Assembly (NCBI GenBank): GCA_034723315.1 | Contig: JAYEOV010000017.1 | Coordinates: forward strand, 6,612 to 70,611 | DNA from: Candidatus Omnitrophota bacterium | GTDB taxonomy: Bacteria; Omnitrophota; Gorgyraeia; Tantalellales; Tantalellaceae | Length of the DNA: 64,000 nucleotides | Direction of reading: 5' to 3' | Part shown: positions 1 through 64,000 of the stretch, piece after piece | How positions within the stretch are numbered: the first letter of the stretch is position 1 | How the letters are laid out: each line of letters begins with the position of its first letter | Translations under genes and position numbers: made by a program | The notes under the pieces: generated by a model | Seen by the model: only the letters and a program-made list of their open reading frames with translations | The model's database searches: none | Told to the model about the DNA's origin: nothing

Positions 1-1073
1 GGTTTGCGCGCAGTTCCCAAAACGTAATGGTGTTCTCACAAAGAAGGTTCGGCAAAACATCACTTATTAAAGAAGTACTGAAACGGGCAAAAAAAGAGGG
101 AATATTAACTGTATATGTTGATCTATATGCTGCGTTATCAGAAGAGCAGCTGGTAAAGAGCTATTCTGAAGCAGCATCTAATTCGTTATTAAGCAAGACA
201 GAAAAAGCTTTTAAAAACGCGGGGAAATTATTTAAACTGTTGCAGCCGGTACTAACACATGATGATGAAGGCAAGCCTGTTTTTAAGGTTGATATTGACA
301 GGACAAAAACGATTCCTTTGTTTGAAGACGTTATCGACTCAGTAAACCGCACCGTTGAGAAAAAAAGAAAGAAAGCGGTAATAGTATTTGATGAATTTCA
401 ACAAATAGGACAGTTTAAAAACGATAGAGCTGAGAAGGTCTTGAGGACACATATACAAAAGCATCAAAATATTTCCTATTTTTTTATGGGGAGTAAAAAA
501 CATTTGATCATTGATATGTTTAACAATACGAATCGGCCGTTTTACAAATTGGCTGCGCCGTATCCTCTGAAGAAAATTAAAAAAGGGGAATTAGTTGTAT
601 TTATTTCAGAAAAATTCAAAAATAAAAGAAGAAAAATTGATAAAGAGACAGCTTCTTTAATTGTGGATATTTGTGAACAGCATCCATATTATGTGCAGTA
701 TTTATGTTATATTATCTGGGACAATACAAAAACCGGGGGAACCATAAACCGCGAAGAGGTTACAATCGGGATCAAGGTTCTGCTTGAATGGACATCGCCA
801 ACGTATGAGGCAACATGGGGTTTGTTAACAACAAAACAGAAAAAGGTGCTGGAAACTATAGCCAAAATGTCAGAAGAAGAAAGAATGTTTTCAGCAGAGT
901 TGATAAATAGATTTGGATTAGGAACGCCGTCATCCCTTCAACGTTCTCTAAAAAGTTTAATTGATAAAGATCTGATAGATAGAGAAAAAGATAAATATAC
1001 GATTATTGATCTATTTTTTAAGAAGTGGATAAATAATATTTCAGGCAGAAAAAACTATGACGACCAAGCGTAA
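1..1073 (+). CDS. AAA+ ATPase of the archaeal-ATPase/DUF234 type (5' end probably cut by the window edge; ORF track start 27)
   Basis: Degenerate Walker A motif RRFGKTSL near the N-terminus, and a C-terminal winged-helix-like region typical of PF01637+DUF234 proteins. The gene is AT-rich relative to its neighbours. No full-length Walker A loop is present upstream of M27, so the true start likely lies upstream of the window. Confidence 0.55.
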   Translation, partial: FARSSQNVMVFSQRRFGKTSLIKEVLKRAKKEGILTVYVDLYAALSEEQLVKSYSEAASNSLLSKTEKAFKNAGKLFKLLQPVLTHDDEGKPVFKVDIDRTKTIPLFEDVIDSVNRTVEKKRKKAVIVFDEFQQIGQFKNDRAEKVLRTHIQKHQNISYFFMGSKKHLIIDMFNNTNRPFYKLAAPYPLKKIKKGELVVFISEKFKNKRRKIDKETASLIVDICEQHPYYVQYLCYIIWDNTKTGGTINREEVTIGIKVLLEWTSPTYEATWGLLTTKQKKVLETIAKMSEEERMFSAELINRFGLGTPSSLQRSLKSLIDKDLIDREKDKYTIIDLFFKKWINNISGRKNYDDQA

Positions 1074-2619
1074 ACTTATAAGATCAACAGGCATAATAGG
1101 TTTTGCGACTTCCACAAGCCGTGTTCTGGGGTTTATCCGGGATATCCTTATCGCCATGTTCTTCGGGACGGGGATGTTCGCCCAGGCCTTCGTAGTGGCG
1201 TTCCGGCTTCCGAACATGCTCCGCGACCTGGTCGGGGAAGGGGCGACGGACGCCGCGATCGTGCCGGTACTCACCGAATACAGTCATACGCGCACGCAGG
1301 AGGAGTACTGGGAGGCGGCCCGGGTCATATTGAACCTGATGCTGATAGTTCTCGTGGTGCTGTCCGTGACGGGGGTTGTCTTCGCGCCTCTTCTGGTGAG
1401 GGTGATCGCTCCCGGGTTTTTGCGTGATCCCGGGAAATTCGCCACGACCGTGTTCTTGACCCGGATGGTCTTCCCTTATATACTTTTTCTCGGGATGGTG
1501 GCCTACAGCAAGGGTGTCCTCAACTCGTTACACTATTTCACGACACCCGCGTTCGCGCCGGTCGTGCTGAATATCACCATGATATTGTCGCTTCTTGTGC
1601 TTTGCCCCGTCATAGGTATCAAGGGGCTGGTTGTCGGCGTTCTGGCCGGGGGTATCCTTGAGATGCTGATGCAGGTGCCGCCGCTCAGGGCAAAGGGGTT
1701 CAGGATCAAAAAGGGGTTCCGCCTCGCGCACCCGATAGCCAAAAGAATAGGCGGGCTTCTTCTTCCCAGGGCTCTGGGCACCGCGGTCTACCAGATCAGC
1801 GTCCTTATAGATACCGTGCTGGCTTCCCTGGCCTGGATAGTGGGCTCCGGCGGTGTGGCGGCGCTGTATTATTCCAACCGCCTGGTGCAGCTGCCGCTGG
1901 CCGTTTTCGGGATATCTCTCGCGACTGCCGCGTTGCCGAAGATGAGCAGGGAAGCCGCTTCGAATGATATCGACCGTCTTAAGGATACCGTTTCTTTTTC
2001 ATTAAGGACGGTTTTCGCGATAATGATACCCGCGGCGGTAGGGCTTATGATACTGGCCGGGCCGATCATCAGGATACTTTTTCAGAGGGGGGAGTTCACG
2101 CCGTATTCCACCGCGATAACGGCTAGCGCGCTTTTTTTCTACAGTTTCGGTCTTTTCGCTTACGCGGGTATTAAGATACTTGTGAGCACGTATTATTCCA
2201 TGGGCGATACCCGCACGCCCGTGAAGACAGCCGCGGTCTCACTGGTGGTCAACCTGGTGCTTAACCTGATACTCATGTGGCCGCTCAAGATCGGGGGACT
2301 GGCCCTGGCGACCTCAATAGCGGCTACGACGAATTTTATCATACTCTACGTGGTGCTGAAGAGGCGGATAGGGGACTTGGGGACCGCGAGGATAATTTCT
2401 TCGTTCACCCGGATATGCGGGGCGGCCGGGATAATGGGCGTTTTCACCTGCCTGGCCTCCCGGGTGTTTCTGCAGGCGGCGGGGCTTTCGGGTATCAACG
2501 TGTTCGCGAGGCTGGCGGGGATAGTTTTCGCCAGCGGCGCCGTGTATCTGTTATCGGCCTTCGTCGTAAGGGTTGAAGGTGTAAGAAGGTTGTGCGCGCT
2601 GGTTGTGGAAAGAAAATGA
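1057..2619 (+). CDS. murJ: Lipid II flippase MurJ (MviN)
   Basis: 520 aa polytopic membrane protein. The N-terminus GIIGFATSTSRVLGFIRDILIAMFFGTG and AFRLPNMLRDLVGEGATDAAIVPVLTEY are a characteristic MurJ signature. Confidence 0.9.
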   Translation: MTTKRKLIRSTGIIGFATSTSRVLGFIRDILIAMFFGTGMFAQAFVVAFRLPNMLRDLVGEGATDAAIVPVLTEYSHTRTQEEYWEAARVILNLMLIVLVVLSVTGVVFAPLLVRVIAPGFLRDPGKFATTVFLTRMVFPYILFLGMVAYSKGVLNSLHYFTTPAFAPVVLNITMILSLLVLCPVIGIKGLVVGVLAGGILEMLMQVPPLRAKGFRIKKGFRLAHPIAKRIGGLLLPRALGTAVYQISVLIDTVLASLAWIVGSGGVAALYYSNRLVQLPLAVFGISLATAALPKMSREAASNDIDRLKDTVSFSLRTVFAIMIPAAVGLMILAGPIIRILFQRGEFTPYSTAITASALFFYSFGLFAYAGIKILVSTYYSMGDTRTPVKTAAVSLVVNLVLNLILMWPLKIGGLALATSIAATTNFIILYVVLKRRIGDLGTARIISSFTRICGAAGIMGVFTCLASRVFLQAAGLSGINVFARLAGIVFASGAVYLLSAFVVRVEGVRRLCALVVERK

Positions 2620-4049
2620 TGGGTAGTGTTTCTAAGAAGTTATTGTCGAAGGTGAGGAAACTTCCGGATACGCCGGGGGTCTATAAGTTCCTCGATCCGA
2701 AGGGGCGCGTGATCTACGTGGGCAAGGCGAGGCGTCTCCGGCGCCGCGTCGCTTCTTATTTCCGGCCGGGCCGGGCGCGTGACAGCCGCCTGGAGCTTCT
2801 GGTAAGCGAGGTCCGTGACATAGCTTTTATCAGGGCTTCTTCCGAGGCGGAAGCGCTCATATACGAAGCCGGGCTTATAAAGGACCACAAACCCAGGTTC
2901 AATATCGATCTCAAGGACGACAAGTCGTATCCGTTCCTCAAGCTTACGGTGAACGAGAAATATCCACGGCTTTTTCTCACGCGCCGGAGGATCGGGGACG
3001 GAGCCCTTTATTACGGGCCGTATGTCAACGTGAAGCTCCTTAAAGCGGCGTTGTCCTTTATGAAAAAGGTGTTCCAGCTGAGGAGCTGCCGCGTCATGCG
3101 TAAATCCGTCTGTCTTGAGTATCACCTGGGCCAGTGTCTGGGGCCGTGCGAGAAGAAAATAACGGACAGGGAATACGCCGAAACGGTCGATCAGCTCAAG
3201 AAATTCCTTGAAGGGCGGAAGGACGATCTTATACGGTCGCTAGAGAAACAGATGCAGCGGTTTTCCGGGAGGAGGGAATATGAGAAGGCCCTGGCCGTGA
3301 AAAAACGTATTGAGGCCCTTACCGCGGTTCAGCAGCTTCACGACAGGTCGCAGTATCCCGTATACGGGGAGCTTGACGAACTGCAGAACGCGCTGGCCCT
3401 CCCGCGGATGCCGGTGAGGATAGAGTGTTTTGATATTTCAAACATTAGCGGGCAGCAGGCCGTGGGGTCCATGGTAAGGTTCATCGCCGGGAGCCCTCGT
3501 AAATCGGATTACCGGAGATTCCGGATAAAAGGGCGTGAAGGGATAGACGATTACGCCATGATACGCGAAGTCGTCCGCAGGAGGTATTCGCGTCTTATCG
3601 AGGAAGGGAAAGCGCTGCCGGACCTGGTCATGATAGACGGCGGCAAGGGGCATCTTTCCGTGGCAAAGGAGGAGTTCGCGCGGCTGGGGCTGAACGACGT
3701 GCCGGTGGTCAGCATAGCCAAGGAGCATAACCATCTTTACACCGGATCGCGGGAACGGCCCATAAGGCTTTCGCCGGGGTCGCGGCTGCTTCTTCTTGTC
3801 CAGAGGATCAGGGACGAGGCGCATCGTTTCGCCGTGACGTATCACAGGAGGCTGAGGCGCGCCGAGAAGTTCGATACCGGGCTCAGGCGGATAAAAGGTA
3901 TCGGTCCGGCGAGAGAGAGGATGCTCCTGGAGAAGTTCGGGAGCAGGGACAATATACGCCGGGCCTCGGCTGAAAACCTGAAAAAGGCCGGACTGGACGA
4001 ACGCACGGTCCGGACGGTCGTTGAATATTTTTCGGGGACGCCCCACTAG
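2616..4049 (+). CDS. uvrC: Excinuclease ABC subunit C (UvrC), short form
   Basis: GIY-YIG motif GVYKFLDPKGRVIYVGKARRLRRRV, a UVR domain (EYEKALAVKKRIEAL), the UvrC RNase H-like endonuclease region and a C-terminal HhH (RIKGIGPARERMLLEKFG). The start was chosen at the ATGA overlap with the murJ stop; the ORF track start is 2592. Confidence 0.85.
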   Translation: MMGSVSKKLLSKVRKLPDTPGVYKFLDPKGRVIYVGKARRLRRRVASYFRPGRARDSRLELLVSEVRDIAFIRASSEAEALIYEAGLIKDHKPRFNIDLKDDKSYPFLKLTVNEKYPRLFLTRRRIGDGALYYGPYVNVKLLKAALSFMKKVFQLRSCRVMRKSVCLEYHLGQCLGPCEKKITDREYAETVDQLKKFLEGRKDDLIRSLEKQMQRFSGRREYEKALAVKKRIEALTAVQQLHDRSQYPVYGELDELQNALALPRMPVRIECFDISNISGQQAVGSMVRFIAGSPRKSDYRRFRIKGREGIDDYAMIREVVRRRYSRLIEEGKALPDLVMIDGGKGHLSVAKEEFARLGLNDVPVVSIAKEHNHLYTGSRERPIRLSPGSRLLLLVQRIRDEAHRFAVTYHRRLRRAEKFDTGLRRIKGIGPARERMLLEKFGSRDNIRRASAENLKKAGLDERTVRTVVEYFSGTPH

Positions 4050-4146
4050 AAACTAGGGACAGACACTAGTTTCCTATGGAAACTAGTGTCTGTCCCTAGT
4101 TTCTATAGTTTCTAGTCCTCAGGGTGGCACCTAGTGGGGCGTCCCC
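4034..4146. repeat. Nested perfect palindrome: inner 29-bp arms (4046-4074 and 4078-4106, with a 3-nt loop TAT) inside outer 16-bp arms (GGGGACGCCCCACTAG at 4035-4050 and its reverse complement at 4131-4146)
   Basis: Read directly: ctagaaactagggacagacactagtttcc TAT ggaaactagtgtctgtccctagtttctag, flanked by ggggacgcccc and ggggcgtcccc. No T-tract follows it. Confidence 0.8.
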
Positions 4147-4152
4147 ATGGCT

Positions 4153-4171
4153 TTACACGCGGGCGTGAAGT
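4153..4171 (+). promoter_or_regulatory. Candidate sigma70-type promoter for prfB (TTACAC-N16-TATAAT)
   Basis: ttacacgcgggcgtgaagttgatataat lies about 35 nt upstream of the prfB ATG. It is a sequence match only. Confidence 0.4.
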
Positions 4172-4204
4172 TGATATAATGCCTGCTAAGAGGAGGTAAC
4201 GAGC

Positions 4205-5306
4205 ATGATAGACAAGTTAAAAGAATCATTGGAGCTTCTGGATACCAAGTTCGAAGAACTACGGGGGTATCTTTGACCTGGATAGAAGGTCGAAAAGGAT
4301 AAAAGAACTTGAAACCGAGCTCAATGATCCCGAGATATGGAAGAACCAGGAACGGGCGGACAGTCTTTCACGCGAACTGAAGGCGGTCAGGTCTATTGTC
4401 GGTCCGTATATCGAGATAAAAGAGCGGCATGACACGGTTAAGGAACTCGCGGAGATAGTCGAACCCGAAGACGCGGGATCCATAGACAGCCTGCTCGAAG
4501 AGGTTGAGGATGTCAGGAAACAAATAGACAAGCTTGAATTCAAATGCCTCCTGGGGGGAGAAGCCGACAGGTGCGCCGCTATTATAAGTATTAACGCGGG
4601 CGCTGGGGGCACTGAATCGTGCGACTGGGCGTCCATGCTCCACAGGATGTATCACCAGTGGGCCTGGGGGAACAGCTATACCACGGAAAACGTCGATCAG
4701 CTCCCCGGGGAAGAAGCGGGTATTAAGAGCGCGACTTTCATCATAAGGGGAGATTTCGCCTACGGTTATCTCAAGTCGGAGACGGGGGTACATCGTCTCG
4801 TCCGGATATCGCCCTTCGATTCAAACAAAAGACGCCATACCTCTTTCGCTTCGGTTGACGTCATACCCGAAATTGACAAGAACATAGCTGTGGAGATCAA
4901 CGAGAGCGATCTCAGGGTGGACACGTACCGTTCGTCGGGCGCCGGCGGGCAGCATGTGAACGTTACCGATTCAGCGGTAAGGATAACGCATGTGCCGACC
5001 GGGGTAGTGGTGCAGTGCCAGAAAGAGCGTTCACAGCACAAGAACAAAGCGACGGCCATGAAGATACTGAGAGCCCGGCTGTACGAGATGAAGAAGAGAG
5101 AGAACGAAGAAGAGGTGATGCGGGCATACGGGGACAAGAAAAAGATCGAATGGGGCAGCCAGATCCGATCCTACGTGCTTCACCCGTACAAGATGGTGAA
5201 GGATCACAGGACGGAAGAGCAGACCTCGAACGCCGAAAAGGTGCTTAACGGCGATCTTAGTATGTTCCTGGAGGCTTATCTGAAGAAGACAGCCGCGAAG
5301 AAATAA
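4205..5306 (+). CDS. prfB: Peptide chain release factor 2 (RF2), translated with a programmed +1 ribosomal frameshift at codon 24 (CTT TGA C, 4271-4277)
   Basis: Frame 1 reads MIDKLKESLELLDTKFEELRGYL and then hits an in-frame TGA at 4274-4276. The +1 frame continues DLDRRSKRIKELETELNDPEIWKNQ... through the GGQ motif (SSGAGGQHVNVTDSAVRITH) to 5306. The RF2-specific SPF tripeptide is present (RISPFDS). An SD-like AGGGGG lies 3 nt upstream of CTT TGA C, exactly as at the E. coli prfB frameshift site. Confidence 0.92.
4262..4277 (+). promoter_or_regulatory. prfB autoregulatory +1 frameshift site (internal SD-like GGGGG + CTT TGA C)
   Basis: cgggggtatctttgac: the in-frame UGA is followed by C (a weak stop context), with an upstream SD-like element at canonical spacing. 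Confidence 0.85.
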
Positions 5307-5338
5307 GAAGAAAATTGTAACGCATTCGTAGATTACAG

Positions 5339-5410
5339 TTCGCGGCCTGGAGGCCGCTCCTACGGGTTATACAGCAACGCATTCGTAGGAGCGGCCTCCA
5401 GGCCGCGAAC
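5339..5410. repeat. Inverted REP doublet: GTTCGCGGCCTGGAGGCCGCTCCTACG at 5339-5365 and its reverse complement at 5384-5410
   Basis: Read directly. Each REP is also preceded by the short direct repeat AACGCATTCGTAG (5321-5333 and 5378-5390). Confidence 0.85.
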
Positions 5411-5421
5411 AAACAATAACG

Positions 5422-5919
5422 ATGATAAAATTATATCACCAAAACAAGTTGCGTAAAGCCAGAATATACGATTCAAAATATCCGTATTTTATGACAATTT
5501 GCGCATATAACATGCAAGATGTGCTGACAAAGGAATGTGTTCCGGAAATATTTGTTGAGAGCATTAAATGGTTTATCGCGAATTCGGTTATCTTAAATCT
5601 TGGTTTTGTGATCATGCCGAATCATTTGCACTGGGCTTTTGCCATAAGAGGGGATGGCAAGTTGGACAATATTATGCGCGAATTTAAAGGTTATACGGCA
5701 AGGAAGATTAAAAAACTATCAGATATTAAGCAGAAAATTTGGCAGAAGGGATATTATGATCATTCATTAAGAGATATGAAGGATTTCAAGATAAAGTTGG
5801 AATATATGCATAACAACCCGGTTAGAAAAGGTATAGTGGATAAAGCGGAGAATTATTTGTATTCAACGGCAAATGAAAGATATAAGGGATTGATAGATTG
5901 GGAGTATGTAACGGGATGA
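5422..5919 (+). CDS. REP-associated tyrosine transposase (RAYT; IS200/IS605-like Y1 HUH transposase, TnpA_REP)
   Basis: 165 aa with the HUH motif MPNHLHWAF and a C-terminal catalytic Tyr region (YLYSTANERY). The AT-rich ORF is sandwiched between GC-rich REP copies on both sides. Confidence 0.75.
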   Translation: MIKLYHQNKLRKARIYDSKYPYFMTICAYNMQDVLTKECVPEIFVESIKWFIANSVILNLGFVIMPNHLHWAFAIRGDGKLDNIMREFKGYTARKIKKLSDIKQKIWQKGYYDHSLRDMKDFKIKLEYMHNNPVRKGIVDKAENYLYSTANERYKGLIDWEYVTG

Positions 5920-5926
5920 AGGTACA

Positions 5927-6010
5927 GTTCGCGGCCTGGAGGCCGCTCCTACGTGGTGAGACGGGAGGGTTCGCGGCCTGGAGGCCGCTCCTACGGGTGA
6001 GACGGGAGGA
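5927..6010 (+). repeat. Tandem direct doublet of a 42-bp unit (REP GTTCGCGGCCTGGAGGCCGCTCCTACG + GGTGAGACGGGAGG), 5927-5968 and 5969-6010
   Basis: Read directly. The second unit's GGGAGGA also serves as the Shine-Dalgarno for secA (ATG at 6016). Confidence 0.85.
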
Positions 6011-6015
6011 CTAAA

Positions 6016-9000
6016 ATGTTCGGATTTTTGATGAACCTTTTAAAGAGTATGTTCGGGACGCAGAACGAGCGCGAACTCAGAAAACTGGAGCCTGTGGTCC
6101 TGGAGATAAACGCGCTCGAAGAGGAGTTCTCGTCCCTTTCGGATGACCGGATAAGGGAAAGGGCCGGACGTATAAGGGAAGAGATCAGGCGCGCCCGCGG
6201 GGAAATAAAGGCCGAGATAAATGCGATACGCGAACAGGTCGTCGCGTCCACATCGGAACAGGAGAAGAACAAACACAGGAAACGCCTGAAAGAGGCCAAG
6301 AACAGGGTGCTTGACGAAAGGATACCCGAGGTCTTCGCGGCGGTGAGAGAGGCGGCCAGGAGGACCATTGGGCTCAGGCATTTTGACGTCCAGCTCATGG
6401 GGGGGATCGTCCTGCACCAGGGAAAGATCGCGGAGATGGCAACCGGCGAGGGGAAGACGCTCGTGGCGACGCTGCCTGTCTGCCTGAACACGTTTTCCGG
6501 CGAGACTGTTTATATCATCACGGTGAACGACTATCTGGCCAAGAGGGACAGCGGGTGGATGGGGCCGGTCTATGAATTCCTGGGGCTTTCGGTGGGTGTC
6601 ATACAGCATGACATGAGACCCGAGGAAAAGAAGAAAGCTTACGCGTGCGACGTGGTCTACGGCACCAACAACGAGTTCGGGTTCGATTACCTCAGGGACA
6701 ACATGGTGATAGATAAAAGTGATATGGTCCAGGGGCATCCGAGTTTCGCTATTGTCGATGAGGTCGATAGCATCCTTATTGACGAAGCGAGGACGCCGCT
6801 GATAATATCGGGACCGGTGGATGAAACGAACGAGGCGTACAACCAGATGCGGCCGGTCATCCAGGAAGTGGTGAGGGCCCAGAAGAAGACGGTAGCGGAC
6901 TACATCTCACGGTTCCGTGAAACGTTCCGCGACGGGAAGGAAGACGAGGCGGGCCGGATGCTTTACCTCCTGCACAAGGCCGATCCCAGGAACCGCGAGT
7001 TCCTGGATATCATACTTAAGGACACGCGCGCGAAATCGTTGTTCGACAAGGCGCAGTCCCTGCACGACAGCAAGGTGATGGAGAAGGAGCGTCACGAGCT
7101 TCTTGAACAGCTTTTCTATGTCTTCGACGAGAAGTCGAAAGAGGCGACCTTCAGCGCGAAGGGCCAGGCCCTGATGCGGGAGAAGTTCAACCTGGAGTTC
7201 ATGCTCGAGGATATAGAGGCGAAGCTGGCGGAACTGGCCGAGGCCGAGGAGGGCGTTCCGATGGAGGAGAAAGTCGCCAGGGAGACGGAACTCGTGGCTT
7301 CTTATTCGGACCAGCAGAGAAAGGTGGAAAGCGTCAAGCAGCTGCTGAAAGCGTATATACTTTTTGAGAAAGACGTCGATTACGTCATCAAGGATAACAA
7401 GGTAGTCATTGTGGATACCTTCACGGGAAGGATGATGCCGGGACGCCGTTTCTCGGACGGCATACATGAGGCGATCGAGGCCAAGGAACGCGTCGAGGTG
7501 CAGAGAGAGAGCCAGACGCTTGCCACGATCACACTCCAGAACTATTTTCGCATGTTCGACAAGCTAGCCGGCATGACAGGCACCGCGAAGACAGAGGAGG
7601 GTGAGTTCGAGAATATTTATCTTCTGCCGGTCGTTCAGGTTCCGCCGAACCGTCCTCTGAAACGCGAGAGCATGGCGGATCGCATATACAAAACGGAAAA
7701 GGAAAAATTCGACGCCGTTATAGACGAAATAGCGGATCTGCACGAAAAAGGGCGTCCGCAGCTCGTGGGGACCGTCTCTATAGAAAAGTCCGAGCGGCTC
7801 AGCAAGCTGCTTACCACGCGCGGGATAACGCACAACGTCCTGAACGCCAAGCACCACGAAAAAGAAGCGCACATAATCGCGCAGGCGGGCCGCTACGGCG
7901 CGGTGACGATAGCCACGAACATGGCCGGCAGGGGGACCGACATCCTGCTGGGAGGCAATCCCGAGTTTCTCGCCCGGGACGCGGTGAGCAAGCTGGAGAT
8001 GGACGATCCCGGGGAAATAGAAAAGGCTTTAGACAGGTTCCTCGAGGAGTTCAACAGGAAGACCGAGGACGAGAAACAGAGGGTTCTTGAGTTCGGGGGG
8101 TTGCACGTCCTCGGGACAGAAAGACACGAGGCCAGGAGGATAGACAACCAGCTCCGGGGCCGTTCCGGCAGGCAGGGGGATCCCGGTTCGAGCAGGTTCT
8201 ATCTTTCTCTGGAGGATGACCTGATGAGGATATTCGGTTCCGACAGGATAAAAGGGGTCATGGACCGCCTCGGCATGGAGGAAGGCGAGGTCATCGAGAA
8301 CCCGCTGGTCACGCGTGCCGTGAGAACGGCCCAGACCAGGGTGGAGGGCCAGAACTTTGAGATAAGGAAGCATCTTCTCAAGTACGATAACGTGATGAAC
8401 CAGCAGAGAGAGGTCATATATAGGAGACGGCGCGTTATCCTTGAGGAGACGGACCTGAAAAAAGAGTTTTTTGAAAGTCTCACGGTGGGGTTGGAATCGC
8501 TTCTTCAAAACTGGGAAACGGTACCGGAGCCGGCCGACTTTGCCAAACAGGTCATGTACCATTTTGTGATAAACGTCAAACCCGATATGCTTGAGGGCAA
8601 GAGGGCGGAGGAGGTCATTGATCTGGTAATGGGTATCGCCGAGAAAAATTATTCAGCAAGGGAGAAGTTCCTCGGGGAAGAAAGGATGAGGGAGCTTGAG
8701 AAGATGGTCATGCTCTCGGTGATAGATTCCAACTGGAAGGAGTATCTCAGGGAGATCGACGATCTCAGGGAGGGGATCTCCTGGAGGGCGTACGCGCAGA
8801 AAGATCCCTTCATTGAGTTTCAGCATGAGGGCTTCAAGATGTTCACGGAACTGATGGTGAAGATAGACGAGCAGACGGCGGAACGCGTCATGAAGATCTC
8901 CGCGATGGAGGAACAGTACAGAAAAAGCGTTTTCCAGCCCGAAAAAGAGACCCTTGAGCACAGGGGGTATTCCGCCATAGGGACCCCGGCCGCCGGCCAG

Positions 9001-9174
9001 GACGAGATCTACGATAAAAGTCCGGTAAAAGGGCCGGAGGAGATGTTCGTCCCCGAAGCGCCGCCGGAACGGAGACAGGATGCCACTTACCGGAGGAGCA
9101 CGCCCAAAGTCGGGCGAAATGACCCATGCCCGTGCGGCAGCGGGAAAAAGTACAAGAAGTGTTGCGGACGGTAG
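6016..9174 (+). CDS. secA: Preprotein translocase ATPase SecA
   Basis: 1052 aa with the DEAD-like motor ([12 protein letters not shown]; [19 protein letters not shown]), a preprotein cross-linking domain, and a C-terminal zinc-binding tail [14 protein letters not shown]. Confidence 0.95.
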
Positions 9175-9295
9175 GCGGGGAGTAGGCGCTTTGGGTATCT
9201 CGTATCGCGTATTGGGGGGGATCGCTTATCACTTAATGCCGATAACCGATCACTGATAACCGATCACCGGTAACCGCTAACCGAAAACCGATCTA

Positions 9296-10843
9296 ATGTT
9301 GCGTATTTTTAACGTGAAAAAACACTGGAAGAAAATACTGCTTGCCGCTCTGTCCGGTATGCTTTGCTTTCTTGCCTTTCCGCCTTTCGAGTTCGCCCTT
9401 CTCGGGTGGGTATGCGTCATCCCTCTTTTATTCGCGATAAGAGGGAGCGGCCCCAGACGGGCTTTCTGGTACGCGTATCTGTCCGGCCTGGTATTTTTCG
9501 GATGTCTTCTGTCCTGGCTTGTGAACGTGACAGTCCCGGGGACGATCATACTCGTGCTGATCCTTTCGGCCTTTTACGGTCTTTTCGGGCTGGTAACCGG
9601 TATCGCTTTTAAATATTCGATGGACTTTCTGCTCCTGCCTTTTGTATGGGTGGTACTGGAATATATACGCAGTCATATCCTTACGGGTTTCCCCTGGGGG
9701 ATCCTGGGTTATTCACAGTACAGGAACATGAAGCTTATACAGATCGCCGATTTTACCGGGGCTTACGGCGTCTCCTTCGTGCTGACGGTCTTCAACGTCG
9801 CTCTTTTCACTCTGCTGATCAGGTCCAAAAGAAGGGTGCCCTGCATGGTGATCGCCCTGCTTTTCATGCTCATGTCCACCAGTTACGGGATGTACAGGCT
9901 CAACAACCTGAACAGCTGGGGCTATTCGCGCATGAGCGTTGTGCAGGGAAATATCCCACAGCAGATGAAATGGGACTCCCGGTACGCGGAAGAGATAATA
10001 GACGTCTACAGCGGCCTGACCAGGCAGGCGGCCAAGGATTCGCCAGACATGATAATATGGCCCGAGACGGCCTACCCGTACCTTGTCGGGGCGAGCGTTG
10101 ATCCCGCCGAAGAGATCAATTCGCTTGCCGCGGAAACGGGCATCCCGATCCTCGCGGGCATCGTTTCTTCCGGAAGTGCTGGTTACTATAACAGCGCGAT
10201 CCTTTTCACCGGCGGGAAAAAATTAAAAGAAGTATACCGCAAAATTCATCTTGTCCCTTTCGGGGAATACGTGCCGTTTGGCAGGTATTTTGATTTTTTG
10301 CGCGGTCACATAGATAAACCCATAGGCGATTTTGAAAGAGGCGATGAATACACTCTCTTTAAGGTCAAGTCCATGCAGTTCTCGGGGCAGAAAGGTGACG
10401 GTTCCGTTATGCGCCGTATGAACTTTTATAAGTTCGGCGTCCTGATATGCTTTGAGGACATATTCCCTTATCTGGCGAGGACCTTCGTTCGGGAAGGGGC
10501 CGGTTTCCTTGTGAATATCACCAACGACGCCTGGTTCGGGGAAACGGGAGCGCCCGCGCAGCATCTGCAGGCGTCGGTTTTCCGGGCGGTGGAGAACAGG
10601 GTGCCCGTCGTGCGTGCGGCCAATACGGGGATATCATGTTTTGTGGATTTCACGGGCGAGATCGTATCGATTCTGGAAGAGGAAGGGAAAAGTATCTTTG
10701 TCAGAGGCTACGACACAGCCGCCGTGAATATGTGCGCGAGGCGCACTTATTACACGCACTACGGCGATATTTTCGTCTATTTCTGCGGGTTCATCATCGT
10801 GCTCCTGGTAGTAATGGAGGCCTTTCTAGCGCGCAGAAAATAA
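9296..10843 (+). CDS. lnt: Apolipoprotein N-acyltransferase Lnt
   Basis: N-terminal polytopic membrane domain plus a CN-hydrolase domain (WPETAYPY; catalytic Cys in GVLICFED). Its 515 aa length is typical for Lnt. Confidence 0.85.
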   Translation: MLRIFNVKKHWKKILLAALSGMLCFLAFPPFEFALLGWVCVIPLLFAIRGSGPRRAFWYAYLSGLVFFGCLLSWLVNVTVPGTIILVLILSAFYGLFGLVTGIAFKYSMDFLLLPFVWVVLEYIRSHILTGFPWGILGYSQYRNMKLIQIADFTGAYGVSFVLTVFNVALFTLLIRSKRRVPCMVIALLFMLMSTSYGMYRLNNLNSWGYSRMSVVQGNIPQQMKWDSRYAEEIIDVYSGLTRQAAKDSPDMIIWPETAYPYLVGASVDPAEEINSLAAETGIPILAGIVSSGSAGYYNSAILFTGGKKLKEVYRKIHLVPFGEYVPFGRYFDFLRGHIDKPIGDFERGDEYTLFKVKSMQFSGQKGDGSVMRRMNFYKFGVLICFEDIFPYLARTFVREGAGFLVNITNDAWFGETGAPAQHLQASVFRAVENRVPVVRAANTGISCFVDFTGEIVSILEEEGKSIFVRGYDTAAVNMCARRTYYTHYGDIFVYFCGFIIVLLVVMEAFLARRK

Positions 10844-10896
10844 GGGGACAGCGCCCCTATTTCTTCAATAAATAGGGGCGCTGTCCCCTTATTTTG
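10842..10896 (+). terminator. Intrinsic terminator built from two inverted copies of the GGGGACAGCGCCCCTATTT unit (21-bp arms, loop CTTCAAT, then TTATTTT)
   Basis: aaggggacagcgcccctattt cttcaat aaataggggcgctgtcccctt atttt, immediately after the lnt stop. Confidence 0.75.
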
Positions 10897-10965
10897 GATA
10901 CGCTCTTGATAATATATAAAAATTCTCTTGATTTATCACAAAGATTATCCTAAAATATACGTATC

Positions 10966-11577
10966 ATGACCGTGAAAGAGCTTCTGCAAAAGTGTGTTGA
11001 CAGGGACCGGGACGCCTGGGATGAGTTCGTCAGGCGCTACAGGAGCGTTGTGGCCAGAAGCGTCCAATACAAGCTCAAGAACATGAACGCCTCTATGAAG
11101 AGGGGCGAATATCTCGACATCGTCCAGGAGATATTCCTTCTTATATGGGAGAAGGGAAGGCTTTCGAAGGTAAAGAACGCGAATTGTATCAGGGGCTGGC
11201 TCGCGATAGTCTCCATGAACGTGACGTCCAACTACTGCAGGAAACAGATACTGGAGTCCGGGGGCCGTCTGTTCTCACTTGACGGGAATCCCCTTTTAGA
11301 AGAGCAGGGGGCGATAATGAGAGACGTTTTACCCTCCGGGAGACTCGACACCAAAAAGATGCTGGAGTCGGGTGAGCTGAAAAGCGCCATTGACAGGGAG
11401 ATCGCGAAACTGGGCACGAAGCAGCGGCTTGCCCTGAAGTTCAACATATATGACGGGAAGAGCCAGAAGGACATCGCGGAGATAATGAATATCCCCGGAG
11501 GTACCGTCGCGACGCTTATCAAAAGGGCCAAAGAGCGTCTCCGGCACAGGCTGCGGGACATAAGGAAAATTATTTGA
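10966..11577 (+). CDS. ECF-type RNA polymerase sigma factor (sigma-70 regions 2 and 4)
   Basis: 203 aa with region 2 (DAWDEFVRRYRSVVARSV; IFLLIWEK) and a region 4 HTH (KQRLALKFNIYDGKSQKDIAEIMNIPGGTVATLIKRAKERLR). No adjacent anti-sigma gene is visible. Confidence 0.8.
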   Translation: MTVKELLQKCVDRDRDAWDEFVRRYRSVVARSVQYKLKNMNASMKRGEYLDIVQEIFLLIWEKGRLSKVKNANCIRGWLAIVSMNVTSNYCRKQILESGGRLFSLDGNPLLEEQGAIMRDVLPSGRLDTKKMLESGELKSAIDREIAKLGTKQRLALKFNIYDGKSQKDIAEIMNIPGGTVATLIKRAKERLRHRLRDIRKII

Positions 11578-11643
11578 TCTTTTTTGAAAGAAAAAGGCTA
11601 AAAATATTGTCTATAATAGTGTAGGGTAGTGTCAAAAATAATA

Positions 11644-11730
11644 TGAAAGAAAGGGCAAGTATTTCCCCCCTTTGAAAGAAAGGGCAAGTATTTCCCCCTT
11701 TGAAAGAAAGGGCAAGTATTTCCCCCCTTT
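11644..11730 (+). repeat. Three tandem direct repeats of a 28-29 bp unit TGAAAGAAAGGGCAAGTATTTCCCCC(C)T
   Basis: Read directly at about 11644, 11673 and 11702. The last copy merges into the left 28-bp inverted repeat at 11727. Confidence 0.85.
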
Positions 11731-12156
11731 GAAAAAGGGGGTTAGGGGGATTTTCTTTTTAGGATGTTAAAATACAACGTGAATTTAAAACACAAAGCTC
11801 GTCGATTACGCAGGGAAATGACAGATAGTGAGCGAGCGTTATGGACGAGGTTACGGGGAAAACAAATTTTAGATATTCAATTTTATCGGCAGAAGCCCAT
11901 TGGGGGCTATATTGTAGATTTTTATGCATCCCAGGCAAGGATTGTAGTAGAAGTGGATGGGGCACAGCATATGGAAACAGATCAGGAACAAAAAGATGCA
12001 CAACGAGATATATACTTGAAGAACGAGGGATTATATGTATTGCGTTTTAACAATCTACAAGTTTTGCAAGAGCTGGATTCTGTTATGGAAGTGATTTATC
12101 AAGCAGTAAAAGAAAGATTAGAAACTAAAAAATCCCCCTAACCCCCTTTTTCAAAG
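11727..12156. mobile_element. DUF559 endonuclease-like ORF bracketed by perfect 28-bp inverted repeats (CTTTGAAAAAGGGGGTTAGGGGGATTTT at 11727-11754; reverse complement at 12129-12156); candidate small selfish cassette
   Basis: Both arms read directly and are identical. The right arm overlaps the last 4 codons and the stop of the ORF. The interior is AT-rich compared with the flanking genes. Confidence 0.5.
11764..12141 (+). CDS. DUF559 (Vsr/restriction-endonuclease-like fold) domain protein
   Basis: 125 aa. ERALWTRLRGKQILDIQFYRQKPIGGYIVDFYASQARIVVEVDGAQH...VLRFNN matches the DUF559 pattern (ExxLWxxLR...FRRQxPIGxYIxDFxCxxxxLvIELDGxxH...vlRF). Confidence 0.7.
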   Translation: MLKYNVNLKHKARRLRREMTDSERALWTRLRGKQILDIQFYRQKPIGGYIVDFYASQARIVVEVDGAQHMETDQEQKDAQRDIYLKNEGLYVLRFNNLQVLQELDSVMEVIYQAVKERLETKKSP

Positions 12157-12315
12157 GGGGGAGGGGAGTAAGTATAACGCATTCATTTAAATAGAGGGCC
12201 TCTGGGAAACCGTGCAAGCCTAATAGGCTATTAAGAAGGTTCCCTGCCAGGAAAGCGGGAATCCACTGTTGGCGGTTAGCAGTGATACGCGATACGGAAC
12301 ACGCGATACGAAAAA

Positions 12316-14967
12316 ATGGACCTCATAGTCACCCATAAGAACTCGGATTTTGACGCTTTGAGCTCACTTGTAGCCGCAAGCAAGCTTTATCCCAGGGCCA
12401 GGCTGCTGCTTCCCGGGTCCCAGGAAAGGTCTGTGCGCAGTTTTCTCTCGCTTATAAAGGATAAGGTTAAGATAGAGAGCGAGAAGACCTGTCGCATGGA
12501 TGACGTTACTCGCCTTGTGATCGTGGACAACCGCCACAGGTCGCGTATCGGGATCGCGGCAAAACTCCTGGATAAACAAGGCGTCAAAGTGCATGTGTAC
12601 GATCATCATCCCAGGACAAGGTTCGACATAAAAGCCGATAAGGACGTGTTCAAAGAGGTCGGGGCGACCGTTTCCATCCTGCTGGAGATACTGGCAAGGA
12701 AGAGAAAACTGTCTTTGAGCCCTCTGGAAGCCACGTTGATGCTTCTGGGGATATACGAAGAAACGGGATCCCTTTCTTACTCGACGACGACCAGGCTTGA
12801 AGTGGACATGGTCAGCAGTCTCCTGGAGATGGGGGCGAACCTGAACGCCGTCTCATCCTACCTGAACAGAGAACTCACCGGCACGGAACTCTCGACGCTG
12901 ATAGAACTGCTGGAATCGATAGAGATCGCGGACATAAACGGCATAAATGTGGCTTTCGCGCACGTGGACGCGGACCGTCTGGACGGTGAAATGGGGACTG
13001 TTGTCCACAAACTGCAGGAGGTGGAGAATTATCCCGTCCTTTTCGCGATGTTCCGATCCCACGGAAGGATAAAGATCCTTGCGAGGAGCCGTGTCAATAT
13101 CATAGATGTGAACAAGCTTCTCGCGCACTTTAACGGGGCCGGTCATTCCAGCGCGGCAAGCGCCCGAATAGAAGACAGTTCCCTGAGTGAGGTGAAGGAG
13201 GATATCCTGCGCATAATAGGCAGGATGACCGAACCGGAAGTTTATGCCCGGGATATAATGACATTTCCCGTAAAGACGGTCTCACAGGAAGAAAAGGTTG
13301 ACGATGTCCTTGAGAAACTTGACCGTTTCGGGCATAAAGGGGCCCCGGTGCTCAATGAGAACGCTGAACTGACGGGCATGATAACTCTTGGAGACCTGAA
13401 AAAAGCGCTGAAACACGGGATGGGGCACTCCAGGATCAAAGGATACATGTCAACACCTTTAATAACCGTTACTCCCGGAGTTCCGCTGTATGAGCTCAGA
13501 AAGATACTGCTGGAGAAGGATAAGGGGCGCATACCTGTGATCAAGGACAACAATCTGGTCGGGATAGTGACGAGAAATGACGTTTTGAAGAAGATACACG
13601 GCGCGTTTTTCCCGGAGAAACCGGGGGAGGAGATCGCCGTGTCGAACATGTCCGAGGAGATGAGCAAAGTGCTCCCCGGGAAGCTCATGAAGCTGATAAG
13701 GCTTATCGGCGCGGAAGGGGACTCGCGCGGGATGAATGTGTTCCTGGTCGGCGGTTTTGTGCGCGACCTCCTGCTCGGGAAAGAGAATTATGACCTTGAT
13801 ATGGTCGTCGAAGGGAACGCCATAAAGTTCGGAAGGGTCCTTGCCGAAAAGATAGGCGGGTCTCTGGTCGTCCATCGCAAGTTCGGGACGTCCACGCTGG
13901 TAAAGGAGTGGCCGAAATGGCTGGGGCCGTCCCTTCATCCCGACAACAAGTTCAAGATAGACATTGCCACCGCCAGAAAAGAGGTTTACGAAAGACCCGC
14001 GGCCTTGCCCACGGTAGAATTCAGTTCCTTAAGGGACGATGTTTACCGCCGGGATTTCACGATAAACGCCATGGCCGTTAACATCAATAAAAAGAATTTT
14101 GGCCTGTTCCTGGATTTTTTCGGGGGTATGAACGATCTGCGAAGAGGGGTCATAAGGGTGCTGCATGACAAGAGCTTTATTGACGATCCTACCCGGATCT
14201 TCCGGGCGGTGAGGTTCGAGCAGAGGTTCGGTTTTTCGATCGAGACGCATACCGAATACCTGATCACTCACGCGGTAAAACGGGAAATGTTCCGCAGGAC
14301 CGAGAACCAGAGGATAAGGGATGAGTTGATACTGATATTGAAGGAAAAGGATCCCGAAAAGGCCGTTTTCAGGATGAGGGAACTACACGAGCTTCGATTC
14401 ATTCATCCTGAACTGGTGCTGAAAAGGACCATCGGAAAGACCTTCAGCGATATGAGAAGACGCGTCAAATGGTATGAGGCTAAAGCCGCGGGAAAGCGCC
14501 AGCTTGACATCTGGCTCATGAACCTTATGGTCATACTGGACAAGCTCACAGCGGAGCAGACAGAGGAAGTCCTTAGAAAGTTCGTGTTTACCAGAAGCGT
14601 AAGCATAAGGCTGCGGTCTTTCAAGAAAGAGGCGGATAAAGCCATAAAAAAACTTTCTTCCGGGAAAAGGATGATGCCGAGCCGGATCTATAGCCTCCTG
14701 GAGCCGTTTTCGCACGAAGTCACGCTCTGCGCTATGGCTAAGACAAAGTCCGAGGTGGCCAGAAGGCGCATCAGAAGGTTTTTTACCGAATATAACGGAA
14801 CGACACTGCTCGTCAAGGGGGAAGACATCAAAAGGGAAGGTGTAAAACCCGGCCCGAAGTACAAAAAGATACTGCGGCGGATCCTTTACAAAAAACTGGA
14901 CGGGAAACTCCTGTCGAGGAAAGATGAGATCGGGTACATGCGGGAGGTGATCGGTAAGGGGAAATAA
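12316..14967 (+). CDS. Multidomain DHH/DHHA1 phosphoesterase - tandem CBS - poly(A) polymerase/CCA-adding nucleotidyltransferase-family fusion protein
   Basis: 883 aa. N-terminal DHH (VYDHHP) and DHHA1 regions, two CBS domains (DIMTFPVKTV...; YMSTPLITV...), then a PolyA_pol head domain (FLVGGFVRDLLLGKENYDLDMVVEG; RRDFTINAMAV) and a C-terminal tRNA-NT tail. Confidence 0.75.
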   Translation: MDLIVTHKNSDFDALSSLVAASKLYPRARLLLPGSQERSVRSFLSLIKDKVKIESEKTCRMDDVTRLVIVDNRHRSRIGIAAKLLDKQGVKVHVYDHHPRTRFDIKADKDVFKEVGATVSILLEILARKRKLSLSPLEATLMLLGIYEETGSLSYSTTTRLEVDMVSSLLEMGANLNAVSSYLNRELTGTELSTLIELLESIEIADINGINVAFAHVDADRLDGEMGTVVHKLQEVENYPVLFAMFRSHGRIKILARSRVNIIDVNKLLAHFNGAGHSSAASARIEDSSLSEVKEDILRIIGRMTEPEVYARDIMTFPVKTVSQEEKVDDVLEKLDRFGHKGAPVLNENAELTGMITLGDLKKALKHGMGHSRIKGYMSTPLITVTPGVPLYELRKILLEKDKGRIPVIKDNNLVGIVTRNDVLKKIHGAFFPEKPGEEIAVSNMSEEMSKVLPGKLMKLIRLIGAEGDSRGMNVFLVGGFVRDLLLGKENYDLDMVVEGNAIKFGRVLAEKIGGSLVVHRKFGTSTLVKEWPKWLGPSLHPDNKFKIDIATARKEVYERPAALPTVEFSSLRDDVYRRDFTINAMAVNINKKNFGLFLDFFGGMNDLRRGVIRVLHDKSFIDDPTRIFRAVRFEQRFGFSIETHTEYLITHAVKREMFRRTENQRIRDELILILKEKDPEKAVFRMRELHELRFIHPELVLKRTIGKTFSDMRRRVKWYEAKAAGKRQLDIWLMNLMVILDKLTAEQTEEVLRKFVFTRSVSIRLRSFKKEADKAIKKLSSGKRMMPSRIYSLLEPFSHEVTLCAMAKTKSEVARRRIRRFFTEYNGTTLLVKGEDIKREGVKPGPKYKKILRRILYKKLDGKLLSRKDEIGYMREVIGKGK

Positions 14968-14999
14968 TAAGGGTAAAGGAACGAGGTCTGGTCAAAACG

Positions 15000-15281
15000 G
15001 TGAATGTCGGCATATTGACGATAGATATCCATTTAAGAGAAAGCGGATGCCTTAAGGATAAGCGAAGGGTGCTCAGAAGGCTGAAAGACAGGATGCGGAA
15101 CAATTTTAATGTTTCCGTTGCCGAGATCGGTGACGCTGATAAATGGCAGAAGGCGGTGCTTGCGGTAGCCGTGGTTTCCAAAGGAAAAAAACACGTTTCG
15201 GAATGTCTTGACAAAATAATGAACTTTGTCAGGGAAGACAAAAGGATAACAGTGGTAGATTATTCGGCCGAAGTGCTTTAG
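15000..15281 (+). CDS. DUF503 (YlxP-like) protein
   Basis: 93 aa (GTG start). It resembles the small DUF503 proteins encoded next to rbfA in nusA-infB-rbfA operons. It sits immediately upstream of rbfA here. Confidence 0.55.
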   Translation: MNVGILTIDIHLRESGCLKDKRRVLRRLKDRMRNNFNVSVAEIGDADKWQKAVLAVAVVSKGKKHVSECLDKIMNFVREDKRITVVDYSAEVL

Positions 15282-15390
15282 CGGGATCCCGGACAGGGGA
15301 TCTATGCGCGCCGGAGGCTAAGCGGTATACCACGTTAGGGAAGGGGCGGCCGGTGGAGCACTGCGGGCTTGCCTTCAGGTGGGGGGTGAA

Positions 15391-15780
15391 ATGATCAACA
15401 GGATGGACAGGATAGAGAGAGAACTGAAAAAGGAAATATTGCTGATCCTGCAGGAAGAGATCAACGATCCCCGCATCAGGCATGTAACGATAACGCGGGT
15501 GGAAGTGAACAGGGACCTCAGGATGGCAAAGGTGTTTTTCAGGATATCGGATGACGAAAGCATGAAAAAGGAAGTTATCAAAGGGCTGCGAAGCGCCTGC
15601 AGCTTTATCAGGGGCGAGTTGGCTGACAGGATGACGATGAAATTCATACCCGGAATATCTTTCAGGGAAGACAGAGAGGATGAAAAAAAAGAGGCCATAG
15701 ACGGTATTTTCGAAAGGATAGAAAAAGAACTTCAGAGCGGGGATGCGCGCGACACGGAAAGGACTAATGATGAGCAATGA
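15391..15780 (+). CDS. rbfA: Ribosome-binding factor A
   Basis: RIERELKKEILLILQEEINDPRIRHVTITRVEVNRDLRMAKVFF is classic RbfA. The ATG at 15391 has an AGGTGGGGGG SD upstream. Confidence 0.85.
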   Translation: MINRMDRIERELKKEILLILQEEINDPRIRHVTITRVEVNRDLRMAKVFFRISDDESMKKEVIKGLRSACSFIRGELADRMTMKFIPGISFREDREDEKKEAIDGIFERIEKELQSGDARDTERTNDEQ

Positions 15781-16753
15781 TGGTATGGACAAGGTAATTG
15801 AGGCGTTCGGGACAAGGGACAATTTCTTGATAACGGCCCACGTTAATCCCGAGGGCGACTCTATCGGCAGCCAGCTTGCCGTCTATCGCGTGCTGGAAAA
15901 ACTGGGGAAAAAAGCCGTCATGGTTGACCATGACAAAGTGCCGGACAACCTCAAGTTCCTGCCGGGGTCCGAGCTGGTAGCCGGGGAGATACCCGGCGGA
16001 ATTCCGGTAAATACGGCTATTGTTCTTGATTGTCCTGTCGCCGAGCGCGCGGGAAGCGTTTACAAGAACCTTGAAGAAGCCGCCTTTGTTATTAACATAG
16101 ACCATCATGTAAGCAATGAATTCTTCGGGGACATCAACTGGGTCGAACCTGATTCAAGTTCCGTGGGGGAAATGATATTTAACCTTACGCGAGAACTCGG
16201 TATCGGTATGGATAAAGACATGGCGGCGGCGCTATATGCGGCGATAGTAACGGATACGGGCATGTTCAATTACTCAAACACTTCAAAAGAAACACATCTT
16301 GTGGCGGGGGAGTTAATAGGGAACGGTGCGGACCCCGGGAAGATCCACAGAGAGATATATGAAAAAAAATCAGTTCCTGATATCCGGCTGCTGGGCATGG
16401 CGCTGACCACGTTGTGTGTGGAAGCGGACGGCCGGCTGGCGCACATGAGCCTTACCAGACAGATGTACAGGGAGGAAGGGGTCGAACGTGTTTCCACGGA
16501 CGAATTCATTAATTTCCCCCGCTCCATAAAAGGCGTTGAAGTGGCCGTATTCTTCAAGGAGATAGATGACGCCTTGAAAAAGATAAATGTGAGCTTCCGG
16601 TCTTCGGGGACTATAGACGTGAATAAAATAGCGTCTCGTTTCGGAGGAGGCGGGCACCCGCAGGCCGCGGGCTGTCTGTTCGAAGGCAGTCTCGAGGGAG
16701 CGCGGGTTCAGGTGCTCGCGGAGGTAAAGAAGGCGTTGGGATATGGCATTTAA
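15767..16753 (+). CDS. nrnA: DHH-family phosphoesterase NrnA (oligoribonuclease / pAp phosphatase)
   Basis: GDSIGSQLA and the DHH motif (INIDHHVSNEFFGD), with DHHA1 GGGH at the C-terminus. It has the conserved position after rbfA. The start is ambiguous between 15743 and 15767. Confidence 0.8.
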   Translation: MMSNDGMDKVIEAFGTRDNFLITAHVNPEGDSIGSQLAVYRVLEKLGKKAVMVDHDKVPDNLKFLPGSELVAGEIPGGIPVNTAIVLDCPVAERAGSVYKNLEEAAFVINIDHHVSNEFFGDINWVEPDSSSVGEMIFNLTRELGIGMDKDMAAALYAAIVTDTGMFNYSNTSKETHLVAGELIGNGADPGKIHREIYEKKSVPDIRLLGMALTTLCVEADGRLAHMSLTRQMYREEGVERVSTDEFINFPRSIKGVEVAVFFKEIDDALKKINVSFRSSGTIDVNKIASRFGGGGHPQAAGCLFEGSLEGARVQVLAEVKKALGYGI

Positions 16754-17444
16754 AGACAGGGAAGACCCGTTCGTTGGGATACTGGTCGTGAATAAGGAAA
16801 AAGGCATGACCAGCCACGATGTCGTCCAGCTCGTGCGCAGGAGGTTCGTCATAAAAAAGGTCGGGCACGCGGGGACGCTGGATCCGAACGCTACAGGCGT
16901 GCTCGTGCTTCTGCTTGGAAAGGCTACAAAACTCTCCGGCAGGTTCCTGAACGAGGATAAGGAATACATGGCCACGATGAAGCTCGGGGACAGGACGGAC
17001 AGCGGGGATAGTGACGGAAAAATGGTAATCAGCCGAGAGATAAGTTCATCCGAAGATGAGATAAAGGAGGCCGTTTCGGGATTCGTCGGGGAGATAAGCC
17101 AGGTCCCACCGATGGTGTCGGCAAAGAGAGTGAACGGTAAAAGATTATACAAGCTTGCGAGAAAAGGCGTGGAAGTAAAGAGGGAACCTAACAAAATAGT
17201 CATTTCAGGTATTGAAATAACGAACATAGACATGCCTTTCGTGCGGTTCCGGGTAGTTTGCAGTAAAGGCACTTATGTCAGGCAGCTGGCGGATGATATC
17301 GGTGAGAAGCTTGGTTGCGGGGCGCATCTTACGGATCTGCAACGGATCAGGTCCGGCTCGTTTACGTTGAAGGAAGCCGTTTCTTATTCAAGTCTGTTGG
17401 ACATGGACAGGAAAAAGCTGAATGAAAACATTTTACGGTTATAG
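16743..17444 (+). CDS. truB: tRNA pseudouridine(55) synthase TruB
   Basis: KEKGMTSHDVVQLVRR...GHAGTLDPNATGVLVLLLGKATKL (catalytic Asp in the GTLDP motif). Confidence 0.9.
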   Translation: MAFKDREDPFVGILVVNKEKGMTSHDVVQLVRRRFVIKKVGHAGTLDPNATGVLVLLLGKATKLSGRFLNEDKEYMATMKLGDRTDSGDSDGKMVISREISSSEDEIKEAVSGFVGEISQVPPMVSAKRVNGKRLYKLARKGVEVKREPNKIVISGIEITNIDMPFVRFRVVCSKGTYVRQLADDIGEKLGCGAHLTDLQRIRSGSFTLKEAVSYSSLLDMDRKKLNENILRL

Positions 17445-18396
17445 GAACCTGGATAAAAAACTGAGGGATCCGGTCGTTGCCATAGGAATATTTGACGGTA
17501 TTCATCTCGGCCATAAGCGTGTCATAAAAAAGGTCCTGAACGAACGCGGGCAGGGCAGCGATAAGGTGGTGATAACCTTTGACCCGCATCCCCAGACCGT
17601 TTTACGGCCGGACAAAACGTCTCCCCGTATCATGTCGCTTGAACATCGGCTGTTTATTTTTGAGAAGATGGGGATTGACGCGGTGGTGATAATCAGATTT
17701 ACGGATTTTATCGCCGCGATGTCTCCTGAAGATTTCGTCAAGAAGGTCCTCAGGGATGTGGGGGCAAGAAAGGTCTATGTCGGGAGTAATTTTCATTTTG
17801 GAAAAAGAAAGAGCGGAGATGCAAAGACATTGGAGAAAGCGGGTATGGATTGCGGGATAGACGTAAGAACAGTCCATCCCGTAAAAAAAGCAGGCCGGAT
17901 AGTCAGCAGCACATGGCTTCGCCGTCTTATTTCGGCGGGTAAGATCGAAATGGCCGAAGAACTGCTGCGGCGTCCCGTTTCAGTATTTGGCACAATAGTA
18001 GGCGGCGATAAACGTGGCGGGGAGTACGGGTTTCCAACAGCCAACGTTGACCCGCACCAGGAGGTAATACCTCCTCCGGGTGTGTACGCCGTAAAGATAG
18101 ACATAGCCGGGAAACTTTTCGATGGGGTCTTAAACATAGGGTTTAAGCCTACATTTTACGGCAGAAAGTTAAAAAAGAGAAAGGAACCCCATATCGAGGT
18201 CCACATACTGAACTTTGACGGTGACTTATACGGCAGGTATGTGGAAACATTCTTTATCCGCAGGTTGAGACGGGAAAAAAAGTTCAAGAACGCGGAAACC
18301 CTTAAACGGCAGATAGTGAAGGATGTCGGGAAAGCGGAAAAGTTCCTGTCCGGCAATAAGGCATTTCTGAAAATCAAGAGATATAAATACTTGTAA
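17422..18396 (+). CDS. ribF: Bifunctional riboflavin kinase / FMN adenylyltransferase RibF
   Basis: N-terminal FAD synthetase (GIFDGIHLGHKRVI) and C-terminal riboflavin kinase (GFPTANV...; PHIEVHILNFDGDLYG). Confidence 0.9.
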   Translation: MKTFYGYRNLDKKLRDPVVAIGIFDGIHLGHKRVIKKVLNERGQGSDKVVITFDPHPQTVLRPDKTSPRIMSLEHRLFIFEKMGIDAVVIIRFTDFIAAMSPEDFVKKVLRDVGARKVYVGSNFHFGKRKSGDAKTLEKAGMDCGIDVRTVHPVKKAGRIVSSTWLRRLISAGKIEMAEELLRRPVSVFGTIVGGDKRGGEYGFPTANVDPHQEVIPPPGVYAVKIDIAGKLFDGVLNIGFKPTFYGRKLKKRKEPHIEVHILNFDGDLYGRYVETFFIRRLRREKKFKNAETLKRQIVKDVGKAEKFLSGNKAFLKIKRYKYL

Positions 18397-18530
18397 ATTC
18401 AAGCCTTTCATTGTCCGCGCAGACAAGATACATCCCGGTATAGCAAATAATATAATTTACAAATAATATTCCATGTGCTAATATACTATAAAATGTTCTT
18501 AAATTATAAAGCCGAGAGGAGGTGATAGTC

Positions 18531-18800
18531 ATGGCTCTTGTTAAGGAAAAAAAAGAGGATATAATAAACACCTACAAACAACACAATACTGATACAGGTT
18601 CCCCGGAGATCCAGATCGCGCTTTTGAGCGAACGTATAACCACGTTGGCCGAGCATTTCAAAAAACACAAAAAGGATTTTCACTCCAGGAGGGGTCTTTT
18701 AATGCTCGTTAACAAGAGAAGAAAACTGCTAAGCTATCTGAAGAAGTGCGATAACGAGAAGTACAGGGAACTTATCAAAAAGCTGGGACTTAGAAAGTGA
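18531..18800 (+). CDS. rpsO: 30S ribosomal protein S15
   Basis: [84 protein letters not shown] precedes the ATG at 18531. Confidence 0.95.
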
Positions 18801-18857
18801 CCTAAGCCCTCTTCCCCTGGATCAATAACAATAACAAATCAAGAATGGATAAAAAAT

Positions 18858-20963
18858 ATGGAACAAGTTAAAACTAAACTTGGCAATGAGGACCTTATAA
18901 TCGAAACCGGCCAGCTGGCCAGGCAGGCAGACGGCGCAGTGACCGTTACATGCGGCGGGACTATGGTGCTGGTCGCATGCGTATGTTCGCAGCACCCTAA
19001 AGAAGGGTTGAATTTTTTTCCTTTAACGGTCGAGTATCAGGAAAAGACATTCGCGGCGGGCAAGATCCCCGGAGGTTTTTTCAAAAGAGAAGGACGGCCT
19101 ACCGAAAAAGAGATCCTGACAGCAAGGATGATAGACAGGCCGATCAGGCCGCTTTTTCCGGAAGGGATGAAAAACGAGGTCCAGGTCATAGCCACCGTCC
19201 TATCTTCGGACGGAAAGAATGATTCGGATATTCTGGCGCTCATCGGAGCATCCGCGGCGCTCACGATATCAGATATACCTTTTAACGGCCCGATCGGCGG
19301 CATGAGAGTGGGGCTTATAGACGGTCAGTTTGTGGCGAATCCGACTTACGGGGAATTAGAGGAAAGCGAACTGGACCTTGTCGTGGTCGCTAATGAAGAA
19401 AGCGTTGTGATGCTTGAAGCGGGAGCCGAAAAGATAAGCGAAGAAAAGACGATCGAAGCCATAAAGTTCGGATACGAAGCGCTGAAGGCGCTGATCGATA
19501 TACAGAAAGAATTGCGTGAAAAAACGGCAAAACCGAAAAGGGAAGACATAACCTATGTTGAAATAAGGGAAGACCTGTACCAGAGGTTAAAACAGAAGGC
19601 CGGTGGCAAGTTGCTGGAGGTCAACCGGCTTCCGGTGAAACATCAGCGTTTTGAGGAACGTGAACTGTTAAAAGAGAAACTGGTCGGGGAAGAAGACCCG
19701 GAAAGCAGCGAGAACCTGGAGCTGGATGTGAAACTCGCTTTGGAGAAGGTCGAAAAAGAGGTCGTCAGGGATTTCATGCTGAAGGAAAAACAGAGGGTCG
19801 ATGGACGGTCTTTTGACGAGATAAGAACTTTGCTTTCCGAGATAAATGTGCTGCCGAGAACTCACGGGTCGGGACTTTTCACCCGCGGCGAGACTCAGGC
19901 GCTCGCGGTGACCACGCTGGGGACAAGTTCTGACGAACAAAGGATAGAAGGGTTCAAAGGCGAAGGTTACAAGAGCTTCATGCTTCATTATAATTTTCCG
20001 CCGTTCAGCGTTGGCGATGTCAGGCCCATGCGCGGTCCCGGCAGGAGGGAGATCGGGCACGGAGCTCTTGCCGAAAAGGCGTTGAGGCCGCTGATCCCCG
20101 AGAAAGAAAAATTCCCTTATACCGTGAGGGTGGTGTCGGAAATACTGGAGTCCAACGGGTCCAGTTCAATGGCTACGGTCTGCGCTACTTCTCTTTCTCT
20201 CATGGCGAGCGGTGTCCCAATATCCGAAGCGGTCGGCGGGATAGCGATGGGGCTCATAAAGCAAGGCGATGATCATGCAATACTCACTGACATAGCCGGA
20301 GTTGAAGACCATTACGGTGATATGGACTTCAAAGTGGCGGGTACAAAGACCGGGATAACGGCTGTCCAGATGGACCTCAAGATCCATGGCGTCAGTTTTA
20401 AGATCATCGAAGAGGCATTTACAAGGGCGAAAAAGGCTCGGCTGGAGATACTTGAGAATATGGGTAAAACGATAGCGGAGCCGCTTGGGGAGATAGCGCC
20501 GAACGCGCCGCGTATCGTTACCGTGATGGTCGCGGTTGACAAGATCCGGGAAGTCATAGGGCCCGGAGGCAAGATGATCCGTAAGATCATAGCTGAAACG
20601 GGCGCTGACATAAACATAGAGGATGACGGGTCGTGCCAGATCGCCTCGGTGGATAAAGAGTCCCTTGATAAGGCGGTCCAATGGGTAAAAGATATAACCG
20701 CGGAACCGGAAGTGGGAAAGATCTATAACGGGAGTATAACCAAGTTAATGAATTTCGGGGCTTTCTGTGAATTCATGCCGGGGAAGGAAGGCCTGATCCA
20801 CGTTTCCGAGCTTTCGGACGAATACGTGAAAGAAGTCACCGAAGTTGTAAAAGAAGGTCAGGAAGTCAAGGTAAAGCTCATCAAGGTTGATGAGCAGGGC
20901 CGTATTAACCTGAGCATAAAACAGGCGAAAGAGGACACTTCCGGCCAGGATAAGGAGACATAA
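18858..20963 (+). CDS. pnp: Polyribonucleotide nucleotidyltransferase (PNPase)
   Basis: 701 aa with two RNase PH domains plus KH and S1 domains at the C-terminus. It follows rpsO in the conserved order. Confidence 0.95.
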
Positions 20964-21031
20964 CCGCCATCGCGCGTTTCCTTAGAACGCATTTCACAGG
21001 TAAAGCGAACGGTTTTACACTATCAGTATCA

Positions 21032-21481
21032 GTGAAGACGATACACGTTAAAATAAAACGCAAAGAAAGCGCGAAAGACCTTCCGATCCCGACCTACGCT
21101 ACCAGCGGATCCAGTGGAGTGGATCTCTATGCCGACGTTGAAGGCGAGACAGAGATCTCTCCGGGAGAAATAAAGCTGATATCCTGCGGCATTTACATTG
21201 AACTTCCCGATGGATATGAAGCTCAAATAAGGCCCAGGAGCGGTTTGGCTTTGAAACACGGCATTACCTTGGTGAACACTCCCGGGACCATCGACAGTGA
21301 TTACCGCGGCCTGATCAACCTCATAGTCATAAATCTCGGCAAAGAGGATTTTCTCCTCAGGCGCGGACAAAGACTGGCCCAGATGGTTTTTCGCGAGATC
21401 ACACGCGCCGAGTTCCGGGAAACGGAAGAAATCGGCGAGACTGAGAGATCGCACGGCGGGTTTGGGCACACGGGTATTTAG
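21032..21481 (+). CDS. dut: dUTP diphosphatase
   Basis: 149 aa (GTG start). Motifs [49 protein letters not shown] and RIAQMVF. Confidence 0.9.
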
Positions 21482-21485
21482 TGCA

Positions 21486-21544
21486 ACGTTAAGTAAATAA
21501 TGTTGCATTGATAATCATAACCTTATTTGTTTAACAAGACATTA
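21486..21544 (+). repeat. About 60-bp imperfect-palindrome element, copy A (CGTTAAGTAAATAATGTTGCATTGATAATCATAACCTTATTTGTTTAACAAGACATT)
   Basis: Near-identical to the reverse complement of 48989-49048 (about 3 mismatches). Internal hairpin GTTAAGTAAATAA / TTATTTGTTTAAC. Confidence 0.75.
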
Positions 21545-21577
21545 GTTAAGTGTTCACGGTGATGGATTATCCAAGAT

Positions 21578-22348
21578 ATGACATTAACTGAAGCAGTGAT
21601 ATCTGGCGCGGTCCAAGGGGTCACGGAGTTTTTGCCGATTTCCAGTTCAGGACATCTTGTTCTCGTCCACAGCTTTTTCGGTTTTACCGAGCCAAGTATT
21701 TTTTTTGATATATGTCTCCATATCGCGACACTTGCCGCCGTTGTTCTGTATTTCAGCGGTGATATCATCAGGTTAATACGGGAGAGGAATTACAGGTGGC
21801 TGCTTTTTCTCGCTGTCGGGACCGTTCCGGCTGTTCTGGCCGGCCTGTTCTTCGAGAAAAAGATCGCGGAGTTCTTTGTGAACCCGGGGAAAGTGGCGTT
21901 CATGTTGATCCTGACGGGGATCGTGCTTCTTTGCGGCCAGCTTTCATTAATGAAGAGAAAAACGGAAGGCGGGGGTCCGACGTTCATCACTTCGCTCATC
22001 GTGGGCATCGCGCAGGCCTGTTCCCTTTTGCCGGGCATCTCGCGGAGCGGAATGACCGTATCCGCGGGTCTCCTTGGAGGCATGAATGCGGAAGGCGCTT
22101 TCAGGTTCTCTTTTCTGCTTTCAATACCGGTTATCCTGGGAGCTACTCTCTATAAAGTCCTGAGCGAGGATATCGGGGCGGTCCTGTCCGGCAATATTGA
22201 GGTATATGTTACGGGTATGCTGGTGGCGTTTATGACGGGGATCCTGAGCCTGCGGTTGTTGTGGTGGGTCCTGAAAGAGAAACGTTTATTTATTTTCGGC
22301 GCCTATTGTCTTTTAGCGGGATTTGCAGGTATATTTTTATTAAAGTGA
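21578..22348 (+). CDS. uppP: Undecaprenyl-diphosphatase UppP (BacA)
   Basis: AVQGVTEFLPISSSGHLVL and PGISRSGMTVSAGLLGG are signature UppP motifs. Confidence 0.9.
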   Translation: MTLTEAVISGAVQGVTEFLPISSSGHLVLVHSFFGFTEPSIFFDICLHIATLAAVVLYFSGDIIRLIRERNYRWLLFLAVGTVPAVLAGLFFEKKIAEFFVNPGKVAFMLILTGIVLLCGQLSLMKRKTEGGGPTFITSLIVGIAQACSLLPGISRSGMTVSAGLLGGMNAEGAFRFSFLLSIPVILGATLYKVLSEDIGAVLSGNIEVYVTGMLVAFMTGILSLRLLWWVLKEKRLFIFGAYCLLAGFAGIFLLK

Positions 22349-22435
22349 GCAGTCGGGGAGTTTTTTTAATTCCGACTGCTTATCCTGAGGAGCGAAACGA
22401 CGAAGGATCTCAGGATGAATAAGGTATAAGGTACA

Positions 22436-24700
22436 ATGGACCAGGTAAGAAAAAACGAGATATCAGCCGTTGTTCTGTTCGCAGCGAGCCTTTTCCTTTT
22501 CCTGAGCATATTTACTTTCAACGGGCAGGATCTGTCGTTCTATACCAGCGACCCCAATCTTGTTTCGCAGAACGCGACGGGGGTGGTAGGTGCGTATATA
22601 GGCGGCGTCTTGCTTTTTTTCATGGGAAAAGCCGCATATGTGATACCCTTGCTTACCCTGGTATGGGGTATATCACGCCTGGTGCAGATGGAGTCCAGGA
22701 GAGTATCTTTGAAGATCTTCGGGACGATAATCCTTGTTGCCGCGGTAAGCGCGATCCTGAGCATGCTGGTTGATTCCAGCAGAACGATAGCGTTCGCCTG
22801 GGGCGGCGTGATGGGGACGTTGGTCTCCGGTTTTCTTCTCGAGTACCTGGGCAGGGTCGGCGCTATGGTATTCATTATCGCCATGATAGTCCTGTCAGTC
22901 CTGATAGCGACCGAGTTTCTTATCCTGCCCATATTTGTGACGGCGGTCAAGTTCCTCGCGAAAATACCTTCACGTGTCAGGTCAGCCCTGCCGGAAGGAA
23001 GCGCTGTTTCTCCCGGGGGCATAATTCCCGGAAGGGGCCGACTCAGGGCGGCGAGGGAAGAGATCGCCAGAAAACTTGAAACCATGAAAAGGCAGGTGGA
23101 GACGGTTCGCGATAATTCACTCGCGAAAAAAACCGCCGGGAAACAGAAACTCGAACCTGAACAAGCTGTCACAGACGAACCTAAAATAATCGCCCAGCCC
23201 AAACCGCAAAAAGCGGCGGCCATACCGGTCCGGGTCACGGGAGTTTCGGACGGTTCCACCGGCGAAAAGATCGATTATAAACTGCCTCAGCTAAGTCTTT
23301 TGAAAACCCCGTCCAAAACCAACATAAAAGAGCGGGAAGAAGATCTGAAGAGGAAAGCGGCCACTCTCGAGAACACGCTTCTTGAGTTCGGCGTGAAAGC
23401 AAAAGTGGTCAAGATCAATCGCGGACCGGTCATAACCATGTATGAACTGGAACCCGCGATAGGAACAAAGGTAAACAGGATCACTTCCTTAAGCGATAAT
23501 ATTTCTCTCGCTTTGAAGTCCGCTAATATCAGGATCGTTGCTCCTCTTCCGGGCAGAGGGACCATCGGTATAGAGGTCCCGAACGACAAAAGCGAAGTCG
23601 TTCTCTTGCGGGATATCCTGGAGACAATGGAGTACAGCGAAGAGGATTCCGTCTTGAAACTCGCGCTTGGAAAAGATATATCGGGCACCCCCATAATCAC
23701 GGATCTGACAAAGATGCCTCATCTTTTGATAGCCGGCGCTACCGGTTCGGGTAAGACCGTGTGCCTCAACGGTATCATCAGCAGTCTTTTGTTCAGCTCT
23801 TCACCGGATGAGTTGAAATTCCTGATGGTGGACCCGAAAAGAGTGGAGTTGATGATGTTCGAGGGCATACCCCATCTGGTCTCCCCGATAGTGACTAACC
23901 CGAAAAAGGCTGCTGCGGCGTTGAACTGGGTGGTCAACGAAATGGAAAGGCGTTATGAGATATTCGCTGAAAAAGGCGTAAGGAACATCTCCGCGTATAA
24001 GCAGAAAAGGGGCGAGGAAGAAGAGAGCCTGCCGTATATAATCGTTATAGTTGATGAGCTCGCGGACCTGATGATGGTGGCCCAGCAGGACGTGGAAGGG
24101 GCGATAATCAGGATAGCCCAGCTGTCGCGCGCGGCCGGGATCCACATGATACTGGCGACCCAGAGGCCTTCCGTGAATGTCGTTACGGGAGTTGTCAAAG
24201 CCAATTTCCCCGCGAGGATATCGTTCAAGGTCGCTTCAAAAGTGGATTCAAGGACGGTTCTGGACACCAATGGGGCGGAGAAACTTTTGGGAAGAGGCGA
24301 CATGCTGCTGATGGAGCCCGGCGAGACCTCTATTATCCGGGGCCAGTGCAGTCTTGTTGAGGACAGTGAGATCAGGAACATGGTCAAATTCATCAAATCC
24401 CAGGCCGGAGCGCAGTATATCGAAGAGGCAGTGGAAAATCAGGAAAAGAAAACAATGGGCGTGGAGCAGGAAAAAGACGAACTTTATAAGGAAGCAGTTA
24501 AGATAGTCATCCTGACAAAGCAGGCTTCGGTCTCGATGATACAGAGAAAACTCAGGGTGGGGTATACAAGGGCGGCCAGGATGGTGGACATCATGGAAGA
24601 AGAGGGCATCGTCGGGCCTTATAACGGTTCAAAACCCCGCGAGATCCTGGTAGAAGATATCAAAACGATCGAACAGATGGATCAAAATGACAACTCCTAA
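22436..24700 (+). CDS. ftsK: DNA translocase FtsK/SpoIIIE
   Basis: N-terminal membrane segments and a linker, then the motor domain (Walker A GATGSGKTVCLN; VIVDELADLMM) and a C-terminal gamma wHTH domain (ASVSMIQRKLRVGYTRAARMVDIMEEEGIVGP). Confidence 0.92.
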   Translation: MDQVRKNEISAVVLFAASLFLFLSIFTFNGQDLSFYTSDPNLVSQNATGVVGAYIGGVLLFFMGKAAYVIPLLTLVWGISRLVQMESRRVSLKIFGTIILVAAVSAILSMLVDSSRTIAFAWGGVMGTLVSGFLLEYLGRVGAMVFIIAMIVLSVLIATEFLILPIFVTAVKFLAKIPSRVRSALPEGSAVSPGGIIPGRGRLRAAREEIARKLETMKRQVETVRDNSLAKKTAGKQKLEPEQAVTDEPKIIAQPKPQKAAAIPVRVTGVSDGSTGEKIDYKLPQLSLLKTPSKTNIKEREEDLKRKAATLENTLLEFGVKAKVVKINRGPVITMYELEPAIGTKVNRITSLSDNISLALKSANIRIVAPLPGRGTIGIEVPNDKSEVVLLRDILETMEYSEEDSVLKLALGKDISGTPIITDLTKMPHLLIAGATGSGKTVCLNGIISSLLFSSSPDELKFLMVDPKRVELMMFEGIPHLVSPIVTNPKKAAAALNWVVNEMERRYEIFAEKGVRNISAYKQKRGEEEESLPYIIVIVDELADLMMVAQQDVEGAIIRIAQLSRAAGIHMILATQRPSVNVVTGVVKANFPARISFKVASKVDSRTVLDTNGAEKLLGRGDMLLMEPGETSIIRGQCSLVEDSEIRNMVKFIKSQAGAQYIEEAVENQEKKTMGVEQEKDELYKEAVKIVILTKQASVSMIQRKLRVGYTRAARMVDIMEEEGIVGPYNGSKPREILVEDIKTIEQMDQNDNS

Positions 24701-25499
24701 GGATATAGGAAAGATCTTCTCCGAGGAAAGGGAGAAACAAAAACTGAGCCTGGAGAAAGCCGCCGGCCAGAGCCGTATTCATTCCGACGTTATAAGGGAC
24801 ATCGAAAACGGGGTTTTTAACCGCCTGGGCAAACTGTACGTAAAAAGTTTCATGAAAAAATACGCGGAATTCCTCGGCCTGGACACCCAGGATATAATAA
24901 GGCAGTATGAAGACGTTTCTTCCAGGATGCCGGGCCGTGAGTTCAGCCTGCAGGAGGAAAAAGAACAGAAGGATGAGACGATAGCCGCGCTATCGGACGA
25001 AAAGTTACAAAAGGCGTTCGTGGCCGTTCTTTCCGTAGTCCTGGTGGTCCTGATATTCGTTCTTATCGGAATGATGAGATCCAGAATGTCACCTGTCTCT
25101 CCGCAGAAAAGCGTAACGACCGTTAAAGAGAAAAAGCCGGCAGTCAGGGTAAAGGAAGTAACCAGTCCGGATAGAGAGGAGAAGACTTCAAGGCGTGCCG
25201 CCGCCTCCGGCACAAGAAAGGAAGCGCCTCTTACGCTTATCTTGGAAGCCCGAGGAAAAGCCTGGGTGAAGGTCTCTAGAGGCAAGAAAAAGCTTTTCGC
25301 GGGCATACTTAAGAAAGGTGGTTCAAAGACCTGGAGATCGGACGGGACTCTGACAGTCTGGACGGGCAAGGCGGATATGCTGGATTTTACGGTCAACGAA
25401 CGTAAGATCGGGGTAGTCGCTGCCGGAGTGGTGAAGAACATAGTCGTTTCTTCCCGGGGCGTCAAGATCGGCGACGTTTGGGTGGCAAGACTTGAATAA
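24687..25499 (+). CDS. RodZ-like cytoskeleton protein (XRE-type HTH, single TM, C-terminal DUF4115-like domain)
   Basis: N-terminal HTH (KQKLSLEKAAGQSRIHSDVIRDIENG), a TM helix (AFVAVLSVVLVVLIFVLIGMM), a basic linker, and a C-terminal beta-rich domain. Confidence 0.6.
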   Translation: MTTPKDIGKIFSEEREKQKLSLEKAAGQSRIHSDVIRDIENGVFNRLGKLYVKSFMKKYAEFLGLDTQDIIRQYEDVSSRMPGREFSLQEEKEQKDETIAALSDEKLQKAFVAVLSVVLVVLIFVLIGMMRSRMSPVSPQKSVTTVKEKKPAVRVKEVTSPDREEKTSRRAAASGTRKEAPLTLILEARGKAWVKVSRGKKKLFAGILKKGGSKTWRSDGTLTVWTGKADMLDFTVNERKIGVVAAGVVKNIVVSSRGVKIGDVWVARLE

Positions 25500-25648
25500 T
25501 AATAAATTAAGCGCTTCGTGCAACTTTGGAGCTGCATGGCGCGCTTAATTTATGGTAAGGGGGCTTTGCCCCCTTAAAATCCCCCGTTCCATTGAAATTC
25601 CGGTACGATAAACTTAACCCGCCTTCAGCGGGAACTTTATAATATTAT

Positions 25649-25676
25649 AGTAGGGCACCTTTAAAGGTGCCCTACT
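25649..25676. repeat. 28-bp perfect palindrome AGTAGGGCACCTTTAAAGGTGCCCTACT, copy 1
   Basis: Read directly. An identical copy lies at 28776-28803. Confidence 0.85.
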
Positions 25677-25730
25677 TGCTTAATTTAATGTAGTAGAAAA
25701 TTCCTTATTGAGAACACATTAACCAAAGCT

Positions 25731-25827
25731 GTAGGAGCGGCCTCCAGGCCGCGAACCCCCTAGTGTTAATTTTGTTAGCGGCCAGGAGGCCGCTCCTACG
25801 GGATAAGGCCTGGAGGCGGCTCCTACG
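25731..25827. repeat. Cluster of three REP copies (same family as at 5339-6010): full reverse-orientation copy 25731-25756, forward copy with a 1-nt deletion 25778-25800, partial forward copy 25808-25827
   Basis: gtaggagcggcctccaggccgcgaac / gcggccaggaggccgctcctacg / ggcctggaggcggctcctacg, read directly upstream of rimO. Confidence 0.8.
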
Positions 25828-25866
25828 CGATAAGTAAAAAGTCCACCCGAAGGGCGTTAAGTTGCC

Positions 25867-27198
25867 ATGAAAAAAATTTATGTTCTCAGCCTGGGCTGTC
25901 CCCGCAACCTGCTGGATAGCGAAGTTCTTCTGGGCCTTCTTGAAAAGAAGGGGTTTGATATATCCGAAGTTCCGGAAGGGGCGGACATGGCGATCGTTAA
26001 TACATGTGGTTTTATAGAGGACTCGAAGCGGGAGTCGGTCGACATTATCCTTCAGCTCGCTGATATGAAGAAGGACGGAAAGATAAAAAGCCTCGTCGTT
26101 ACCGGATGTTTGTCCCAGAGATACCCTTCGGAACTGATGGATGAGATCAAAGAGATAGACGGAGTGTTCGGGACCTCGGATTTTATCCGCATACCCGGCA
26201 TGATCGATACGCTTCTTTCAGGCAAGAAGATCAGAGAGGTCAACAGAAAACCGGACTTTCTTTACGATCATCTCTATGAAAGAAGCATTCTCACGCCGCC
26301 GCATTACGTCTATGTAAAGATACAGGAAGGATGTTCGAACAGATGTTCTTACTGCGTTATCCCCGGACTGAAAGGCCCGTGCCGCAGCCGCTCGATCGCG
26401 TCCGTTCTCGAAGAAGTCAAGATCCTGAAGGATAAGCATGATATGAAGGAGATCGTTCTGATCGGGCAGGATACGACGTCGTTCGGGATCGACAGGACGG
26501 GCAGGCCGGAACTTGCGGAACTGCTGAAAAGCGTGTCTGCTCTGGTGCCTGACGCGTGGACCAGGCTTTTATACACGCATCCTGCGCGTTTTACCGATGA
26601 CCTGGTAAGCGTTATCGCGGAAACGGACAACATATGCAAGTATATAGATTTGCCGATACAGCACGTTAATGATAGAATATTACAAAAAATGAACCGCCGC
26701 GTTGCGAAAAGGGAGATCGAGGCCCTGCTCGGCCGGCTTCGCGGCAGGATCAAAGATATCACTTTGCGGACTTCGGTTATCGTGGGGTTTCCCGGCGAAA
26801 CCGAAGATGAATTCAAAGAACTTCTTGATTTTCTTGCGAACGTGAAATTCGATCGCCTGGGTGCTTTTCTTTACTCGAGAGAAGAGGGGACTTTGGCGCA
26901 CAACTTCGAAGGCCAGGTCCCGGAAGACGTGAAAAAAGAAAGATTTGATAAAGTGATGAAACTTCAGAGGGAGATCTCTGCGGATAAGAATCTGGCGTTT
27001 CTCGGCAAAAGCCTTAAGACGTTGATAGACGAAGAAGACCCTTCGGATCCTGAACAGTTCGTGGGCAGATCCCAGATGGACGCGCCGGAAGTGGACGGGG
27101 TTATTTACTTAAAGGGCGAGAACCTCAGGGCCGGGCATTTCACGGACGTCCGCGTAACCGGCACTATGGAATACGACCTTATCGGAGAAGCGATATGA
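25867..27198 (+). CDS. rimO: Ribosomal protein S12 methylthiotransferase RimO (MTTase family: MTTase N-domain, radical SAM, TRAM)
   Basis: N-terminus MKKIYVLSLGCPRNLLDSEV, a radical SAM CxxxCxxC (CSNRCSYC) and a C-terminal TRAM domain. 443 aa fits RimO better than MiaB. Confidence 0.75.
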   Translation: MKKIYVLSLGCPRNLLDSEVLLGLLEKKGFDISEVPEGADMAIVNTCGFIEDSKRESVDIILQLADMKKDGKIKSLVVTGCLSQRYPSELMDEIKEIDGVFGTSDFIRIPGMIDTLLSGKKIREVNRKPDFLYDHLYERSILTPPHYVYVKIQEGCSNRCSYCVIPGLKGPCRSRSIASVLEEVKILKDKHDMKEIVLIGQDTTSFGIDRTGRPELAELLKSVSALVPDAWTRLLYTHPARFTDDLVSVIAETDNICKYIDLPIQHVNDRILQKMNRRVAKREIEALLGRLRGRIKDITLRTSVIVGFPGETEDEFKELLDFLANVKFDRLGAFLYSREEGTLAHNFEGQVPEDVKKERFDKVMKLQREISADKNLAFLGKSLKTLIDEEDPSDPEQFVGRSQMDAPEVDGVIYLKGENLRAGHFTDVRVTGTMEYDLIGEAI

Positions 27199-27809
27199 AC
27201 TTACCCAACAAGATAACCTTATTAAGGATAGTGCTTACCTTTGTATTCATGATCCTTCTTTTTTCGAGGTGTCTTCCGGGCAAGATCCTGGCGCTTGCGG
27301 TTTTTCTTATAGCCGCTTTCACCGATTACCTGGACGGTTTCATAGCTAAAAAATATAATATCACGTCCGACTTCGGCAGGATAATGGACCCGGTTGCGGA
27401 CAAGGTGCTTGTCATCGCGGCATTTCTCGCCTTTGTTGAGATGAAACTGGTGCCCGCCTGGATGGTCGTTATAATTATCATGCGCGAAATGCTCATTACG
27501 AGCATCAGGGTAATGGCCTTGAAAAATAATAAGGTTCTTCCCGCGGGGACAGGCGGCAAACACAAGACATTCTCACAGATGCTTTCTATACTTGTGATCC
27601 TGATATTTATAGTCATAAAGGAAACGGGCGTAAGCGTTTTCGGATTCTGGAATACTTCTTTTGAGTACTGGTACCGCCAATTGATCTTTATCCTCATGCT
27701 TGTGACAGTCGTTCTGACCATGATCAGCGGGTTTTCTTATCTGATAGGTAATAAAGAATATTTTTTCAATAACGAAAGGCGTAAAAAAGCCGGGCAGGCC
27801 GGGGAATGA
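27195..27809 (+). CDS. pgsA: CDP-diacylglycerol--glycerol-3-phosphate 3-phosphatidyltransferase
   Basis: CDP-alcohol phosphatidyltransferase motif DYLDGFIAKKYNITSDFGRIMDPVADK with multiple TM helices. Confidence 0.85.
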   Translation: MNLPNKITLLRIVLTFVFMILLFSRCLPGKILALAVFLIAAFTDYLDGFIAKKYNITSDFGRIMDPVADKVLVIAAFLAFVEMKLVPAWMVVIIIMREMLITSIRVMALKNNKVLPAGTGGKHKTFSQMLSILVILIFIVIKETGVSVFGFWNTSFEYWYRQLIFILMLVTVVLTMISGFSYLIGNKEYFFNNERRKKAGQAGE

Positions 27810-28264
27810 AGATATCAGGGAATATGGATTATTTAATAGCTACGGTTTTCGGCCTGGGATATTTTCCGGTCGCTCCGGGGACAGCGGGAAGCGTAGCGGG
27901 GCTGGCCCTTTGTCTGCTTCTTCACAAAAACCCGGTCTTATATATCGGTGTTTTCATAATTCTTTTTGTTGCGGGTCTTATATCGGCAGGCAGGGTTGAG
28001 TCACAGAGTCAAATTAAAGACCCCTCTATAGTTGTTATAGACGAATGCGCCTGTATATTTTCCGTGTTCCTGTTCGTTCCCATTAATCTGCCGATCATCC
28101 TGACCGGGTTTTTTCTTTACCGTTTAATAGACATAATAAAATTGCCTCCCATGAGATCCCTCGAGAAATTGAGGGGAGGATGGGGCATAATGCTGGATGA
28201 CCTGATAAGCGGGATATACACAAATCTGATCCTCCAAATTCTCATCGCCTTGAAACTTTTCTAG
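27806..28264 (+). CDS. pgpA: Phosphatidylglycerophosphatase A
   Basis: VFGLGYFPVAPGTAGSVAGL is the PgpA signature. It is translationally coupled to pgsA. Confidence 0.8.
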   Translation: MKISGNMDYLIATVFGLGYFPVAPGTAGSVAGLALCLLLHKNPVLYIGVFIILFVAGLISAGRVESQSQIKDPSIVVIDECACIFSVFLFVPINLPIILTGFFLYRLIDIIKLPPMRSLEKLRGGWGIMLDDLISGIYTNLILQILIALKLF

Positions 28265-28775
28265 AGGCCATTTCATAAACCCCTTTAAGTGCTGTTTGGA
28301 CCACTCCTACCAGGGGACGTAAAATTTGCTCCAGCGGCAAATTTTACTCTATGATCTCCTCGCAACCCGCCTCCGCCGAATAATTTTATGCTATCGGACT
28401 TCGGCGGGACCAAGCTTGCTCGTCGATCAAAGCCCCTGCACGGAGTAGCCCAAACAGCACTTTTCCTCAGATCTCACAGCCTGACCGCCAAATTCTGCCA
28501 AAGCATATAAGTATATACTCAATATTGCTAATGTTAATCATATAGGTTAAATATTAGTCTAATGACTGCATTTATTCTGTTATATAGCTGAATTTAGAAG
28601 TATATACTCAAAAAAATCTTTCAGAAACCTTGACTTTTATTTTTTCCCCATTAAACTTTAGAAGAGTTATCCAATTGGTACCAATACATACTAAATTAAG
28701 ACAATACATACAAAATTAAACTTCCACGGACTTACGTCCATGGCATTAGCCTGGTGCAAGCTTCGCTTGTCCTAA

Positions 28776-28803
28776 GTAGGGCACCTTTAAAGGTGCCCTA
28801 CTT
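28776..28803. repeat. 28-bp perfect palindrome AGTAGGGCACCTTTAAAGGTGCCCTACT, copy 2
   Basis: Identical to 25649-25676. The two copies bracket rimO-pgsA-pgpA and the 28.3-28.7 kb non-coding stretch. Confidence 0.85.
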
Positions 28804-29016
28804 AGGAACCCGATACACCCACGGGCTTACGCCCGCGGAACTTTAAAGGTGCATTAGAATAACCCTGTAGCTTGTTGGGCTATCTTTTATTCATTGTTTA
28901 GCGAAAAATGTTAATTTATTACATAGAGATCCTGCAATCGTTATTAGTGCAATTTGACGTTTTCAAAAATAGAACCGATTTTAGTGAATTCGATCAAGTT
29001 AATAAAAGGAGTTGAT

Positions 29017-29202
29017 ATGGTTAGTTCAGTAATGACTGTGGATGAATTAGCTGACTATCTTAAAATGAAGATCGTCACTATCTATAAGCATGCCCAGAAG
29101 GGGAAAATACCAGGGTTTAAAGTCGGCTCAAAATGGCGGTTCAAAAAAGAGACGATTGACAGGTGGATAGCAGATAAGGAAAAAATGATGTCTCCAAACT
29201 AA
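29017..29202 (+). CDS. Excisionase-family (MerR-like HTH_17) DNA-binding protein
   Basis: MTVDELADYLKMKIVTIYKHAQKGKIPGFKVGSKWRFKKETIDRWI matches the Xis/HTH_17 pattern (L...E.A.yL.vs..tiyrl...g.iP..kvGr.wrf....l..Wl). It is the first gene of an AT-rich island. Confidence 0.6.
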   Translation: MVSSVMTVDELADYLKMKIVTIYKHAQKGKIPGFKVGSKWRFKKETIDRWIADKEKMMSPN

Positions 29203-29267
29203 ATTTATCCGCCGTGAAAATGAACAAGCTCTTTTGAAATTATTGAACTACAGGGAAGAGGAAGATC

Positions 29268-30818
29268 ATGAAAAAATTTACACTCTTAATTGATGGAAAA
29301 GACCTGGATACAGGGGATTATAGATACTTTCCGAATATTGATAAAATTATAATAGATCCCAAGAAGGCAAGAAGGGCAATATATTCTAAAAAGGAATCAT
29401 CATACAAAGATAAAAAACACGATCATATATATGGGAAATATTGTTTAAGTAAAGATGAAGATAATATAAAAGCCATTGATGCAGCTCAAGAAGCATTTAC
29501 TAAATTTAAGAAGATTTCTCTTCTATCAAAAAGGAAAATGTTTCATGATATGTATGAACTCCTGATAAAGAAAAAGGAAGAATTTATAAAGATCCTTATA
29601 GCTGAAGGTCATCCAAGAAAATTGGCAGAGTGGGAATTTGAAGGGATGCGAATGGGAAGTTCTCATGAAACAATTGATTTTTATTTTTCACAAATACGAA
29701 AAGAAATAGGAAGAAATGGATCTGAAATTGTATATTGGGCAAGGAAACCCGATGGGGTAGTATGTTTAAATCCGCCGAGAAACGCCGCGTCCAGCAACTC
29801 ATATAATGCTATTCTAGCACTTATTACCGGAAACACATTGATAATAAAGCCACCTTTAAAAACCCCGATTTCCACGATTTTCTTGTGGAAAGAAATAATA
29901 TGGGAGGCAATAAAGAAAAACGGTGCTCCCAATGGATCTGTTAATATCGTATTAGGTAATTCTCAGAAGATTTTAGAAACATGGTTAAGCTCTCCTAAGG
30001 TAAATGATATTATCTATTTTGGAAATAGCAGCAAAGGGCTCGGTGTCGGGGATAAAATATTTCTTGCGAGAAAAAAACCCATTTTAGAGCTCTCAGGTAA
30101 TGATCTATTTCTTGTTTGGAAAGATGCTGATATAGAAGGAGCTACTAATTCTCTTTTGGATTGTTTCCTAGGTTCAACTCAAATATGTATGGTTCCGAAA
30201 ATAGCTATTATTCATGAAACAATATACGAAACTTTTCTTGATGTTTTCAAGCGGAAAATTAAATCGTTAACATTTGGATTGCCTTCAGACAATGATACAA
30301 TTTTTAGCCCTGTTGCAAAAATTAAGGAGTTTTATGAATTTTTGAATGATGCCTTAGAAAAAGGAGCAAAACTGCTTTATGGTGGTGAACGTGTTAATTA
30401 TCTTGGATTGATGGATAATAATGGATCATATATTCAACCTACACTGGTGGAGATTGAAGATTCAAGTAATTTCGAAAATATGAAATGTTTTAAAGATGAA
30501 ATATTCTTTCCTCTTTTACCTTTAGTAAAAATCACAGGAAATGATGATGATATTTTTGAGAAGATCGTAAATATAGTTAATAATCATGAGTATGGGTTAA
30601 GGACGTCGTTATGGATCTCTTCTTTTAAATATTTACGCATGTTCGCTAAGAATTTAGACAATACCGGGTTGCTTAGAATAAACACAAGGCACATAGGTTT
30701 TTCTCGTTACCTTTCCACGCATGGTGGCACAAAAAAGAGTGGGGGTCCTTTTGGTGAAATGAATTATTTTTGGCAGAAGACCTCGCATCTGCAAGGCGTG
30801 GCCAGAATGGTGAGATAA
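29268..30818 (+). CDS. Divergent aldehyde dehydrogenase-superfamily protein
   Basis: 516 aa. ELSGNDLFLVWKDADIEGATNSLLDCFLGSTQICMVPKIAIIHE aligns to the ALDH ELGGKSP...GQxCxA catalytic Glu/Cys region. Very AT-rich, with an N-terminal extension of about 60 aa. Confidence 0.6.
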   Translation: MKKFTLLIDGKDLDTGDYRYFPNIDKIIIDPKKARRAIYSKKESSYKDKKHDHIYGKYCLSKDEDNIKAIDAAQEAFTKFKKISLLSKRKMFHDMYELLIKKKEEFIKILIAEGHPRKLAEWEFEGMRMGSSHETIDFYFSQIRKEIGRNGSEIVYWARKPDGVVCLNPPRNAASSNSYNAILALITGNTLIIKPPLKTPISTIFLWKEIIWEAIKKNGAPNGSVNIVLGNSQKILETWLSSPKVNDIIYFGNSSKGLGVGDKIFLARKKPILELSGNDLFLVWKDADIEGATNSLLDCFLGSTQICMVPKIAIIHETIYETFLDVFKRKIKSLTFGLPSDNDTIFSPVAKIKEFYEFLNDALEKGAKLLYGGERVNYLGLMDNNGSYIQPTLVEIEDSSNFENMKCFKDEIFFPLLPLVKITGNDDDIFEKIVNIVNNHEYGLRTSLWISSFKYLRMFAKNLDNTGLLRINTRHIGFSRYLSTHGGTKKSGGPFGEMNYFWQKTSHLQGVARMVR

Positions 30819-30839
30819 TATGTCAAAATATTCAAGGGG

Positions 30840-32138
30840 ATGAAAATAAAAGCGGATTATATTATTGTGGGTTCTGGCGCTGGTGGCGCTAGTGTTGCTC
30901 GAGAGCTGGCAAGAGCTGGGAAAAATGTATTAGTTCTTGAAAAAGGCAAATTTGCAACGAATATTGGTACCCAGGTAGGTGCTTTAAAGTTTTATGACCA
31001 CTTTGCATTAAGATCGAGTATAGAAGGATTTATAGTATATAGTGCGATCATGGGTGGCGGCAGTACAGTTATTTGTTGCGGGAATGGGATGCCTGTATTA
31101 AGTAAAGAGCTTGAGGCTTTCGGCATAGACTTATCTGAAGAATTTAAAGAGACTGAAAACGAGTTGGAGATCCGACCGTTACCGGAAGAACTCATTGGTG
31201 AGGGCTCTCAATTAATAATGAGGACAGGTAATAAAATAGGTCTTGAAATGATACCAATGCCGAAGTTTGTAGACTTCAGCAAGTGTGATTCTTGCGGCAA
31301 ATGTGTGCTTGGATGTATAAGAGGCGCAAAGTGGACAGCAGTAAAATACCTCCAGGAAATGCAGCAACACGGCGGTAGGATCTTATACGGTGTAGATGTG
31401 AAAAAGATAATTGTAAAAAAAGGAAGAGCTGTTAGTTTGATCGCCAAAAAAGGAATGAAGAAGATTATATTAGACGCAAATTACATTGTGTTGGCTGCAG
31501 GCGGCCTGGCAACTCCCGCAATATTGAAAAGAAGTGGATTAAAAGACGCCGGTAATAAATTATTTGTTGATTTTTTTAATGTGACATTTGGAACCTTGAA
31601 GGATGTGAGTGTTAATTTGTATAAAGAACCCACTATGGCTGTAGTAAGTACTAAATATTTGCAAGATAAAGGTTTTTTGGTCTCTCCATTTTTATTCCCA
31701 CCGCTCATTATGCCATGGATAATGCCTTTGTTTAAATTAGGTAAACTATTTAATTACAGGAACTTATTAGGTATTATGACTAAAATAAAGGATGATAATG
31801 AAGGAAAAGTATTATCAAATGGAAGATTTTATAAAAAGCCTACTAAAGAGGATATTATCAGGTTAAATGAGGGAGAAGAAATAGCCACGCAAATATTAAG
31901 AGAAGCTGGCGTAAAGGAAAAAGATATCTTCACTTCAAAATCCTGTGGCGCTCATCCTGGAGGAACAGCCGCAATTGGAGATGTTGTTGATAGTGATCTA
32001 ATGACAGAAATAGCGAATCTATTTGTTTGTGATGCGAGTGTATTACCTGTATCAAGCGGAGCTCCTCCAATTGTAACAATAGTTTCTCTTGGAAAAAGAC
32101 TAGGCAAATATTTATCAAGGGATCAAATGAAAAGATGA
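30840..32138 (+). CDS. Short FAD-dependent oxidoreductase, GMC-family-like
   Basis: N-terminal Rossmann motif YIIVGSGAGGASVARELARAGKNVLVLEKG and a C-terminal GMC_oxred_C-like region (CGAHPGGTAAIGDVVDSDLMTEIANLFVCDASVLPVSSGAPPIVT). Only 432 aa. Confidence 0.6.
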   Translation: MKIKADYIIVGSGAGGASVARELARAGKNVLVLEKGKFATNIGTQVGALKFYDHFALRSSIEGFIVYSAIMGGGSTVICCGNGMPVLSKELEAFGIDLSEEFKETENELEIRPLPEELIGEGSQLIMRTGNKIGLEMIPMPKFVDFSKCDSCGKCVLGCIRGAKWTAVKYLQEMQQHGGRILYGVDVKKIIVKKGRAVSLIAKKGMKKIILDANYIVLAAGGLATPAILKRSGLKDAGNKLFVDFFNVTFGTLKDVSVNLYKEPTMAVVSTKYLQDKGFLVSPFLFPPLIMPWIMPLFKLGKLFNYRNLLGIMTKIKDDNEGKVLSNGRFYKKPTKEDIIRLNEGEEIATQILREAGVKEKDIFTSKSCGAHPGGTAAIGDVVDSDLMTEIANLFVCDASVLPVSSGAPPIVTIVSLGKRLGKYLSRDQMKR

Positions 32139-34273
32139 ATTTATACGGCATTTCAAATATCTTAATTGCAATAACTAGTTCGGGTATCGCGCTATTTGTT
32201 TATGTTAAAGGCTATAGAAGTAAATTATGCAAAATATGGTCAGTTTTTGCTTTATGCGTTGCTATTTATGGATTTGGCGCCTATATGGCAGCTGGGGCAA
32301 AAAATCATGATTCTGCTTTTTTTTGGTGGCAAATTTCGTATGTCGGCGTAATAATGCTGCCTGCTTTATTTCTGCATTTTGTTTATGTTTTTCTTGATAT
32401 CAGGAAAACATTTTTAATAAAAATTGTTTATCTGGTAACACTTGTTATTTTGGCTACGGATATTTTTAATAAGCAACTATTTATTGGCAATGTAAGTTTG
32501 TTATTCAAAAATTCTGAACTATTTCAACCAGCGTGGTGGGTTTATCCTCCAGGCCCTATACATATTTTCTATACACTTTTTTTATATGCGGGGATACTTA
32601 TATATGCTCACATTAAATTAATCAGGGCCTATAAAAGATCTGAAAGATCGAAGCAGAACCAAATCAGATATTTTTTTCTTGCAACTACATTAGGTTTTAT
32701 AGGAGGAGGCACTTCTTTTTTGCCTTGTTCTGGTATAAATATCTATCCTGTTTTTAATATAACAGTACCATTGTATCCTCTAATTATGACTTACGCTATT
32801 ATTCGTCATCAGTTGATGGATATTGAAGTTATAATTAAAAAAACTATTGTCTTTGCATCATTATTTATTATTCTTTTTGGTGTTTTTGTAGGAATAACCC
32901 TTATTACTCAAGAATTGATTGCGGAAGGAAGGATTTTTGGGTTAGCGATAAGCGCTCTTATTATTATTTTTTCGGTTCGTCCGCTTGAGGATTTACTGGT
33001 AAGGGGTACCGACAAATATTTATTCCAGAAGAAATATGATTACAGGCAATTGTTGAGAACTTTTTCTGATGAGGTGCTTACAGTTCTCGATCTTGATATG
33101 CTTGTAAATCTTACGGTTAATAAACTTGTGGAGACAATGAAACTTTTCAACGCGGCTATGTTGCTTCACGATGAAAAAAATGAGGAGTACAGGATCGTGT
33201 CATCAACAGGTTTGGAAGACGTTGAGTTTAAATTAAAGGATGATGAAGAGATAATAGTATATTTGCGGAAAAACAGGCAACATATTCTGTTTGAAAGCGA
33301 GGATGGACAAATATCTTTAAGCGGTAATATTAAGAGGAAGATAAGTGGTTTACGGTCATCCATGGTCATCCCACTGTTTCATCACAAGGATATGGTGGGG
33401 ATATTGTCTCTGGGAAAGAAAAAATCAGACGAAGAGTTCACGCAGGATGATTTTGACATACTTCTGCCGCTTGCCAGAACGCTTTCCATAGCAATAGCCA
33501 ATGCCAGGCTTTTTGAGAAACTTTCTGTAGCCCAGGCACAGGCGGCACAAAGAGAAAAAATGGCCGTTATAGGGACGCTTTCGGCCGGGATCAACCACGA
33601 GATATGTAATCCCCTGGGGATAGCCAGGGGGCAATGCGAGATGTTTCTTTTAAATCTTAAAGAAGGCCTGTATGCGGGTAAGGATCCTGAAGATCTGCTC
33701 GAAAAGGCGAAACTAATAATGCAGAAGGTCATCGATGAGACTGACAGGGCCACGGTCATAACCAGAAAGCTTTCTTCGTTCGCCAAACCCGCGAAAGGAA
33801 AGCTGGAGGGCAACGTCCGGTTGAAAAAGGAAATAGAAGAAGTAGCTTCGCTTGTGGAGCACGATTTGAGGCTGGACAATATACTGATAGTCAGGGAGAT
33901 ACAGCCGGATCTGCCGTATATCGCGGCTGACCGGAAACAGGTACAGGAAATATTTTTCAATATCATAATAAATGCCGCGCAGTCGATCGTCTCCGGCGGA
34001 AAAATAACGATCCGGGCCAAAAGTGACGATAAAAAGGTCTATGTGGAGATAGAAGATACGGGTGTCGGTATCAAAAAGACCAATTTAAACCAGGTATTCA
34101 ATCCCTTTTTTACGACTAAGGACCCGGGAAAAGGTACCGGATTGGGGCTTTTTCTTGTGAAGCAGATCGTTGAAAGGAATAAAGGGCGTATCTCCGTTCA
34201 GAGCGAACAGGGAAAGGGCGCCTGTTTTCGTCTTGTGTTTAAAGCGATCGTTCCTGAAAAGGTAAAGATTTGA
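32135..34273 (+). CDS. Sensor histidine kinase with an N-terminal 7TM-type membrane domain, a GAF domain, HisKA and HATPase_c
   Basis: Seven predicted TM helices in the first ~250 aa, a GAF-like region (MVIPLFHHKDMVGILSLGKKKSDEEFTQDDFDIL), an H-box (AGINHEICNPLG), and N/G boxes (IIINAAQS; DTGVGI; GTGLGL). Confidence 0.8.
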   Translation: MNLYGISNILIAITSSGIALFVYVKGYRSKLCKIWSVFALCVAIYGFGAYMAAGAKNHDSAFFWWQISYVGVIMLPALFLHFVYVFLDIRKTFLIKIVYLVTLVILATDIFNKQLFIGNVSLLFKNSELFQPAWWVYPPGPIHIFYTLFLYAGILIYAHIKLIRAYKRSERSKQNQIRYFFLATTLGFIGGGTSFLPCSGINIYPVFNITVPLYPLIMTYAIIRHQLMDIEVIIKKTIVFASLFIILFGVFVGITLITQELIAEGRIFGLAISALIIIFSVRPLEDLLVRGTDKYLFQKKYDYRQLLRTFSDEVLTVLDLDMLVNLTVNKLVETMKLFNAAMLLHDEKNEEYRIVSSTGLEDVEFKLKDDEEIIVYLRKNRQHILFESEDGQISLSGNIKRKISGLRSSMVIPLFHHKDMVGILSLGKKKSDEEFTQDDFDILLPLARTLSIAIANARLFEKLSVAQAQAAQREKMAVIGTLSAGINHEICNPLGIARGQCEMFLLNLKEGLYAGKDPEDLLEKAKLIMQKVIDETDRATVITRKLSSFAKPAKGKLEGNVRLKKEIEEVASLVEHDLRLDNILIVREIQPDLPYIAADRKQVQEIFFNIIINAAQSIVSGGKITIRAKSDDKKVYVEIEDTGVGIKKTNLNQVFNPFFTTKDPGKGTGLGLFLVKQIVERNKGRISVQSEQGKGACFRLVFKAIVPEKVKI

Positions 34274-34287
34274 AAAGAGGTGGATTA

Positions 34288-34662
34288 ATGAAGAAACCGA
34301 ATATATTATCAATTGACGATGAGCCGAGTTTTACGGTTCTTTTAAAAGAATATTTTGAACCGAGGGGATACGATATAGATATTACGTCGGCCGGTGATAA
34401 GGGGTTAGAGCTGCTGCATGAAAAAAAATATGATGTTGTCCTGCTTGATCTGCGGATGGCAGGGCTTGACGGTGGCGAGGTTATGGCGGAGATCAACCGG
34501 TCAAACGCGGGCACAAAAATAATTTTTATAACGGCTTATAATGATTCAGGAAAGACCAGAGAACGATTGATGGGGGAAGGGGCATATGCGTTTATGGAGA
34601 AGCCGATAACAAGTCTTAAGCGCCTTGAGGAACTGGTTAATAGAGCTGTGAAGGCGGATTAA
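34288..34662 (+). CDS. Single-domain response regulator (CheY-like receiver)
   Basis: NILSIDDEPSF...DVVLLDLRMAGLDGGEV...KIIFITAYNDS (phospho-acceptor Asp in LLDLRM). Confidence 0.8.
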   Translation: MKKPNILSIDDEPSFTVLLKEYFEPRGYDIDITSAGDKGLELLHEKKYDVVLLDLRMAGLDGGEVMAEINRSNAGTKIIFITAYNDSGKTRERLMGEGAYAFMEKPITSLKRLEELVNRAVKAD

Positions 34663-34676
34663 CGGGAGGGGATAGC

Positions 34677-35051
34677 ATGTTAAGGTTGCTTATCGTTGAC
34701 GATGAGGTGGACATATGTGATTTCGTTAAGAGTTTCTTTAAGGATAGAAATTTTGAGGTTTTTACCGCTAATAACGGCAAACAGGCGGTCGACATGGTGA
34801 AATCAGAGAAGCCCGAGATTGTCCTGATGGACATAAGGATGCCTGTCATGGACGGTATGGAGGCTTTGAAGGAGATCCGCAAGCTTGACGGCGCGATTAA
34901 GGTAATAATGATCACCGCGATCGAGGATGAGAAAAAGGCGGAGGAGGCAAAGCACCATGGGGCTATTGAGTATATTACAAAACCGCTGCTGCTTGAACAG
35001 CTGGAAAGAACTGTGTTCACTATCGCGGAACAGATAAAAATGAATTCCTGA
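34677..35051 (+). CDS. Single-domain response regulator (CheY-like receiver)
   Basis: LLIVDDEVDICDF...IVLMDIRMPVMDGMEALKEIRK...KVIMITA. Confidence 0.8.
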   Translation: MLRLLIVDDEVDICDFVKSFFKDRNFEVFTANNGKQAVDMVKSEKPEIVLMDIRMPVMDGMEALKEIRKLDGAIKVIMITAIEDEKKAEEAKHHGAIEYITKPLLLEQLERTVFTIAEQIKMNS

Positions 35052-35095
35052 ATAAGGGATAGTTTCCTTGTATAGAAAAGAAAGCAGAGGAGAAT

Positions 35096-36418
35096 ATGTC
35101 ATACGATGATAACTGGTTGAGATTGCAGGACTGGATCGTTGAAAAGATGAAGAATTGCGACGGCGCTCTGATCCCCACGGGTTCGGGCAGCGTCCAGATG
35201 CGGCAGGAGCCTGAACTGGATTACCAGTATTTTCTGGAAAACGCTTCACGGACAATGATACGATTCAGGAAACCGGAACACCTTATAAGGATGATAGTGC
35301 GGGTGATCGACGAGCAGGTAAAGGTCTCCCACACGGCGATGCTGCTTTATAAAGAAGAGAGAGATTCGTTCATACTTATTGACAGTAAAGGGGGGGAAGG
35401 GGTTAAGCTCCCGATCGGGTTCATACGTATGACATTTGACAATCCGCTTATCCGCCTTTTTAACGAGCGGCATAATTTTAAGATATCGGAAATAGGCGCG
35501 ATTGAGTACAAAGAGCTTCTTGATGTCATCCAGAGGGACGAAGAAGTCAAAAAAAATAAAGACCTCGTCGAACTTATGGAACTGAGCATCAGGCAGATGG
35601 AGCTTTTAAAGGCGAATATATGTATACCGATATATTACAAAAAAGACCTGATGGGAATATTCGTGCTGGGAAAAAAACTTTCGAATATGAAATTCTCCAG
35701 ACAGGAGGTCGGGTTTTTTACGACTCTGGCTAACGATGTGGCAATGGCCATTGCAAATGCCCAGTTGATACAGGACTTGCAGGAAAAGATATTCGAGGTC
35801 CATGAGCTCTACGAAAGAGAACATCAGGTATTCATTCACACTGCTATTTCGCTGGCGGCCGCAATAGACGCCCGGGATCCTTATACCCATGGTCACACTG
35901 AGCGTGTGACAAAATACGCTCTGGCGATCGCCGAAGAGCTGGAAGACATACCCGAGGCGCAGGCTTACAGAAATTTCAGGGAAACGCTGCATATCTCGGC
36001 CCTGCTCCATGATGTCGGGAAGATCGGCGTTCCGGACAGCATACTTAAAAAGAAAGGCCAGTTGACCAGGGAGGAATACGAAATGGTCAAGGAGCATTCA
36101 TTGACCGGCGCGGCTATTCTTTATCCGATCAGGGAACTGGGGGATATCGCGAAGGAAGTGCGGGCTCATCATGAGATGTACGACGGCGGCGGGTATCCGG
36201 ATGGTTTGAAAGGGGAGGAAATACCCTTCATTGCGCGCATCATTTCGGTATCTGATACCTTTGACGCGATAACAAGCGACAGGCCTTACCGTCAGAAAAA
36301 GATGGCTGAAATCGCCGTCCAGATAATCAAGGATAATTCGGGAAGTCAGTTCGATCCTATTGTAGTGAGCGCTTTTCTTCTGGCTTACAGGAAGGGGAAG
36401 CTCGGTAATAATACGTAA
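35096..36418 (+). CDS. GAF-domain HD-GYP phosphohydrolase (putative c-di-GMP phosphodiesterase)
   Basis: HD motif (HTERVTKYALAIAEEL...LHDVGKIGVP) and the GYP motif (HHEMYDGGGYPDGLKGEEIP), preceded by a GAF-like sensor region. Confidence 0.8.
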   Translation: MSYDDNWLRLQDWIVEKMKNCDGALIPTGSGSVQMRQEPELDYQYFLENASRTMIRFRKPEHLIRMIVRVIDEQVKVSHTAMLLYKEERDSFILIDSKGGEGVKLPIGFIRMTFDNPLIRLFNERHNFKISEIGAIEYKELLDVIQRDEEVKKNKDLVELMELSIRQMELLKANICIPIYYKKDLMGIFVLGKKLSNMKFSRQEVGFFTTLANDVAMAIANAQLIQDLQEKIFEVHELYEREHQVFIHTAISLAAAIDARDPYTHGHTERVTKYALAIAEELEDIPEAQAYRNFRETLHISALLHDVGKIGVPDSILKKKGQLTREEYEMVKEHSLTGAAILYPIRELGDIAKEVRAHHEMYDGGGYPDGLKGEEIPFIARIISVSDTFDAITSDRPYRQKKMAEIAVQIIKDNSGSQFDPIVVSAFLLAYRKGKLGNNT

Positions 36419-36451
36419 GGTTGGGTTAACCGGCCCAATTTCGAATGCTCT

Positions 36452-36480
36452 ATTGACAAAAATTAATATTAGTGTAAAAT
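36452..36480 (+). promoter_or_regulatory. Candidate sigma70 promoter TTGACA-N17-TAAAAT for the metE leader
   Basis: ttgacaaaaattaatattagtgtaaaat. It predicts a 5' leader of about 225 nt before the metE ATG. Confidence 0.4.
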
Positions 36481-36663
36481 TTTAGGAAACTAATTTGAAA
36501 CAATATCTTTAACCGGATAGACAAAGGAAGTTTCCGTGAGAATCGGGACGCTGCCCAGCAACGGTGATCTTGATATGAGTTAAAAGTCAAGGAGCCCGGT
36601 CTATTGGCTATTCCGGAAAGTACCTTCTGGGGTAAGGGAAAAGATATTATGATAAGTAGTATG

Positions 36664-36688
36664 CCGACCCCAGGGGGTCGGTTTTTTT
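36664..36688 (+). terminator. Leader-embedded intrinsic terminator / attenuator hairpin (CCGACCCC..GGGGTCGG + T7) about 25 nt upstream of the metE start
   Basis: ccgaccccagggggtcggttttttt, read directly. A terminator sitting between a promoter and the start codon implies riboswitch-type or attenuation control. Confidence 0.55.
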
Positions 36689-36711
36689 ATTTGCGTAAAG
36701 GAGGAGAAAAA

Positions 36712-38913
36712 ATGAAAACATATGCATATGGCTTTCCAAGATTAGGTAAGAAAAGAGAGTTCAAATCAGCTATCGAGGATTACTGGAAAGGGAACATCAG
36801 CGAGGATAAGCTTATATCATGGATGTTCAGGCTGGAAAAGCAAAGACTTTCCGAATATAAAAAATACGTTGATTTATTCCCAAAAGGTGAGTTTACATTT
36901 TACGACAACATGTTTGATATGGCGTTAATGTTCGGCGTGTATAAGGCAAAAGGGTTGAACCGGTATTTTTCTTTTGGCAGAGGCAGGAATGCTCTTGAGA
37001 TGAAAAAGTATTTCAACACGAACTATCATTACCTCGTGCCTGTTATTAAAAAGGGGCAAAAGTTCAGGGTGGCTTGGAACAAACCACTTGTATATCATGA
37101 AAAATCTTCCCAAAAAAGAAAACCGGTTGCCATCATGGGTCCTTATACGTTTCTTAAGCTTAGCAGGGTTGAAGGGAGTTTTGATAAGACTTTCAATGAA
37201 CTTTGCGCGGCGTATAAAAAGTTGTTTGTGCAGTTTGAGAAGGCCGGAATAACTTCCGTGCACATGGAGGATCCCGCTTTTTGTCTCGACGTGACTGCTA
37301 AAGAAATAAAGGCTATTGTAAAGAATTACAAAAAGATGATTTCCCGTGATCTGGAAGTTAATCTCATAACCTATTATGATAGCGTGGATTTTCTTAAAGA
37401 ATTGTATAAGATTCCGTTCGCTGCGATCGGGCTTGATTTTGTATCCGGGGAGAGTAACATTGCCAATCTTGAGAAGACCGGCTTTCCGGAGGGGATGAAC
37501 CTGGTCTGCGGCATCGTTGACGGCCGTAATGTGGGTCGGTCCGATATAATGGCGAAGGTGCGTCTCTTGAAAAGAATAAAAAAAACCGCAAGGATCAATG
37601 ACGACAGAATATATGTCTCTAACAGCGCGCCACTCTTTCACCTGCCCATATCTCTTGATAATGAAACTAATATGAGCGCAAAACATAAAAACATTCTCAG
37701 TTTCGCTAAGGAAAGACTGTATGAACTTGGCCTTATACCCAAAGCTTATAGTGGTGATACGAAGGAAGCGGAATTATGGAGCAAAGCGGTCAAGGAAAGC
37801 CAACCTGTAAAACCGGGAAAGGTCTTCGATACGGTTTCACTTAAAGAAAGCGTTTACTCCCGAAGAAAAAAAGTTCACCAGGAGGAACTCGATCTTCCGT
37901 TCTTTCCCACCACCACGATAGGTAGTTTTCCTCAGGATAGTGAAGTGAGAAAAATGAGGCTGGATTATCGTAAAGGCAGATTATCTAAAACAAAATACAA
38001 GAGCTTCATAGGCGGTAGGATAAAAGATCTTGTGAAAAAAGAGGAAGAAATAGGACTTGATGTCCTTGTGCACGGTGAGTTCGAAAGAACGGACATGGTT
38101 GAATTCTTTGCGCAGAAACTGGATGGTTTTGTAACGACAGAAAGCGGCTGGATCATATCTTACGGAACAAGGGTCTACAGACCACCTATAGTAGTAGATA
38201 AGATCGGCAGGACAAAACCGCTTACAGCAGGGGAGATAACACATGCCGATCATTTAACGCATAAACCTGTTAAGGGTATTTTTACGGGACCGGTAACTAT
38301 ACTTGCCTGGGGTTTTTGTGTGAGGACAGATCCAATATACAAAGTAGCCTTTGAACTTGCGAAAGCGCTGAACGAAGAGGCAAAAGACCTTGTCAAGAAA
38401 GGTATAAAAATAATACAGGTGGATGAACCCGCGATAAAGGAATTTTCCCCTATAAAGAAAAGAATGAAGAAGGCATATTTTGGCTGGGCAATAAGAAGCT
38501 TTAACATGGTGACTAAGCTTCCCGAAAGGGTTCAAATCCATACTCACATGTGTTATTCGGAGTTTGCCGAGATCATTGATTGGATCCTGAAGATGAATTT
38601 CGATGTTATAACAATAGAAACAGCGAGAGAGAAGGGTAAAGTCCTTGAAACTTTTTTCAGAGCTGGATTTAAACGTGACATAGGTCCCGGGTTATGGGAT
38701 ATTCACTCAAAATATCCCGCTGAGGAAAGGACAATAAAAACAATATTAAATAAAAGCATAAAGTTTTTCGGCCCGGAACATATCTGGATGAACCCGGATT
38801 GCGGGCTGAAGACCAGGAATTGGGAAGAAACAGAATTATCGCTTGAACGCATTGTAAAAATAGCGAAACAATACAGAAAAAGGTTACTAAAGGGGTCAAG
38901 TCTTAAAATTTAA
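36712..38913 (+). CDS. metE: Cobalamin-independent methionine synthase MetE; the last 6 codons (SSLKI*) are supplied by the left terminal inverted repeat of the downstream IS element
   Basis: About 734 aa with a two-barrel architecture. The C-terminal catalytic barrel carries the Zn ligands (H...C.E...C; IHTHMCYSE, DCGLKTR). The start is the ATG at 36712 after a GGAGGAG SD. The ORF-track start at 36604 would read through the leader terminator. Confidence 0.85.
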   Translation: MKTYAYGFPRLGKKREFKSAIEDYWKGNISEDKLISWMFRLEKQRLSEYKKYVDLFPKGEFTFYDNMFDMALMFGVYKAKGLNRYFSFGRGRNALEMKKYFNTNYHYLVPVIKKGQKFRVAWNKPLVYHEKSSQKRKPVAIMGPYTFLKLSRVEGSFDKTFNELCAAYKKLFVQFEKAGITSVHMEDPAFCLDVTAKEIKAIVKNYKKMISRDLEVNLITYYDSVDFLKELYKIPFAAIGLDFVSGESNIANLEKTGFPEGMNLVCGIVDGRNVGRSDIMAKVRLLKRIKKTARINDDRIYVSNSAPLFHLPISLDNETNMSAKHKNILSFAKERLYELGLIPKAYSGDTKEAELWSKAVKESQPVKPGKVFDTVSLKESVYSRRKKVHQEELDLPFFPTTTIGSFPQDSEVRKMRLDYRKGRLSKTKYKSFIGGRIKDLVKKEEEIGLDVLVHGEFERTDMVEFFAQKLDGFVTTESGWIISYGTRVYRPPIVVDKIGRTKPLTAGEITHADHLTHKPVKGIFTGPVTILAWGFCVRTDPIYKVAFELAKALNEEAKDLVKKGIKIIQVDEPAIKEFSPIKKRMKKAYFGWAIRSFNMVTKLPERVQIHTHMCYSEFAEIIDWILKMNFDVITIETAREKGKVLETFFRAGFKRDIGPGLWDIHSKYPAEERTIKTILNKSIKFFGPEHIWMNPDCGLKTRNWEETELSLERIVKIAKQYRKRLLKGSSLKI

Positions 38914-39951
38914 CTTTAGCTTGCGTGTTTAAGTATTAAATGGTATGATGTTTGATCATGGCACGACCTTTACGAATTGAATATCCGGGCGCCTGGTATC
39001 ACGTGATGAACCGCGGCAGGCGAAGAGAGCAGATTTTTTTTGATGAAAAAGATCGAGTTCTTTTTGTGGATATATTAGGAGATTGCACTAGACTTTTTAA
39101 TCTGGAAATACACGCCTATTCGTTGATGCCAAACCACTATCATTTATTAGTACGCACGCCTATCGCGAACCTTTCAAGAGCAATGAGACACCTGAACGGG
39201 GTTTATACACAAAAGATCAATTATCGTCATAAGTATGAAGGCAGTCTTTTTAAGGGAAGGTTTAAATCAATAGTCATAGAAGAAGAATCATACTTTCTTG
39301 AACTATTAAGGTATATTCACAGGAATCCATTAAAGGCGAAGATCGTGGAAAAGATCATTGAGCATAAATGGACAAGCCACAGGGCATATATGATAAAAAA
39401 AGAGCGGCCCGAATGGCTGAAAGTAAATACAGCTTTAATAAAATTCAGCCAGCATGAGAATGCGGCAAAAAGGAAACTGGACGCGTTTGTGCGGGAAAAA
39501 GTACCGGTGGAAATAGAACGTATATTAGATGGAATAAAGTGGCCGGCGATACTGGGCGGAAAGCAGTTTCAGGAAAAGATCAAAGAAAAAATAAAGGGAG
39601 AAAAGATCGACATCAGGGAAGTGCCGCAACATAAAGAGATCTGTAGTAGATTAACCGCGAAGGATGTTGCTGAGGTGCTGGTGAGAGAGCAAAAGAAGTG
39701 GGATGAAAATGTTTTCAGCGGACGGAAGAAGAGGATTTATACCGGGAAGAGACGTGCGTTTGTGTACGTGTGCCGGGAATATCTATATGCGGTGAACAGA
39801 GATATATGCGAAGCTCTGGGAGATATTTCTTCTGCCGCCGTATCGATTTTGTATACGCAAGCCGTGGAAAAGGTGAAAAAGAAAGAGGATTTGTACGAAG
39901 AAGTAAAGGGGATCGTTGATTTGCTAAAGTTAAATTTTAAGACTTGACCCC
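38892..39951 (+). mobile_element. IS200/IS605-like element (about 1060 bp) with perfect 29-bp terminal inverted repeats GGGGTCAAGTCTTAAAATTTAACTTTAGC (38892-38920; reverse complement at 39923-39951), carrying one Y1 transposase gene
   Basis: Both TIRs read directly. The left TIR overlaps the metE stop. The right TIR overlaps the transposase stop and, on the other strand, the stop of the XRE-cupin gene. Confidence 0.75.
38958..39947 (+). CDS. IS200/IS605-family (COG1943-like) HUH Y1 transposase with a C-terminal extension
   Basis: HUH motif SLMPNHYHLLV and a catalytic Tyr region YIHRNPLKAKIV. 330 aa and AT-rich. Confidence 0.75.
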   Translation: MARPLRIEYPGAWYHVMNRGRRREQIFFDEKDRVLFVDILGDCTRLFNLEIHAYSLMPNHYHLLVRTPIANLSRAMRHLNGVYTQKINYRHKYEGSLFKGRFKSIVIEEESYFLELLRYIHRNPLKAKIVEKIIEHKWTSHRAYMIKKERPEWLKVNTALIKFSQHENAAKRKLDAFVREKVPVEIERILDGIKWPAILGGKQFQEKIKEKIKGEKIDIREVPQHKEICSRLTAKDVAEVLVREQKKWDENVFSGRKKRIYTGKRRAFVYVCREYLYAVNRDICEALGDISSAAVSILYTQAVEKVKKKEDLYEEVKGIVDLLKLNFKT

Positions 39952-40503
39952 CCTAATTGCAGGCGGTGCGATAATGCATATCGCCTGGGCCTCGATTTTA
40001 GCTTTGTTTTTAAAGGTATGGGGCAGGGAGGCGTCAAAGTACAGGCTGTCGCCGTTTTTTAACGTGTAGGTTTTATCGCCTACAGCAGCTTCGAGGTTCC
40101 CCGAGATCACGTATATGAATTTTTCCACCCCTGTCTTGTTCTGTTCTTTCTGTGTCTGGCCTCCGCCGGAGATCTTCATCATAAGCGGCATGATCTTTTT
40201 ATCAAAAGTTTTCGTGACAAGCAGCTCGTACTTTGCCTTACGCGTGTGGATGAAATGTTCCGTCCGTTTATCCTGTGAGACCACCTCCACGGTCTTGGAT
40301 TTGTCCTCGATCTCGCGGTAAAGTTCCGTGATAGAAGTGTTAAGGGCTTTACAAATGCGGTTGTGGGAATCGAGGGTGCCGGTCATCTTGTCGTTTTCCA
40401 TGCGGCTCAGCGTGGCAAGGGCTACTCCGCTTTTTCCAGAAAGTTCTTCCAGCGTCATTTCACGTTCTTTACGTAACTGGCGGATCCTTTTCCCTATTTT
40501 CAT
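39937..40503 (-). CDS. XRE-family HTH transcriptional regulator with a C-terminal cupin domain
   Basis: N-terminal HTH (IRQLRKEREMTLEELSGKSGVALATLSRMEN) and C-terminal cupin_2 (GNLEAAVGDKTYTLKNGDSLYFDASLPHTFKN). It is the only convincing minus-strand gene in the window. Confidence 0.8.
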   Translation of the reverse strand: MKIGKRIRQLRKEREMTLEELSGKSGVALATLSRMENDKMTGTLDSHNRICKALNTSITELYREIEDKSKTVEVVSQDKRTEHFIHTRKAKYELLVTKTFDKKIMPLMMKISGGGQTQKEQNKTGVEKFIYVISGNLEAAVGDKTYTLKNGDSLYFDASLPHTFKNKAKIEAQAICIIAPPAIRGVKS

Positions 40504-40655
40504 CGGGCCTCCTTTAATTCACTAACTATTAATATAATATATTAAGTTTCACAAATAATCAAACGTAATTTAAATTATTATTAAAGAGTGGCGCGAACAT
40601 GACCGCGTGTCCGTTGTCTTGTCCATTTATATTACGTATGATACAATTATATTCT

Positions 40656-43490
40656 ATGAGCAAAGACCAGATCTTCGTAAAAGGCGCCAGGGAGCATAAT
40701 CTAAAAAATATCGACGTCCGGATACCGCGGAACACGATCTGTGTTATCACCGGTCTTTCCGGATCGGGAAAATCCTCCCTTGCTTTTGACACTATCTATG
40801 CCGAAGGGCAGAGGCGCTATGTCGAATCATTGTCAAGTTACGCCCGGCAATTCATAGAGCAGCTTCAAAAGCCCCATATGGATTACGTGGAAGGCCTTTC
40901 GCCGACGATAAGCATCGAGCAGCGATCAGGCGGCAGGAATCCCCGCTCCACGGTCGGCACACAGACAGAGATATATGATTATCTAAGGGTGCTTTTCGCG
41001 AGGGCAGGTATCCAGTATTGTCCCAGGTGCGGGAAAGTGATATCGGGACAGAGCTCCCAGCAGATAGTAGATCGAATACAGTCCTTACCTGAAGGCACGA
41101 AGTTGATGATACTGTCTCCTTTGATCAAGGGGCGTAAAGGCGAGCATGTCGAGGTGATGAGAGGGGCGAGGAAAGAAGGTCTCGTCAGGCTGAGAGTCGA
41201 CGGGAAGATCGCGGATATCGGTGACAGTATCCCGGCCCTCAACAAGAAAGTAAAGCACACTATCGAGGCTGTTGTTGACAGGCTGGTCATCAACAAGGGG
41301 ATCCGCACGCGTTTATCTGATTCTGTCGAAATAGCCCTTAAACTTGGAGCGGGAGTTATCATCATTTCGCCGGCGGAAGAAAGCCCCTGGAGTTCGAAAA
41401 GATCAAAGAAACCGGGGGAAAAAGGAAATGAGCTCGCGGGAGATATCCTGCTGAGCGAGCATAACGCGTGCATTGAGTGCGGGATAAGTTTTGAAAAACT
41501 TGCTCCGAGGAATTTTTCTTTTAACAGCCCCTACGGCGCATGCCCTTCGTGCAACGGACTCGGAAACAAGCTGGAAATAGACCCCGAACTGCTGGTTCCT
41601 GACAAAACCGAACCTCTTTTAAGGGCTATCATGCCGTGGAAGAGGGGAGGGAAGGGGATCGTGCTTCATTACCGCCGGCAGCTCCGCAGGCTGGCAAGAT
41701 ATTACGGTTTTGATCATGACCAGCCGTTCGAAAAACTTACTTCCGCGCAGAAACAGATAGTTCTTTACGGGGATGATGAATACGGATTTGAAGGGGTTAT
41801 ACCGAACCTCGAAAGACGTTTCAAGTATTCTGAGAGCGACTTTATCAAGGAGATGATAAGCGGTTTCATGTCAGTCCAGCCCTGTCCCGAATGTAAAGGC
41901 CGGCGCCTCCGGGCGGAATCCCTCAGCGTCTTTGTCGGAGGCAAAGACATAGCCGATATGTGCGCGATGTCCATAAATGAGGCTAAGGATTTCTTTTCGC
42001 GGATCAAACTGGATAAAATGCAGAAGAAGATAGCTGAAGAAGTGCTCAAAGAGATCGGCGCGCGCCTGGAATTCATGCTGAATGTCGGACTCGGGTATCT
42101 TACGCTGGACAGAAGAAGCAATACTCTTTCGGGAGGCGAGGATCAGAGGATAAGGCTCGCTACTCAGATAGGCGCCGGGCTGGTAGGTGTTCTCTATGTT
42201 CTGGACGAGCCCAGCATAGGACTTCACCAGAAAGACAACCAGAAGCTTCTGGATACGCTGGTGGCGTTACGGGACCTGGGGAACACTCTCGTTGTGGTGG
42301 AGCACGATGAAGCCACTATAAGAAAAGCTGACCATATTATCGATCTTGGTCCCGGAGCGGGGGAACACGGAGGGGAGATCGTCGCGGAGGGGAGCCTGAA
42401 AGCCATCCTTAAAAGCGAAAGATCGCTTACCGGCAAATATTTGCGCGGGGATCTGAGGATAAAGGTCCCCCGGAAAAGACGCGGATATGACAGAAATAAA
42501 TGTCTTGAAGTCGTGGGCGCGGCGGAACACAACCTGAAAAACATCAACGTGAAGATTCCCCTTGGTGTCTTCAACTGTGTAACAGGTGTTTCGGGGTCGG
42601 GAAAAAGCACGCTCATTGACGAGATCCTGTACCGGGCGCTTGCCAGGAAGCTTTACAGGGCCAAAGTGAAGCCCGGGAAGCATAAACGGATAAACGGCGC
42701 GCGGAATATCGATAAGGTGATCGTCATTGACCAGTCTCCCATAGGCAGGACCCCGAGATCGAATCCCGCCACTTATACGGGCGCTTTTGACCCGGCACGC
42801 AAGCTTTTCAGTTCTCTTCCGGAATCCCGCATAAGGGGGTACAAGCCGGGCAGGTTCAGTTTCAACGTAAAGGGAGGCCGTTGCGAGGCCTGTCAGGGGG
42901 ACGGGGTAAAAAAGATCGAGATGCACTTTTTGCCCGATGTGTACGTCCAGTGCCAGGTCTGTAACGGGAAACGGTTTAACGACCAGACTCTTGAGATCAG
43001 GTATAAGGGTTATAATATTTCCGAGGTCCTCGACATGAGCGTCGAGGAGGCGTTAACAGTGTTTGAGAACATACCCGCCGTAAAAAGCAGGCTTCAGACC
43101 CTGTATGAAGTCGGTCTCGGATACATAAGGCTGGGGCAATCGGCCACGACCCTCTCCGGCGGGGAAGCGCAGAGGGTGAAACTGTCGACCGAACTGTCAA
43201 AGAAAGCGACAGGCAAAACCCTTTATATCCTGGACGAGCCCACTACAGGGCTTCATTTCGCGGATATTCATAAACTTCTGGACGTATTGCACGCGCTCGT
43301 TTCAGCGGGAAATACCGTGCTGGTGATCGAACATAACCTGGATGTAATAAAATCAGCCGATCACATAATAGACCTGGGGCCCGAGGGCGGTGATGCCGGA
43401 GGGAAAATGGTCGCCAGCGGGACTCCCGAGGAAATCGCGGCCGATAAACATTCCTATACAGGGGCATATCTTAAAAAGCTCTTGATGTGA
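40656..43490 (+). CDS. uvrA: Excinuclease ABC subunit A (UvrA)
   Basis: Two ABC ATPase modules ([15 protein letters not shown]; [11 protein letters not shown]), zinc fingers (CPRCGK...; CEACQGDG) and ABC signature motifs LSGGE twice. The start is the ATG at 40656 ([19 protein letters not shown]). Confidence 0.95.
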
Positions 43491-43613
43491 CAGTTTTATT
43501 TTGATAACATAATTCCGGGCCTTATCACATAATCAAGATATAATTGGCCCATAAGCTTTCCTTGACCCCGATTGAATCCGGCAAGCTATTCAACAATAAA
43601 AAGGTACCTATAC

Positions 43614-46076
43614 ATGAGTGGTATGCGTTCGAAAAGTATCATATTTGCGGTGAGCGCGTTTTTTCTGCTTCAGTGCCTCACCTTGAAGGCGGAAGGCAAA
43701 TTCATGCAATCCGAACTTGACTTTGCCAGGAAAGCGGTCAAGGATGGATTTTACGATCTCGCGGAAAGCAAGTTGAATTCACTTCTTGTCCTGAATATCC
43801 CAAGGGATGTGGAAGGAGAAGCGCGGTTGCTGCTGGGCAGGGTCTATTATGAAAAGTCCCGCTCCGCGAAGGCTCTCACGGAATTTAACATTCTGCTCGA
43901 GAGATTCAGGGACGGGCCTCTCGCGGCGGGCGCAACTTACTGGGTGGCAGAGGTTTATTTCAAGGAGGGGAATTACGAGCAGGCCTTGAAATATTACCAA
44001 CTTGTCATAGAGTCTTTTCCCGCCAGCGAATACGTTCCTTATTCTCATTATTCCCAGGCGTGGTGTTATGAGAAGCTTGGTGAGCAAACGGCGGCGGTCG
44101 AGGCTTTTCGCGAAGTAGCCAGGCTGTACCCTGCGGGCGAACTGGCGGTGAAGGCGAAATATAAAATAGCGGGGCTGCTTTACAGGTCTGGTCAGTATAG
44201 CGAGGCGATTGCAGAGTTGAAGGACTTTACCGGCAAGTATCCCGTGAACGAACATATATTCGACGCGTATTACATTTTTGGGGATTGTTATTATAAGCTG
44301 GGGGATTATCCCGAAGCGATCGAGAATTTAAAGAGTTCGCTGCAGGGAAGTTTGGATAAGCCCTGGAGGGCGGTTGCCGAATATAAACTGGCCAAGTCGT
44401 ATATGAGTGAAAAGGAGATGGACGCGGCCTTCGAGTATTTCCAGAAAGCCCTGGAAGACAGCGCCGATCCCGGGATAAAGAGCGCCGCGCTTATGGGAAC
44501 AGCAAGGATACATCTTGAGAGAGGGGAGAGAGATCAAGCGTTAGCGGCGTATAACAAAATAATAAAAGAGATCCCGGAGAATGAATGGACCGATGACGCG
44601 TATTACTGGATGGGTGACGCCCTGTATAAAGGCGGGAGTATGCGGAATACGATCCTGTTGTACCGGGAGGCGCTGGAAAAGTTCCCTGACGGCAGGTATT
44701 CGGCTGAGATGCATTATAATCTCGGATGGGCTTACCTCGGGGCGCGTGAAGAAGATAACGCGTTGAGGGAATTTGATAAAACGGTCGAGTTGTCCGATAG
44801 TGAAGACCTGGTTGTGAGCGCGTTGTGCGGTATCGGGGATATCTTTCAGGGGCGTGGAAAAAATGAGTTGGCCGTTGATATGTACGATAGAGTGCTCATG
44901 GAGTTTCCCCACAGCATTATGGCGGATTACGCTCAGTATGAGGTTGGATCCATCATGGACAAGATGGACAGGGACGATGCGGCCATACTTGCGTTTCGGT
45001 CTCTTGTAGTGAACTTTTCGAAGTCAAGCCTGCTGGACAAGGCGCATTATCAGCTGGGAATGCTTTACGCTCAAAGAGGGGATTACGAGTCGTCGATAAG
45101 ACAGTTTGAACGGGTGATAGAGGATTTTCCCGGCAGCAGCCTCCATGGGGAAGCGACGCTTCAGAAGGCCAATTCATTTTTTAATAACAGGGATTACGGT
45201 AGAGCCGCCAGGATGTACGAGAAGATAATACGCAAATTCGAAGATAAAAACCTGGTGTTGAGGGCGCGCTATTATCTCGGACGCGCTTATTACAAGATGG
45301 GAAAAGAGAACAAGGCGCTTGAGACCTACAAATGGATATTAGCCGAAGGCGGCGCGAACCGTTTCATTCCCGGGATCAAGTTATGGTTCGGCGAATATTA
45401 TTACGAGAAAGGGGATTTTGAAAAAGCGCGGAAATATTTTTCTGAAATAATCGAAGAATTCCCGGAAAGCCCTTTTTCTGACGATGCTTCTTACTGGCTG
45501 GGGTGGACGCTGTATGACAATAACATGGCAAGCCAGAGCCTGGCGCAGTTTGAGAAGATAGTGAAACAGCGTTTGAACAGCAAGTGGACCCCGCAGGCGA
45601 TACTGGCCCTTGGTGATATCTACAAGAAAAGCGGGGAGTACGAAAAGGCCATATCGCAGTATGAGATTCTCATAAGGAAATATCCGGATAGCGAAATTAC
45701 CAACATCGCGAATAACCGGATAGGGGTGATATTAAAGGTCCAGGACAAGCATGCCCTCGCGGTTGAATATTTCAAGATCGCCCTTACGGGCGAGAACTCT
45801 GAAATGAACTCGCAGCTGCAGTTCGATATAGCCGAGTGCTATGAAAAAATGGGCTGGGAAAAAGAGGCAATAGAGGGGTATCTTAAGGTTGAATACAAGT
45901 ATCCCCGCGGGGAATTCTGGGTGACCAGAGCGCGCCTTAAATGCGCGGAACTCCTTGAAAAACGGGGAGAGAAAGAGAGGGCTTATAAACTGTATTATAA
46001 GCTTTCCGAGGGGACAGGGCAGGAAGCGGAATACGCGAAGGAGAAGATAAGGTTTCTGAAGAGATATGCCAGGTGA
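43614..46076 (+). CDS. Large secreted tetratricopeptide-repeat (TPR) protein
   Basis: Signal peptide (MSGMRSKSIIFAVSAFFLLQCLTLKA), then about 20 tandem TPR-like 34-residue repeats (recurrent W-LG-Y, A---Y----FP-S patterns), resembling YbgF/TolA-associated TPR proteins. Confidence 0.75.
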   Translation: MSGMRSKSIIFAVSAFFLLQCLTLKAEGKFMQSELDFARKAVKDGFYDLAESKLNSLLVLNIPRDVEGEARLLLGRVYYEKSRSAKALTEFNILLERFRDGPLAAGATYWVAEVYFKEGNYEQALKYYQLVIESFPASEYVPYSHYSQAWCYEKLGEQTAAVEAFREVARLYPAGELAVKAKYKIAGLLYRSGQYSEAIAELKDFTGKYPVNEHIFDAYYIFGDCYYKLGDYPEAIENLKSSLQGSLDKPWRAVAEYKLAKSYMSEKEMDAAFEYFQKALEDSADPGIKSAALMGTARIHLERGERDQALAAYNKIIKEIPENEWTDDAYYWMGDALYKGGSMRNTILLYREALEKFPDGRYSAEMHYNLGWAYLGAREEDNALREFDKTVELSDSEDLVVSALCGIGDIFQGRGKNELAVDMYDRVLMEFPHSIMADYAQYEVGSIMDKMDRDDAAILAFRSLVVNFSKSSLLDKAHYQLGMLYAQRGDYESSIRQFERVIEDFPGSSLHGEATLQKANSFFNNRDYGRAARMYEKIIRKFEDKNLVLRARYYLGRAYYKMGKENKALETYKWILAEGGANRFIPGIKLWFGEYYYEKGDFEKARKYFSEIIEEFPESPFSDDASYWLGWTLYDNNMASQSLAQFEKIVKQRLNSKWTPQAILALGDIYKKSGEYEKAISQYEILIRKYPDSEITNIANNRIGVILKVQDKHALAVEYFKIALTGENSEMNSQLQFDIAECYEKMGWEKEAIEGYLKVEYKYPRGEFWVTRARLKCAELLEKRGEKERAYKLYYKLSEGTGQEAEYAKEKIRFLKRYAR

Positions 46077-46154
46077 ACCCTGTAAGCCTGACACCTATAA
46101 AATTTTAGCTTCACTTTGTTCACTAAGTGATGAACTCATTAAAGGAGGATAGCA

Positions 46155-46787
46155 ATGTGGGATCTGACAGTTAAAGGCGGGCCATTGATGTTTCTCATAC
46201 TTGTATGTTCGGTCATAGCGTTTGCCGTGATTGTCGAAAGGTTATGGCACCTGAGGCGAGCCAAGATCAATACTGAAGAGTTTGTGGAAGATATCGCTGA
46301 GACATTGAAGAGAAACAAGATCATGGATGCCATAGATAAGTGTAACGCTAAGCCTGGGCCTATAGCGCAGATACTCAAGGCGGGAATATTGAAGCACGAC
46401 CGGCCGAGGGTTGAGATAAAAGAGGCAGTGGAAGATGCCGGCCTGCACGAGGTGCCCCGTCTTGAGAAGAATCTCGGTGTCCTGGCGACTATCGCCCACA
46501 TTTCGCCTCTTCTCGGCCTGCTGGGGACGGTAACGGGCATGGTGAGGTCGTTCCAGGTCATCGAGCAAAAAGCTATCGCGCTCGTTCCCGTGAACCCCGG
46601 GGACCTGGCTGGAGGTATCTGGGAAGCGCTGATAACGACGGTAGCCGGCCTGGCAGTAGCGATACCGACATACGTCGCGTATAACTTTCTTGTGACGAAG
46701 GTCGACGGCTTCGTGCTGGAGATGGAGAAAAGTGCCACGGATCTTATAAACGTCCTCGGGACAAAAAGGGAAGAAGATGAAATTTAA
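46155..46787 (+). CDS. MotA/TolQ/ExbB-family proton channel
   Basis: Three-TM architecture with the conserved GLLGTVTGM and ALITTVAGLAVAIP regions. Confidence 0.85.
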   Translation: MWDLTVKGGPLMFLILVCSVIAFAVIVERLWHLRRAKINTEEFVEDIAETLKRNKIMDAIDKCNAKPGPIAQILKAGILKHDRPRVEIKEAVEDAGLHEVPRLEKNLGVLATIAHISPLLGLLGTVTGMVRSFQVIEQKAIALVPVNPGDLAGGIWEALITTVAGLAVAIPTYVAYNFLVTKVDGFVLEMEKSATDLINVLGTKREEDEI

Positions 46788-47169
46788 GCGGAAAGTTTTT
46801 CTTGAAAAGGGCCGTCTTGATATAGCCCCGCTTATAGACGTGGTGTTTCTTCTGCTGATCTTTTTTATGCTTACGTCGAGTTTTATTTTCCAGCCCGGCA
46901 TAAGAGTGAACCTTCCGAGGGCGGTAACAAGCGAGGTCCTGCACAGGGAACTGCTTATACTGACAGTCACGGAAGGTAACGAAGTTTTTTTGAACGAAAG
47001 GCCCGTAAGCGGTGATGAGCTGGTTTCACGCATTACCATTGCGGCGCGCGATAATCAGCCGCTCCTGATAAGGGCGGATAAAAAAGCCGATATGGGTAAA
47101 GTGATCGAGGTCTGGGATATTTGTCGCCAGGTCGATATAAAGCAGATCAATATCGCTACTACGCAGTGA
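46777..47169 (+). CDS. ExbD/TolR-family biopolymer transport protein
   Basis: DIAPLIDVVFLLLIFFMLTS, a single TM helix plus periplasmic domain. It overlaps the exbB stop. Confidence 0.85.
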   Translation: MKFKRKVFLEKGRLDIAPLIDVVFLLLIFFMLTSSFIFQPGIRVNLPRAVTSEVLHRELLILTVTEGNEVFLNERPVSGDELVSRITIAARDNQPLLIRADKKADMGKVIEVWDICRQVDIKQINIATTQ

Positions 47170-47183
47170 TGGGTGATGGGTTA

Positions 47184-47300
47184 TGCAACCTTGGGGACAT
47201 GCAACCTTGGGGATAAACCTTGGGGACATTCCTGAAGGGGACACACCTCAAGTAGAAAAATGGTAATATTGGGCATAAAAGCTGAAGTTCTGGGGACACG
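47184..47300 (+). repeat. Array of GGGGACA-containing short repeats: (T)GCAACCTTGGGGA(C/T)A x2, AACCTTGGGGACAT, GAAGGGGACACA, TTCTGGGGACACG, and an inverted copy CATGTCCCCAGA at 47333-47345
   Basis: Read directly in the exbD to tonB-like intergenic region. Confidence 0.7.
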
Positions 47301-47315
47301 CTTGTTGTAGACGAC

Positions 47316-48050
47316 ATGAGGGGGCGCCCAAGCATGTCCCCAGAATATACTGATATTATGATAAGTAGGAATTTGAGGATAGCACTTCTTGTATCACTGG
47401 GAGCCCATGTTCTCGCTATGTCCGCGGTTACCATTATCACTCCGGATGATGTCGAAAGGATGCGTCCGTATTCACGCATTGATTTCCTGGGGCCCATTCT
47501 GAGGAAAACGGCTTTCGATATCATGCTGGAGAGCGTGCATCCCGCCGCGAAGACCACTTACAGCTACGCGATTTACGGCCCCCAGAGCGGATATTTGAAA
47601 GTTGTTGCTTCCAAGAGGGAATCGGGGCTGCGCGAGTTTCCCCCGTATCTGGAAAACAACATGGATGCTCTTGTGTTTGATTTTTTAAGGGGTTCAAAGG
47701 TCGTGCCTGATATCTTTCCGGGTTTCAAAGAGGATGGCCTTCCGCTGTCCAAGTGGAATGATGTTTTAACGGAAGAAGAGGGGGAAAGAAAGGTAATTTA
47801 CAGACCCGAACCTCCCTACATAATGAGAGGCCTTTACGGGGATAACATAACTTTCAGGGTCAGAGTAACCGTCCTGATAGGGGCCGACGGGAAGGTCAGG
47901 AAAACCGAACCGTTGACCACCACGGGATATCCCCAGATTGACCTGCTGGTTTCAAAGTACGTAAAGGGCTGGATCTTTGAACCGAAGAAAGGGCCGGCAG
48001 CGGGGGATGAATGGCGTGATGTTGTTGTGGTCCTGACCGCCGGGTATTGA
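47316..48050 (+). CDS. TonB/TolA-like energy-transducer family protein (assignment based on context and C-terminal domain)
   Basis: N-terminal TM anchor (LRIALLVSLGAHVLAMSAVTII), a linker, and a C-terminal beta-rich domain (ITFRVRVTVLIGADGKVRKTEPLTTTGYPQIDLLVSKYVKGWIFEPKK) resembling the TonB C-terminal fold. It follows exbB-exbD. Confidence 0.5.
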   Translation: MRGRPSMSPEYTDIMISRNLRIALLVSLGAHVLAMSAVTIITPDDVERMRPYSRIDFLGPILRKTAFDIMLESVHPAAKTTYSYAIYGPQSGYLKVVASKRESGLREFPPYLENNMDALVFDFLRGSKVVPDIFPGFKEDGLPLSKWNDVLTEEEGERKVIYRPEPPYIMRGLYGDNITFRVRVTVLIGADGKVRKTEPLTTTGYPQIDLLVSKYVKGWIFEPKKGPAAGDEWRDVVVVLTAGY

Positions 48051-48054
48051 TCCG

Positions 48055-48315
48055 ATGATAAAACTTGATATCTCCATGGCGATCTTTCTATACCTGCTGT
48101 TTACGGCGGTGTTGATCCTCATAGTGTGGTCTTTTTTCGATTTCGGCACAAAACTGAGGACTTTCAGTTCGGACGAGAAATATATCTGGCATTGTAACAT
48201 TTGCGCGCTTACGTATATCGACAGCCGGCATGATGAAGTCTCGAGATGTCCGAGATGCGGCAGCTATAACCAGAGACTGACAAAAAAAGATTTTCCGAAA
48301 GGCAGAGAGACATAG
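48055..48315 (+). CDS. Small membrane protein with a C-terminal zinc ribbon (CxxC...CxxC)
   Basis: N-terminal TM helix (IFLYLLFTAVLILIVWSFF) and HCNICALTY...CPRCGSYNQ. Confidence 0.45.
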   Translation: MIKLDISMAIFLYLLFTAVLILIVWSFFDFGTKLRTFSSDEKYIWHCNICALTYIDSRHDEVSRCPRCGSYNQRLTKKDFPKGRET

Positions 48316-48376
48316 AAAAATAAAGAAGAAAAAAGAACGGTCCGGCGACCGAAAACTCGGGAAAGGAGGTGGACAC

Positions 48377-48592
48377 ATGATTACAAGGATAGGGCTTATA
48401 GCGGGAGACATATGGAGTTATCTGGAGGGCCATAAAAAGATGGCCCGGATGGATGATGTTATCAGTGAATTGGAGAAAGACAGGGATCTGGTATTGATGA
48501 GCATAGGATGGCTGGCCAGGGAAGGGCATATCATCCTGGAGGGAGATAGCCCGAACTATACTTTAAAACTGAAAAACTCGGGAGGGAACTAA
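48377..48592 (+). CDS. Small winged-helix protein (DUF2582-like)
   Basis: 71 aa. The pattern IAGDIWSYLEGHKKMARMDDVISELEKDRDLVLMSIGWLAREGHIILE resembles the DUF2582 wHTH family. Confidence 0.45.
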   Translation: MITRIGLIAGDIWSYLEGHKKMARMDDVISELEKDRDLVLMSIGWLAREGHIILEGDSPNYTLKLKNSGGN

Positions 48593-48918
48593 TGGTTGAA
48601 GACATTTCAAAAGAACCCAACGTTCAGGATGAGGAGAGGGTTCAGGCGCTGCCTGTCGTTGAGGGAGAAGAGGGCGAGGAGAGAGTGCCCATAAAGGACC
48701 CCTTGAGGGTGCTGAAATTCCGCACCATAAACAAAAAATTCGGCTGGTGGGCGGCGGTGGTCTTGCTCGAGAGTTACGCGAAAAAACAGATCTGTTTTTA
48801 TTTGTGGCAGAAAAAGGATGAGGGTTGGAAGCGCAAACAGAAGTTCGGAATACATTCAAGGGAAGACTGGCAGATGATGAAAAAATCTGTTGAAGCTTTC
48901 ATCGGCGAGTTGACCTGA
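48592..48918 (+). CDS. Hypothetical protein
   Basis: 108 aa ORF translationally coupled (ATGG overlap) to the preceding gene, with an acidic N-terminus and W-rich core. No recognisable domain. Confidence 0.4.
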   Translation: MVEDISKEPNVQDEERVQALPVVEGEEGEERVPIKDPLRVLKFRTINKKFGWWAAVVLLESYAKKQICFYLWQKKDEGWKRKQKFGIHSREDWQMMKKSVEAFIGELT

Positions 48919-48988
48919 CCCTGATGCTCAGGGAGCGAAAACAAAAAGAAGCCCGGAGCGATACAGGGCAAAAAGTTTTTCAGATTCC

Positions 48989-49048
48989 AATGCCTTGTTA
49001 AACGAATAAGGTTATGATTATCAATGCGACATTATTTACTTAACGCTC
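48989..49048 (-). repeat. About 60-bp imperfect-palindrome element, copy B (inverted relative to copy A at 21486-21544)
   Basis: The reverse complement reads ggagCGTTAAGTAAATAATGTCGCATTGATAATCATAACCTTATTCGTTTAACAAGGCATT, about 95% identical to copy A. Confidence 0.75.
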
Positions 49049-49095
49049 CACTAGATTACATTTTTTCATTTTAAATTCCGCACTTTTAATTAATT

Positions 49096-50025
49096 ATGTT
49101 AAAGAATACTCCTCAGAAGAAAGTGATTGTCGTATACTCGGAGTCCTATTATGTGGATATAGGAGAACACGTGTTCCCGACTTCAAAGTATAGAATAATA
49201 AAAAGGCGCATTGATTCCGACGGATCGTTGGACGGTAAGGTGGAGATCGTCCCGCCTGAACCGATAACCGATAAAGAAGTCCTTGCGGTGCACACGGACG
49301 GGTATATAAACAAACTTAAGTCGGGGACTTTTACGCAGGAAGAATCGGTCACGCTTGAAGTCCCATATTCAAGCGAGATCGTGGAGGCGTCCTTCACTTG
49401 TTGCGGCGGGACATTGACCACCGCCCGCGGCGCGCTTGAAAGGAAAGCGGCGCTTCACCTGGGGGGAGGGTTCCACCATGCCTTCCCCGATCACGGAGAG
49501 GGTTTTTGCGTGTTAAACGATATAGCGGTCAGTATCAGAGCGTTACAGGAGACGGGCAAAGTGAAAAAAGCCCTTGTCATTGATTGCGATCTTCATCAGG
49601 GCAACGGGACCGCTTTTATTTTTCAGGACGATTCGTCCGTATTCACTTTCTCGATGCACCAGGAGAATAACTATCCTTTTCATAAACCCGAAAGCGATAT
49701 TGATATCGGCCTGGAGGATTACACCCGTGACAAGGTGTATCTGCGGCACCTTTACGATAATATCCCCAAGATAATAAATACTTTCAAGCCTGAAATAATC
49801 CTGTATCTTGCCGGCGCGGATCCGTACGAGAAAGATCAGCTGGGCAATCTCGCCGTATCAAAGGACGGGCTGAGGGAAAGGGACAATTATATATGCACCC
49901 AGGCGCGTAATTTCGGAGTGCCGTTAGCTATAACCCTGGCCGGGGGATACGCGGCCAACCGCGAGGATACAGTTGACATACATTTTGCCACTGTGGAAGA
50001 ATGCGTGAGGGTCTTTGCGGGTTAG
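49096..50025 (+). CDS. Histone deacetylase-family (arginase/deacetylase fold) protein, AcuC/AphA-like
   Basis: LHLGGGFHHAFPDHGEGFCVLNDIAV plus IDCDLHQGNGT and YLAGADPYEKD match the class I/II HDAC zinc-site motifs. Confidence 0.8.
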   Translation: MLKNTPQKKVIVVYSESYYVDIGEHVFPTSKYRIIKRRIDSDGSLDGKVEIVPPEPITDKEVLAVHTDGYINKLKSGTFTQEESVTLEVPYSSEIVEASFTCCGGTLTTARGALERKAALHLGGGFHHAFPDHGEGFCVLNDIAVSIRALQETGKVKKALVIDCDLHQGNGTAFIFQDDSSVFTFSMHQENNYPFHKPESDIDIGLEDYTRDKVYLRHLYDNIPKIINTFKPEIILYLAGADPYEKDQLGNLAVSKDGLRERDNYICTQARNFGVPLAITLAGGYAANREDTVDIHFATVEECVRVFAG

Positions 50026-50104
50026 CACGGAGGATTTATGAAATGGCTTCTAGGAACTTTACGTTTAAATGATATATGTTATAATGTTTTCTCTGTTTTA
50101 CGGT

Positions 50105-50180
50105 GGGGCAGTAGCTCAGCTGGGAGAGCATCACGTTCGCAACGTGGGGGTCGTGGGTTCGAATCCCATCTGCTCCACCA
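50105..50180 (+). tRNA. tRNA-Ala (anticodon CGC)
   Basis: Manual fold. Acceptor stem GGGGCAG/CTGCTCC with the G3:U70 alanine identity pair, D arm GCTC-AGCTGGGA-GAGC, anticodon stem TCACG/CGTGG with loop TTCGCAA (anticodon CGC), T arm GTGGG-TTCGAAT-CCCAT, discriminator A, and encoded CCA. Confidence 0.9.
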
Positions 50181-50183
50181 TGA

Positions 50184-50267
50184 AAATAGGGGGACAGCGC
50201 CCCTATTTTTCCCCCTATTATTTTTTCTTTTTTCTCCGAAAAATAGAGGCGCTGTCCCCCCATTTTT
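50184..50267. terminator. Two inverted copies of the GGGGACAGCGCCCCTATTT palindromic unit (50184-50211 and 50239-50267) downstream of tRNA-Ala; the first has a T-run and probably acts as a terminator
   Basis: aaaatagggggacagcgcccctattttt ... aaaaatagaggcgctgtccccccattttt. It is the same unit family as the lnt terminator at 10842-10890. The small ORFs called here on both strands translate the repeat and are not genes. Confidence 0.65.
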
Positions 50268-50321
50268 CCCATTTTCTCCTATTTCCCAAATGAGAGTCCA
50301 TATACCGATCCTGGAGGAGGG

Positions 50322-50840
50322 ATGAAAAAATTTATTTTTATCTTGGTCGTATTTACGGTTTCCTTGAACAGCATAATTAGTCCCGCTTCGGCAAAACCCG
50401 AAACGATCCGCGTCCTGGTTGAAGTCGTGGGCGATCAACAATGGGAAGTTGAGGATTACGTCAAAACCATTTTGAGTTCGCTGGAGGATGTGGAAGTCGT
50501 GGAGGATTATCCAAGTGTGTATATTCACATAATAACCCGCAGGCTTGTAAGTACCAGGGGCAAAAGGCTTGGGTACGTGATAGCGTCGGCAAGCGCGCAG
50601 GTCTGGGAGGTTTTTCTGGAAGGGGGTTATCCTTTCCATTGCAACGATTATCATGGTTTATGGCTTGAGGTAGGGCCGGACCTCCGCGACCTGTCCCTGA
50701 AATGTGTTGCGGCCGTTAACGCGGGCGTCTTTGAAAAGATCCGGGAACTTAACAGGCTGGGAACGGAGCAGGAAATGCCGCTGGATTCCGCCGAGCATAC
50801 CGTTGTTGAGGGGGCTGAAACGGACGTTTTGCCGGAATGA
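50322..50840 (+). CDS. Secreted hypothetical protein
   Basis: Signal peptide MKKFIFILVVFTVSLNSIISPASA. No recognisable domain. Confidence 0.5.
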   Translation: MKKFIFILVVFTVSLNSIISPASAKPETIRVLVEVVGDQQWEVEDYVKTILSSLEDVEVVEDYPSVYIHIITRRLVSTRGKRLGYVIASASAQVWEVFLEGGYPFHCNDYHGLWLEVGPDLRDLSLKCVAAVNAGVFEKIRELNRLGTEQEMPLDSAEHTVVEGAETDVLPE

Positions 50841-50879
50841 GCCCTTATTCAGGACGAGATATGAGATGCTGAAAAAATC

Positions 50880-51074
50880 ATGAGTGAATATATTTGTCCG
50901 CATTGCGGCAAACCGATATACGACGATGAGGCGCTTCTGTGCGTATATTGCGGGGAGAACCTGGAGCGCGGCGTCGGGACCCTCGGTAAGATCAAATATT
51001 CCACGCACTGGATGATCATTGCGGCTGTTGTGGTGCTGGTTTTGATCGCGTTCGTTATACTGGTAAGCAAATAA
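50880..51074 (+). CDS. Small zinc-ribbon protein with a C-terminal TM anchor
   Basis: CPHCGKPIYDDEALLCVYCGE then WMIIAAVVVLVLIAFVILV. Confidence 0.45.
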   Translation: MSEYICPHCGKPIYDDEALLCVYCGENLERGVGTLGKIKYSTHWMIIAAVVVLVLIAFVILVSK

Positions 51075-51096
51075 GGGATAAGGAAGGTGTTCGGAG

Positions 51097-51480
51097 ATGA
51101 AAAAGTGGATCATTAGTATCGTTGTCCTGGTCCTGTTGGGCCTGGGCGCTTTTGCGGGGTATATGTTCTATAGCGAAAAACAGGTCATGAATATGGAAAT
51201 AGGAGATGTGGATCTTTCTCGCGTTCCGGACGGCGAGTATAAGGGGAAGTGCGATTATATGATCTTTACCTGCAGAGCGGAAGTCTCGGTGCGGAACCAT
51301 CGTATAACGGGTATCAAGCTTTTTGAGGACAGGGATAGTAAATGGGTTGAACAGGCAAAAGGAGTTGCCCGGGACGTGCTCCGCGAACAGTCTTTGAAAG
51401 TAGATACGGTAACCGGCGCCACGATCACCAGTAAGGCTTTTCTAAAAGCCATAAGGAATGCTTTGACAAAGACTAAATGA
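51097..51480 (+). CDS. Membrane-anchored FMN-binding domain protein (FMN_bind; NqrC/RnfG-type covalent flavinylation motif)
   Basis: N-terminal TM anchor, then DTVTGATITSKAFLKAIRNAL. The [ST]GAT[ST] threonine motif is the site of ApbE-mediated covalent FMN attachment in NqrC/RnfG-type domains. Confidence 0.7.
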   Translation: MKKWIISIVVLVLLGLGAFAGYMFYSEKQVMNMEIGDVDLSRVPDGEYKGKCDYMIFTCRAEVSVRNHRITGIKLFEDRDSKWVEQAKGVARDVLREQSLKVDTVTGATITSKAFLKAIRNALTKTK

Positions 51481-51487
51481 CCTTTTT

Positions 51488-53017
51488 TTGCTATCTGTTA
51501 TAACGATGGGGATATTGATGTTAAAACGGGTCTTATCAGCAATATTTGTTGTTTTCTTTCTGCTGGCGGGCATCCATGCGGAAGCAAAATATGCCGATCT
51601 TGCGGGATCGTGGTACTCTGATTCGCCTGTCAGGTTGAGGTCAGAGATCGAAGGGTATTTGCGGGATGCCCGGGTGGGCCGGATAGACGGCGAGGTCATA
51701 GGCGCCATAGTCCCGCATGCCGGTTTGAGGTTCTCCGGACCGGTAGCGGGGTACACGTATAAAGCGTTGATGGAAGCGAACCCTGACAAGGTCATTCTTG
51801 TCGGGTTCACCCACAGGAAATATTTTGCCGACAGCATATCCGTTTTTACCGACGAGGATTTTATCACGCCGCTGGGAAAGGCCCCGACAGATATGGGCCT
51901 GACCAAAAAGATCCTTTCTTATCACGAGAACATGAAGGATATTCCGGAAGCCTTCATCGGGGAGAACTCTATCGAGGTCGAGATCCCTTTTATACAGGTG
52001 GCCTTGAAGGATGCGCGTCTCGTATTGATCGCGCTTTGCGATCAGAGCAAGGAGAACTGCAGGATCCTTGCGGACGCGCTTCATGACGTTCTGCGCGACG
52101 AAAAGAACTTTGTGATATTGGCCAGCACGGATATGTCCCATCACCTCCCTTACGATGTAGCGAAGAAGCTGGATACCGGGACCATAGAAACGGTGAAACT
52201 GTTCGATCCGGAATTGTTTTACGAAAAAAGCGCGGAACAGCAGCCCCATGAGCACATGTGCGGTATGGGGGCAGTTTATTCCGTGATGACGGCGTGCAAA
52301 CGGCTCGGGGCTGATCAGGTGGAGATATTGAAATACGCGAATTCAGGTGACACTTCGGGAATGAAAAGCAGGGTTGTAGGATACTTGAGCGCGGTATTCA
52401 TAAAGAGCCGGGGAAAAGCGTCGAGCGGACGCGGGATAGATCAAAATGTCAAGGAGGAACAGCATATGTTTAACCGGACACAGAAGGAAAAGCTCCTGAA
52501 AATGGCCAGGGACACTATACATCATTATCTTGAAACAGGGAAACGTCTCGAGGTGGAAGTCGATGATGAAACGCTCAAGCAGGATATGGGGGCTTTTGTT
52601 ACCCTGCACAAACAGGGACAATTAAGAGGTTGCATAGGGCATATGGCAGCTACAGGCCCCCTGTATCTCACCGTCAGAGATATGGCTATCTCATCGGCAA
52701 CCGAGGACTGGAGATTCCCGCCCGTCAAGCTCGGCGATCTCGATGATATCGATATCGAGATATCGGCATTATCGCCGATGAGGAAGATAGATGATTATAA
52801 TGAAATAGAGATGGGCAAGCACGGGGTAATGGTGCGAATGGGGCGCAGAAGCGGCGTGTATCTGCCGCAGGTAGCCGACGAGACCGGCTGGGACAGGGAG
52901 CAGTTCATGAACAGCCTTTGCGCACACAAGGCCGGCATTCCCGCTGATGCCTGGAAGAAGGGGGAGTGCGAGATATACGTGTTTACCGCCGAGGTCTTCG
53001 GTGAAAAGGAAATTTAA
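51488..53017 (+). CDS. Fusion of a MEMO1-family domain (AmmeMemoRadiSam system protein B-like) and an AMMECR1 domain (protein A-like), preceded by a predicted signal peptide / TM anchor
   Basis: N-terminal hydrophobic segment LKRVLSAIFVVFFLLAGIHA. The MEMO-like region starts AGSWYSD...IVPHAGLRFSGPVAGYTY...DMSHH. The C-terminal AMMECR1 region has GAFVTLHKQGQLRGCIGH...GVYLPQVADETGWDREQFMNSLCAHKAGIP. Confidence 0.75.
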   Translation: MLSVITMGILMLKRVLSAIFVVFFLLAGIHAEAKYADLAGSWYSDSPVRLRSEIEGYLRDARVGRIDGEVIGAIVPHAGLRFSGPVAGYTYKALMEANPDKVILVGFTHRKYFADSISVFTDEDFITPLGKAPTDMGLTKKILSYHENMKDIPEAFIGENSIEVEIPFIQVALKDARLVLIALCDQSKENCRILADALHDVLRDEKNFVILASTDMSHHLPYDVAKKLDTGTIETVKLFDPELFYEKSAEQQPHEHMCGMGAVYSVMTACKRLGADQVEILKYANSGDTSGMKSRVVGYLSAVFIKSRGKASSGRGIDQNVKEEQHMFNRTQKEKLLKMARDTIHHYLETGKRLEVEVDDETLKQDMGAFVTLHKQGQLRGCIGHMAATGPLYLTVRDMAISSATEDWRFPPVKLGDLDDIDIEISALSPMRKIDDYNEIEMGKHGVMVRMGRRSGVYLPQVADETGWDREQFMNSLCAHKAGIPADAWKKGECEIYVFTAEVFGEKEI

Positions 53018-53083
53018 AGAAAATAAGCCGTCCACGGTCCACAGTCAACGGTCGACCATGGGGAACGGGTCCGGAAGGAAGAT

Positions 53084-53821
53084 ATGAGCAGATTCTATGT
53101 TCCGAAAGAGAATGTCGGGGAGAGAGAGATCGTCGTGAACGGGAAAGAAGCCCACCATATACTTGATGTTATGAGGATGCAGGACGGCGATGAAGTCGTT
53201 GTTTTTGACGGCACAGGCAAAGAATATACGGGTTTTATAAAGGATGCCGACAGGAGATCCGGAAAAATGATCATCGAGATCGTTCGCCAGAAGAGGCCCG
53301 CCGCGGAAAGTATTCCAGAGATAACTCTTGCCCAGGCCGTCCCGAAACAAAGCAAGATAGATTACATTATAGAAAAGGCGACGGAACTGGGGGTGTCCCG
53401 CATAGTGCCTTTGATCACGGAGCGCACGATCGTCAGGCCGGACGCCGGCGGCAGCGGCAAAAAGCTCGAAAGATGGCGGAAGATCGCGGTTGAGGCCTCC
53501 AAACAGTGCGGCAGGACAAGCGTCCCTAAGGTCGAAGAGATCACGGATTTCAAGGATATGGTGAAGATGACTGACCGGTACGACTTGGTTCTGCTGGCCT
53601 GCCTTGCTGAAAGATCGATCTCTATCAAGGATTCTTTATCCGGCTTTAAAACGGGCAAGGTTCTGGTATTTATAGGCCCGGAAGGAGACTTTACGCCGGA
53701 AGAGAGGCGGCTGGCGGACAGGGATAACTGCAGGTTCGTGTCTCTTGGCAGGAGGGTTTTAAGAAGCGATACCGCGGGGCTTTTCGTCCTTTCCGTTCTT
53801 AATTACGAGTATTCACTATAA
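53084..53821 (+). CDS. rsmE: 16S rRNA (uracil1498-N3)-methyltransferase RsmE
   Basis: N-terminal PUA-like region (MSRFYVPKENVGE...HHILDVMRM) and a C-terminal SPOUT domain (VFIGPEGDFTPEE). Confidence 0.85.
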   Translation: MSRFYVPKENVGEREIVVNGKEAHHILDVMRMQDGDEVVVFDGTGKEYTGFIKDADRRSGKMIIEIVRQKRPAAESIPEITLAQAVPKQSKIDYIIEKATELGVSRIVPLITERTIVRPDAGGSGKKLERWRKIAVEASKQCGRTSVPKVEEITDFKDMVKMTDRYDLVLLACLAERSISIKDSLSGFKTGKVLVFIGPEGDFTPEERRLADRDNCRFVSLGRRVLRSDTAGLFVLSVLNYEYSL

Positions 53822-53867
53822 AAATTGGTCCGCTGTTCACTGTTGACGGCCCGCTGGCTGTGGACAA

Positions 53868-55190
53868 TTGCCGGTGAACGGTGGTCCATTAACTTTAACT
53901 GTGAAAGAACCAAAATTCGCGATAAAAACCCTGGGTTGCAAGGTCAACCAGTACGAGGAACAGGTCCTTAGGGAGAACCTTCAGCGTTTCGGTTTCAGCG
54001 AGAGCGAGCCCCGGACCGCTGACATTTTTATTGTCAATTCATGCACTGTCACCGGCAAGGCCGACCTGAAAACAAGACGATTGATACGGCAGGTCAAAAG
54101 AGGGAACCCGGAGATAAAGATCTTTGTCACCGGCTGTTACGCCGTCTTTGAAAAGGATATAGAAAGGCTCAGTTACATGCCGGAAGTGTTTAAGGTGATC
54201 CCCGCGAAAGATAAGCTGCGCCTGCCGGTCATGATCAAGGATCTCTTCGGCATAAAGCGCGGGGACATGGGCGTGAGGGAGCAGATATCCCGGTTCAACT
54301 CTCATAGCAGGGCTTTCCTGAAAATACAGGATGGATGCGATCAAAACTGCGCCTATTGTAAGGTAAGCCTTGTCAGGGGCCCTTCAAGGTGCAGGGACGA
54401 ACGGGAAGTCATAGGAGAGGTAACGCGACTTTCAAAAGCGGGGTATAGGGAGATCGTCCTGACCGGTATATGTCTCGGCTCCTGGAAAGGGAGCAAGGGG
54501 CAGAGTATTTCACGTCTTTTAAAGGAGATGGACGGAATGGACGGGATGTTCAGAATACGCCTCAGCTCTATCGAACCGGATTTAATAGATGATCTCCTGA
54601 TCGGAACGATCGCAGGGTCAAGGAGGATCTGCAGGCACCTCCATATCCCTCTTCAGAGCGGGTCTGACCGGGTATTGAAAAGGATGAACAGAAGATATGA
54701 TACGGAACGGTTCAGGGAACTTATCCGGAATATACGAGGACAGATGCCTTTTGCCGGGATCACCATGGATATCATCACGGGTTTCCCGGGCGAGGACGGG
54801 ACGGATTTTTACAGGACCATGATGCTTGTCAAGGAGACAAAACCATCACGGCTTCATGTTTTTAAATACAGCGACAGGGAGGGAACAAGGTCCTTCGATC
54901 TAGAGGGAAAAGTCCACGTTCGAACAGCGAAAGAACGGGCAAAACGTTTGATAGAGGCTGGTAAAGAGCTTCAGGCCGGGTTTTGCCGCAATTTTGCGGG
55001 TAGAAGAGTAGAAGTGCTTGTAGAGAAAAAGAACGGGACCATGCTCGAGGGGTATACAGGCGAGTATGTCAGGGCGAGAATGGAAGGGTATCAAGCATCT
55101 GAAGGTGATCTGATAAGCATAGAAGTGAATGATATTGATGAAGAAACCCCTTGTGTAGTGAACAAAAAGGGGTCAAGTCTTAAAATTTAA
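53868..55190 (+). CDS. mtaB: MtaB-like tRNA methylthiotransferase (MTTase N-domain, radical SAM, TRAM); the last codons (KGSSLKI*) are supplied by a MITE insertion
   Basis: TLGCKVNQYE N-domain, radical SAM CDQNCAYC, and a C-terminal TRAM domain. A GTG at 53901 is an alternative start. The C-terminal tail is identical to the MetE tail. Confidence 0.75.
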   Translation: MPVNGGPLTLTVKEPKFAIKTLGCKVNQYEEQVLRENLQRFGFSESEPRTADIFIVNSCTVTGKADLKTRRLIRQVKRGNPEIKIFVTGCYAVFEKDIERLSYMPEVFKVIPAKDKLRLPVMIKDLFGIKRGDMGVREQISRFNSHSRAFLKIQDGCDQNCAYCKVSLVRGPSRCRDEREVIGEVTRLSKAGYREIVLTGICLGSWKGSKGQSISRLLKEMDGMDGMFRIRLSSIEPDLIDDLLIGTIAGSRRICRHLHIPLQSGSDRVLKRMNRRYDTERFRELIRNIRGQMPFAGITMDIITGFPGEDGTDFYRTMMLVKETKPSRLHVFKYSDREGTRSFDLEGKVHVRTAKERAKRLIEAGKELQAGFCRNFAGRRVEVLVEKKNGTMLEGYTGEYVRARMEGYQASEGDLISIEVNDIDEETPCVVNKKGSSLKI

Positions 55191-55244
55191 CTTAACAAGC
55201 ATATAGGGGTCAAATCGTTAAGTTAAATTTTAAGACTTCACCCC
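55169..55244. mobile_element. 76-bp MITE derived from the IS200/IS605-like element at 38892-39951 (left end GGGGTCAAGTCTTAAAATTTAACTTAAC 55169-55196; inverted right end 55217-55244 with 1 mismatch)
   Basis: Both ends read directly. The 22 terminal bp are identical to the TIR of the full element and there is no internal transposase. Confidence 0.75.
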
Positions 55245-55273
55245 TATATTCCCGCTTATAATATGATATACTT

Positions 55274-55855
55274 TTGATTCTATTAGAAGGGAAAGTCTTG
55301 CCTGAGATATTAAAGAGTTTTAACTGGCTTGATATACTTTTCGTAATCCTTTTGCTAGGAATGATTTATAAAGGATCACGAACGGGTGTCGGTGGTCAGA
55401 TCCTTTCTCTTGTTGGCTGGTTCGTTTTACTTTTTATTTCTATAGGATATTATCGCCTTTTATCTGAAGCGATATTTGGTTTTTTGTTACAAAAATGGGC
55501 AAAACCTGTATCGTTTTTTCTTATTTCAGTTATCATATTCACGGTCATCAAGTTTCTTGAGAGAGTTTTTAATGTAATAAGCGACGGGGAACTCGCGATC
55601 ATAGAGAGAATTGGCGGGGCTCTTGTCGCTTCTTTAAGGGCCTGTTTATTATTCGGTGTCATAGGGATCCTGCTTTTGCTGATTCCCATTGATTACGCGC
55701 GTATTACGGTCACAGAAAAGTCGAGGACGGGGATGTTCTTTGTTGATATTGACGCGCAGATCTACAGCTGGATATCGGATGTCACGGGTGTCCCCGCGAA
55801 AAGAACAAAAGATGAACTTCTGAACGAATTTCTGGCCACTGAAAAAGAGAAGTAA
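55274..55855 (+). CDS. CvpA-family (colicin V production) membrane protein
   Basis: N-terminus FNWLDILFVILLLGMIYKGSRTGVGGQILSLVGWFVLLF matches the CvpA pattern (NwlDiiil...rRGfv.e..sl.gwi.a), with 4 TM helices. The start codon is uncertain. Confidence 0.55.
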   Translation: MILLEGKVLPEILKSFNWLDILFVILLLGMIYKGSRTGVGGQILSLVGWFVLLFISIGYYRLLSEAIFGFLLQKWAKPVSFFLISVIIFTVIKFLERVFNVISDGELAIIERIGGALVASLRACLLFGVIGILLLLIPIDYARITVTEKSRTGMFFVDIDAQIYSWISDVTGVPAKRTKDELLNEFLATEKEK

Positions 55856-55869
55856 AGATAAGGAGAAAC

Positions 55870-56826
55870 ATGAAACTAAGAACGATTTACGAATTGGCTG
55901 TAAAGAAGGCGTTGAGGGAGGATCAGCGGCCGAAAAATGTCATTGAAAAGGGACTTAAAAAAACCGGAAAAGAGTACAGAAAAACGAAAGGCATCGACAG
56001 GATCGCCTTTGACAGGGAGAGCCTCAAGCATCCTTATGCCGATACAAGGATATTATACGGGACCGGGAACGAAGAAGTTAAAACCGTTATGATGGGTATA
56101 GATATCGACGTCGGGGAAATTTTGCTGGCGGACCGGCTGCGCGAAAAAGGGATAAAGATAGACCTGGTGATTTCTCACCATCCTGCGGGAAGGGCTTACG
56201 CGGGGCTTCACAAGGTGATGGATATCCAGCCGAGTTTGTGGGAAAAGTACGGTCTCTCCGAAGAGGTGGCGCAGGGCATAATGAAGGAGCGTATGGAGCA
56301 GGTCATGCGGGGCGTCGCGCCTGCAAACCATACCAGGGCGCAGGATGCGGCCCGGATCCTTGATATACCTTTTATGTGCACGCACACGGCGGCTGACAAC
56401 TGTGTGGCGGCATATCTCCAGAAACAGTTCGATAGAAAAAAACCGAAAAAGATAAGGAACGTGATCAATATCTTAAAAAGTATCCCCGAGTACAAAGAGG
56501 CCGTAAAAAACGGCGCCGGCCCGTTCATTCTCATAGGTAAGGAGGATGAAGCGGCCGGCAGGATATTCGTGGACATGACCGGGGGGACTTCGGGGCCTGA
56601 CAGGATGTTCGCCCGGCTTTCACAGTCGGGGGTCAAGACCATCGTGGGAATGCACTGCAAGGAATCAGCTTTCAAGGTCGCCAAGTCAGAGTTTATCAAT
56701 TACGTTATCGCGGGACATATCTGCAGCGATACGCTCGGCATGAATCTTCTGTTCGACGCGGTAGAAAAAAAGGGCAGGCTGAATTTCATAGAATGTTCGG
56801 GGTTCAAGAGGATCAGGAGGGGATAG
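55870..56826 (+). CDS. Nif3-family dinuclear-metal-centre protein (YqfO/YbgI-like)
   Basis: VMMGIDIDVGEILLADRLREKGIKIDLVISHHPAG parallels the Nif3 motif (...LDV.....EA...GA.LIISHHP). It lies upstream of dnaG-rpoD, as in many Firmicutes-type gene orders. Confidence 0.5.
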   Translation: MKLRTIYELAVKKALREDQRPKNVIEKGLKKTGKEYRKTKGIDRIAFDRESLKHPYADTRILYGTGNEEVKTVMMGIDIDVGEILLADRLREKGIKIDLVISHHPAGRAYAGLHKVMDIQPSLWEKYGLSEEVAQGIMKERMEQVMRGVAPANHTRAQDAARILDIPFMCTHTAADNCVAAYLQKQFDRKKPKKIRNVINILKSIPEYKEAVKNGAGPFILIGKEDEAAGRIFVDMTGGTSGPDRMFARLSQSGVKTIVGMHCKESAFKVAKSEFINYVIAGHICSDTLGMNLLFDAVEKKGRLNFIECSGFKRIRRG

Positions 56827-56833
56827 GGCTTTA

Positions 56834-58606
56834 ATGGGAAGGATACCTCAGGAGACAATAGACCAGATACTGGACAGGCTTGATATCGTGGAAGTCGTTT
56901 CGGACTACATCCAGCTTAAGCGGGTGGGGAAGAACTTCAAAGCGTGCTGCCCTTTCCACAACGAAAAGACGCCTTCCTTTATTGTCAGTCCGGATAAACA
57001 GATCTATCATTGTTTCGGATGCGGCGCGGGGGGCAACGCTATCGGGTTTGTGATGAAACATGAAAATATGGATTTTATCGAGGCGGTAGAAGCCCTGGCC
57101 GCGAAAGCCAGTGTGGAACTTCCGAAGTTCAGGAAGGACGAAAGCCCTGAAGATTCCCTGGGCTCCCGGATCTATGAGATGAACAAGGTCGCGGCGACCT
57201 TTTACCAGAACTTTCTGCGGAGCGACAGGGGCAGGAAAGCTCTTGAGTATCTCAGGAAGCGTGGTGTTAACGCTGAAACGCTGACCGAGTTCAGGATCGG
57301 TTACGTTCCCGATGAGTGGGATCTTTTCCGGAAATATTGCGAGGAGAAGAAAATGCCTGCCGATATTCTCAGGAAAGCCGGGCTTACCATCAAGAGCGAA
57401 AAAGGCAGGGGGGATTACGACAGGTTCAGGAACAGGATAATTTTTCCGATCTTCAACGAAAGAGGGAATATCGTCGCTTTCGGCGGAAGGGTGATGGACC
57501 AGTCTCTGCCAAAGTACATAAATTCGCCGGAAACCCTTGTTTACAATAAAAGCAACGTTCTTTACGGCCTTAATTTCAGCAAGAAGGGGATAAGGGAGGC
57601 GGATTGCGCGGTGATAGTGGAAGGATACATGGACGTGATCATCCCTTACCAGCACGGCGTCAGGAATATCGTAGCTACTTCGGGAACGGCCCTCACCCCG
57701 AGACAGGTCAGGATGCTTAAAAAGTATACCGATACGGCCGTGATGGTGTTTGACGCCGACCAGGCCGGGGAAACCGCCAGCCTGAGAGGCCTGGATATCC
57801 TTGTAGCCGGCGGTATAAATGTGCGTATCGCCACGCTGCCGGAAGGGGAGGACCCGGACAGTTTCGTGAGGAAATACGGCAGGGAAAAACTTGAAGGGAT
57901 ACTTGGTAAAGCTAAAGGCCTGTTCGATTATAAACTGGACCTTCTGGTCGATAAACTGGGCGAACGCGACATAGGCGGCATAGTGGACGAAATGCTTCCG
58001 ACGATATCAAAGGTCGATAACGCCGTTATACAGTCCGATTATCTCAAGAAACTCGCGGAACGTCTCGGCATACACGAGGCGTCGTTAAGGTATGAGATGG
58101 GCAAAGTGAAGCCGGACTATTCCTACCATTACGAAACGGAAGCCGGTGTAGATACTAATTCGCGGAACTACAGGAGCAGCGAGATCCATCTTCTGGGGCT
58201 GGCCATATCCGACTGTAAGATGTTTGACAGGATACGCGGAGACCTCGGGCTGGATAAATTCCGCGACCCCAACGTTAAAAAGGTCATGATGTCAATTCAG
58301 GGCCTGTTCGATAAAGGGGGAAAAGAGATCACCCCGGGAAAATTATTGAGCAGGTTCGAGAATGATGAGCAAGCAAAGTCGGCTATCGTTCAGGCGGTCG
58401 CCAAGGCAGATATCACGGAGGACCATGACAGGGTATTGACGGACTGTGTTTTCTGCGTGCGTAAGGAGAACTGGGAAGATGAATCGAACAGACTCGCTCT
58501 AATGATGAAGAATACCAGAGACGCGGATGAGATAATGGAATTGGCCAGAAAGGTCAAGGATATCAAGATCAAGCTCAATAGTATCCACAACGAGAAGGTA
58601 GCGTAA
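56834..58606 (+). CDS. dnaG: DNA primase DnaG
   Basis: Zinc-binding domain [30 protein letters not shown], then the RNA-polymerase core and a TOPRIM domain (EGYMDVI; [13 protein letters not shown]). Confidence 0.95.
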
Positions 58607-58608
58607 AT

Positions 58609-60225
58609 ATGCCGAGGAAAAAGAAACTCAACAAAACGGCAAAAGAGAAAAAGAAGGAAGTCCACCGGGAAGAAGCGGAGCAGAAGGATGACCACGAGAC
58701 GAGCAGGTCAGCCGTTCTCCGTAAACTTATCAGGGCCGGCAAAGACAAAGGTTACCTCAGTTACGATGAGGTAAACGAGATTCTGCCGGAGGAGGTAGTC
58801 TCTTCCGACGAGATAGAAGAGGTGATAACCGCCCTTCACAGCGCGGACATAAAAGTTGTGGATTCAGAAGAGGAGGTGGAAAGGATCCCGCTGGCTGTAA
58901 AGAGGGATCGGGAGAAGCTGAAGGCGCGTAAATTCGTCCAGATAGACGACCCTGTCAAGATGTACCTGAAACAGATGGGACAGATCCCGCTTTTGAGCCG
59001 CGGCGAAGAACTGGATCTCGCGAAACGTATCAAAAAGAAAGAGAAAGAGTACAAAGAGATAGTCTTCAGGATAAAGATGGGCAGGGAGCTTGCCCTTGAG
59101 TCGATAGAAGAAGCTCTGGACAATGATTATAATCTGGATGATGTTCTCGATGTGGACCCCGGAGCCGATTACAACAAGCTGGAAAAACGGAAAAGGCTCC
59201 TGATAAGACGTCTCCGGCTTTCCAGGAAGCTGGAGACCGTAAAGAAGCTGATGAACAAGCTTAGGGTTGCGGTGACGCTTACCGAAAAGGTAGCCGAAGA
59301 TATCACTCAACCCATGGAGCAAGCGAAGAGCCTCAAGAACAAGGTCGACAGGCTTAAGAAAGAGCGTGGCAAAAAAGAGCTAAAAGCCGCGCAAAACCAG
59401 ATGAGGAAACTGCTAAGCCAGTTGGGCAGGCCCGCTGACCGGATAGTCGATGATACGGACGAGCTCAAGGATATCAGGGCACAGTACATAAAGGCAAAGA
59501 AAGAGCTTGTAGCTGCCAACCTGAGGCTTGTCGTGAGTATCGCCAAAAAGTATACCAACAGGGGCCTTTCATTTTTGGACCTCATACAGGAAGGGAATAT
59601 GGGGCTGATGAAGGCGGTGGATAAGTTCGAGTATGAAAGAGGATATAAATTCAGCACTTACGCGACCTGGTGGATACGCCAGGCTATAACACGTTCGATA
59701 GCGGACCAATCAAGGACTATCCGCATCCCGGTGCACATGACCGAGACGATAAACAAACTGGTAAGGGTTTCAAGGGCTCTTGTGCAGGAAAACGGAAGGG
59801 AACCTACGCCCGAAGAGATATCCTCGGCGATGAAGATCCCCGCAGAAAAGGTAAGAGGCATCATCAAGATCGCGCAGCACCCGATCTCGCTGGAAACACC
59901 CATAGGGGATGAGGGTGACACCAGCTTCGGGGATTTTATTGAGGACAAGGCCGCTATTTCTCCCGCGAATGCCACTGCCTACGCGATGCTTAAAGAACAG
60001 ATGGACGATGTTCTGGAGACGCTCACGGAACGCGAGCGGAAAGTTTTAACACTCAGGTTCGGCATAGGCGATGGATATACGCGGACACTGGAAGAAGTGG
60101 GCAAAATATTCAACGTGACGAGGGAAAGGGTCCGCCAGATAGAGGCGAAGGCCCTGAAAAAGTTAAGACATCCGATAAGGGCCAAGAAACTTAAGAATTT
60201 TCTTGATATTGGTTTCTCGGAATAA
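58609..60225 (+). CDS. rpoD: RNA polymerase primary sigma factor RpoD (sigma-70)
   Basis: Regions 1.2-4 are present: [38 protein letters not shown] (region 2) and [29 protein letters not shown] (region 4.2). It follows dnaG in the conserved order. Confidence 0.95.
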
Positions 60226-60300
60226 AATGAACGTTCCTTTTCCGGACCGGCTGTACGGATCAACAGAAATGTAGATATTATTTTTTAATAAAACATTTAA

Positions 60301-60424
60301 GGATCCATTTCATAACCCCGTTCATTGCGAGGCTGAGCGAAAAAGCCATTAACTTGTTGCTCCAAAAACGCAGTCAATGATTTTTGCAGCCAGCGGAAGT
60401 AGAACAGGGTTATGAAATGGGTTC
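60301..60424. mobile_element. MITE-like element, short variant (about 124 bp), with terminal inverted repeats CCATTTCATAACCCCGTTC ... GAACAGGGTTATGAAATGG
   Basis: Both ends read directly. The internal ends match the long variant at 63274-63451 in inverted orientation (gaggctgagcgaaaaagccattaac; cagtcaatgatttttgcagccagcgg). Confidence 0.7.
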
Positions 60425-60440
60425 TAAGGAAGGAGAGGAG

Positions 60441-60668
60441 ATGCAGGACATAAACGTAGAACTTTTCATCCCGGGGGAACTCAAGGACGAACCGATCATA
60501 TGCCACATAATAAAGAACTTCAATATCACCTTGAAGATCGTTGAAGCGTCTTTTTCGACCGAAAGCGGCTGGGCTTATCTTATCCTGAACGGCGAGAAAA
60601 GTGAAATAGACAGGGTTTTTGACTTCCTCCGCGGCAAAGGGATAAACGTTCAGATCAGAGAGAAATAA
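60441..60668 (+). CDS. Stand-alone NIL-domain-like small protein
   Basis: 75 aa. INVELFIPGELKDEPIICHIIKNFNITLKIVEASFSTESGWAYLILNGEKSEIDRVFDFLRGKGINV resembles NIL (MetN C-terminal-type ferredoxin-like) domains. The ORF-track start at 60384 runs into the MITE, so the ATG at 60441 with an AGGAGAGGAG SD is preferred. Confidence 0.5.
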   Translation: MQDINVELFIPGELKDEPIICHIIKNFNITLKIVEASFSTESGWAYLILNGEKSEIDRVFDFLRGKGINVQIREK

Positions 60669-60749
60669 AGCGCCAGGCGGATCATTTATCGATCCCCGCG
60701 TTTCAGGCCGGATACCGATTTTCCTTTGCTTTTGTTTTTATTTCCAACG

Positions 60750-61496
60750 ATGAAACGCGTAAAATTTTTGCATGATGGCTGCGCATACAACGGTGTTCTT
60801 AACGGCGATGCGGTGTATGCAGACGCGCCGTGTGAAGGAGCCGGACAATTTGATCTTGGCCGGATCACACTTCTTGCCCCTGTGGAACCTTCAAAAATAG
60901 TCCTGGTCGGGCTTAATTACAGGGATCACGCGAGGGAGCTCGGTATGCCGGTCCCGGAAGAGCCCATTATTTTTTTGAAACCTCCTACCGCCGTTATCGG
61001 CCCTTCCCAGGAAATATTTTATCCCGGTTGTTCTTTCAGGGTCGATTATGAAGCGGAACTCGGAGTGGTTATAAAGGACAGAATAAGGGGTATCGGAAAG
61101 GAGGAAGCGGCTGACCATATAGCGGGATATACGTGTTTGAACGATGTCACAGCGAGGGATCTGCAGAAGAAGGACACGCAATGGAGCAGGGCGAAATCTT
61201 TCGATACATTTGCCCCCGTGGGTCCGTGGATAGAGACGGATCTTGATCCGTCCGATCTCAGGATATGTTCATATCTTAACGGGGAATTAAAGCAGGATTC
61301 CAGAACATCCGAGTTCGTTTTCAGCGTCCCGGAGCTGGTAGAGTTCATTTCGGGGATAATGACCTTGCTACCCGGTGATGTAATAGCTACAGGGACTCCG
61401 CCGGGGACCGGGCCGATGAACCCGGGTGACGAAGTGGTTATCGAGATCGAGGGTATCGGCAGGCTGGCTAACCGGGTATGTGCCGGAAAGGTTTGA
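60750..61496 (+). CDS. Fumarylacetoacetate hydrolase (FAH)-family protein
   Basis: KIVLVGLNYRDHARELGMPVPEEPIIFLKPPTAVIGPSQEIFYP...YEAELGVVI...GDVIATGTPPG is the FAH-fold signature. Confidence 0.85.
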   Translation: MKRVKFLHDGCAYNGVLNGDAVYADAPCEGAGQFDLGRITLLAPVEPSKIVLVGLNYRDHARELGMPVPEEPIIFLKPPTAVIGPSQEIFYPGCSFRVDYEAELGVVIKDRIRGIGKEEAADHIAGYTCLNDVTARDLQKKDTQWSRAKSFDTFAPVGPWIETDLDPSDLRICSYLNGELKQDSRTSEFVFSVPELVEFISGIMTLLPGDVIATGTPPGTGPMNPGDEVVIEIEGIGRLANRVCAGKV

Positions 61497-61503
61497 TCCA
61501 TAG

Positions 61504-61956
61504 ATGAGAATTGTGCTGCAGAGAGTCAATGAGGCCTCTGTCGTTGTCGAAGGGACAGAGATATCCGCTATTGAAAGAGGTTTTCTGCTGCTGGTCGGTG
61601 TCGGAAAAGGCGATACCCGGGAAACGGCCGCGGCGATGGCGGCAAAGATAAGTAAACTGAGGGTATTTCAGGACGAGAACGGAAAGATGAACCTCGATCT
61701 GAAACAGGTCCGCGGAGAGGTGTTAAGCGTCCCTCAGTTCACTCTCCTGGGGAACACCGGCAAAGGCAACAGGCCCGGTTTTGACGCCGCCGCCGCTCCT
61801 CAGGAGGCGAAGATATTGTGGAAAAAATTCAACGAAGATATTCGTTCCACGGGTATACCCGTTAAGGAAGGGGAGTTCAGCGCATGTATGGAGGTGAAGC
61901 TCGTCAACGACGGTCCCGTGACTTTTGTGATGGATTCGGAGCAGGTCAGGGCCTGA
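61504..61956 (+). CDS. dtd: D-aminoacyl-tRNA deacylase
   Basis: MRIVLQRVNEASVVVEGTEISAIERGFLLLVGVGKGDT...SVPQFTL...GNRPGF are signature Dtd motifs. Confidence 0.9.
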   Translation: MRIVLQRVNEASVVVEGTEISAIERGFLLLVGVGKGDTRETAAAMAAKISKLRVFQDENGKMNLDLKQVRGEVLSVPQFTLLGNTGKGNRPGFDAAAAPQEAKILWKKFNEDIRSTGIPVKEGEFSACMEVKLVNDGPVTFVMDSEQVRA

Positions 61957-62011
61957 TCCTCGATTTGGTTCTCTCACACTGCGGTGCTCGCGTGTCGATA
62001 AGGAGGGATAA

Positions 62012-62479
62012 ATGAGTTTTGTTACCGGGGAAGGAATAGCGGCTTTTACCGAAAACTTTATATCGAAAAAACACCAGGTTAAGCCATATAGCCTGGAGCT
62101 GACTGTAGCGAAGGTTTTTCTGGTAAGAAAAGGAGGGGATATAGATTTTGGGGGCAGTGAGCAGAAAGAAGCGATCCTTCATGAACTTGCGCCGGTCAGG
62201 AGAAGCTCCGAAGCTAAGTACGGATGGTGGAACATGGCGGCAGGTGAATATGTCGTAAAGTTCAATGAAAAAGCCAGGATACCAGATAATTGTATCGGCA
62301 TTGTCCAGCCGCTTTTGAGGACGTTAAAAGCGGGGGTCATTCACCCCACGCTGTTTTTAACGGGTGGGGAAGAAACGGATATGACGGTTCTGAGCGTCGG
62401 CAGAGGGGGATTTAATATAAAGGAGAACGCGAGGATATCGTCGCTTATGGGTATGATAAATAGGAGGGACCATGGATAA
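62012..62479 (+). CDS. dCTP deaminase / dUTPase-superfamily-like protein (tentative)
   Basis: 155 aa beta-rich. It has weak resemblance to Dcd-type jelly-roll motifs (YSLELTV...; AGEYVVKFNEKARIPDNCIGIV...RTLKAGV). The assignment is weak. Confidence 0.3.
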   Translation: MSFVTGEGIAAFTENFISKKHQVKPYSLELTVAKVFLVRKGGDIDFGGSEQKEAILHELAPVRRSSEAKYGWWNMAAGEYVVKFNEKARIPDNCIGIVQPLLRTLKAGVIHPTLFLTGGEETDMTVLSVGRGGFNIKENARISSLMGMINRRDHG

Positions 62480-62744
62480 AATAATTATTGAGAAACCGGA
62501 TGACAGCAGGCTGGAAGAGCTCGGGGTCAGTTCATGGCCGGTATGGAGAAAAGAGGTCTCGCGTTTTCCATGGAGCTACGACGAACAGGAAACATGTTAT
62601 ATCCTGGAAGGAAGCGCGAAAGTGGAACCGGACCGTGGTGAATCAGTGGAGTTTGGCGCCGGGGATATGGTGATATTCCCGAAAGGGATGAACTGCACCT
62701 GGGAAATAACAGCTCCCATACGGAAACACTATAAAATGGGTTAA
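62472..62744 (+). CDS. Small cupin-domain protein (cupin_3/DUF861-like)
   Basis: ETCYILEGSAKVEPDRGESVEFGAGDMVIFPKGMNCTWEI is a single cupin beta-barrel motif. Confidence 0.6.
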   Translation: MDKIIIEKPDDSRLEELGVSSWPVWRKEVSRFPWSYDEQETCYILEGSAKVEPDRGESVEFGAGDMVIFPKGMNCTWEITAPIRKHYKMG

Positions 62745-62774
62745 ACCCACAGGGCAGAAGACAGAGAGGGTCGT

Positions 62775-63263
62775 ATGAAGACGGAATATTTAAGAAACAC
62801 AGTTTTACTGTTCCTGTTGGCGACATTTATTTTTACCGGCAATGATTCACGTGCGGGTCTTTCGGTAGATAATGAAAGCATGGGCATGGGGATGCCTTTT
62901 GGCGGCGTTTCCGGAGAAGCCGATATTGATCTTTGCCCTCAGGGAGCGCATGTGATATCTTTTTTCCTGTCAGCCTGGCAGAAAGGCGACTACAAGACGA
63001 TGTACGATCTTATTGACAGTAAAAGCAGGGAGGGCTACCCCTTTGACCAGGCCAGGTTCGATTTTCAATTTCTTGAATTCAAGGAATATAAGATCAGTTC
63101 TGTAAGAAAGAGCGGAGAGAATTTCGAATTCATGTTAAGTTATGGAGATTGGAAAAGTGGGAATAAGGAGCTTATAAAATTCCTGATCGACGGCAAGACT
63201 TACAGGATCATCATGCTCACAAAAAATTGCCCGTTCAAGGTTTCCGCGGACAGTTATTTTTAG
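62775..63263 (+). CDS. Secreted hypothetical protein
   Basis: Signal peptide MKTEYLRNTVLLFLLATFIFTGNDSRA. No recognised domain. Confidence 0.45.
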   Translation: MKTEYLRNTVLLFLLATFIFTGNDSRAGLSVDNESMGMGMPFGGVSGEADIDLCPQGAHVISFFLSAWQKGDYKTMYDLIDSKSREGYPFDQARFDFQFLEFKEYKISSVRKSGENFEFMLSYGDWKSGNKELIKFLIDGKTYRIIMLTKNCPFKVSADSYF

Positions 63264-63273
63264 GATCGGTTTA

Positions 63274-63451
63274 GAACCCATTTCATAACTCTGTTCTACT
63301 GCGGCTGGCTGCAAAACCCATTGACCGCGTTTTCGGGGCAAAATGTCCTCAACGTAGCGCATCGGCTACGTTTCCGGGCATTTTGCCCCTCAGGCCTTGT
63401 CAATGGCCTTTTCGCTCAGCCTCGTAACGAACGGTGTTATGAAATGGGTTC
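63274..63451. mobile_element. MITE-like element, long variant (178 bp), with ends GAACCCATTTCATAACTCTGTTC ... GAACGGTGTTATGAAATGGGTTC and an internal about 70-bp palindrome
   Basis: Ends read directly. The internal segment ggggcaaaatg...cgtagc-gcatcg-gctacg...cattttgcccc is self-complementary. The small ORFs called here on both strands are repeat artefacts. Confidence 0.7.
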
Positions 63452-63564
63452 TAAAGATTCACCTTTAATTATTCAACTTAACGGTATAGTATATGTACCT
63501 GGCAGGTTATAAGCGAAACCGGATTACTAGTAGTGCTTGAAATTGTAATATTTGGGAGGGATAT

Positions 63565-64000
63565 ATGGCGGAAATAAAGAGCATAGGAATTATTACCAGC
63601 GGAGGGGATTGCGGTGGTTTGAACGCGGTAGTAAAAGGCGCCGGGGAGATGGCTAACAGCCTGGGGATCAGATGTTTTGTTTTACCAAACGGATACGCCG
63701 GGCTGTATAACCTGGTCGATTTTGATGAACTTATCGAGTTGACGGTCGAACGGCTGGACCGTATCAACGCCAGTCCCGCCGGCTCGGAGGCCGGTCATTC
63801 CCGGGTAAAGATCAAAAAGATAGAAGACGATAAGAAATACGAGCGCATAAAAAAAGGTCTTAAGAAGTTCAAAATAGACGGTCTCGTCATCAGCGGCGGT
63901 GATGATACGGGAAGCGTTATGGTTGACCTTCACAGTAACGGTATTGCCTGTGTGCACGCGCCAAAGACCATGGATCTTGACCTGCAGACCTATTCTGTCG
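63565..64000 (+). CDS. pfkA: 6-phosphofructokinase (ATP- or PPi-dependent), 3' end truncated by the window edge
   Basis: MAEIKSIGIITSGGDCGGLNAVVKG...GLVISGGDDTGSV is the PFK N-terminal signature. A GGGAGGG SD precedes the ATG. Confidence 0.85.
   Translation, partial: MAEIKSIGIITSGGDCGGLNAVVKGAGEMANSLGIRCFVLPNGYAGLYNLVDFDELIELTVERLDRINASPAGSEAGHSRVKIKKIEDDKKYERIKKGLKKFKIDGLVISGGDDTGSVMVDLHSNGIACVHAPKTMDLDLQTYSV

What the first reader, a model, noticed from the sequence alone, without database searches (positions are those of the whole stretch)
50322..53017. Cluster of exported proteins: a secreted protein, a zinc-ribbon tail-anchored protein, a covalent-FMN-type FMN-binding protein and a signal-peptide-bearing MEMO1+AMMECR1 fusion, with no radical SAM partner
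MEMO1-like and AMMECR1-like proteins are normally cytoplasmic. In the described AmmeMemoRadiSam system they are separate proteins encoded alongside a dedicated radical SAM enzyme. Here the two domains are fused (B-like then A-like). The fusion has an N-terminal hydrophobic signal/anchor directly preceding the MEMO AGSWY start, and there is no cognate radical SAM gene adjacent. The nearest radical SAM gene is the housekeeping mtaB. Immediately upstream is a membrane-anchored FMN_bind domain protein carrying the NqrC/RnfG-type flavinylation motif TGATIT. Such domains are extracytoplasmic and are flavinylated by ApbE. Together this suggests an uncharacterised extracytoplasmic flavin-dependent modification or redox module.
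Basis: inference. Interest (0 to 1): 0.65.

Follow-up and report, generated by a model that had tools for sequence, protein, structure and literature searches.

The report
Exported Memo–AMMECR1 fusion enzyme
This Omnitrophota gene encodes a two-domain enzyme of unknown chemistry, related to the human proteins MEMO1 and AMMECR1, that carries a secretion signal. In related genomes its radical-SAM partner carries a folded-protein (Tat) export signal, so the whole system probably works outside the cytoplasm, which is unexpected for this kind of enzyme.

Summary
Four same-strand genes at 50322-53017 encode a signal-peptide protein with no known family, a zinc-ribbon tail-anchored protein, a membrane-anchored FMN_bind protein with a DxxTGAT flavinylation motif, and a Memo+AMMECR1 fusion. 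The fusion's best start is ATG 51518. It has a Sec-type signal peptide, and both domains keep their catalytic motifs.

The signal peptide is not a start-codon artefact. It is present in 113 of 120 Omnitrophota homologues. It is also present in at least 108 of the best 150 cluster representatives and 104 of 115 fusions from other phyla, often as a lipoprotein signal.

Two parts of the interpretation need correction:
- **"No radical SAM partner" is only local.** Relatives encode the cognate TIGR04337 enzyme next to the fusion or elsewhere in the genome. That enzyme carries a twin-arginine signal in 96 of 120 relatives, and also in Armatimonadota, Eisenbacteria and KSB1.
- **The FMN_bind link is weak.** It is found upstream in only 3 of 80 related loci.

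The locus is best read as the B-A subunit of an exported variant of the AmmeMemoRadiSam system that I could not find described. The three small upstream genes are lineage-specific accessories. Substrate and chemistry remain unknown.

The parts
50105..50180 (+). tRNA-Ala(CGC). It marks the upstream edge of the variable slot that holds the small genes.
   Evidence: ARAGORN. The same tRNA precedes p172 or the zinc-ribbon gene in relatives: its translated footprint is seen in ORFs of L002, L006 and L014.
50183..50266 (.). 29-nt inverted repeat (93% complementary, 26-nt loop) between the tRNA and p172. It is a probable bidirectional terminator or insulator.
50322..50840 (+). p172: exported protein of unknown family, with a signal peptide (residues 1-24, ASA|KP). 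Restricted to the window's Omnitrophota subclade.
   Evidence: No Pfam, NCBIfam or PDB match. Homologues lie upstream of the fusion in 7 of 80 loci. The alignment has invariant H69, W114 and C128. The single-sequence AlphaFold model was unusable, pLDDT 36.
50880..51074 (+). 64-aa zinc-ribbon tail-anchored protein. The CPHC...CVYC ribbon is predicted cytoplasmic and is followed by one C-terminal TM helix.
   Evidence: Zn_ribbon_3 above cut-off. Found upstream of the fusion in 11 of 80 loci. Fused in frame to the N-terminus of the Memo-AMMECR1 protein, in place of its signal peptide, in L014/P0043, P0031 and P0042.
51097..51480 (+). 127-aa membrane-anchored FMN_bind protein. The N-terminal TM helix spans residues 4-22. 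The flavinylation-type motif D103-TVTGA-T109 lies at 51403-51423.
   Evidence: PF04205 at 43.2 bits (cut-off 22), plus weak RnfG matches. Aligns to the covalent-FMN domain 8p2b across the SGAT site. Found upstream of the fusion in only L003, L010 and L025.
51518..51586 (+). Sec-type signal peptide of the fusion: MLKR, a hydrophobic core, then A21-E-A23|K24.
   Evidence: Read from the sequence. Hydropathy 3.16, with controls. Conserved in character, not in sequence, in 113 of 120 homologues. Modelled as a lone helix, residues 2-18.
51593..52396 (+). Memo-like (LigB-superfamily) domain, corresponding to AmmeMemoRadiSam protein B. The metal-site residues H67, H99, D205, H208 and C248 are invariant.
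   Evidence: PF01875 and TIGR04336. Invariant columns in the 24-sequence alignment. Alignment to human MEMO1 at PHAG, GxxH and SxD. The model matches MEMO1 structures 3bcz, 7l5c and 7kq8 with target-normalised TM about 0.8.
52397..52495 (+). Flexible inter-domain linker.
   Evidence: pLDDT below 50 for residues 300-315. pTM of 0.59 indicates that the relative domain orientation is undefined.
52496..52999 (+). AMMECR1 domain, corresponding to AmmeMemoRadiSam protein A. The RGCIG motif (R370-G374) and the DxRF motif (D397, R399, F400) are invariant.
   Evidence: PF01871 and TIGR04335. Invariant columns. PDB matches PH0010 1vaj (E 2.8e-34), 1zq7 and 1wsc. Motif definitions come from Balaji and Aravind 2007, PMC2034487.
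53084..55190 (+). rsmE and mtaB. These are conserved downstream neighbours within Omnitrophota only and are not considered part of the system.
   Evidence: NCBIfam equivalog-level hits. Synteny in about 50 of 80 Omnitrophota loci but not in other phyla.

Best explanation
Gene 51518-53017 encodes the fused B (Memo-like metal enzyme) and A (AMMECR1, catalytic-cysteine cleft) components of an AmmeMemoRadiSam system. The protein is exported by the Sec pathway and works on the outer face of the cytoplasmic membrane or in the periplasm.

It belongs to a large exported branch of this system that I could not find described. The branch occurs throughout Omnitrophota and in Armatimonadota, Eisenbacteria, KSB1, Verrucomicrobia and Elusimicrobiota. 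In many members the third component, the PFL-activase-like radical SAM enzyme TIGR04337, carries a twin-arginine (Tat) signal, meaning it would be exported folded with its Fe-S clusters.

In the window's lineage the radical SAM gene has been separated from the fusion gene. It is expected elsewhere in the genome, paired with a polytopic SpeE-like membrane protein.

The three small upstream genes are lineage-specific envelope accessories:
- the zinc-ribbon protein is a membrane tether or partner of the enzyme, and is fused to it in some relatives;
- the FMN_bind protein is a possible extracytoplasmic electron relay;
- p172 has unknown function.

Shown here: domain identity, conserved active-site motifs, conservation of the export signals, and gene-context patterns.

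Inferred: actual export, partnership with the radical SAM enzyme in this particular genome, any role for the flavoprotein, and an envelope-associated (non-RNA) substrate.
For: Identity:
- TIGR04336 and TIGR04335 both score above their cut-offs.
- The model (mean pLDDT 87.6) matches MEMO1 and PH0010-type structures.
- The H/H/D/H/C metal-site residues and the RGCxG and DxRF motifs are invariant.

Export of the fusion:
- It has a positive n-region, a hydrophobic core and an AxA site, with hydropathy controls.
- The signal is present in 113 of 120 Omnitrophota homologues, in at least 108 of the best 150 50%-identity representatives, and in 104 of 115 relatives of P0254 from other phyla, 33 of them with a lipobox.
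- One apparent exception, P0486, proved to be a miscalled start with a lipoprotein signal upstream.
- Zinc ribbon + one TM + Memo-AMMECR1 fusions fix the topology as N-in, C-out.

The partner enzyme:
- TIGR04337 enzymes score 362-399 bits against a cut-off of 220, and the family model starts only at residue 42-73.
- They carry S/T-RR-x-F-x-K signals in 96 of 120 relatives of the L044 enzyme, and in the Armatimonadota, Eisenbacteria and KSB1 operons.
- In the Armatimonadota and Eisenbacteria operons, a DUF362 protein between the two genes also has a Tat signal.
- All 14 full-length radical SAM enzymes beside a fusion in Omnitrophota loci, and all 4 from other phyla, have an N-terminal signal or anchor.

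Linkage:
- The radical SAM gene lies directly upstream of the fusion in L066, L069, L072 and L076, which branch at the base of the Omnitrophota in an NJ tree. L069 and L072 keep window-type flanks, so the window gene is an orthologue.
- MAG JAFGFD01 has a window-type locus (L075) and a separate radical SAM + SpeE-like pair (L085).
- The same pair occurs without a fusion within 10 kb in L081 and L082.
- A DsbD_2 membrane reductant gene recurs beside the system in Omnitrophota class-B loci and in Verrucomicrobia. This fits a need to keep exported catalytic cysteines reduced.
Against: - No experimental localisation exists, and no SignalP, TatP or DeepTMHMM was available. Signal calls are rule-based.
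- The window holds no radical SAM partner, ApbE, DsbD_2 or SpeE-like gene. The rest of this genome could not be read: the window's proteins are not in the contig index.
- A radical SAM enzyme outside the cytoplasm has no known source of SAM or of a low-potential reductant.
- 13 of the 14 radical SAM enzymes in GTDB class-B Omnitrophota loci have hydrophobic N-termini without RR. Sec export of an Fe-S enzyme is not expected.
- The FMN_bind, zinc-ribbon and p172 genes are each confined to a small subclade.
- Within Omnitrophota the gene sits next to two RNA-modification genes, rsmE and mtaB. This would fit the older RNA-base-modification proposal for AMMECR1 (PMC2034487).
Confidence: 0.6

Rival explanations
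1. The exported Memo-AMMECR1 fusion works without any radical SAM enzyme, as a periplasmic metal-dependent (Cu/Fe) redox or modification enzyme. It is fed electrons by the adjacent covalently flavinylated FMN_bind protein, and the zinc-ribbon protein and p172 are further subunits.
For: - No TIGR04337 gene is present in 64 kb.
- The four genes are tightly spaced on the same strand, with gaps of 22-39 nt and no intrinsic terminator between them.
- FMN_bind has an intact DxxTGAT motif and a membrane anchor.
- Eukaryotic MEMO1 and AMMECR1 function without the radical SAM enzyme (established knowledge). MEMO1 binds Cu and Fe (PDB 7l5c and 7kq8).
- A different exported flavoprotein, a SagB-type nitroreductase, occupies the same upstream region in 6 other Omnitrophota loci.
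- CutA-like and copper-resistance genes occur near system genes in relatives.
Against: - FMN_bind is upstream of the fusion in only 3 of 80 related loci. In other relatives that slot holds unrelated genes, including ArsC-like, GH130-like, Tpx-like, DHH, STAS and NifS/NifU-like genes.
- Orthologues in basal Omnitrophota lineages are adjacent to the radical SAM gene.
- A MAG with a window-type locus carries the radical SAM gene elsewhere.
- No ApbE is present in the window.
Confidence: 0.2
2. The hydrophobic N-terminus is only a membrane tether, and the catalytic domains face the cytoplasm. There the enzyme acts on RNA or nucleotides together with the co-transcribed RsmE and MtaB, in line with the older RNA-base-modification proposal for AMMECR1.
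For: - The order fusion, rsmE, mtaB is conserved in about 50 of 80 Omnitrophota loci.
- Balaji and Aravind 2007 proposed an RNA base modification role for AMMECR1.
- MtaB is itself a radical SAM enzyme.
- SAM and reductants are available only in the cytoplasm.
Against: - The positive charges lie on the N-terminal side of the helix, and an AxA cleavage motif follows it.
- Fusions with an N-terminal zinc ribbon and a single TM put the enzyme on the side opposite the ribbon.
- Lipobox variants occur in other phyla.
- The partner radical SAM and DUF362 proteins carry canonical Tat signals.
- The rsmE/mtaB adjacency is absent outside Omnitrophota.
Confidence: 0.08
3. The signal peptide is a gene-start artefact, and the true protein begins downstream of the hydrophobic segment.
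For: The longest ORF starts at a TTG with no ribosome-binding site.
Against: - No start codon lies between the hydrophobic segment and the invariant ADLAGSWY motif. The next in-frame start would delete invariant residues.
- The hydrophobic segment is kept in frame in more than 100 homologues.
- Where a caller omitted it (P0486), it is present in frame upstream.
Confidence: 0.02

Closest known systems
AmmeMemoRadiSam system (NCBIfam TIGR04335 protein A, TIGR04336 protein B, TIGR04337 radical SAM enzyme). Defined by comparative genomics; function unknown.
   Same: Both domains of the window protein score above the curated cut-offs of models A and B. Relatives encode bona fide TIGR04337 enzymes next to the fusion. 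AMMECR1-dioxygenase gene fusions and the radical SAM neighbourhood were already noted in 2007 (PMC2034487).
   Different: - B and A are fused here, and the fusion carries a Sec or lipoprotein signal.
- The radical SAM partner in this branch carries a Tat or other N-terminal signal that lies outside the family model.
- DsbD_2, a SpeE-like membrane protein and Tat-DUF362 recur as extra partners.
- In this window the radical SAM gene is not adjacent.
- I found no description of an exported form in the searchable literature. The most relevant paper, Burroughs et al. 2019 (JBC 294:10211), could not be read.
Human MEMO1 (PDB 3bcz, 7l5c Cu-bound, 7kq8 Fe-bound)
   Same: Same fold, target-normalised TM about 0.8. 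The His/His/Asp/His/Cys metal-site positions are conserved.
   Different: MEMO1 is a cytosolic single-domain protein with only about 18-20% identity. It has no signal peptide and no fused AMMECR1 domain.
AMMECR1 / PH0010 family (PDB 1vaj, 1zq7, 1wsc)
   Same: 34-40% identity over the C-terminal domain. The RGCxG and DxRF motifs are conserved.
   Different: The solved archaeal proteins are stand-alone proteins with no signal peptide. Their proposed RNA-modification role is hard to reconcile with an exported enzyme.
ApbE-flavinylated FMN_bind domains (NqrC/RnfG type; extracytosolic flavinylation systems surveyed by Meheust et al. 2021, PMC8238504)
   Same: The 127-aa neighbour has the domain, the membrane anchor and the DxxTGAT motif.
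   Different: It is a minimal single-domain protein that is not part of an Rnf or Nqr operon. Its RnfG scores are far below the cut-offs. Memo, AMMECR1 and radical SAM are not mentioned in that survey's main text. No ApbE is nearby.
Glycyl-radical-enzyme activases (PflA, NrdG, YjjW-type)
   Same: These are the nearest characterised relatives of the TIGR04337 partner (secondary hits). They consume one SAM to install a stable protein radical.
   Different: They are cytoplasmic. No glycyl-radical substrate is known for this system. The comparison applies to the partner enzyme in relatives, not to a gene in this window.

Membership tests
AmmeMemoRadiSam system | Protein B (Memo-like) matches TIGR04336 above its cut-off | tested here: met
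   239 bits against a cut-off of 26, residues 36-304 of the 509-aa ORF
AmmeMemoRadiSam system | Protein A (AMMECR1-like) matches TIGR04335 above its cut-off | tested here: met
   177.9 bits against a cut-off of 99, residues 335-504
AmmeMemoRadiSam system | A dedicated TIGR04337 radical SAM enzyme is encoded with A and B | tested here: not met
   Absent from the 64 kb window. The rest of the genome could not be read. It is present beside orthologues in L066, L069, L072, L076 and the class-B loci, and on another contig of a MAG with a window-type locus.
AmmeMemoRadiSam system | Catalytic motifs are intact: the Memo H/H/D/H/C site and the AMMECR1 RGChG and DxRa motifs | tested here: met
   H67, H99, D205, H208, C248, R370-G371-C372-x-G374 and D397-x-R399-F400 are invariant in 24 sequences. 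Alignment to MEMO1. Motif definitions in PMC2034487.
Sec-exported (type I signal peptide) proteins | A positively charged n-region, a hydrophobic h-region of 10-15 residues, and small residues at positions -3 and -1 | tested here: met
   MLKR / VLSAIFVVFFLLAG / IHAEA|K. Hydropathy control on 50 ORFs. Conserved in 113 of 120 homologues. The test is rule-based only; SignalP was not available.
Sec-exported (type I signal peptide) proteins | Experimental export or cleavage | not testable with these tools
   Needs reporter fusions or N-terminal proteomics.
ApbE-flavinylated FMN_bind proteins | PF04205 domain above its gathering score | tested here: met
   43.2 bits against 22
ApbE-flavinylated FMN_bind proteins | Flavinylation motif D-x-x-[ST]-G-A-[ST] in an extracytoplasmic domain | tested here: met
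   D103-TVTGA-T109 follows an N-terminal TM helix and aligns to the SGAT site of 8p2b.
ApbE-flavinylated FMN_bind proteins | ApbE flavin transferase encoded in the genome | tested here: inconclusive
   No PF02424 hit among the window's ORFs.
RnfG / NqrC subunits | Full-length match to the RnfG or NqrC equivalog models, within an Rnf or Nqr operon | tested here: not met
   TIGR01947 scores 24.7 bits against a cut-off of 102, covering the C-terminal 44 residues only. No Rnf or Nqr genes are nearby.

The most novel reading that the evidence does not exclude
The complete AmmeMemoRadiSam triad operates outside the cytoplasm in many bacterial phyla. A PFL-activase-like radical SAM enzyme is exported folded through Tat. 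It might be pre-loaded with SAM for a single activating turnover, or supplied through the SpeE-like membrane protein that always accompanies it. It would then act with a Sec-exported Memo-AMMECR1 enzyme on a cell-envelope substrate. That would be the first extracytoplasmic radical-SAM chemistry. It would also argue that the conserved job of MEMO1 and AMMECR1 is not RNA or nucleotide modification.
Probability: 0.35. Interest if true: 0.9.

Novelty: new variant of a known kind. Interest (0 to 1): 0.68.

Why it matters
MEMO1 (cell motility, metal binding) and AMMECR1 (X-linked contiguous-gene syndrome) are conserved from archaea to humans, yet their reactions are unknown. The bacterial three-gene AmmeMemoRadiSam system is the main genomic clue to that chemistry.

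A large, multi-phylum branch of the system carries export signals on all components. This limits the possible substrates of that branch to molecules reachable from the periplasmic side, such as lipids, isoprenoids, envelope polymers or exported proteins. It argues against the older RNA-modification idea, at least for this branch.

It also predicts something radical-SAM specialists would not expect: a Tat-exported radical SAM enzyme. The prediction can be tested directly with topology reporters and with Tat-dependence and SAM-occupancy assays.

For genome annotation, many of these genes are called with truncated starts that hide the signal peptide.

Tried and rejected
- **Start-codon artefact:** rejected.
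- **Reading the rest of the window's contig** to look for the radical SAM gene, ApbE and Tat genes: failed. MurJ, a 155-aa ORF and P0001 are not on record in the contig index.
- **p172 function:** no Pfam, NCBIfam or PDB sequence or profile match. The single-sequence AlphaFold model had pLDDT 36 and was discarded, so no fold search was run on it.
- **FMN_bind as a conserved partner:** iterative HMM searches over 80 loci found it in only 3.
- **Conserved unknown partner in the upstream slot:** the ORFs there in other relatives are unrelated housekeeping or stress genes.
- **BLAST cluster 'c18':** first read as 12 nitroreductases. It turned out to merge 6 SagB-type nitroreductases with 7 CutA-like proteins through one long ORF in L077.
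- **Topology of the SpeE-like membrane protein:** hydropathy and positive-inside counts were inconclusive.
- **Taxonomy of distant exported fusions via cluster look-up:** A third homologue search was used instead.
- **Co-variation test** (does a signal-less fusion pair with a signal-less radical SAM enzyme?): the chosen 'signal-less' protein, P0486, actually has a lipoprotein signal upstream of its called start and has no radical SAM neighbour, so the test gave no answer.
- **Literature:** no paper describing an exported AmmeMemoRadiSam system or a Tat-signal radical SAM enzyme was found. Burroughs et al. 2019 is not held, so prior mention there cannot be excluded.
- **ApbE search** with a 153-aa fragment from L087 found nothing in the window or the loci. 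This is a weak test.

Full report
**1. What is in the window**

The region 50105-53017 carries, all on the + strand:
- tRNA-Ala(CGC) at 50105-50180;
- a 29-nt inverted repeat at 50183-50266;
- four closely spaced genes, with gaps of 39 and 22 nt, and 37 nt to ATG 51518.

- **p172 (50322-50840)** has a clear signal peptide (…SPASA|KP) and no match in Pfam, NCBIfam or the PDB, even with an 8-sequence profile.
- **The 64-aa protein (50880-51074)** is a zinc ribbon (CPHC…CVYC, Zn_ribbon_3 above its cut-off) followed by a single C-terminal hydrophobic helix.
- **The 127-aa protein (51097-51480)** has an N-terminal helix and an FMN_bind domain (43.2 bits, cut-off 22). Its motif D103-TVTGA-T109 aligns with the SGAT flavinylation site of a solved covalently flavinylated domain, 8p2b.
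- **The large ORF** is Memo plus AMMECR1. Both the AmmeMemoRadiSam B (TIGR04336) and A (TIGR04335) models score above their cut-offs.

An AlphaFold model built on 24 homologues (mean pLDDT 87.6) shows a lone N-terminal helix, two well-folded domains and a disordered linker. The domains match MEMO1 (3bcz, 7l5c, 7kq8; target-normalised TM about 0.8) and the archaeal AMMECR1 homologues 1vaj, 1zq7 and 1wsc.

The MEMO1-type metal-site residues H67, H99, D205, H208 and C248 are invariant in the alignment (numbering from ATG 51518). So are the AMMECR1 RGCxG and DxRF motifs defined by Balaji and Aravind in 2007. Both halves therefore look catalytically intact.

**2. Is the signal peptide real?**

The longest ORF starts at TTG 51488, which has no ribosome-binding site. 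ATG 51518 has GGGGA 8-9 nt upstream and is the start of the identical NCBI protein from a Candidatus Omnitrophota MAG. Either start includes MLKR-VLSAIFVVFFLLAG-IHAEA|KY.

No start codon lies between the hydrophobic core and the invariant ADLAGSWY motif.

Among the 120 best homologues (49-71% identity, all about 490-520 aa), 113 have the same layout: a positive n-region, a hydrophobic core, A-x-A, then K-x-ADLAGxWY. Most of the other seven begin inside the signal, which points to miscalled starts.

As a control, I scanned 50 ORFs of the window. A hydrophobic N-terminus appeared only in known membrane or exported proteins and in p172, FMN_bind and the fusion. It did not appear in RsmE, MtaB, DnaG, RpoD, PNPase and the other cytoplasmic enzymes.

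Topology is also fixed independently. In three proteins from separate assemblies (P0031, P0042, P0043 = L014), the zinc-ribbon protein is fused in frame to the enzyme. Its single TM helix takes the place of the signal peptide. A folded four-cysteine ribbon on one side of a single helix places the Memo-AMMECR1 domains on the other side.

**3. How far does this extend?**

A profile search of 1.84 billion cluster representatives gave 25,020 hits. The best 150 are mostly only 35-43% identical to the window protein. Of these, at least 108 carry a signal peptide and many have a lipobox.

A search seeded with one of these (P0254) returned fusions named from Latescibacteria, Eisenbacteria, Armatimonadota, KSB1, Verrucomicrobia, Elusimicrobiota and Edwardsbacteria. 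Of these, 104 of 115 have a signal and 33 have a lipobox.

One apparently signal-less member (P0486) has MNKFKLLFIFSIFSIQAC… in frame just upstream of its called start. The true fraction is therefore higher than these counts.

Export is thus the normal state of the fused B-A form, not an Omnitrophota peculiarity.

**4. The missing radical SAM enzyme**

The 64 kb window holds no TIGR04337 gene, ApbE, DsbD-like gene or SpeE-like membrane protein.

I compared 80 related loci from GTDB species representatives, all Omnitrophota. They fall into two context types.

- **Window-type loci (about 50)** share a phylum-wide housekeeping order: ExbB, ExbD, TonB-like, p86, wHTH, p108, HDAC, a variable slot, the fusion, RsmE, MtaB, CvpA, NIF3-like, DnaG.
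- **The other type** reads: fusion, DsbD_2, a roughly 705-aa polytopic membrane protein with a spermidine-synthase-like domain, and a radical SAM enzyme. That enzyme is a bona fide TIGR04337 member (362-366 bits, cut-off 220).

In L066, L069, L072 and L076 the radical SAM gene lies directly upstream of the fusion. L069 and L072 also keep the TonB-like and RsmE-MtaB flanks. These loci branch at the base of the Omnitrophota in an NJ tree. The window gene is therefore an orthologue whose partner has moved, not a different protein.

MAG JAFGFD01 shows the split arrangement directly. It has a window-type locus on contig 29 (L075), and the radical SAM gene plus the SpeE-like gene on contig 5 (L085).

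The same pair occurs without a fusion within 10 kb on a 1.55-Mb contig and a 530-kb contig.

**5. The partner is also predicted to be exported**

The TIGR04337 model aligns only from residue 42-73 of these enzymes.

The preceding extension is a canonical twin-arginine signal in 96 of 120 relatives of the L044 enzyme. Examples are …KISRRDFCKLC… and …NRREFLKR…, each followed by a hydrophobic stretch and an A-x-A site.

Operons from other phyla show the same pattern.
- **Armatimonadota (complete genome CP070648.1) and Eisenbacteria:** lipoprotein-type fusion, then DUF362, then radical SAM. Both DUF362 (SRRRFLG, SRRDFLRK) and the radical SAM enzyme (TRRQFMRG, NRRGFLRR) carry Tat signals.
- **KSB1:** nitroreductase, Tat-signal radical SAM, fusion, STAS, polyprenyl synthase, ApbE.
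- **Verrucomicrobia:** DsbD_2, a 103-aa membrane protein, radical SAM with a hydrophobic N-terminus, then a lipoprotein-type fusion.

Every full-length radical SAM enzyme found beside a fusion (14 in Omnitrophota, 4 elsewhere) has an N-terminal signal or anchor.

I found no paper describing an exported AmmeMemoRadiSam system or a Tat-signal radical SAM enzyme. The flavinylation survey does not mention these families. Burroughs et al. 2019, the most relevant analysis of Memo contexts, could not be read, so prior mention there cannot be excluded.

**6. The small upstream genes**

Iterative HMM searches over the 80 loci gave these counts immediately upstream of the fusion:

| Gene | Loci |
|---|---|
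| FMN_bind | 3 (L003, L010, L025) |
| zinc-ribbon protein | 11 (plus the in-frame fusions) |
| p172 | 7 |

All of these loci belong to the window's nearest subclade. In each, the genes sit in the slot between the tRNA-Ala and the fusion.

Other window-type loci fill that slot with unrelated genes.

The zinc-ribbon link is therefore supported by the gene fusions. The FMN_bind link rests on adjacency in a few close relatives, plus three weaker hints:
- a signal-peptide SagB-type nitroreductase occupies the same region in six other Omnitrophota loci;
- the KSB1 operon carries a nitroreductase, with ApbE nearby;
- an exported radical SAM enzyme would need an extracytoplasmic electron donor (inference).

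**7. Most likely mechanism**

*Shown.* The window encodes an intact Memo-AMMECR1 enzyme with a conserved Sec signal. Its orthologues are genetically linked to a TIGR04337 enzyme that carries export signals.

*Inferred.* The mature enzyme sits in the periplasm, or is tethered to the outer face of the membrane through the zinc-ribbon protein. It works with the exported radical SAM enzyme, which is encoded elsewhere in this genome, on an envelope-accessible substrate. DsbD_2 in relatives could keep the catalytic cysteines (C248, C372) reduced. FMN_bind here, and DUF362 or a nitroreductase elsewhere, could pass electrons.

TIGR04337 is most similar to the glycyl-radical activases, which use one SAM to install a stable protein radical. 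One way round the SAM-supply problem is therefore export of a SAM-loaded enzyme for a single activating turnover. This is speculation.

The chemistry and the substrate remain unknown.

**8. Rivals**

- **Cytoplasm-facing, membrane-tethered enzyme acting with RsmE and MtaB on RNA, about 0.08.** The charge distribution, the AxA and lipobox motifs, the zinc-ribbon fusions and the Tat signals on the partners all contradict it.
- **Start-site artefact, about 0.02.** Excluded.

**9. Verdict**

- It is a new variant of a known but uncharacterised system.
- The surprising element is the predicted export of the whole triad, including a radical SAM enzyme. That element rests on sequence signals in many phyla and is directly testable.

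Noticed in passing
window 50183-50266: A 29-nt inverted repeat (93% complementary, 26-nt spacer) lies immediately after tRNA-Ala and before the p172 gene. It is likely a bidirectional terminator or insulator.
   Followed up: partly
window ~28000-40000: A low-GC stretch (0.36-0.45, against about 0.50 elsewhere) carries an aldehyde dehydrogenase, a GMC oxidoreductase, a 7TM histidine kinase with a receiver protein, an HD-domain protein, MetE and an IS200-like Y1 transposase ORF (38952-39947). It may be an acquired island.
   Followed up: no
window 4635-5306 and 5422-5919: The RF2 ORF lacks the first about 120 positions of the PCRF profile, as expected for the prfB programmed frameshift. A second IS200-like Y1 transposase gene lies just downstream.
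   Followed up: no
window 48055-48315: p86 is a small protein with an N-terminal TM helix and a CxxC…CPRC zinc ribbon. It is conserved next to ExbB, ExbD and a TonB-like protein in about 45 related Omnitrophota loci. It is a second membrane zinc-ribbon protein in this neighbourhood, and its function is unknown.
   Followed up: partly
L081 10001-13443; L082 10001-13481; L084 10706-14431; L085 660-4176; class-B loci such as L052 and L060: The TIGR04337 radical SAM gene is almost always paired with a 700-810-aa polytopic membrane protein that holds a central spermidine-synthase-like (SAM/dcSAM-fold) domain. I could not determine which side of the membrane that domain faces.
   Followed up: partly
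L083 9670-10791; L084 9632-10699: DUF362 proteins with canonical Tat signals are encoded between the exported fusion and the Tat-signal radical SAM enzyme in Armatimonadota and Eisenbacteria.
   Followed up: partly
L051, L056, L059, L063, L069, L072, L077 (upstream of the fusion); L082 1647-19517: CutA-like genes lie beside the fusion in seven Omnitrophota loci. Copper-resistance genes (CusABC-like, CsoR-like, CopA, YHS, cupredoxin) surround the radical SAM and SpeE-like pair in L082. In L085 the pair sits among oxidative-stress genes. This may connect to the reported Cu/Fe binding of MEMO1.
   Followed up: no
L030, L035, L042, L050, L067, L077: SagB-type nitroreductases with N-terminal signal peptides lie upstream of the fusion. 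An exported member of this FMN enzyme family would itself be unusual.
   Followed up: partly
L030 and L047 (both MAG JADHYN01): One MAG carries both a window-type fusion locus and a radical-SAM-linked fusion locus. This could reflect true paralogues or a mixed bin.
   Followed up: no
L089 4450-4540; P0038, P0063, P0072, P0089, P0403, P0457: Gene callers often start these fusions inside or after the signal peptide, so database entries under-report the export signal.
   Followed up: partly
L024, L037, L043: Giant ORFs (2372-3291 aa) flank the fusion gene in some Omnitrophota loci.
   Followed up: no

Follow-up and report, generated by a model that had tools for sequence, protein, structure and literature searches.

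A terminal inverted repeat dimer supplies the end of mtaB in a Candidatus Omnitrophota contig and shares its ends with a nearby TIRYT element

The dimer at the 3′ end of mtaB

The stretch of contig JAYEOV010000017.1 that was analyzed, 64,000 nucleotides of a Candidatus Omnitrophota genome, is called the window in the following. Its genes and repeat features that are of importance here are compiled in Table 1. The gene mtaB, the product of which was identified with the model TIGR01579 (401 bits, cutoff 357), is followed by cvpA in the same orientation, and a 76-bp repeat dimer supplies the final six codons and the stop codon of mtaB. A full-length mobile element with the same ends is present 15 kb upstream of the dimer, directly at the end of metE (product identified with PRK05222, 775 bits); the window contains this one dimer and this one full element.

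Table 1. Coordinates of the dimer, the full-length element and the adjoining genes (positions in the window unless another locus is named)
Feature	Position	Strand	Remarks
76-bp TIR dimer (MITE/REPIN-like hairpin, non-coding)	55169..55244	.	From repeat anatomy and folding
Left arm of the dimer	55169..55196	+	Encodes mtaB codons GSSLKI and the TAA stop (55188-55190); 25 nt as in the ends of the large element
Right arm of the dimer	55217..55244	-	One mismatch (C/C, arm position 6)
Loop of the dimer, 20 nt	55197..55216	.	Contains GGGGTCAAATC (55206-55216), a third but partial copy of the terminal motif
mtaB, tRNA ms2t6A methylthiotransferase	53868..55190	+	Final 22 nt within the dimer
cvpA, Colicin V production protein family	55298..55855	+	TTG start set by alignment with relatives
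TGATATACT, putative extended -10 box	55264..55272	+	Conserved upstream of cvpA in relatives
Putative cvpA promoter region	Window 55244-55272; L129 3865-3895; L131 3930-3960; L134 2808-2840		
Full-length element (TIRtron), 1,060 bp	38892..39951	+	Perfect 29-nt terminal inverted repeats, 38892-38920 and 39923-39951
TIRYT gene, 329 aa	38958..39947	+	HUH/Y1 transposase with DnaA-domain-IV-like C-terminus; TGA stop within the right repeat
metE	36604..38913	+	Final 22 nt (GSSLKI-stop) within the left repeat of the large element
HTH-cupin regulator gene	39937..40503	-	Final 15 nt (GVKS-stop) within the right repeat of the large element

A preliminary description of the locus had reported a 76-bp unit with the ends of an IS element at this site, built from two arms with one mismatch and a spacing of 20 nt, and its coordinates and sequences proved to be correct. 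A repeat finder recovered the arms at 55168-55196 and 55217-55245 (29 nt, 97% complementary, 20 nt between them), and the left arm of the dimer was complementary to the right arm of the large element in 25 of 25 positions. The 22-mer GGGGTCAAGTCTTAAAATTTAA has four matches in the 64-kb window, at 38892 (+), 39951 (-), 55169 (+) and 55244 (-, with one mismatch), while the chance level is zero, as 100 dinucleotide shuffles did not contain a single match. The unit is short and non-coding, and its arms agree in 25 of 25 nt with the ends of the large element (38892-39951); it is a TIR dimer and functionally an analogue of a MITE or a REPIN.

As single-stranded DNA the dimer folds into a stem of 27 base pairs (-22.1 kcal/mol, z -10.5), and as RNA, together with its flanks, it forms a strong hairpin (-40.4 kcal/mol, z -6.7). 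The single arms remain unfolded (0 to -0.4 kcal/mol, z > 0), so that they are not palindromic REPs. An alternative small hairpin within the dimer (55206-55244) was discarded, because with a z score of -0.26 it was no better than the shuffles. No intrinsic terminator was called at the dimer, a T-run is absent, and a search of the dimer against Rfam matched no family. The interior of the dimer was also aligned with the full element, and outside of the repeat the subterminal alignment was weak and gapped, which did not bear out a deletion derivative. As the 20-nt interior is not convincingly taken from the large element, the term "TIR dimer" fits better; the earlier designation "non-autonomous miniature of the IS" holds for a short non-coding derivative with the same ends, but not for the interior. 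Neither the dimer nor the full element is accompanied by a direct repeat that could represent a target-site duplication.

A comparison of the mtaB 3′ ends in related genomes, which had been recommended earlier, revealed four syntenic relatives without the element between mtaB and cvpA. All four have retained the order Memo/AMMECR1-rsmE-mtaB-cvpA-318aa, with mtaB-cvpA spacers of 50-207 nt. A search of the mtaB-cvpA region for the repeat core was negative throughout in L129 and L131, and in the alignment no repeat was seen in the mtaB-cvpA spacers of L133 and L134. These are not close relatives, as the nearest MtaB homolog is 62% identical, and an empty site in a closely related genome was not found. 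In the homologs the conserved ...PCL[VI]A is followed by another 2-20 residues; because these ends vary, the insertion lies in a variable tail. Excision of 55169-55244 in silico results in an MtaB of 440 aa that ends with ...VVNKNIFPLII-stop, and the empty mtaB-cvpA site is expected to read ...AACAAAAATATATTCCC.

The sequence ATATGATATACT upstream of cvpA is invariant in all five genomes. Three relatives have a TTGACW box 17 nt before TATACT (TTGACW-N17-TATACT, with a TG extension), and in L134 the stop codon of mtaB is located inside this -35 box. In the window the right end of the dimer is followed at a distance of 19 nt by TGATATACT, and at 22 nt the TATACT hexamer begins. This end of the dimer occupies the position of the -35 box of the relatives, and thus the -35 box has been displaced.

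The full-length element, its transposase and its class

The two repeats of the large element are 100% complementary and 1002 nt apart, and they enclose one gene. The encoded protein matched Y1_Tnp of Pfam with 49.3 bits. Its best NCBIfam match was the REP-associated tyrosine transposase (REP_Tyr_transpos) with 72.2 bits, which is below the cutoff of 80, and the NCBIfam model for IS200 yielded 25.6 bits at a cutoff of 55. In an alignment of 34 homologs the residues H60-Y61-H62, Y119 and N123 were invariant, and the HUH motif and the catalytic tyrosine aligned with the HMH and YIYINP segments of 4er8. A profile of the 34 homologs linked residues 11-142 to TnpA-REP of E. coli (4er8, E 2e-4) and residues 235-327 to domain IV of DnaA (3pvp, E 1.1e-3; 1j1v, E 7e-3). 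The latter matches were obtained with the family profile alone, as neither a PDB search with the single sequence nor a Pfam search with the C-terminal half gave a hit; many homologs have a precomputed match to PF08299. A database protein of 100% identity, encoded on a contig of 96,957 nt, carries the annotation "transposase" and belongs to a Candidatus Omnitrophota MAG. With 38,900 clusters at 50% identity (E <= 1e-3) and 1,691 at 1e-30, the family is very large. What had been called an IS element is therefore a mobile element with the same inverted ends as the dimer, but it belongs neither to the DDE-type IS elements nor to the canonical IS200 group: it is a TIRYT/TIRtron, i.e., it encodes an HUH Y1 tyrosine transposase that is related to the REP-associated transposases, and it has terminal inverted repeats.

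Three genes of the window, metE, mtaB and the HTH-cupin gene, stop within ends of the element. The repeat contains stop codons in two of the three inward frames, TAA at 11 nt and TAA at 18 nt from the GGGTCA core. According to the list of open reading frames, MetE ends with ...RLLKGSSLKI-stop and MtaB with ...VNKKGSSLKI-stop, and the same tail of MtaB is found in the NCBI protein P0121, which stems from the same contig. The 5′ start of metE is uncertain, because the homology begins at residue 37. The HTH-cupin protein ends with ...AIRGVKS-stop, and GVKS-stop is contributed by the right repeat in the second frame. The tail KGSSLKI-stop had been described as identical and element-encoded in MtaB and MetE, which applies strictly to GSSLKI-stop, but not to the shared K codon, which consists of AA from the flank and the first G of the element. 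The left flanks of both elements have nothing more than AAA in common, i.e., the identity extends 3 nt beyond the repeat.

No precise excision of the full element gave short ends back to metE and to the cupin gene at once. Wherever within +/-3 nt the boundaries of 38892-39951 were set for its removal, one of these two convergent genes read 30-70 codons into the other. The lack of a clean excision indicates that the insertion was not a simple cut-in, or that the flanks were trimmed later.

Elements of the IS200/IS605 group make use of HUH/Y1 chemistry and probably of single-strand intermediates, they generate no target-site duplication, and their miniature derivatives are known as PATEs. The IS200 TnpA is a protein of about 130-150 aa, and the elements have subterminal hairpins and lack terminal inverted repeats. 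The window element has the HUH/Y1 family, the absence of a target-site duplication and, probably, single-strand intermediates in common with them; in contrast, its protein has 329 aa and its terminal repeats of 29 nt are perfect. Classical MITEs are likewise comparable in part: the window dimer resembles bacterial MITEs and palindromic elements in being short, in its inverted repeats, in its position at a coding end, in the addition of codons and in the RNA hairpin, whereas classical MITEs originate from DDE transposons and duplicate their target site, which was not seen at the window dimer. Among the elements that alter gene ends, the accessible text of PMC3733652 cites in-frame insertions of Rickettsia RPE, intragenic REPs and NEMIS/Correia of Neisseria.

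In the REPIN/RAYT system (Bertels and Rainey, 2011, PMC3116915; Nunvar et al., 2010) a Y1 gene is also situated between inverted repeats, and short hairpin-forming doublets are thought to be mobilized in trans. REPs, however, are individually palindromic, GTAG-tagged and extragenic, and they are present in tens to hundreds of copies. In contrast, the window arms do not fold alone, have no GTAG at either end and overlap coding ends.

The closest agreement is with a class that has been published and little studied, and to which the window element belongs. In the accessible text of Di Nocera et al. (2013; PMC3733652), RAYT-like genes with terminal inverted repeats are named "TIRYT" and the units "TIRtrons"; the motif GGGGWSAS is common, the repeats overlap the 3′ end of the gene, and repeat copies are found as singles, dimers and groups. 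The corresponding text of Quentin et al. (2018; PMC6006769) treats TIRYTs as subclass 2.1 of TnpA-REP with a C-terminus similar to Bac_DnaA_C. Like the members of this class, the repeats of which begin with GGGGWSAS, the window element encodes a Y1 transposase of the RAYT type that is about 320-330 aa long and has a DnaA-like HTH at its C-terminus; its gene is flanked by terminal inverted repeats, one of which overlaps the gene 3′ end, and dimers of the repeat are found elsewhere. The window repeat starts with GGGGTCAA and matches 7 of the 8 positions of GGGGWSAS. The family consensus GGGGTCAG, to which most of the relatives found conform, matches all 8, with G at the last position in 77% of the ends. 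The accessible text of the two papers does not name Omnitrophota as a host phylum (a text search of PMC6006769 for "Omnitrophica" was negative), and it does not mention a systematic donation of stop codons to flanking genes (PMC3733652, PMC6006769). In the literature that was searched, the terms TIRYT and TIRtron occurred solely in these two papers, the text of which does not print the repeat sequence, and no biochemical study of any TIRYT was found.

The repeat family in other genomes

The 22-mer GGGGTCAAGTCTTAAAATTTAA, which had been proposed for a genome-wide tally of copies, was absent from the GTDB representative genomes and had one other match in a metagenome collection, a full-length relative. 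Homologous full-length elements, the proteins of which are 56-75% identical, have the same repeat core GGGTCARGTCTTAA, and again the stop codon of the gene lies in the right repeat. A scan of the GTDB representative genomes with GGGTCARGTCTTAANNNTTNAC yielded at least 117 stretches in at least 58 assemblies. The hosts among the matches listed were Aminicenantes, Thermodesulfobacteriota, Aerophobetes, Nitrospirota, Planctomycetota, Eubacteriales, WOR-3, Omnitrophota and others; viral contigs had three single matches, which do not indicate carriage by phages.

Among the matches listed there were at least 60 head-to-head dimers including that of the window, with lengths of 50-256 bp and a mode of 90 bp (24 copies), and at least 8 distinct full-length elements of about 1.02-1.06 kb. 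One MAG of the Aminicenantes contained at least 19 dimers. Short dimers are thus recurrent and present in multiple copies in the family, which supports the designation "non-autonomous miniature". The consensus repeat of the family has 27 nt, GGGGTCAGGTCTTAACATTTRACATTT. Its flanks are A-rich (39-47% A at positions -2 to -6), and apart from the A-richness the family flanks showed no fixed target motif and no target duplication.

Open reading frames of at least 100 codons entered the repeat at 59 of the 194 ends that were examined among the matches listed. The majority (48/59) stopped within the repeat, 23 with GV[RK]S-stop and 23 with GS[GS]L[NK]x-stop, in the same two frames as the genes of the window. 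A gene stop was present in the repeat at 24.7% of the 194 ends, compared with 3.5% at random positions of the same loci, for which positions up to 30 nt upstream of such an ORF stop were counted. The genes that were identified with certainty encode TsaD, GlgE, a Cys/Met PLP enzyme and an AAA/DUF4143 ATPase; a few long reading frames in GC-rich loci look spurious, and therefore the numbers of donated tails are approximate. The remodelling of gene ends by the element, which had been deduced from MtaB and MetE, is thus corroborated by the third gene of the window and by these 48 reading frames. In the family TAA at +11 does not vary, and about 89% of the ends have T[A/G]A at +18. A depletion of the third frame, which lacks a stop, was not statistically convincing in a rough chi-square test (23:23:about 12), and selection is not claimed on this basis. 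Proteins of many uncultivated phyla end with the element-coded peptides GSGLNI, GVRS or GSSLKI. Such tails are not ancestral, nor do they reflect homology in the usual sense, and alignments of C-termini and the calling of stop codons can be misled by them.

An extra internal copy of the terminal hexamer was found in 28 of the 60 dimers among the matches listed, while about 2 were expected. Most of these dimers belong to one lineage, whereas the window, L100 and L026 represent separate lineages. The sequence GGGGTCARATCGTT is common to the window dimer (55206-55219) and L100 (about 7436-7455), and dimers of the Aminicenantes, e.g., L029 7034-7123, have an internal extra motif as well.

A homolog of the transposase, P0016, was detected in 8 metagenome contigs, always in the same gene context. 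It was considered as a sign of recent transposition and discarded in view of the single context of all copies; the presence at one locus in 8 contigs indicates that some members of the family are stable and not visibly mobile. L003 (751-2049) and L004 (741-2039) contain the same transposase, the same element and the same right flank (99.4% identical). Their left flanks are unrelated and diverge at the left repeat, for which either a rearranged element end or a chimeric assembly could be responsible.

Origin of the dimer and further repeats of the window

Most probably the dimer is a non-autonomous, two-copy inverted terminal repeat of the TIRYT element that was inserted into the variable tail of mtaB and closed the gene. 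It would have landed in the C-terminal tail, and as the repeat carries stops in two inward frames, a host gene that is entered would be closed after 4-7 codons and remain functional. Two convergent genes, metE and the HTH-cupin gene, would have been closed in the same way by the full copy; GSSLKI-stop is common to MetE and MtaB because the repeat is read in the same frame in both. In single-stranded DNA the arms would pair, so that both ends, with their GGGG/CCCC boundaries, may meet at the base of the hairpin. There the Y1 enzyme would cut and rejoin the ends, by analogy with IS200/IS605 and REP/RAYT, and the DnaA-like helix-turn-helix domain may help to recognize the repeat. Insertions would survive where they are least harmful, and the two stops in the repeat would make the last codons of genes a site of this kind.

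An alternative that we regard as improbable is a REPIN-RAYT system in the strict sense, in which a domesticated single-copy transposase would maintain REP doublets that serve the host, e.g., as stabilizers of mRNA 3′ ends. The best NCBIfam match and the profile match to TnpA-REP would agree with it, as would the single transposase gene copy of the window, the homolog that is kept at one locus across samples, and the strong RNA hairpin directly after the gene. However, single arms that do not fold alone are not those of a REP, the GTAG tag is absent, and the score stays under the RAYT cutoff (72 versus 80). Moreover, there is one dimer in 64 kb, compared with genuine GTAG REP doublets of another family at three sites of the window, and a host benefit is not in evidence.

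It is far less probable that the identical tails originated by segmental duplication or gene conversion between the two loci, or that they are an artefact of the assembly of a MAG. The sequence is indeed a metagenome-assembled contig, and at both left junctions the identity includes the AAA next to the repeat, but A-rich flanks are typical of the family and the shared AAA is therefore unremarkable. The flanks are otherwise unrelated, the shared segment has a length of just 25-28 nt, and the same architecture is found in more than 100 independent occurrences. The preliminary description had named a similarity that is limited to two loci by segmental duplication as a possible refutation, and this reading is contradicted by the repeat ends in all the other stretches and assemblies that were retrieved. 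A terminator or attenuator that evolved locally between the co-oriented genes mtaB and cvpA and resembles the element ends by chance is the least credible reading, as for all the strength of the hairpin the chance expectation is 0, the T-run, a terminator call and an Rfam match are all lacking, the relatives have no such structure at this site, and the identity of 25/25 nt with the element ends and the family-wide distribution effectively refute it.

Insertion of a TIRYT-derived dimer is thus the preferred explanation, and the case in the window is a clean illustration, ordinary and unsurprising, of a type of bacterial mobile repeat that is already known. The class is very large, and the dimers found here offer defined natural substrates on which the handling of terminal inverted repeats by Y1 enzymes could be studied. 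It is tempting to go one step further, although we consider this extension rather unlikely: GGGGTCAGGTCTTAACATTTRACATTT may have been selected as a "soft-landing" module in a single family that is very widespread across phyla, in which the near-invariant stops in two inward frames (TAA at +11, and TAA/TGA at +18 despite the A/G variation) and the long hairpin would let dimers colonize the last codons of essential genes. The TIRYT would move the dimers by a so far undescribed Y1 mechanism that relies on paired terminal repeats and a DnaA-like DNA-binding domain, not on subterminal hairpins.

The window also contains further repeats. GTAG-tagged REP doublets, GTAGGAGCGGCCTCCAGGCCGCGAAC, are located at 5338-5410 (arms of 27 nt, 100% complementary, 19-nt spacer), 5927-5995 and 25731-25835; they form a REPIN-like family that is distinct from the TIR dimer, and a RAYT gene that matches this family was not seen in the window. 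The members of a second palindromic repeat family, AAAATAAGGGGACAGCGCCCCTATTT, are found at 10837-10895 and 50183-50266, with arms that are 93-97% complementary, and the latter copy directly follows tRNA-Ala (50105-50180). Two identical copies of a perfect 29-nt palindrome, AGTAGGGCACCTTTAAAGGTGCCCTACTT, at 25649-25677 and 28775-28803, are positioned around a miaB-like/pgsA/pgpA block. Long inverted repeats at 60297-60427 and 63271-63455 (76 nt at 87% and 57 nt at 86%) are separated by about 2.8 kb; the genes between them have housekeeping functions (NIL domain, FAA hydrolase, D-Tyr-tRNA deacylase), and thus the region is not an IS. An inverted repeat of 68 nt, 21476-21543 and 48989-49056, is 91% complementary over a distance of 27 kb and is not a tRNA. 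Three tandem units of 28-29 nt, TGAAAGAAAGGGCAAGTATTTCCCCCCTT, were observed at 11644-11754 and 12129-12162 together with a perfect 34-nt inverted repeat 374 nt apart, and at 4047-4105 a perfect 28-nt palindrome, TAGAAACTAGGGACAGACACTAGTTTCC, has a loop of 3 nt.
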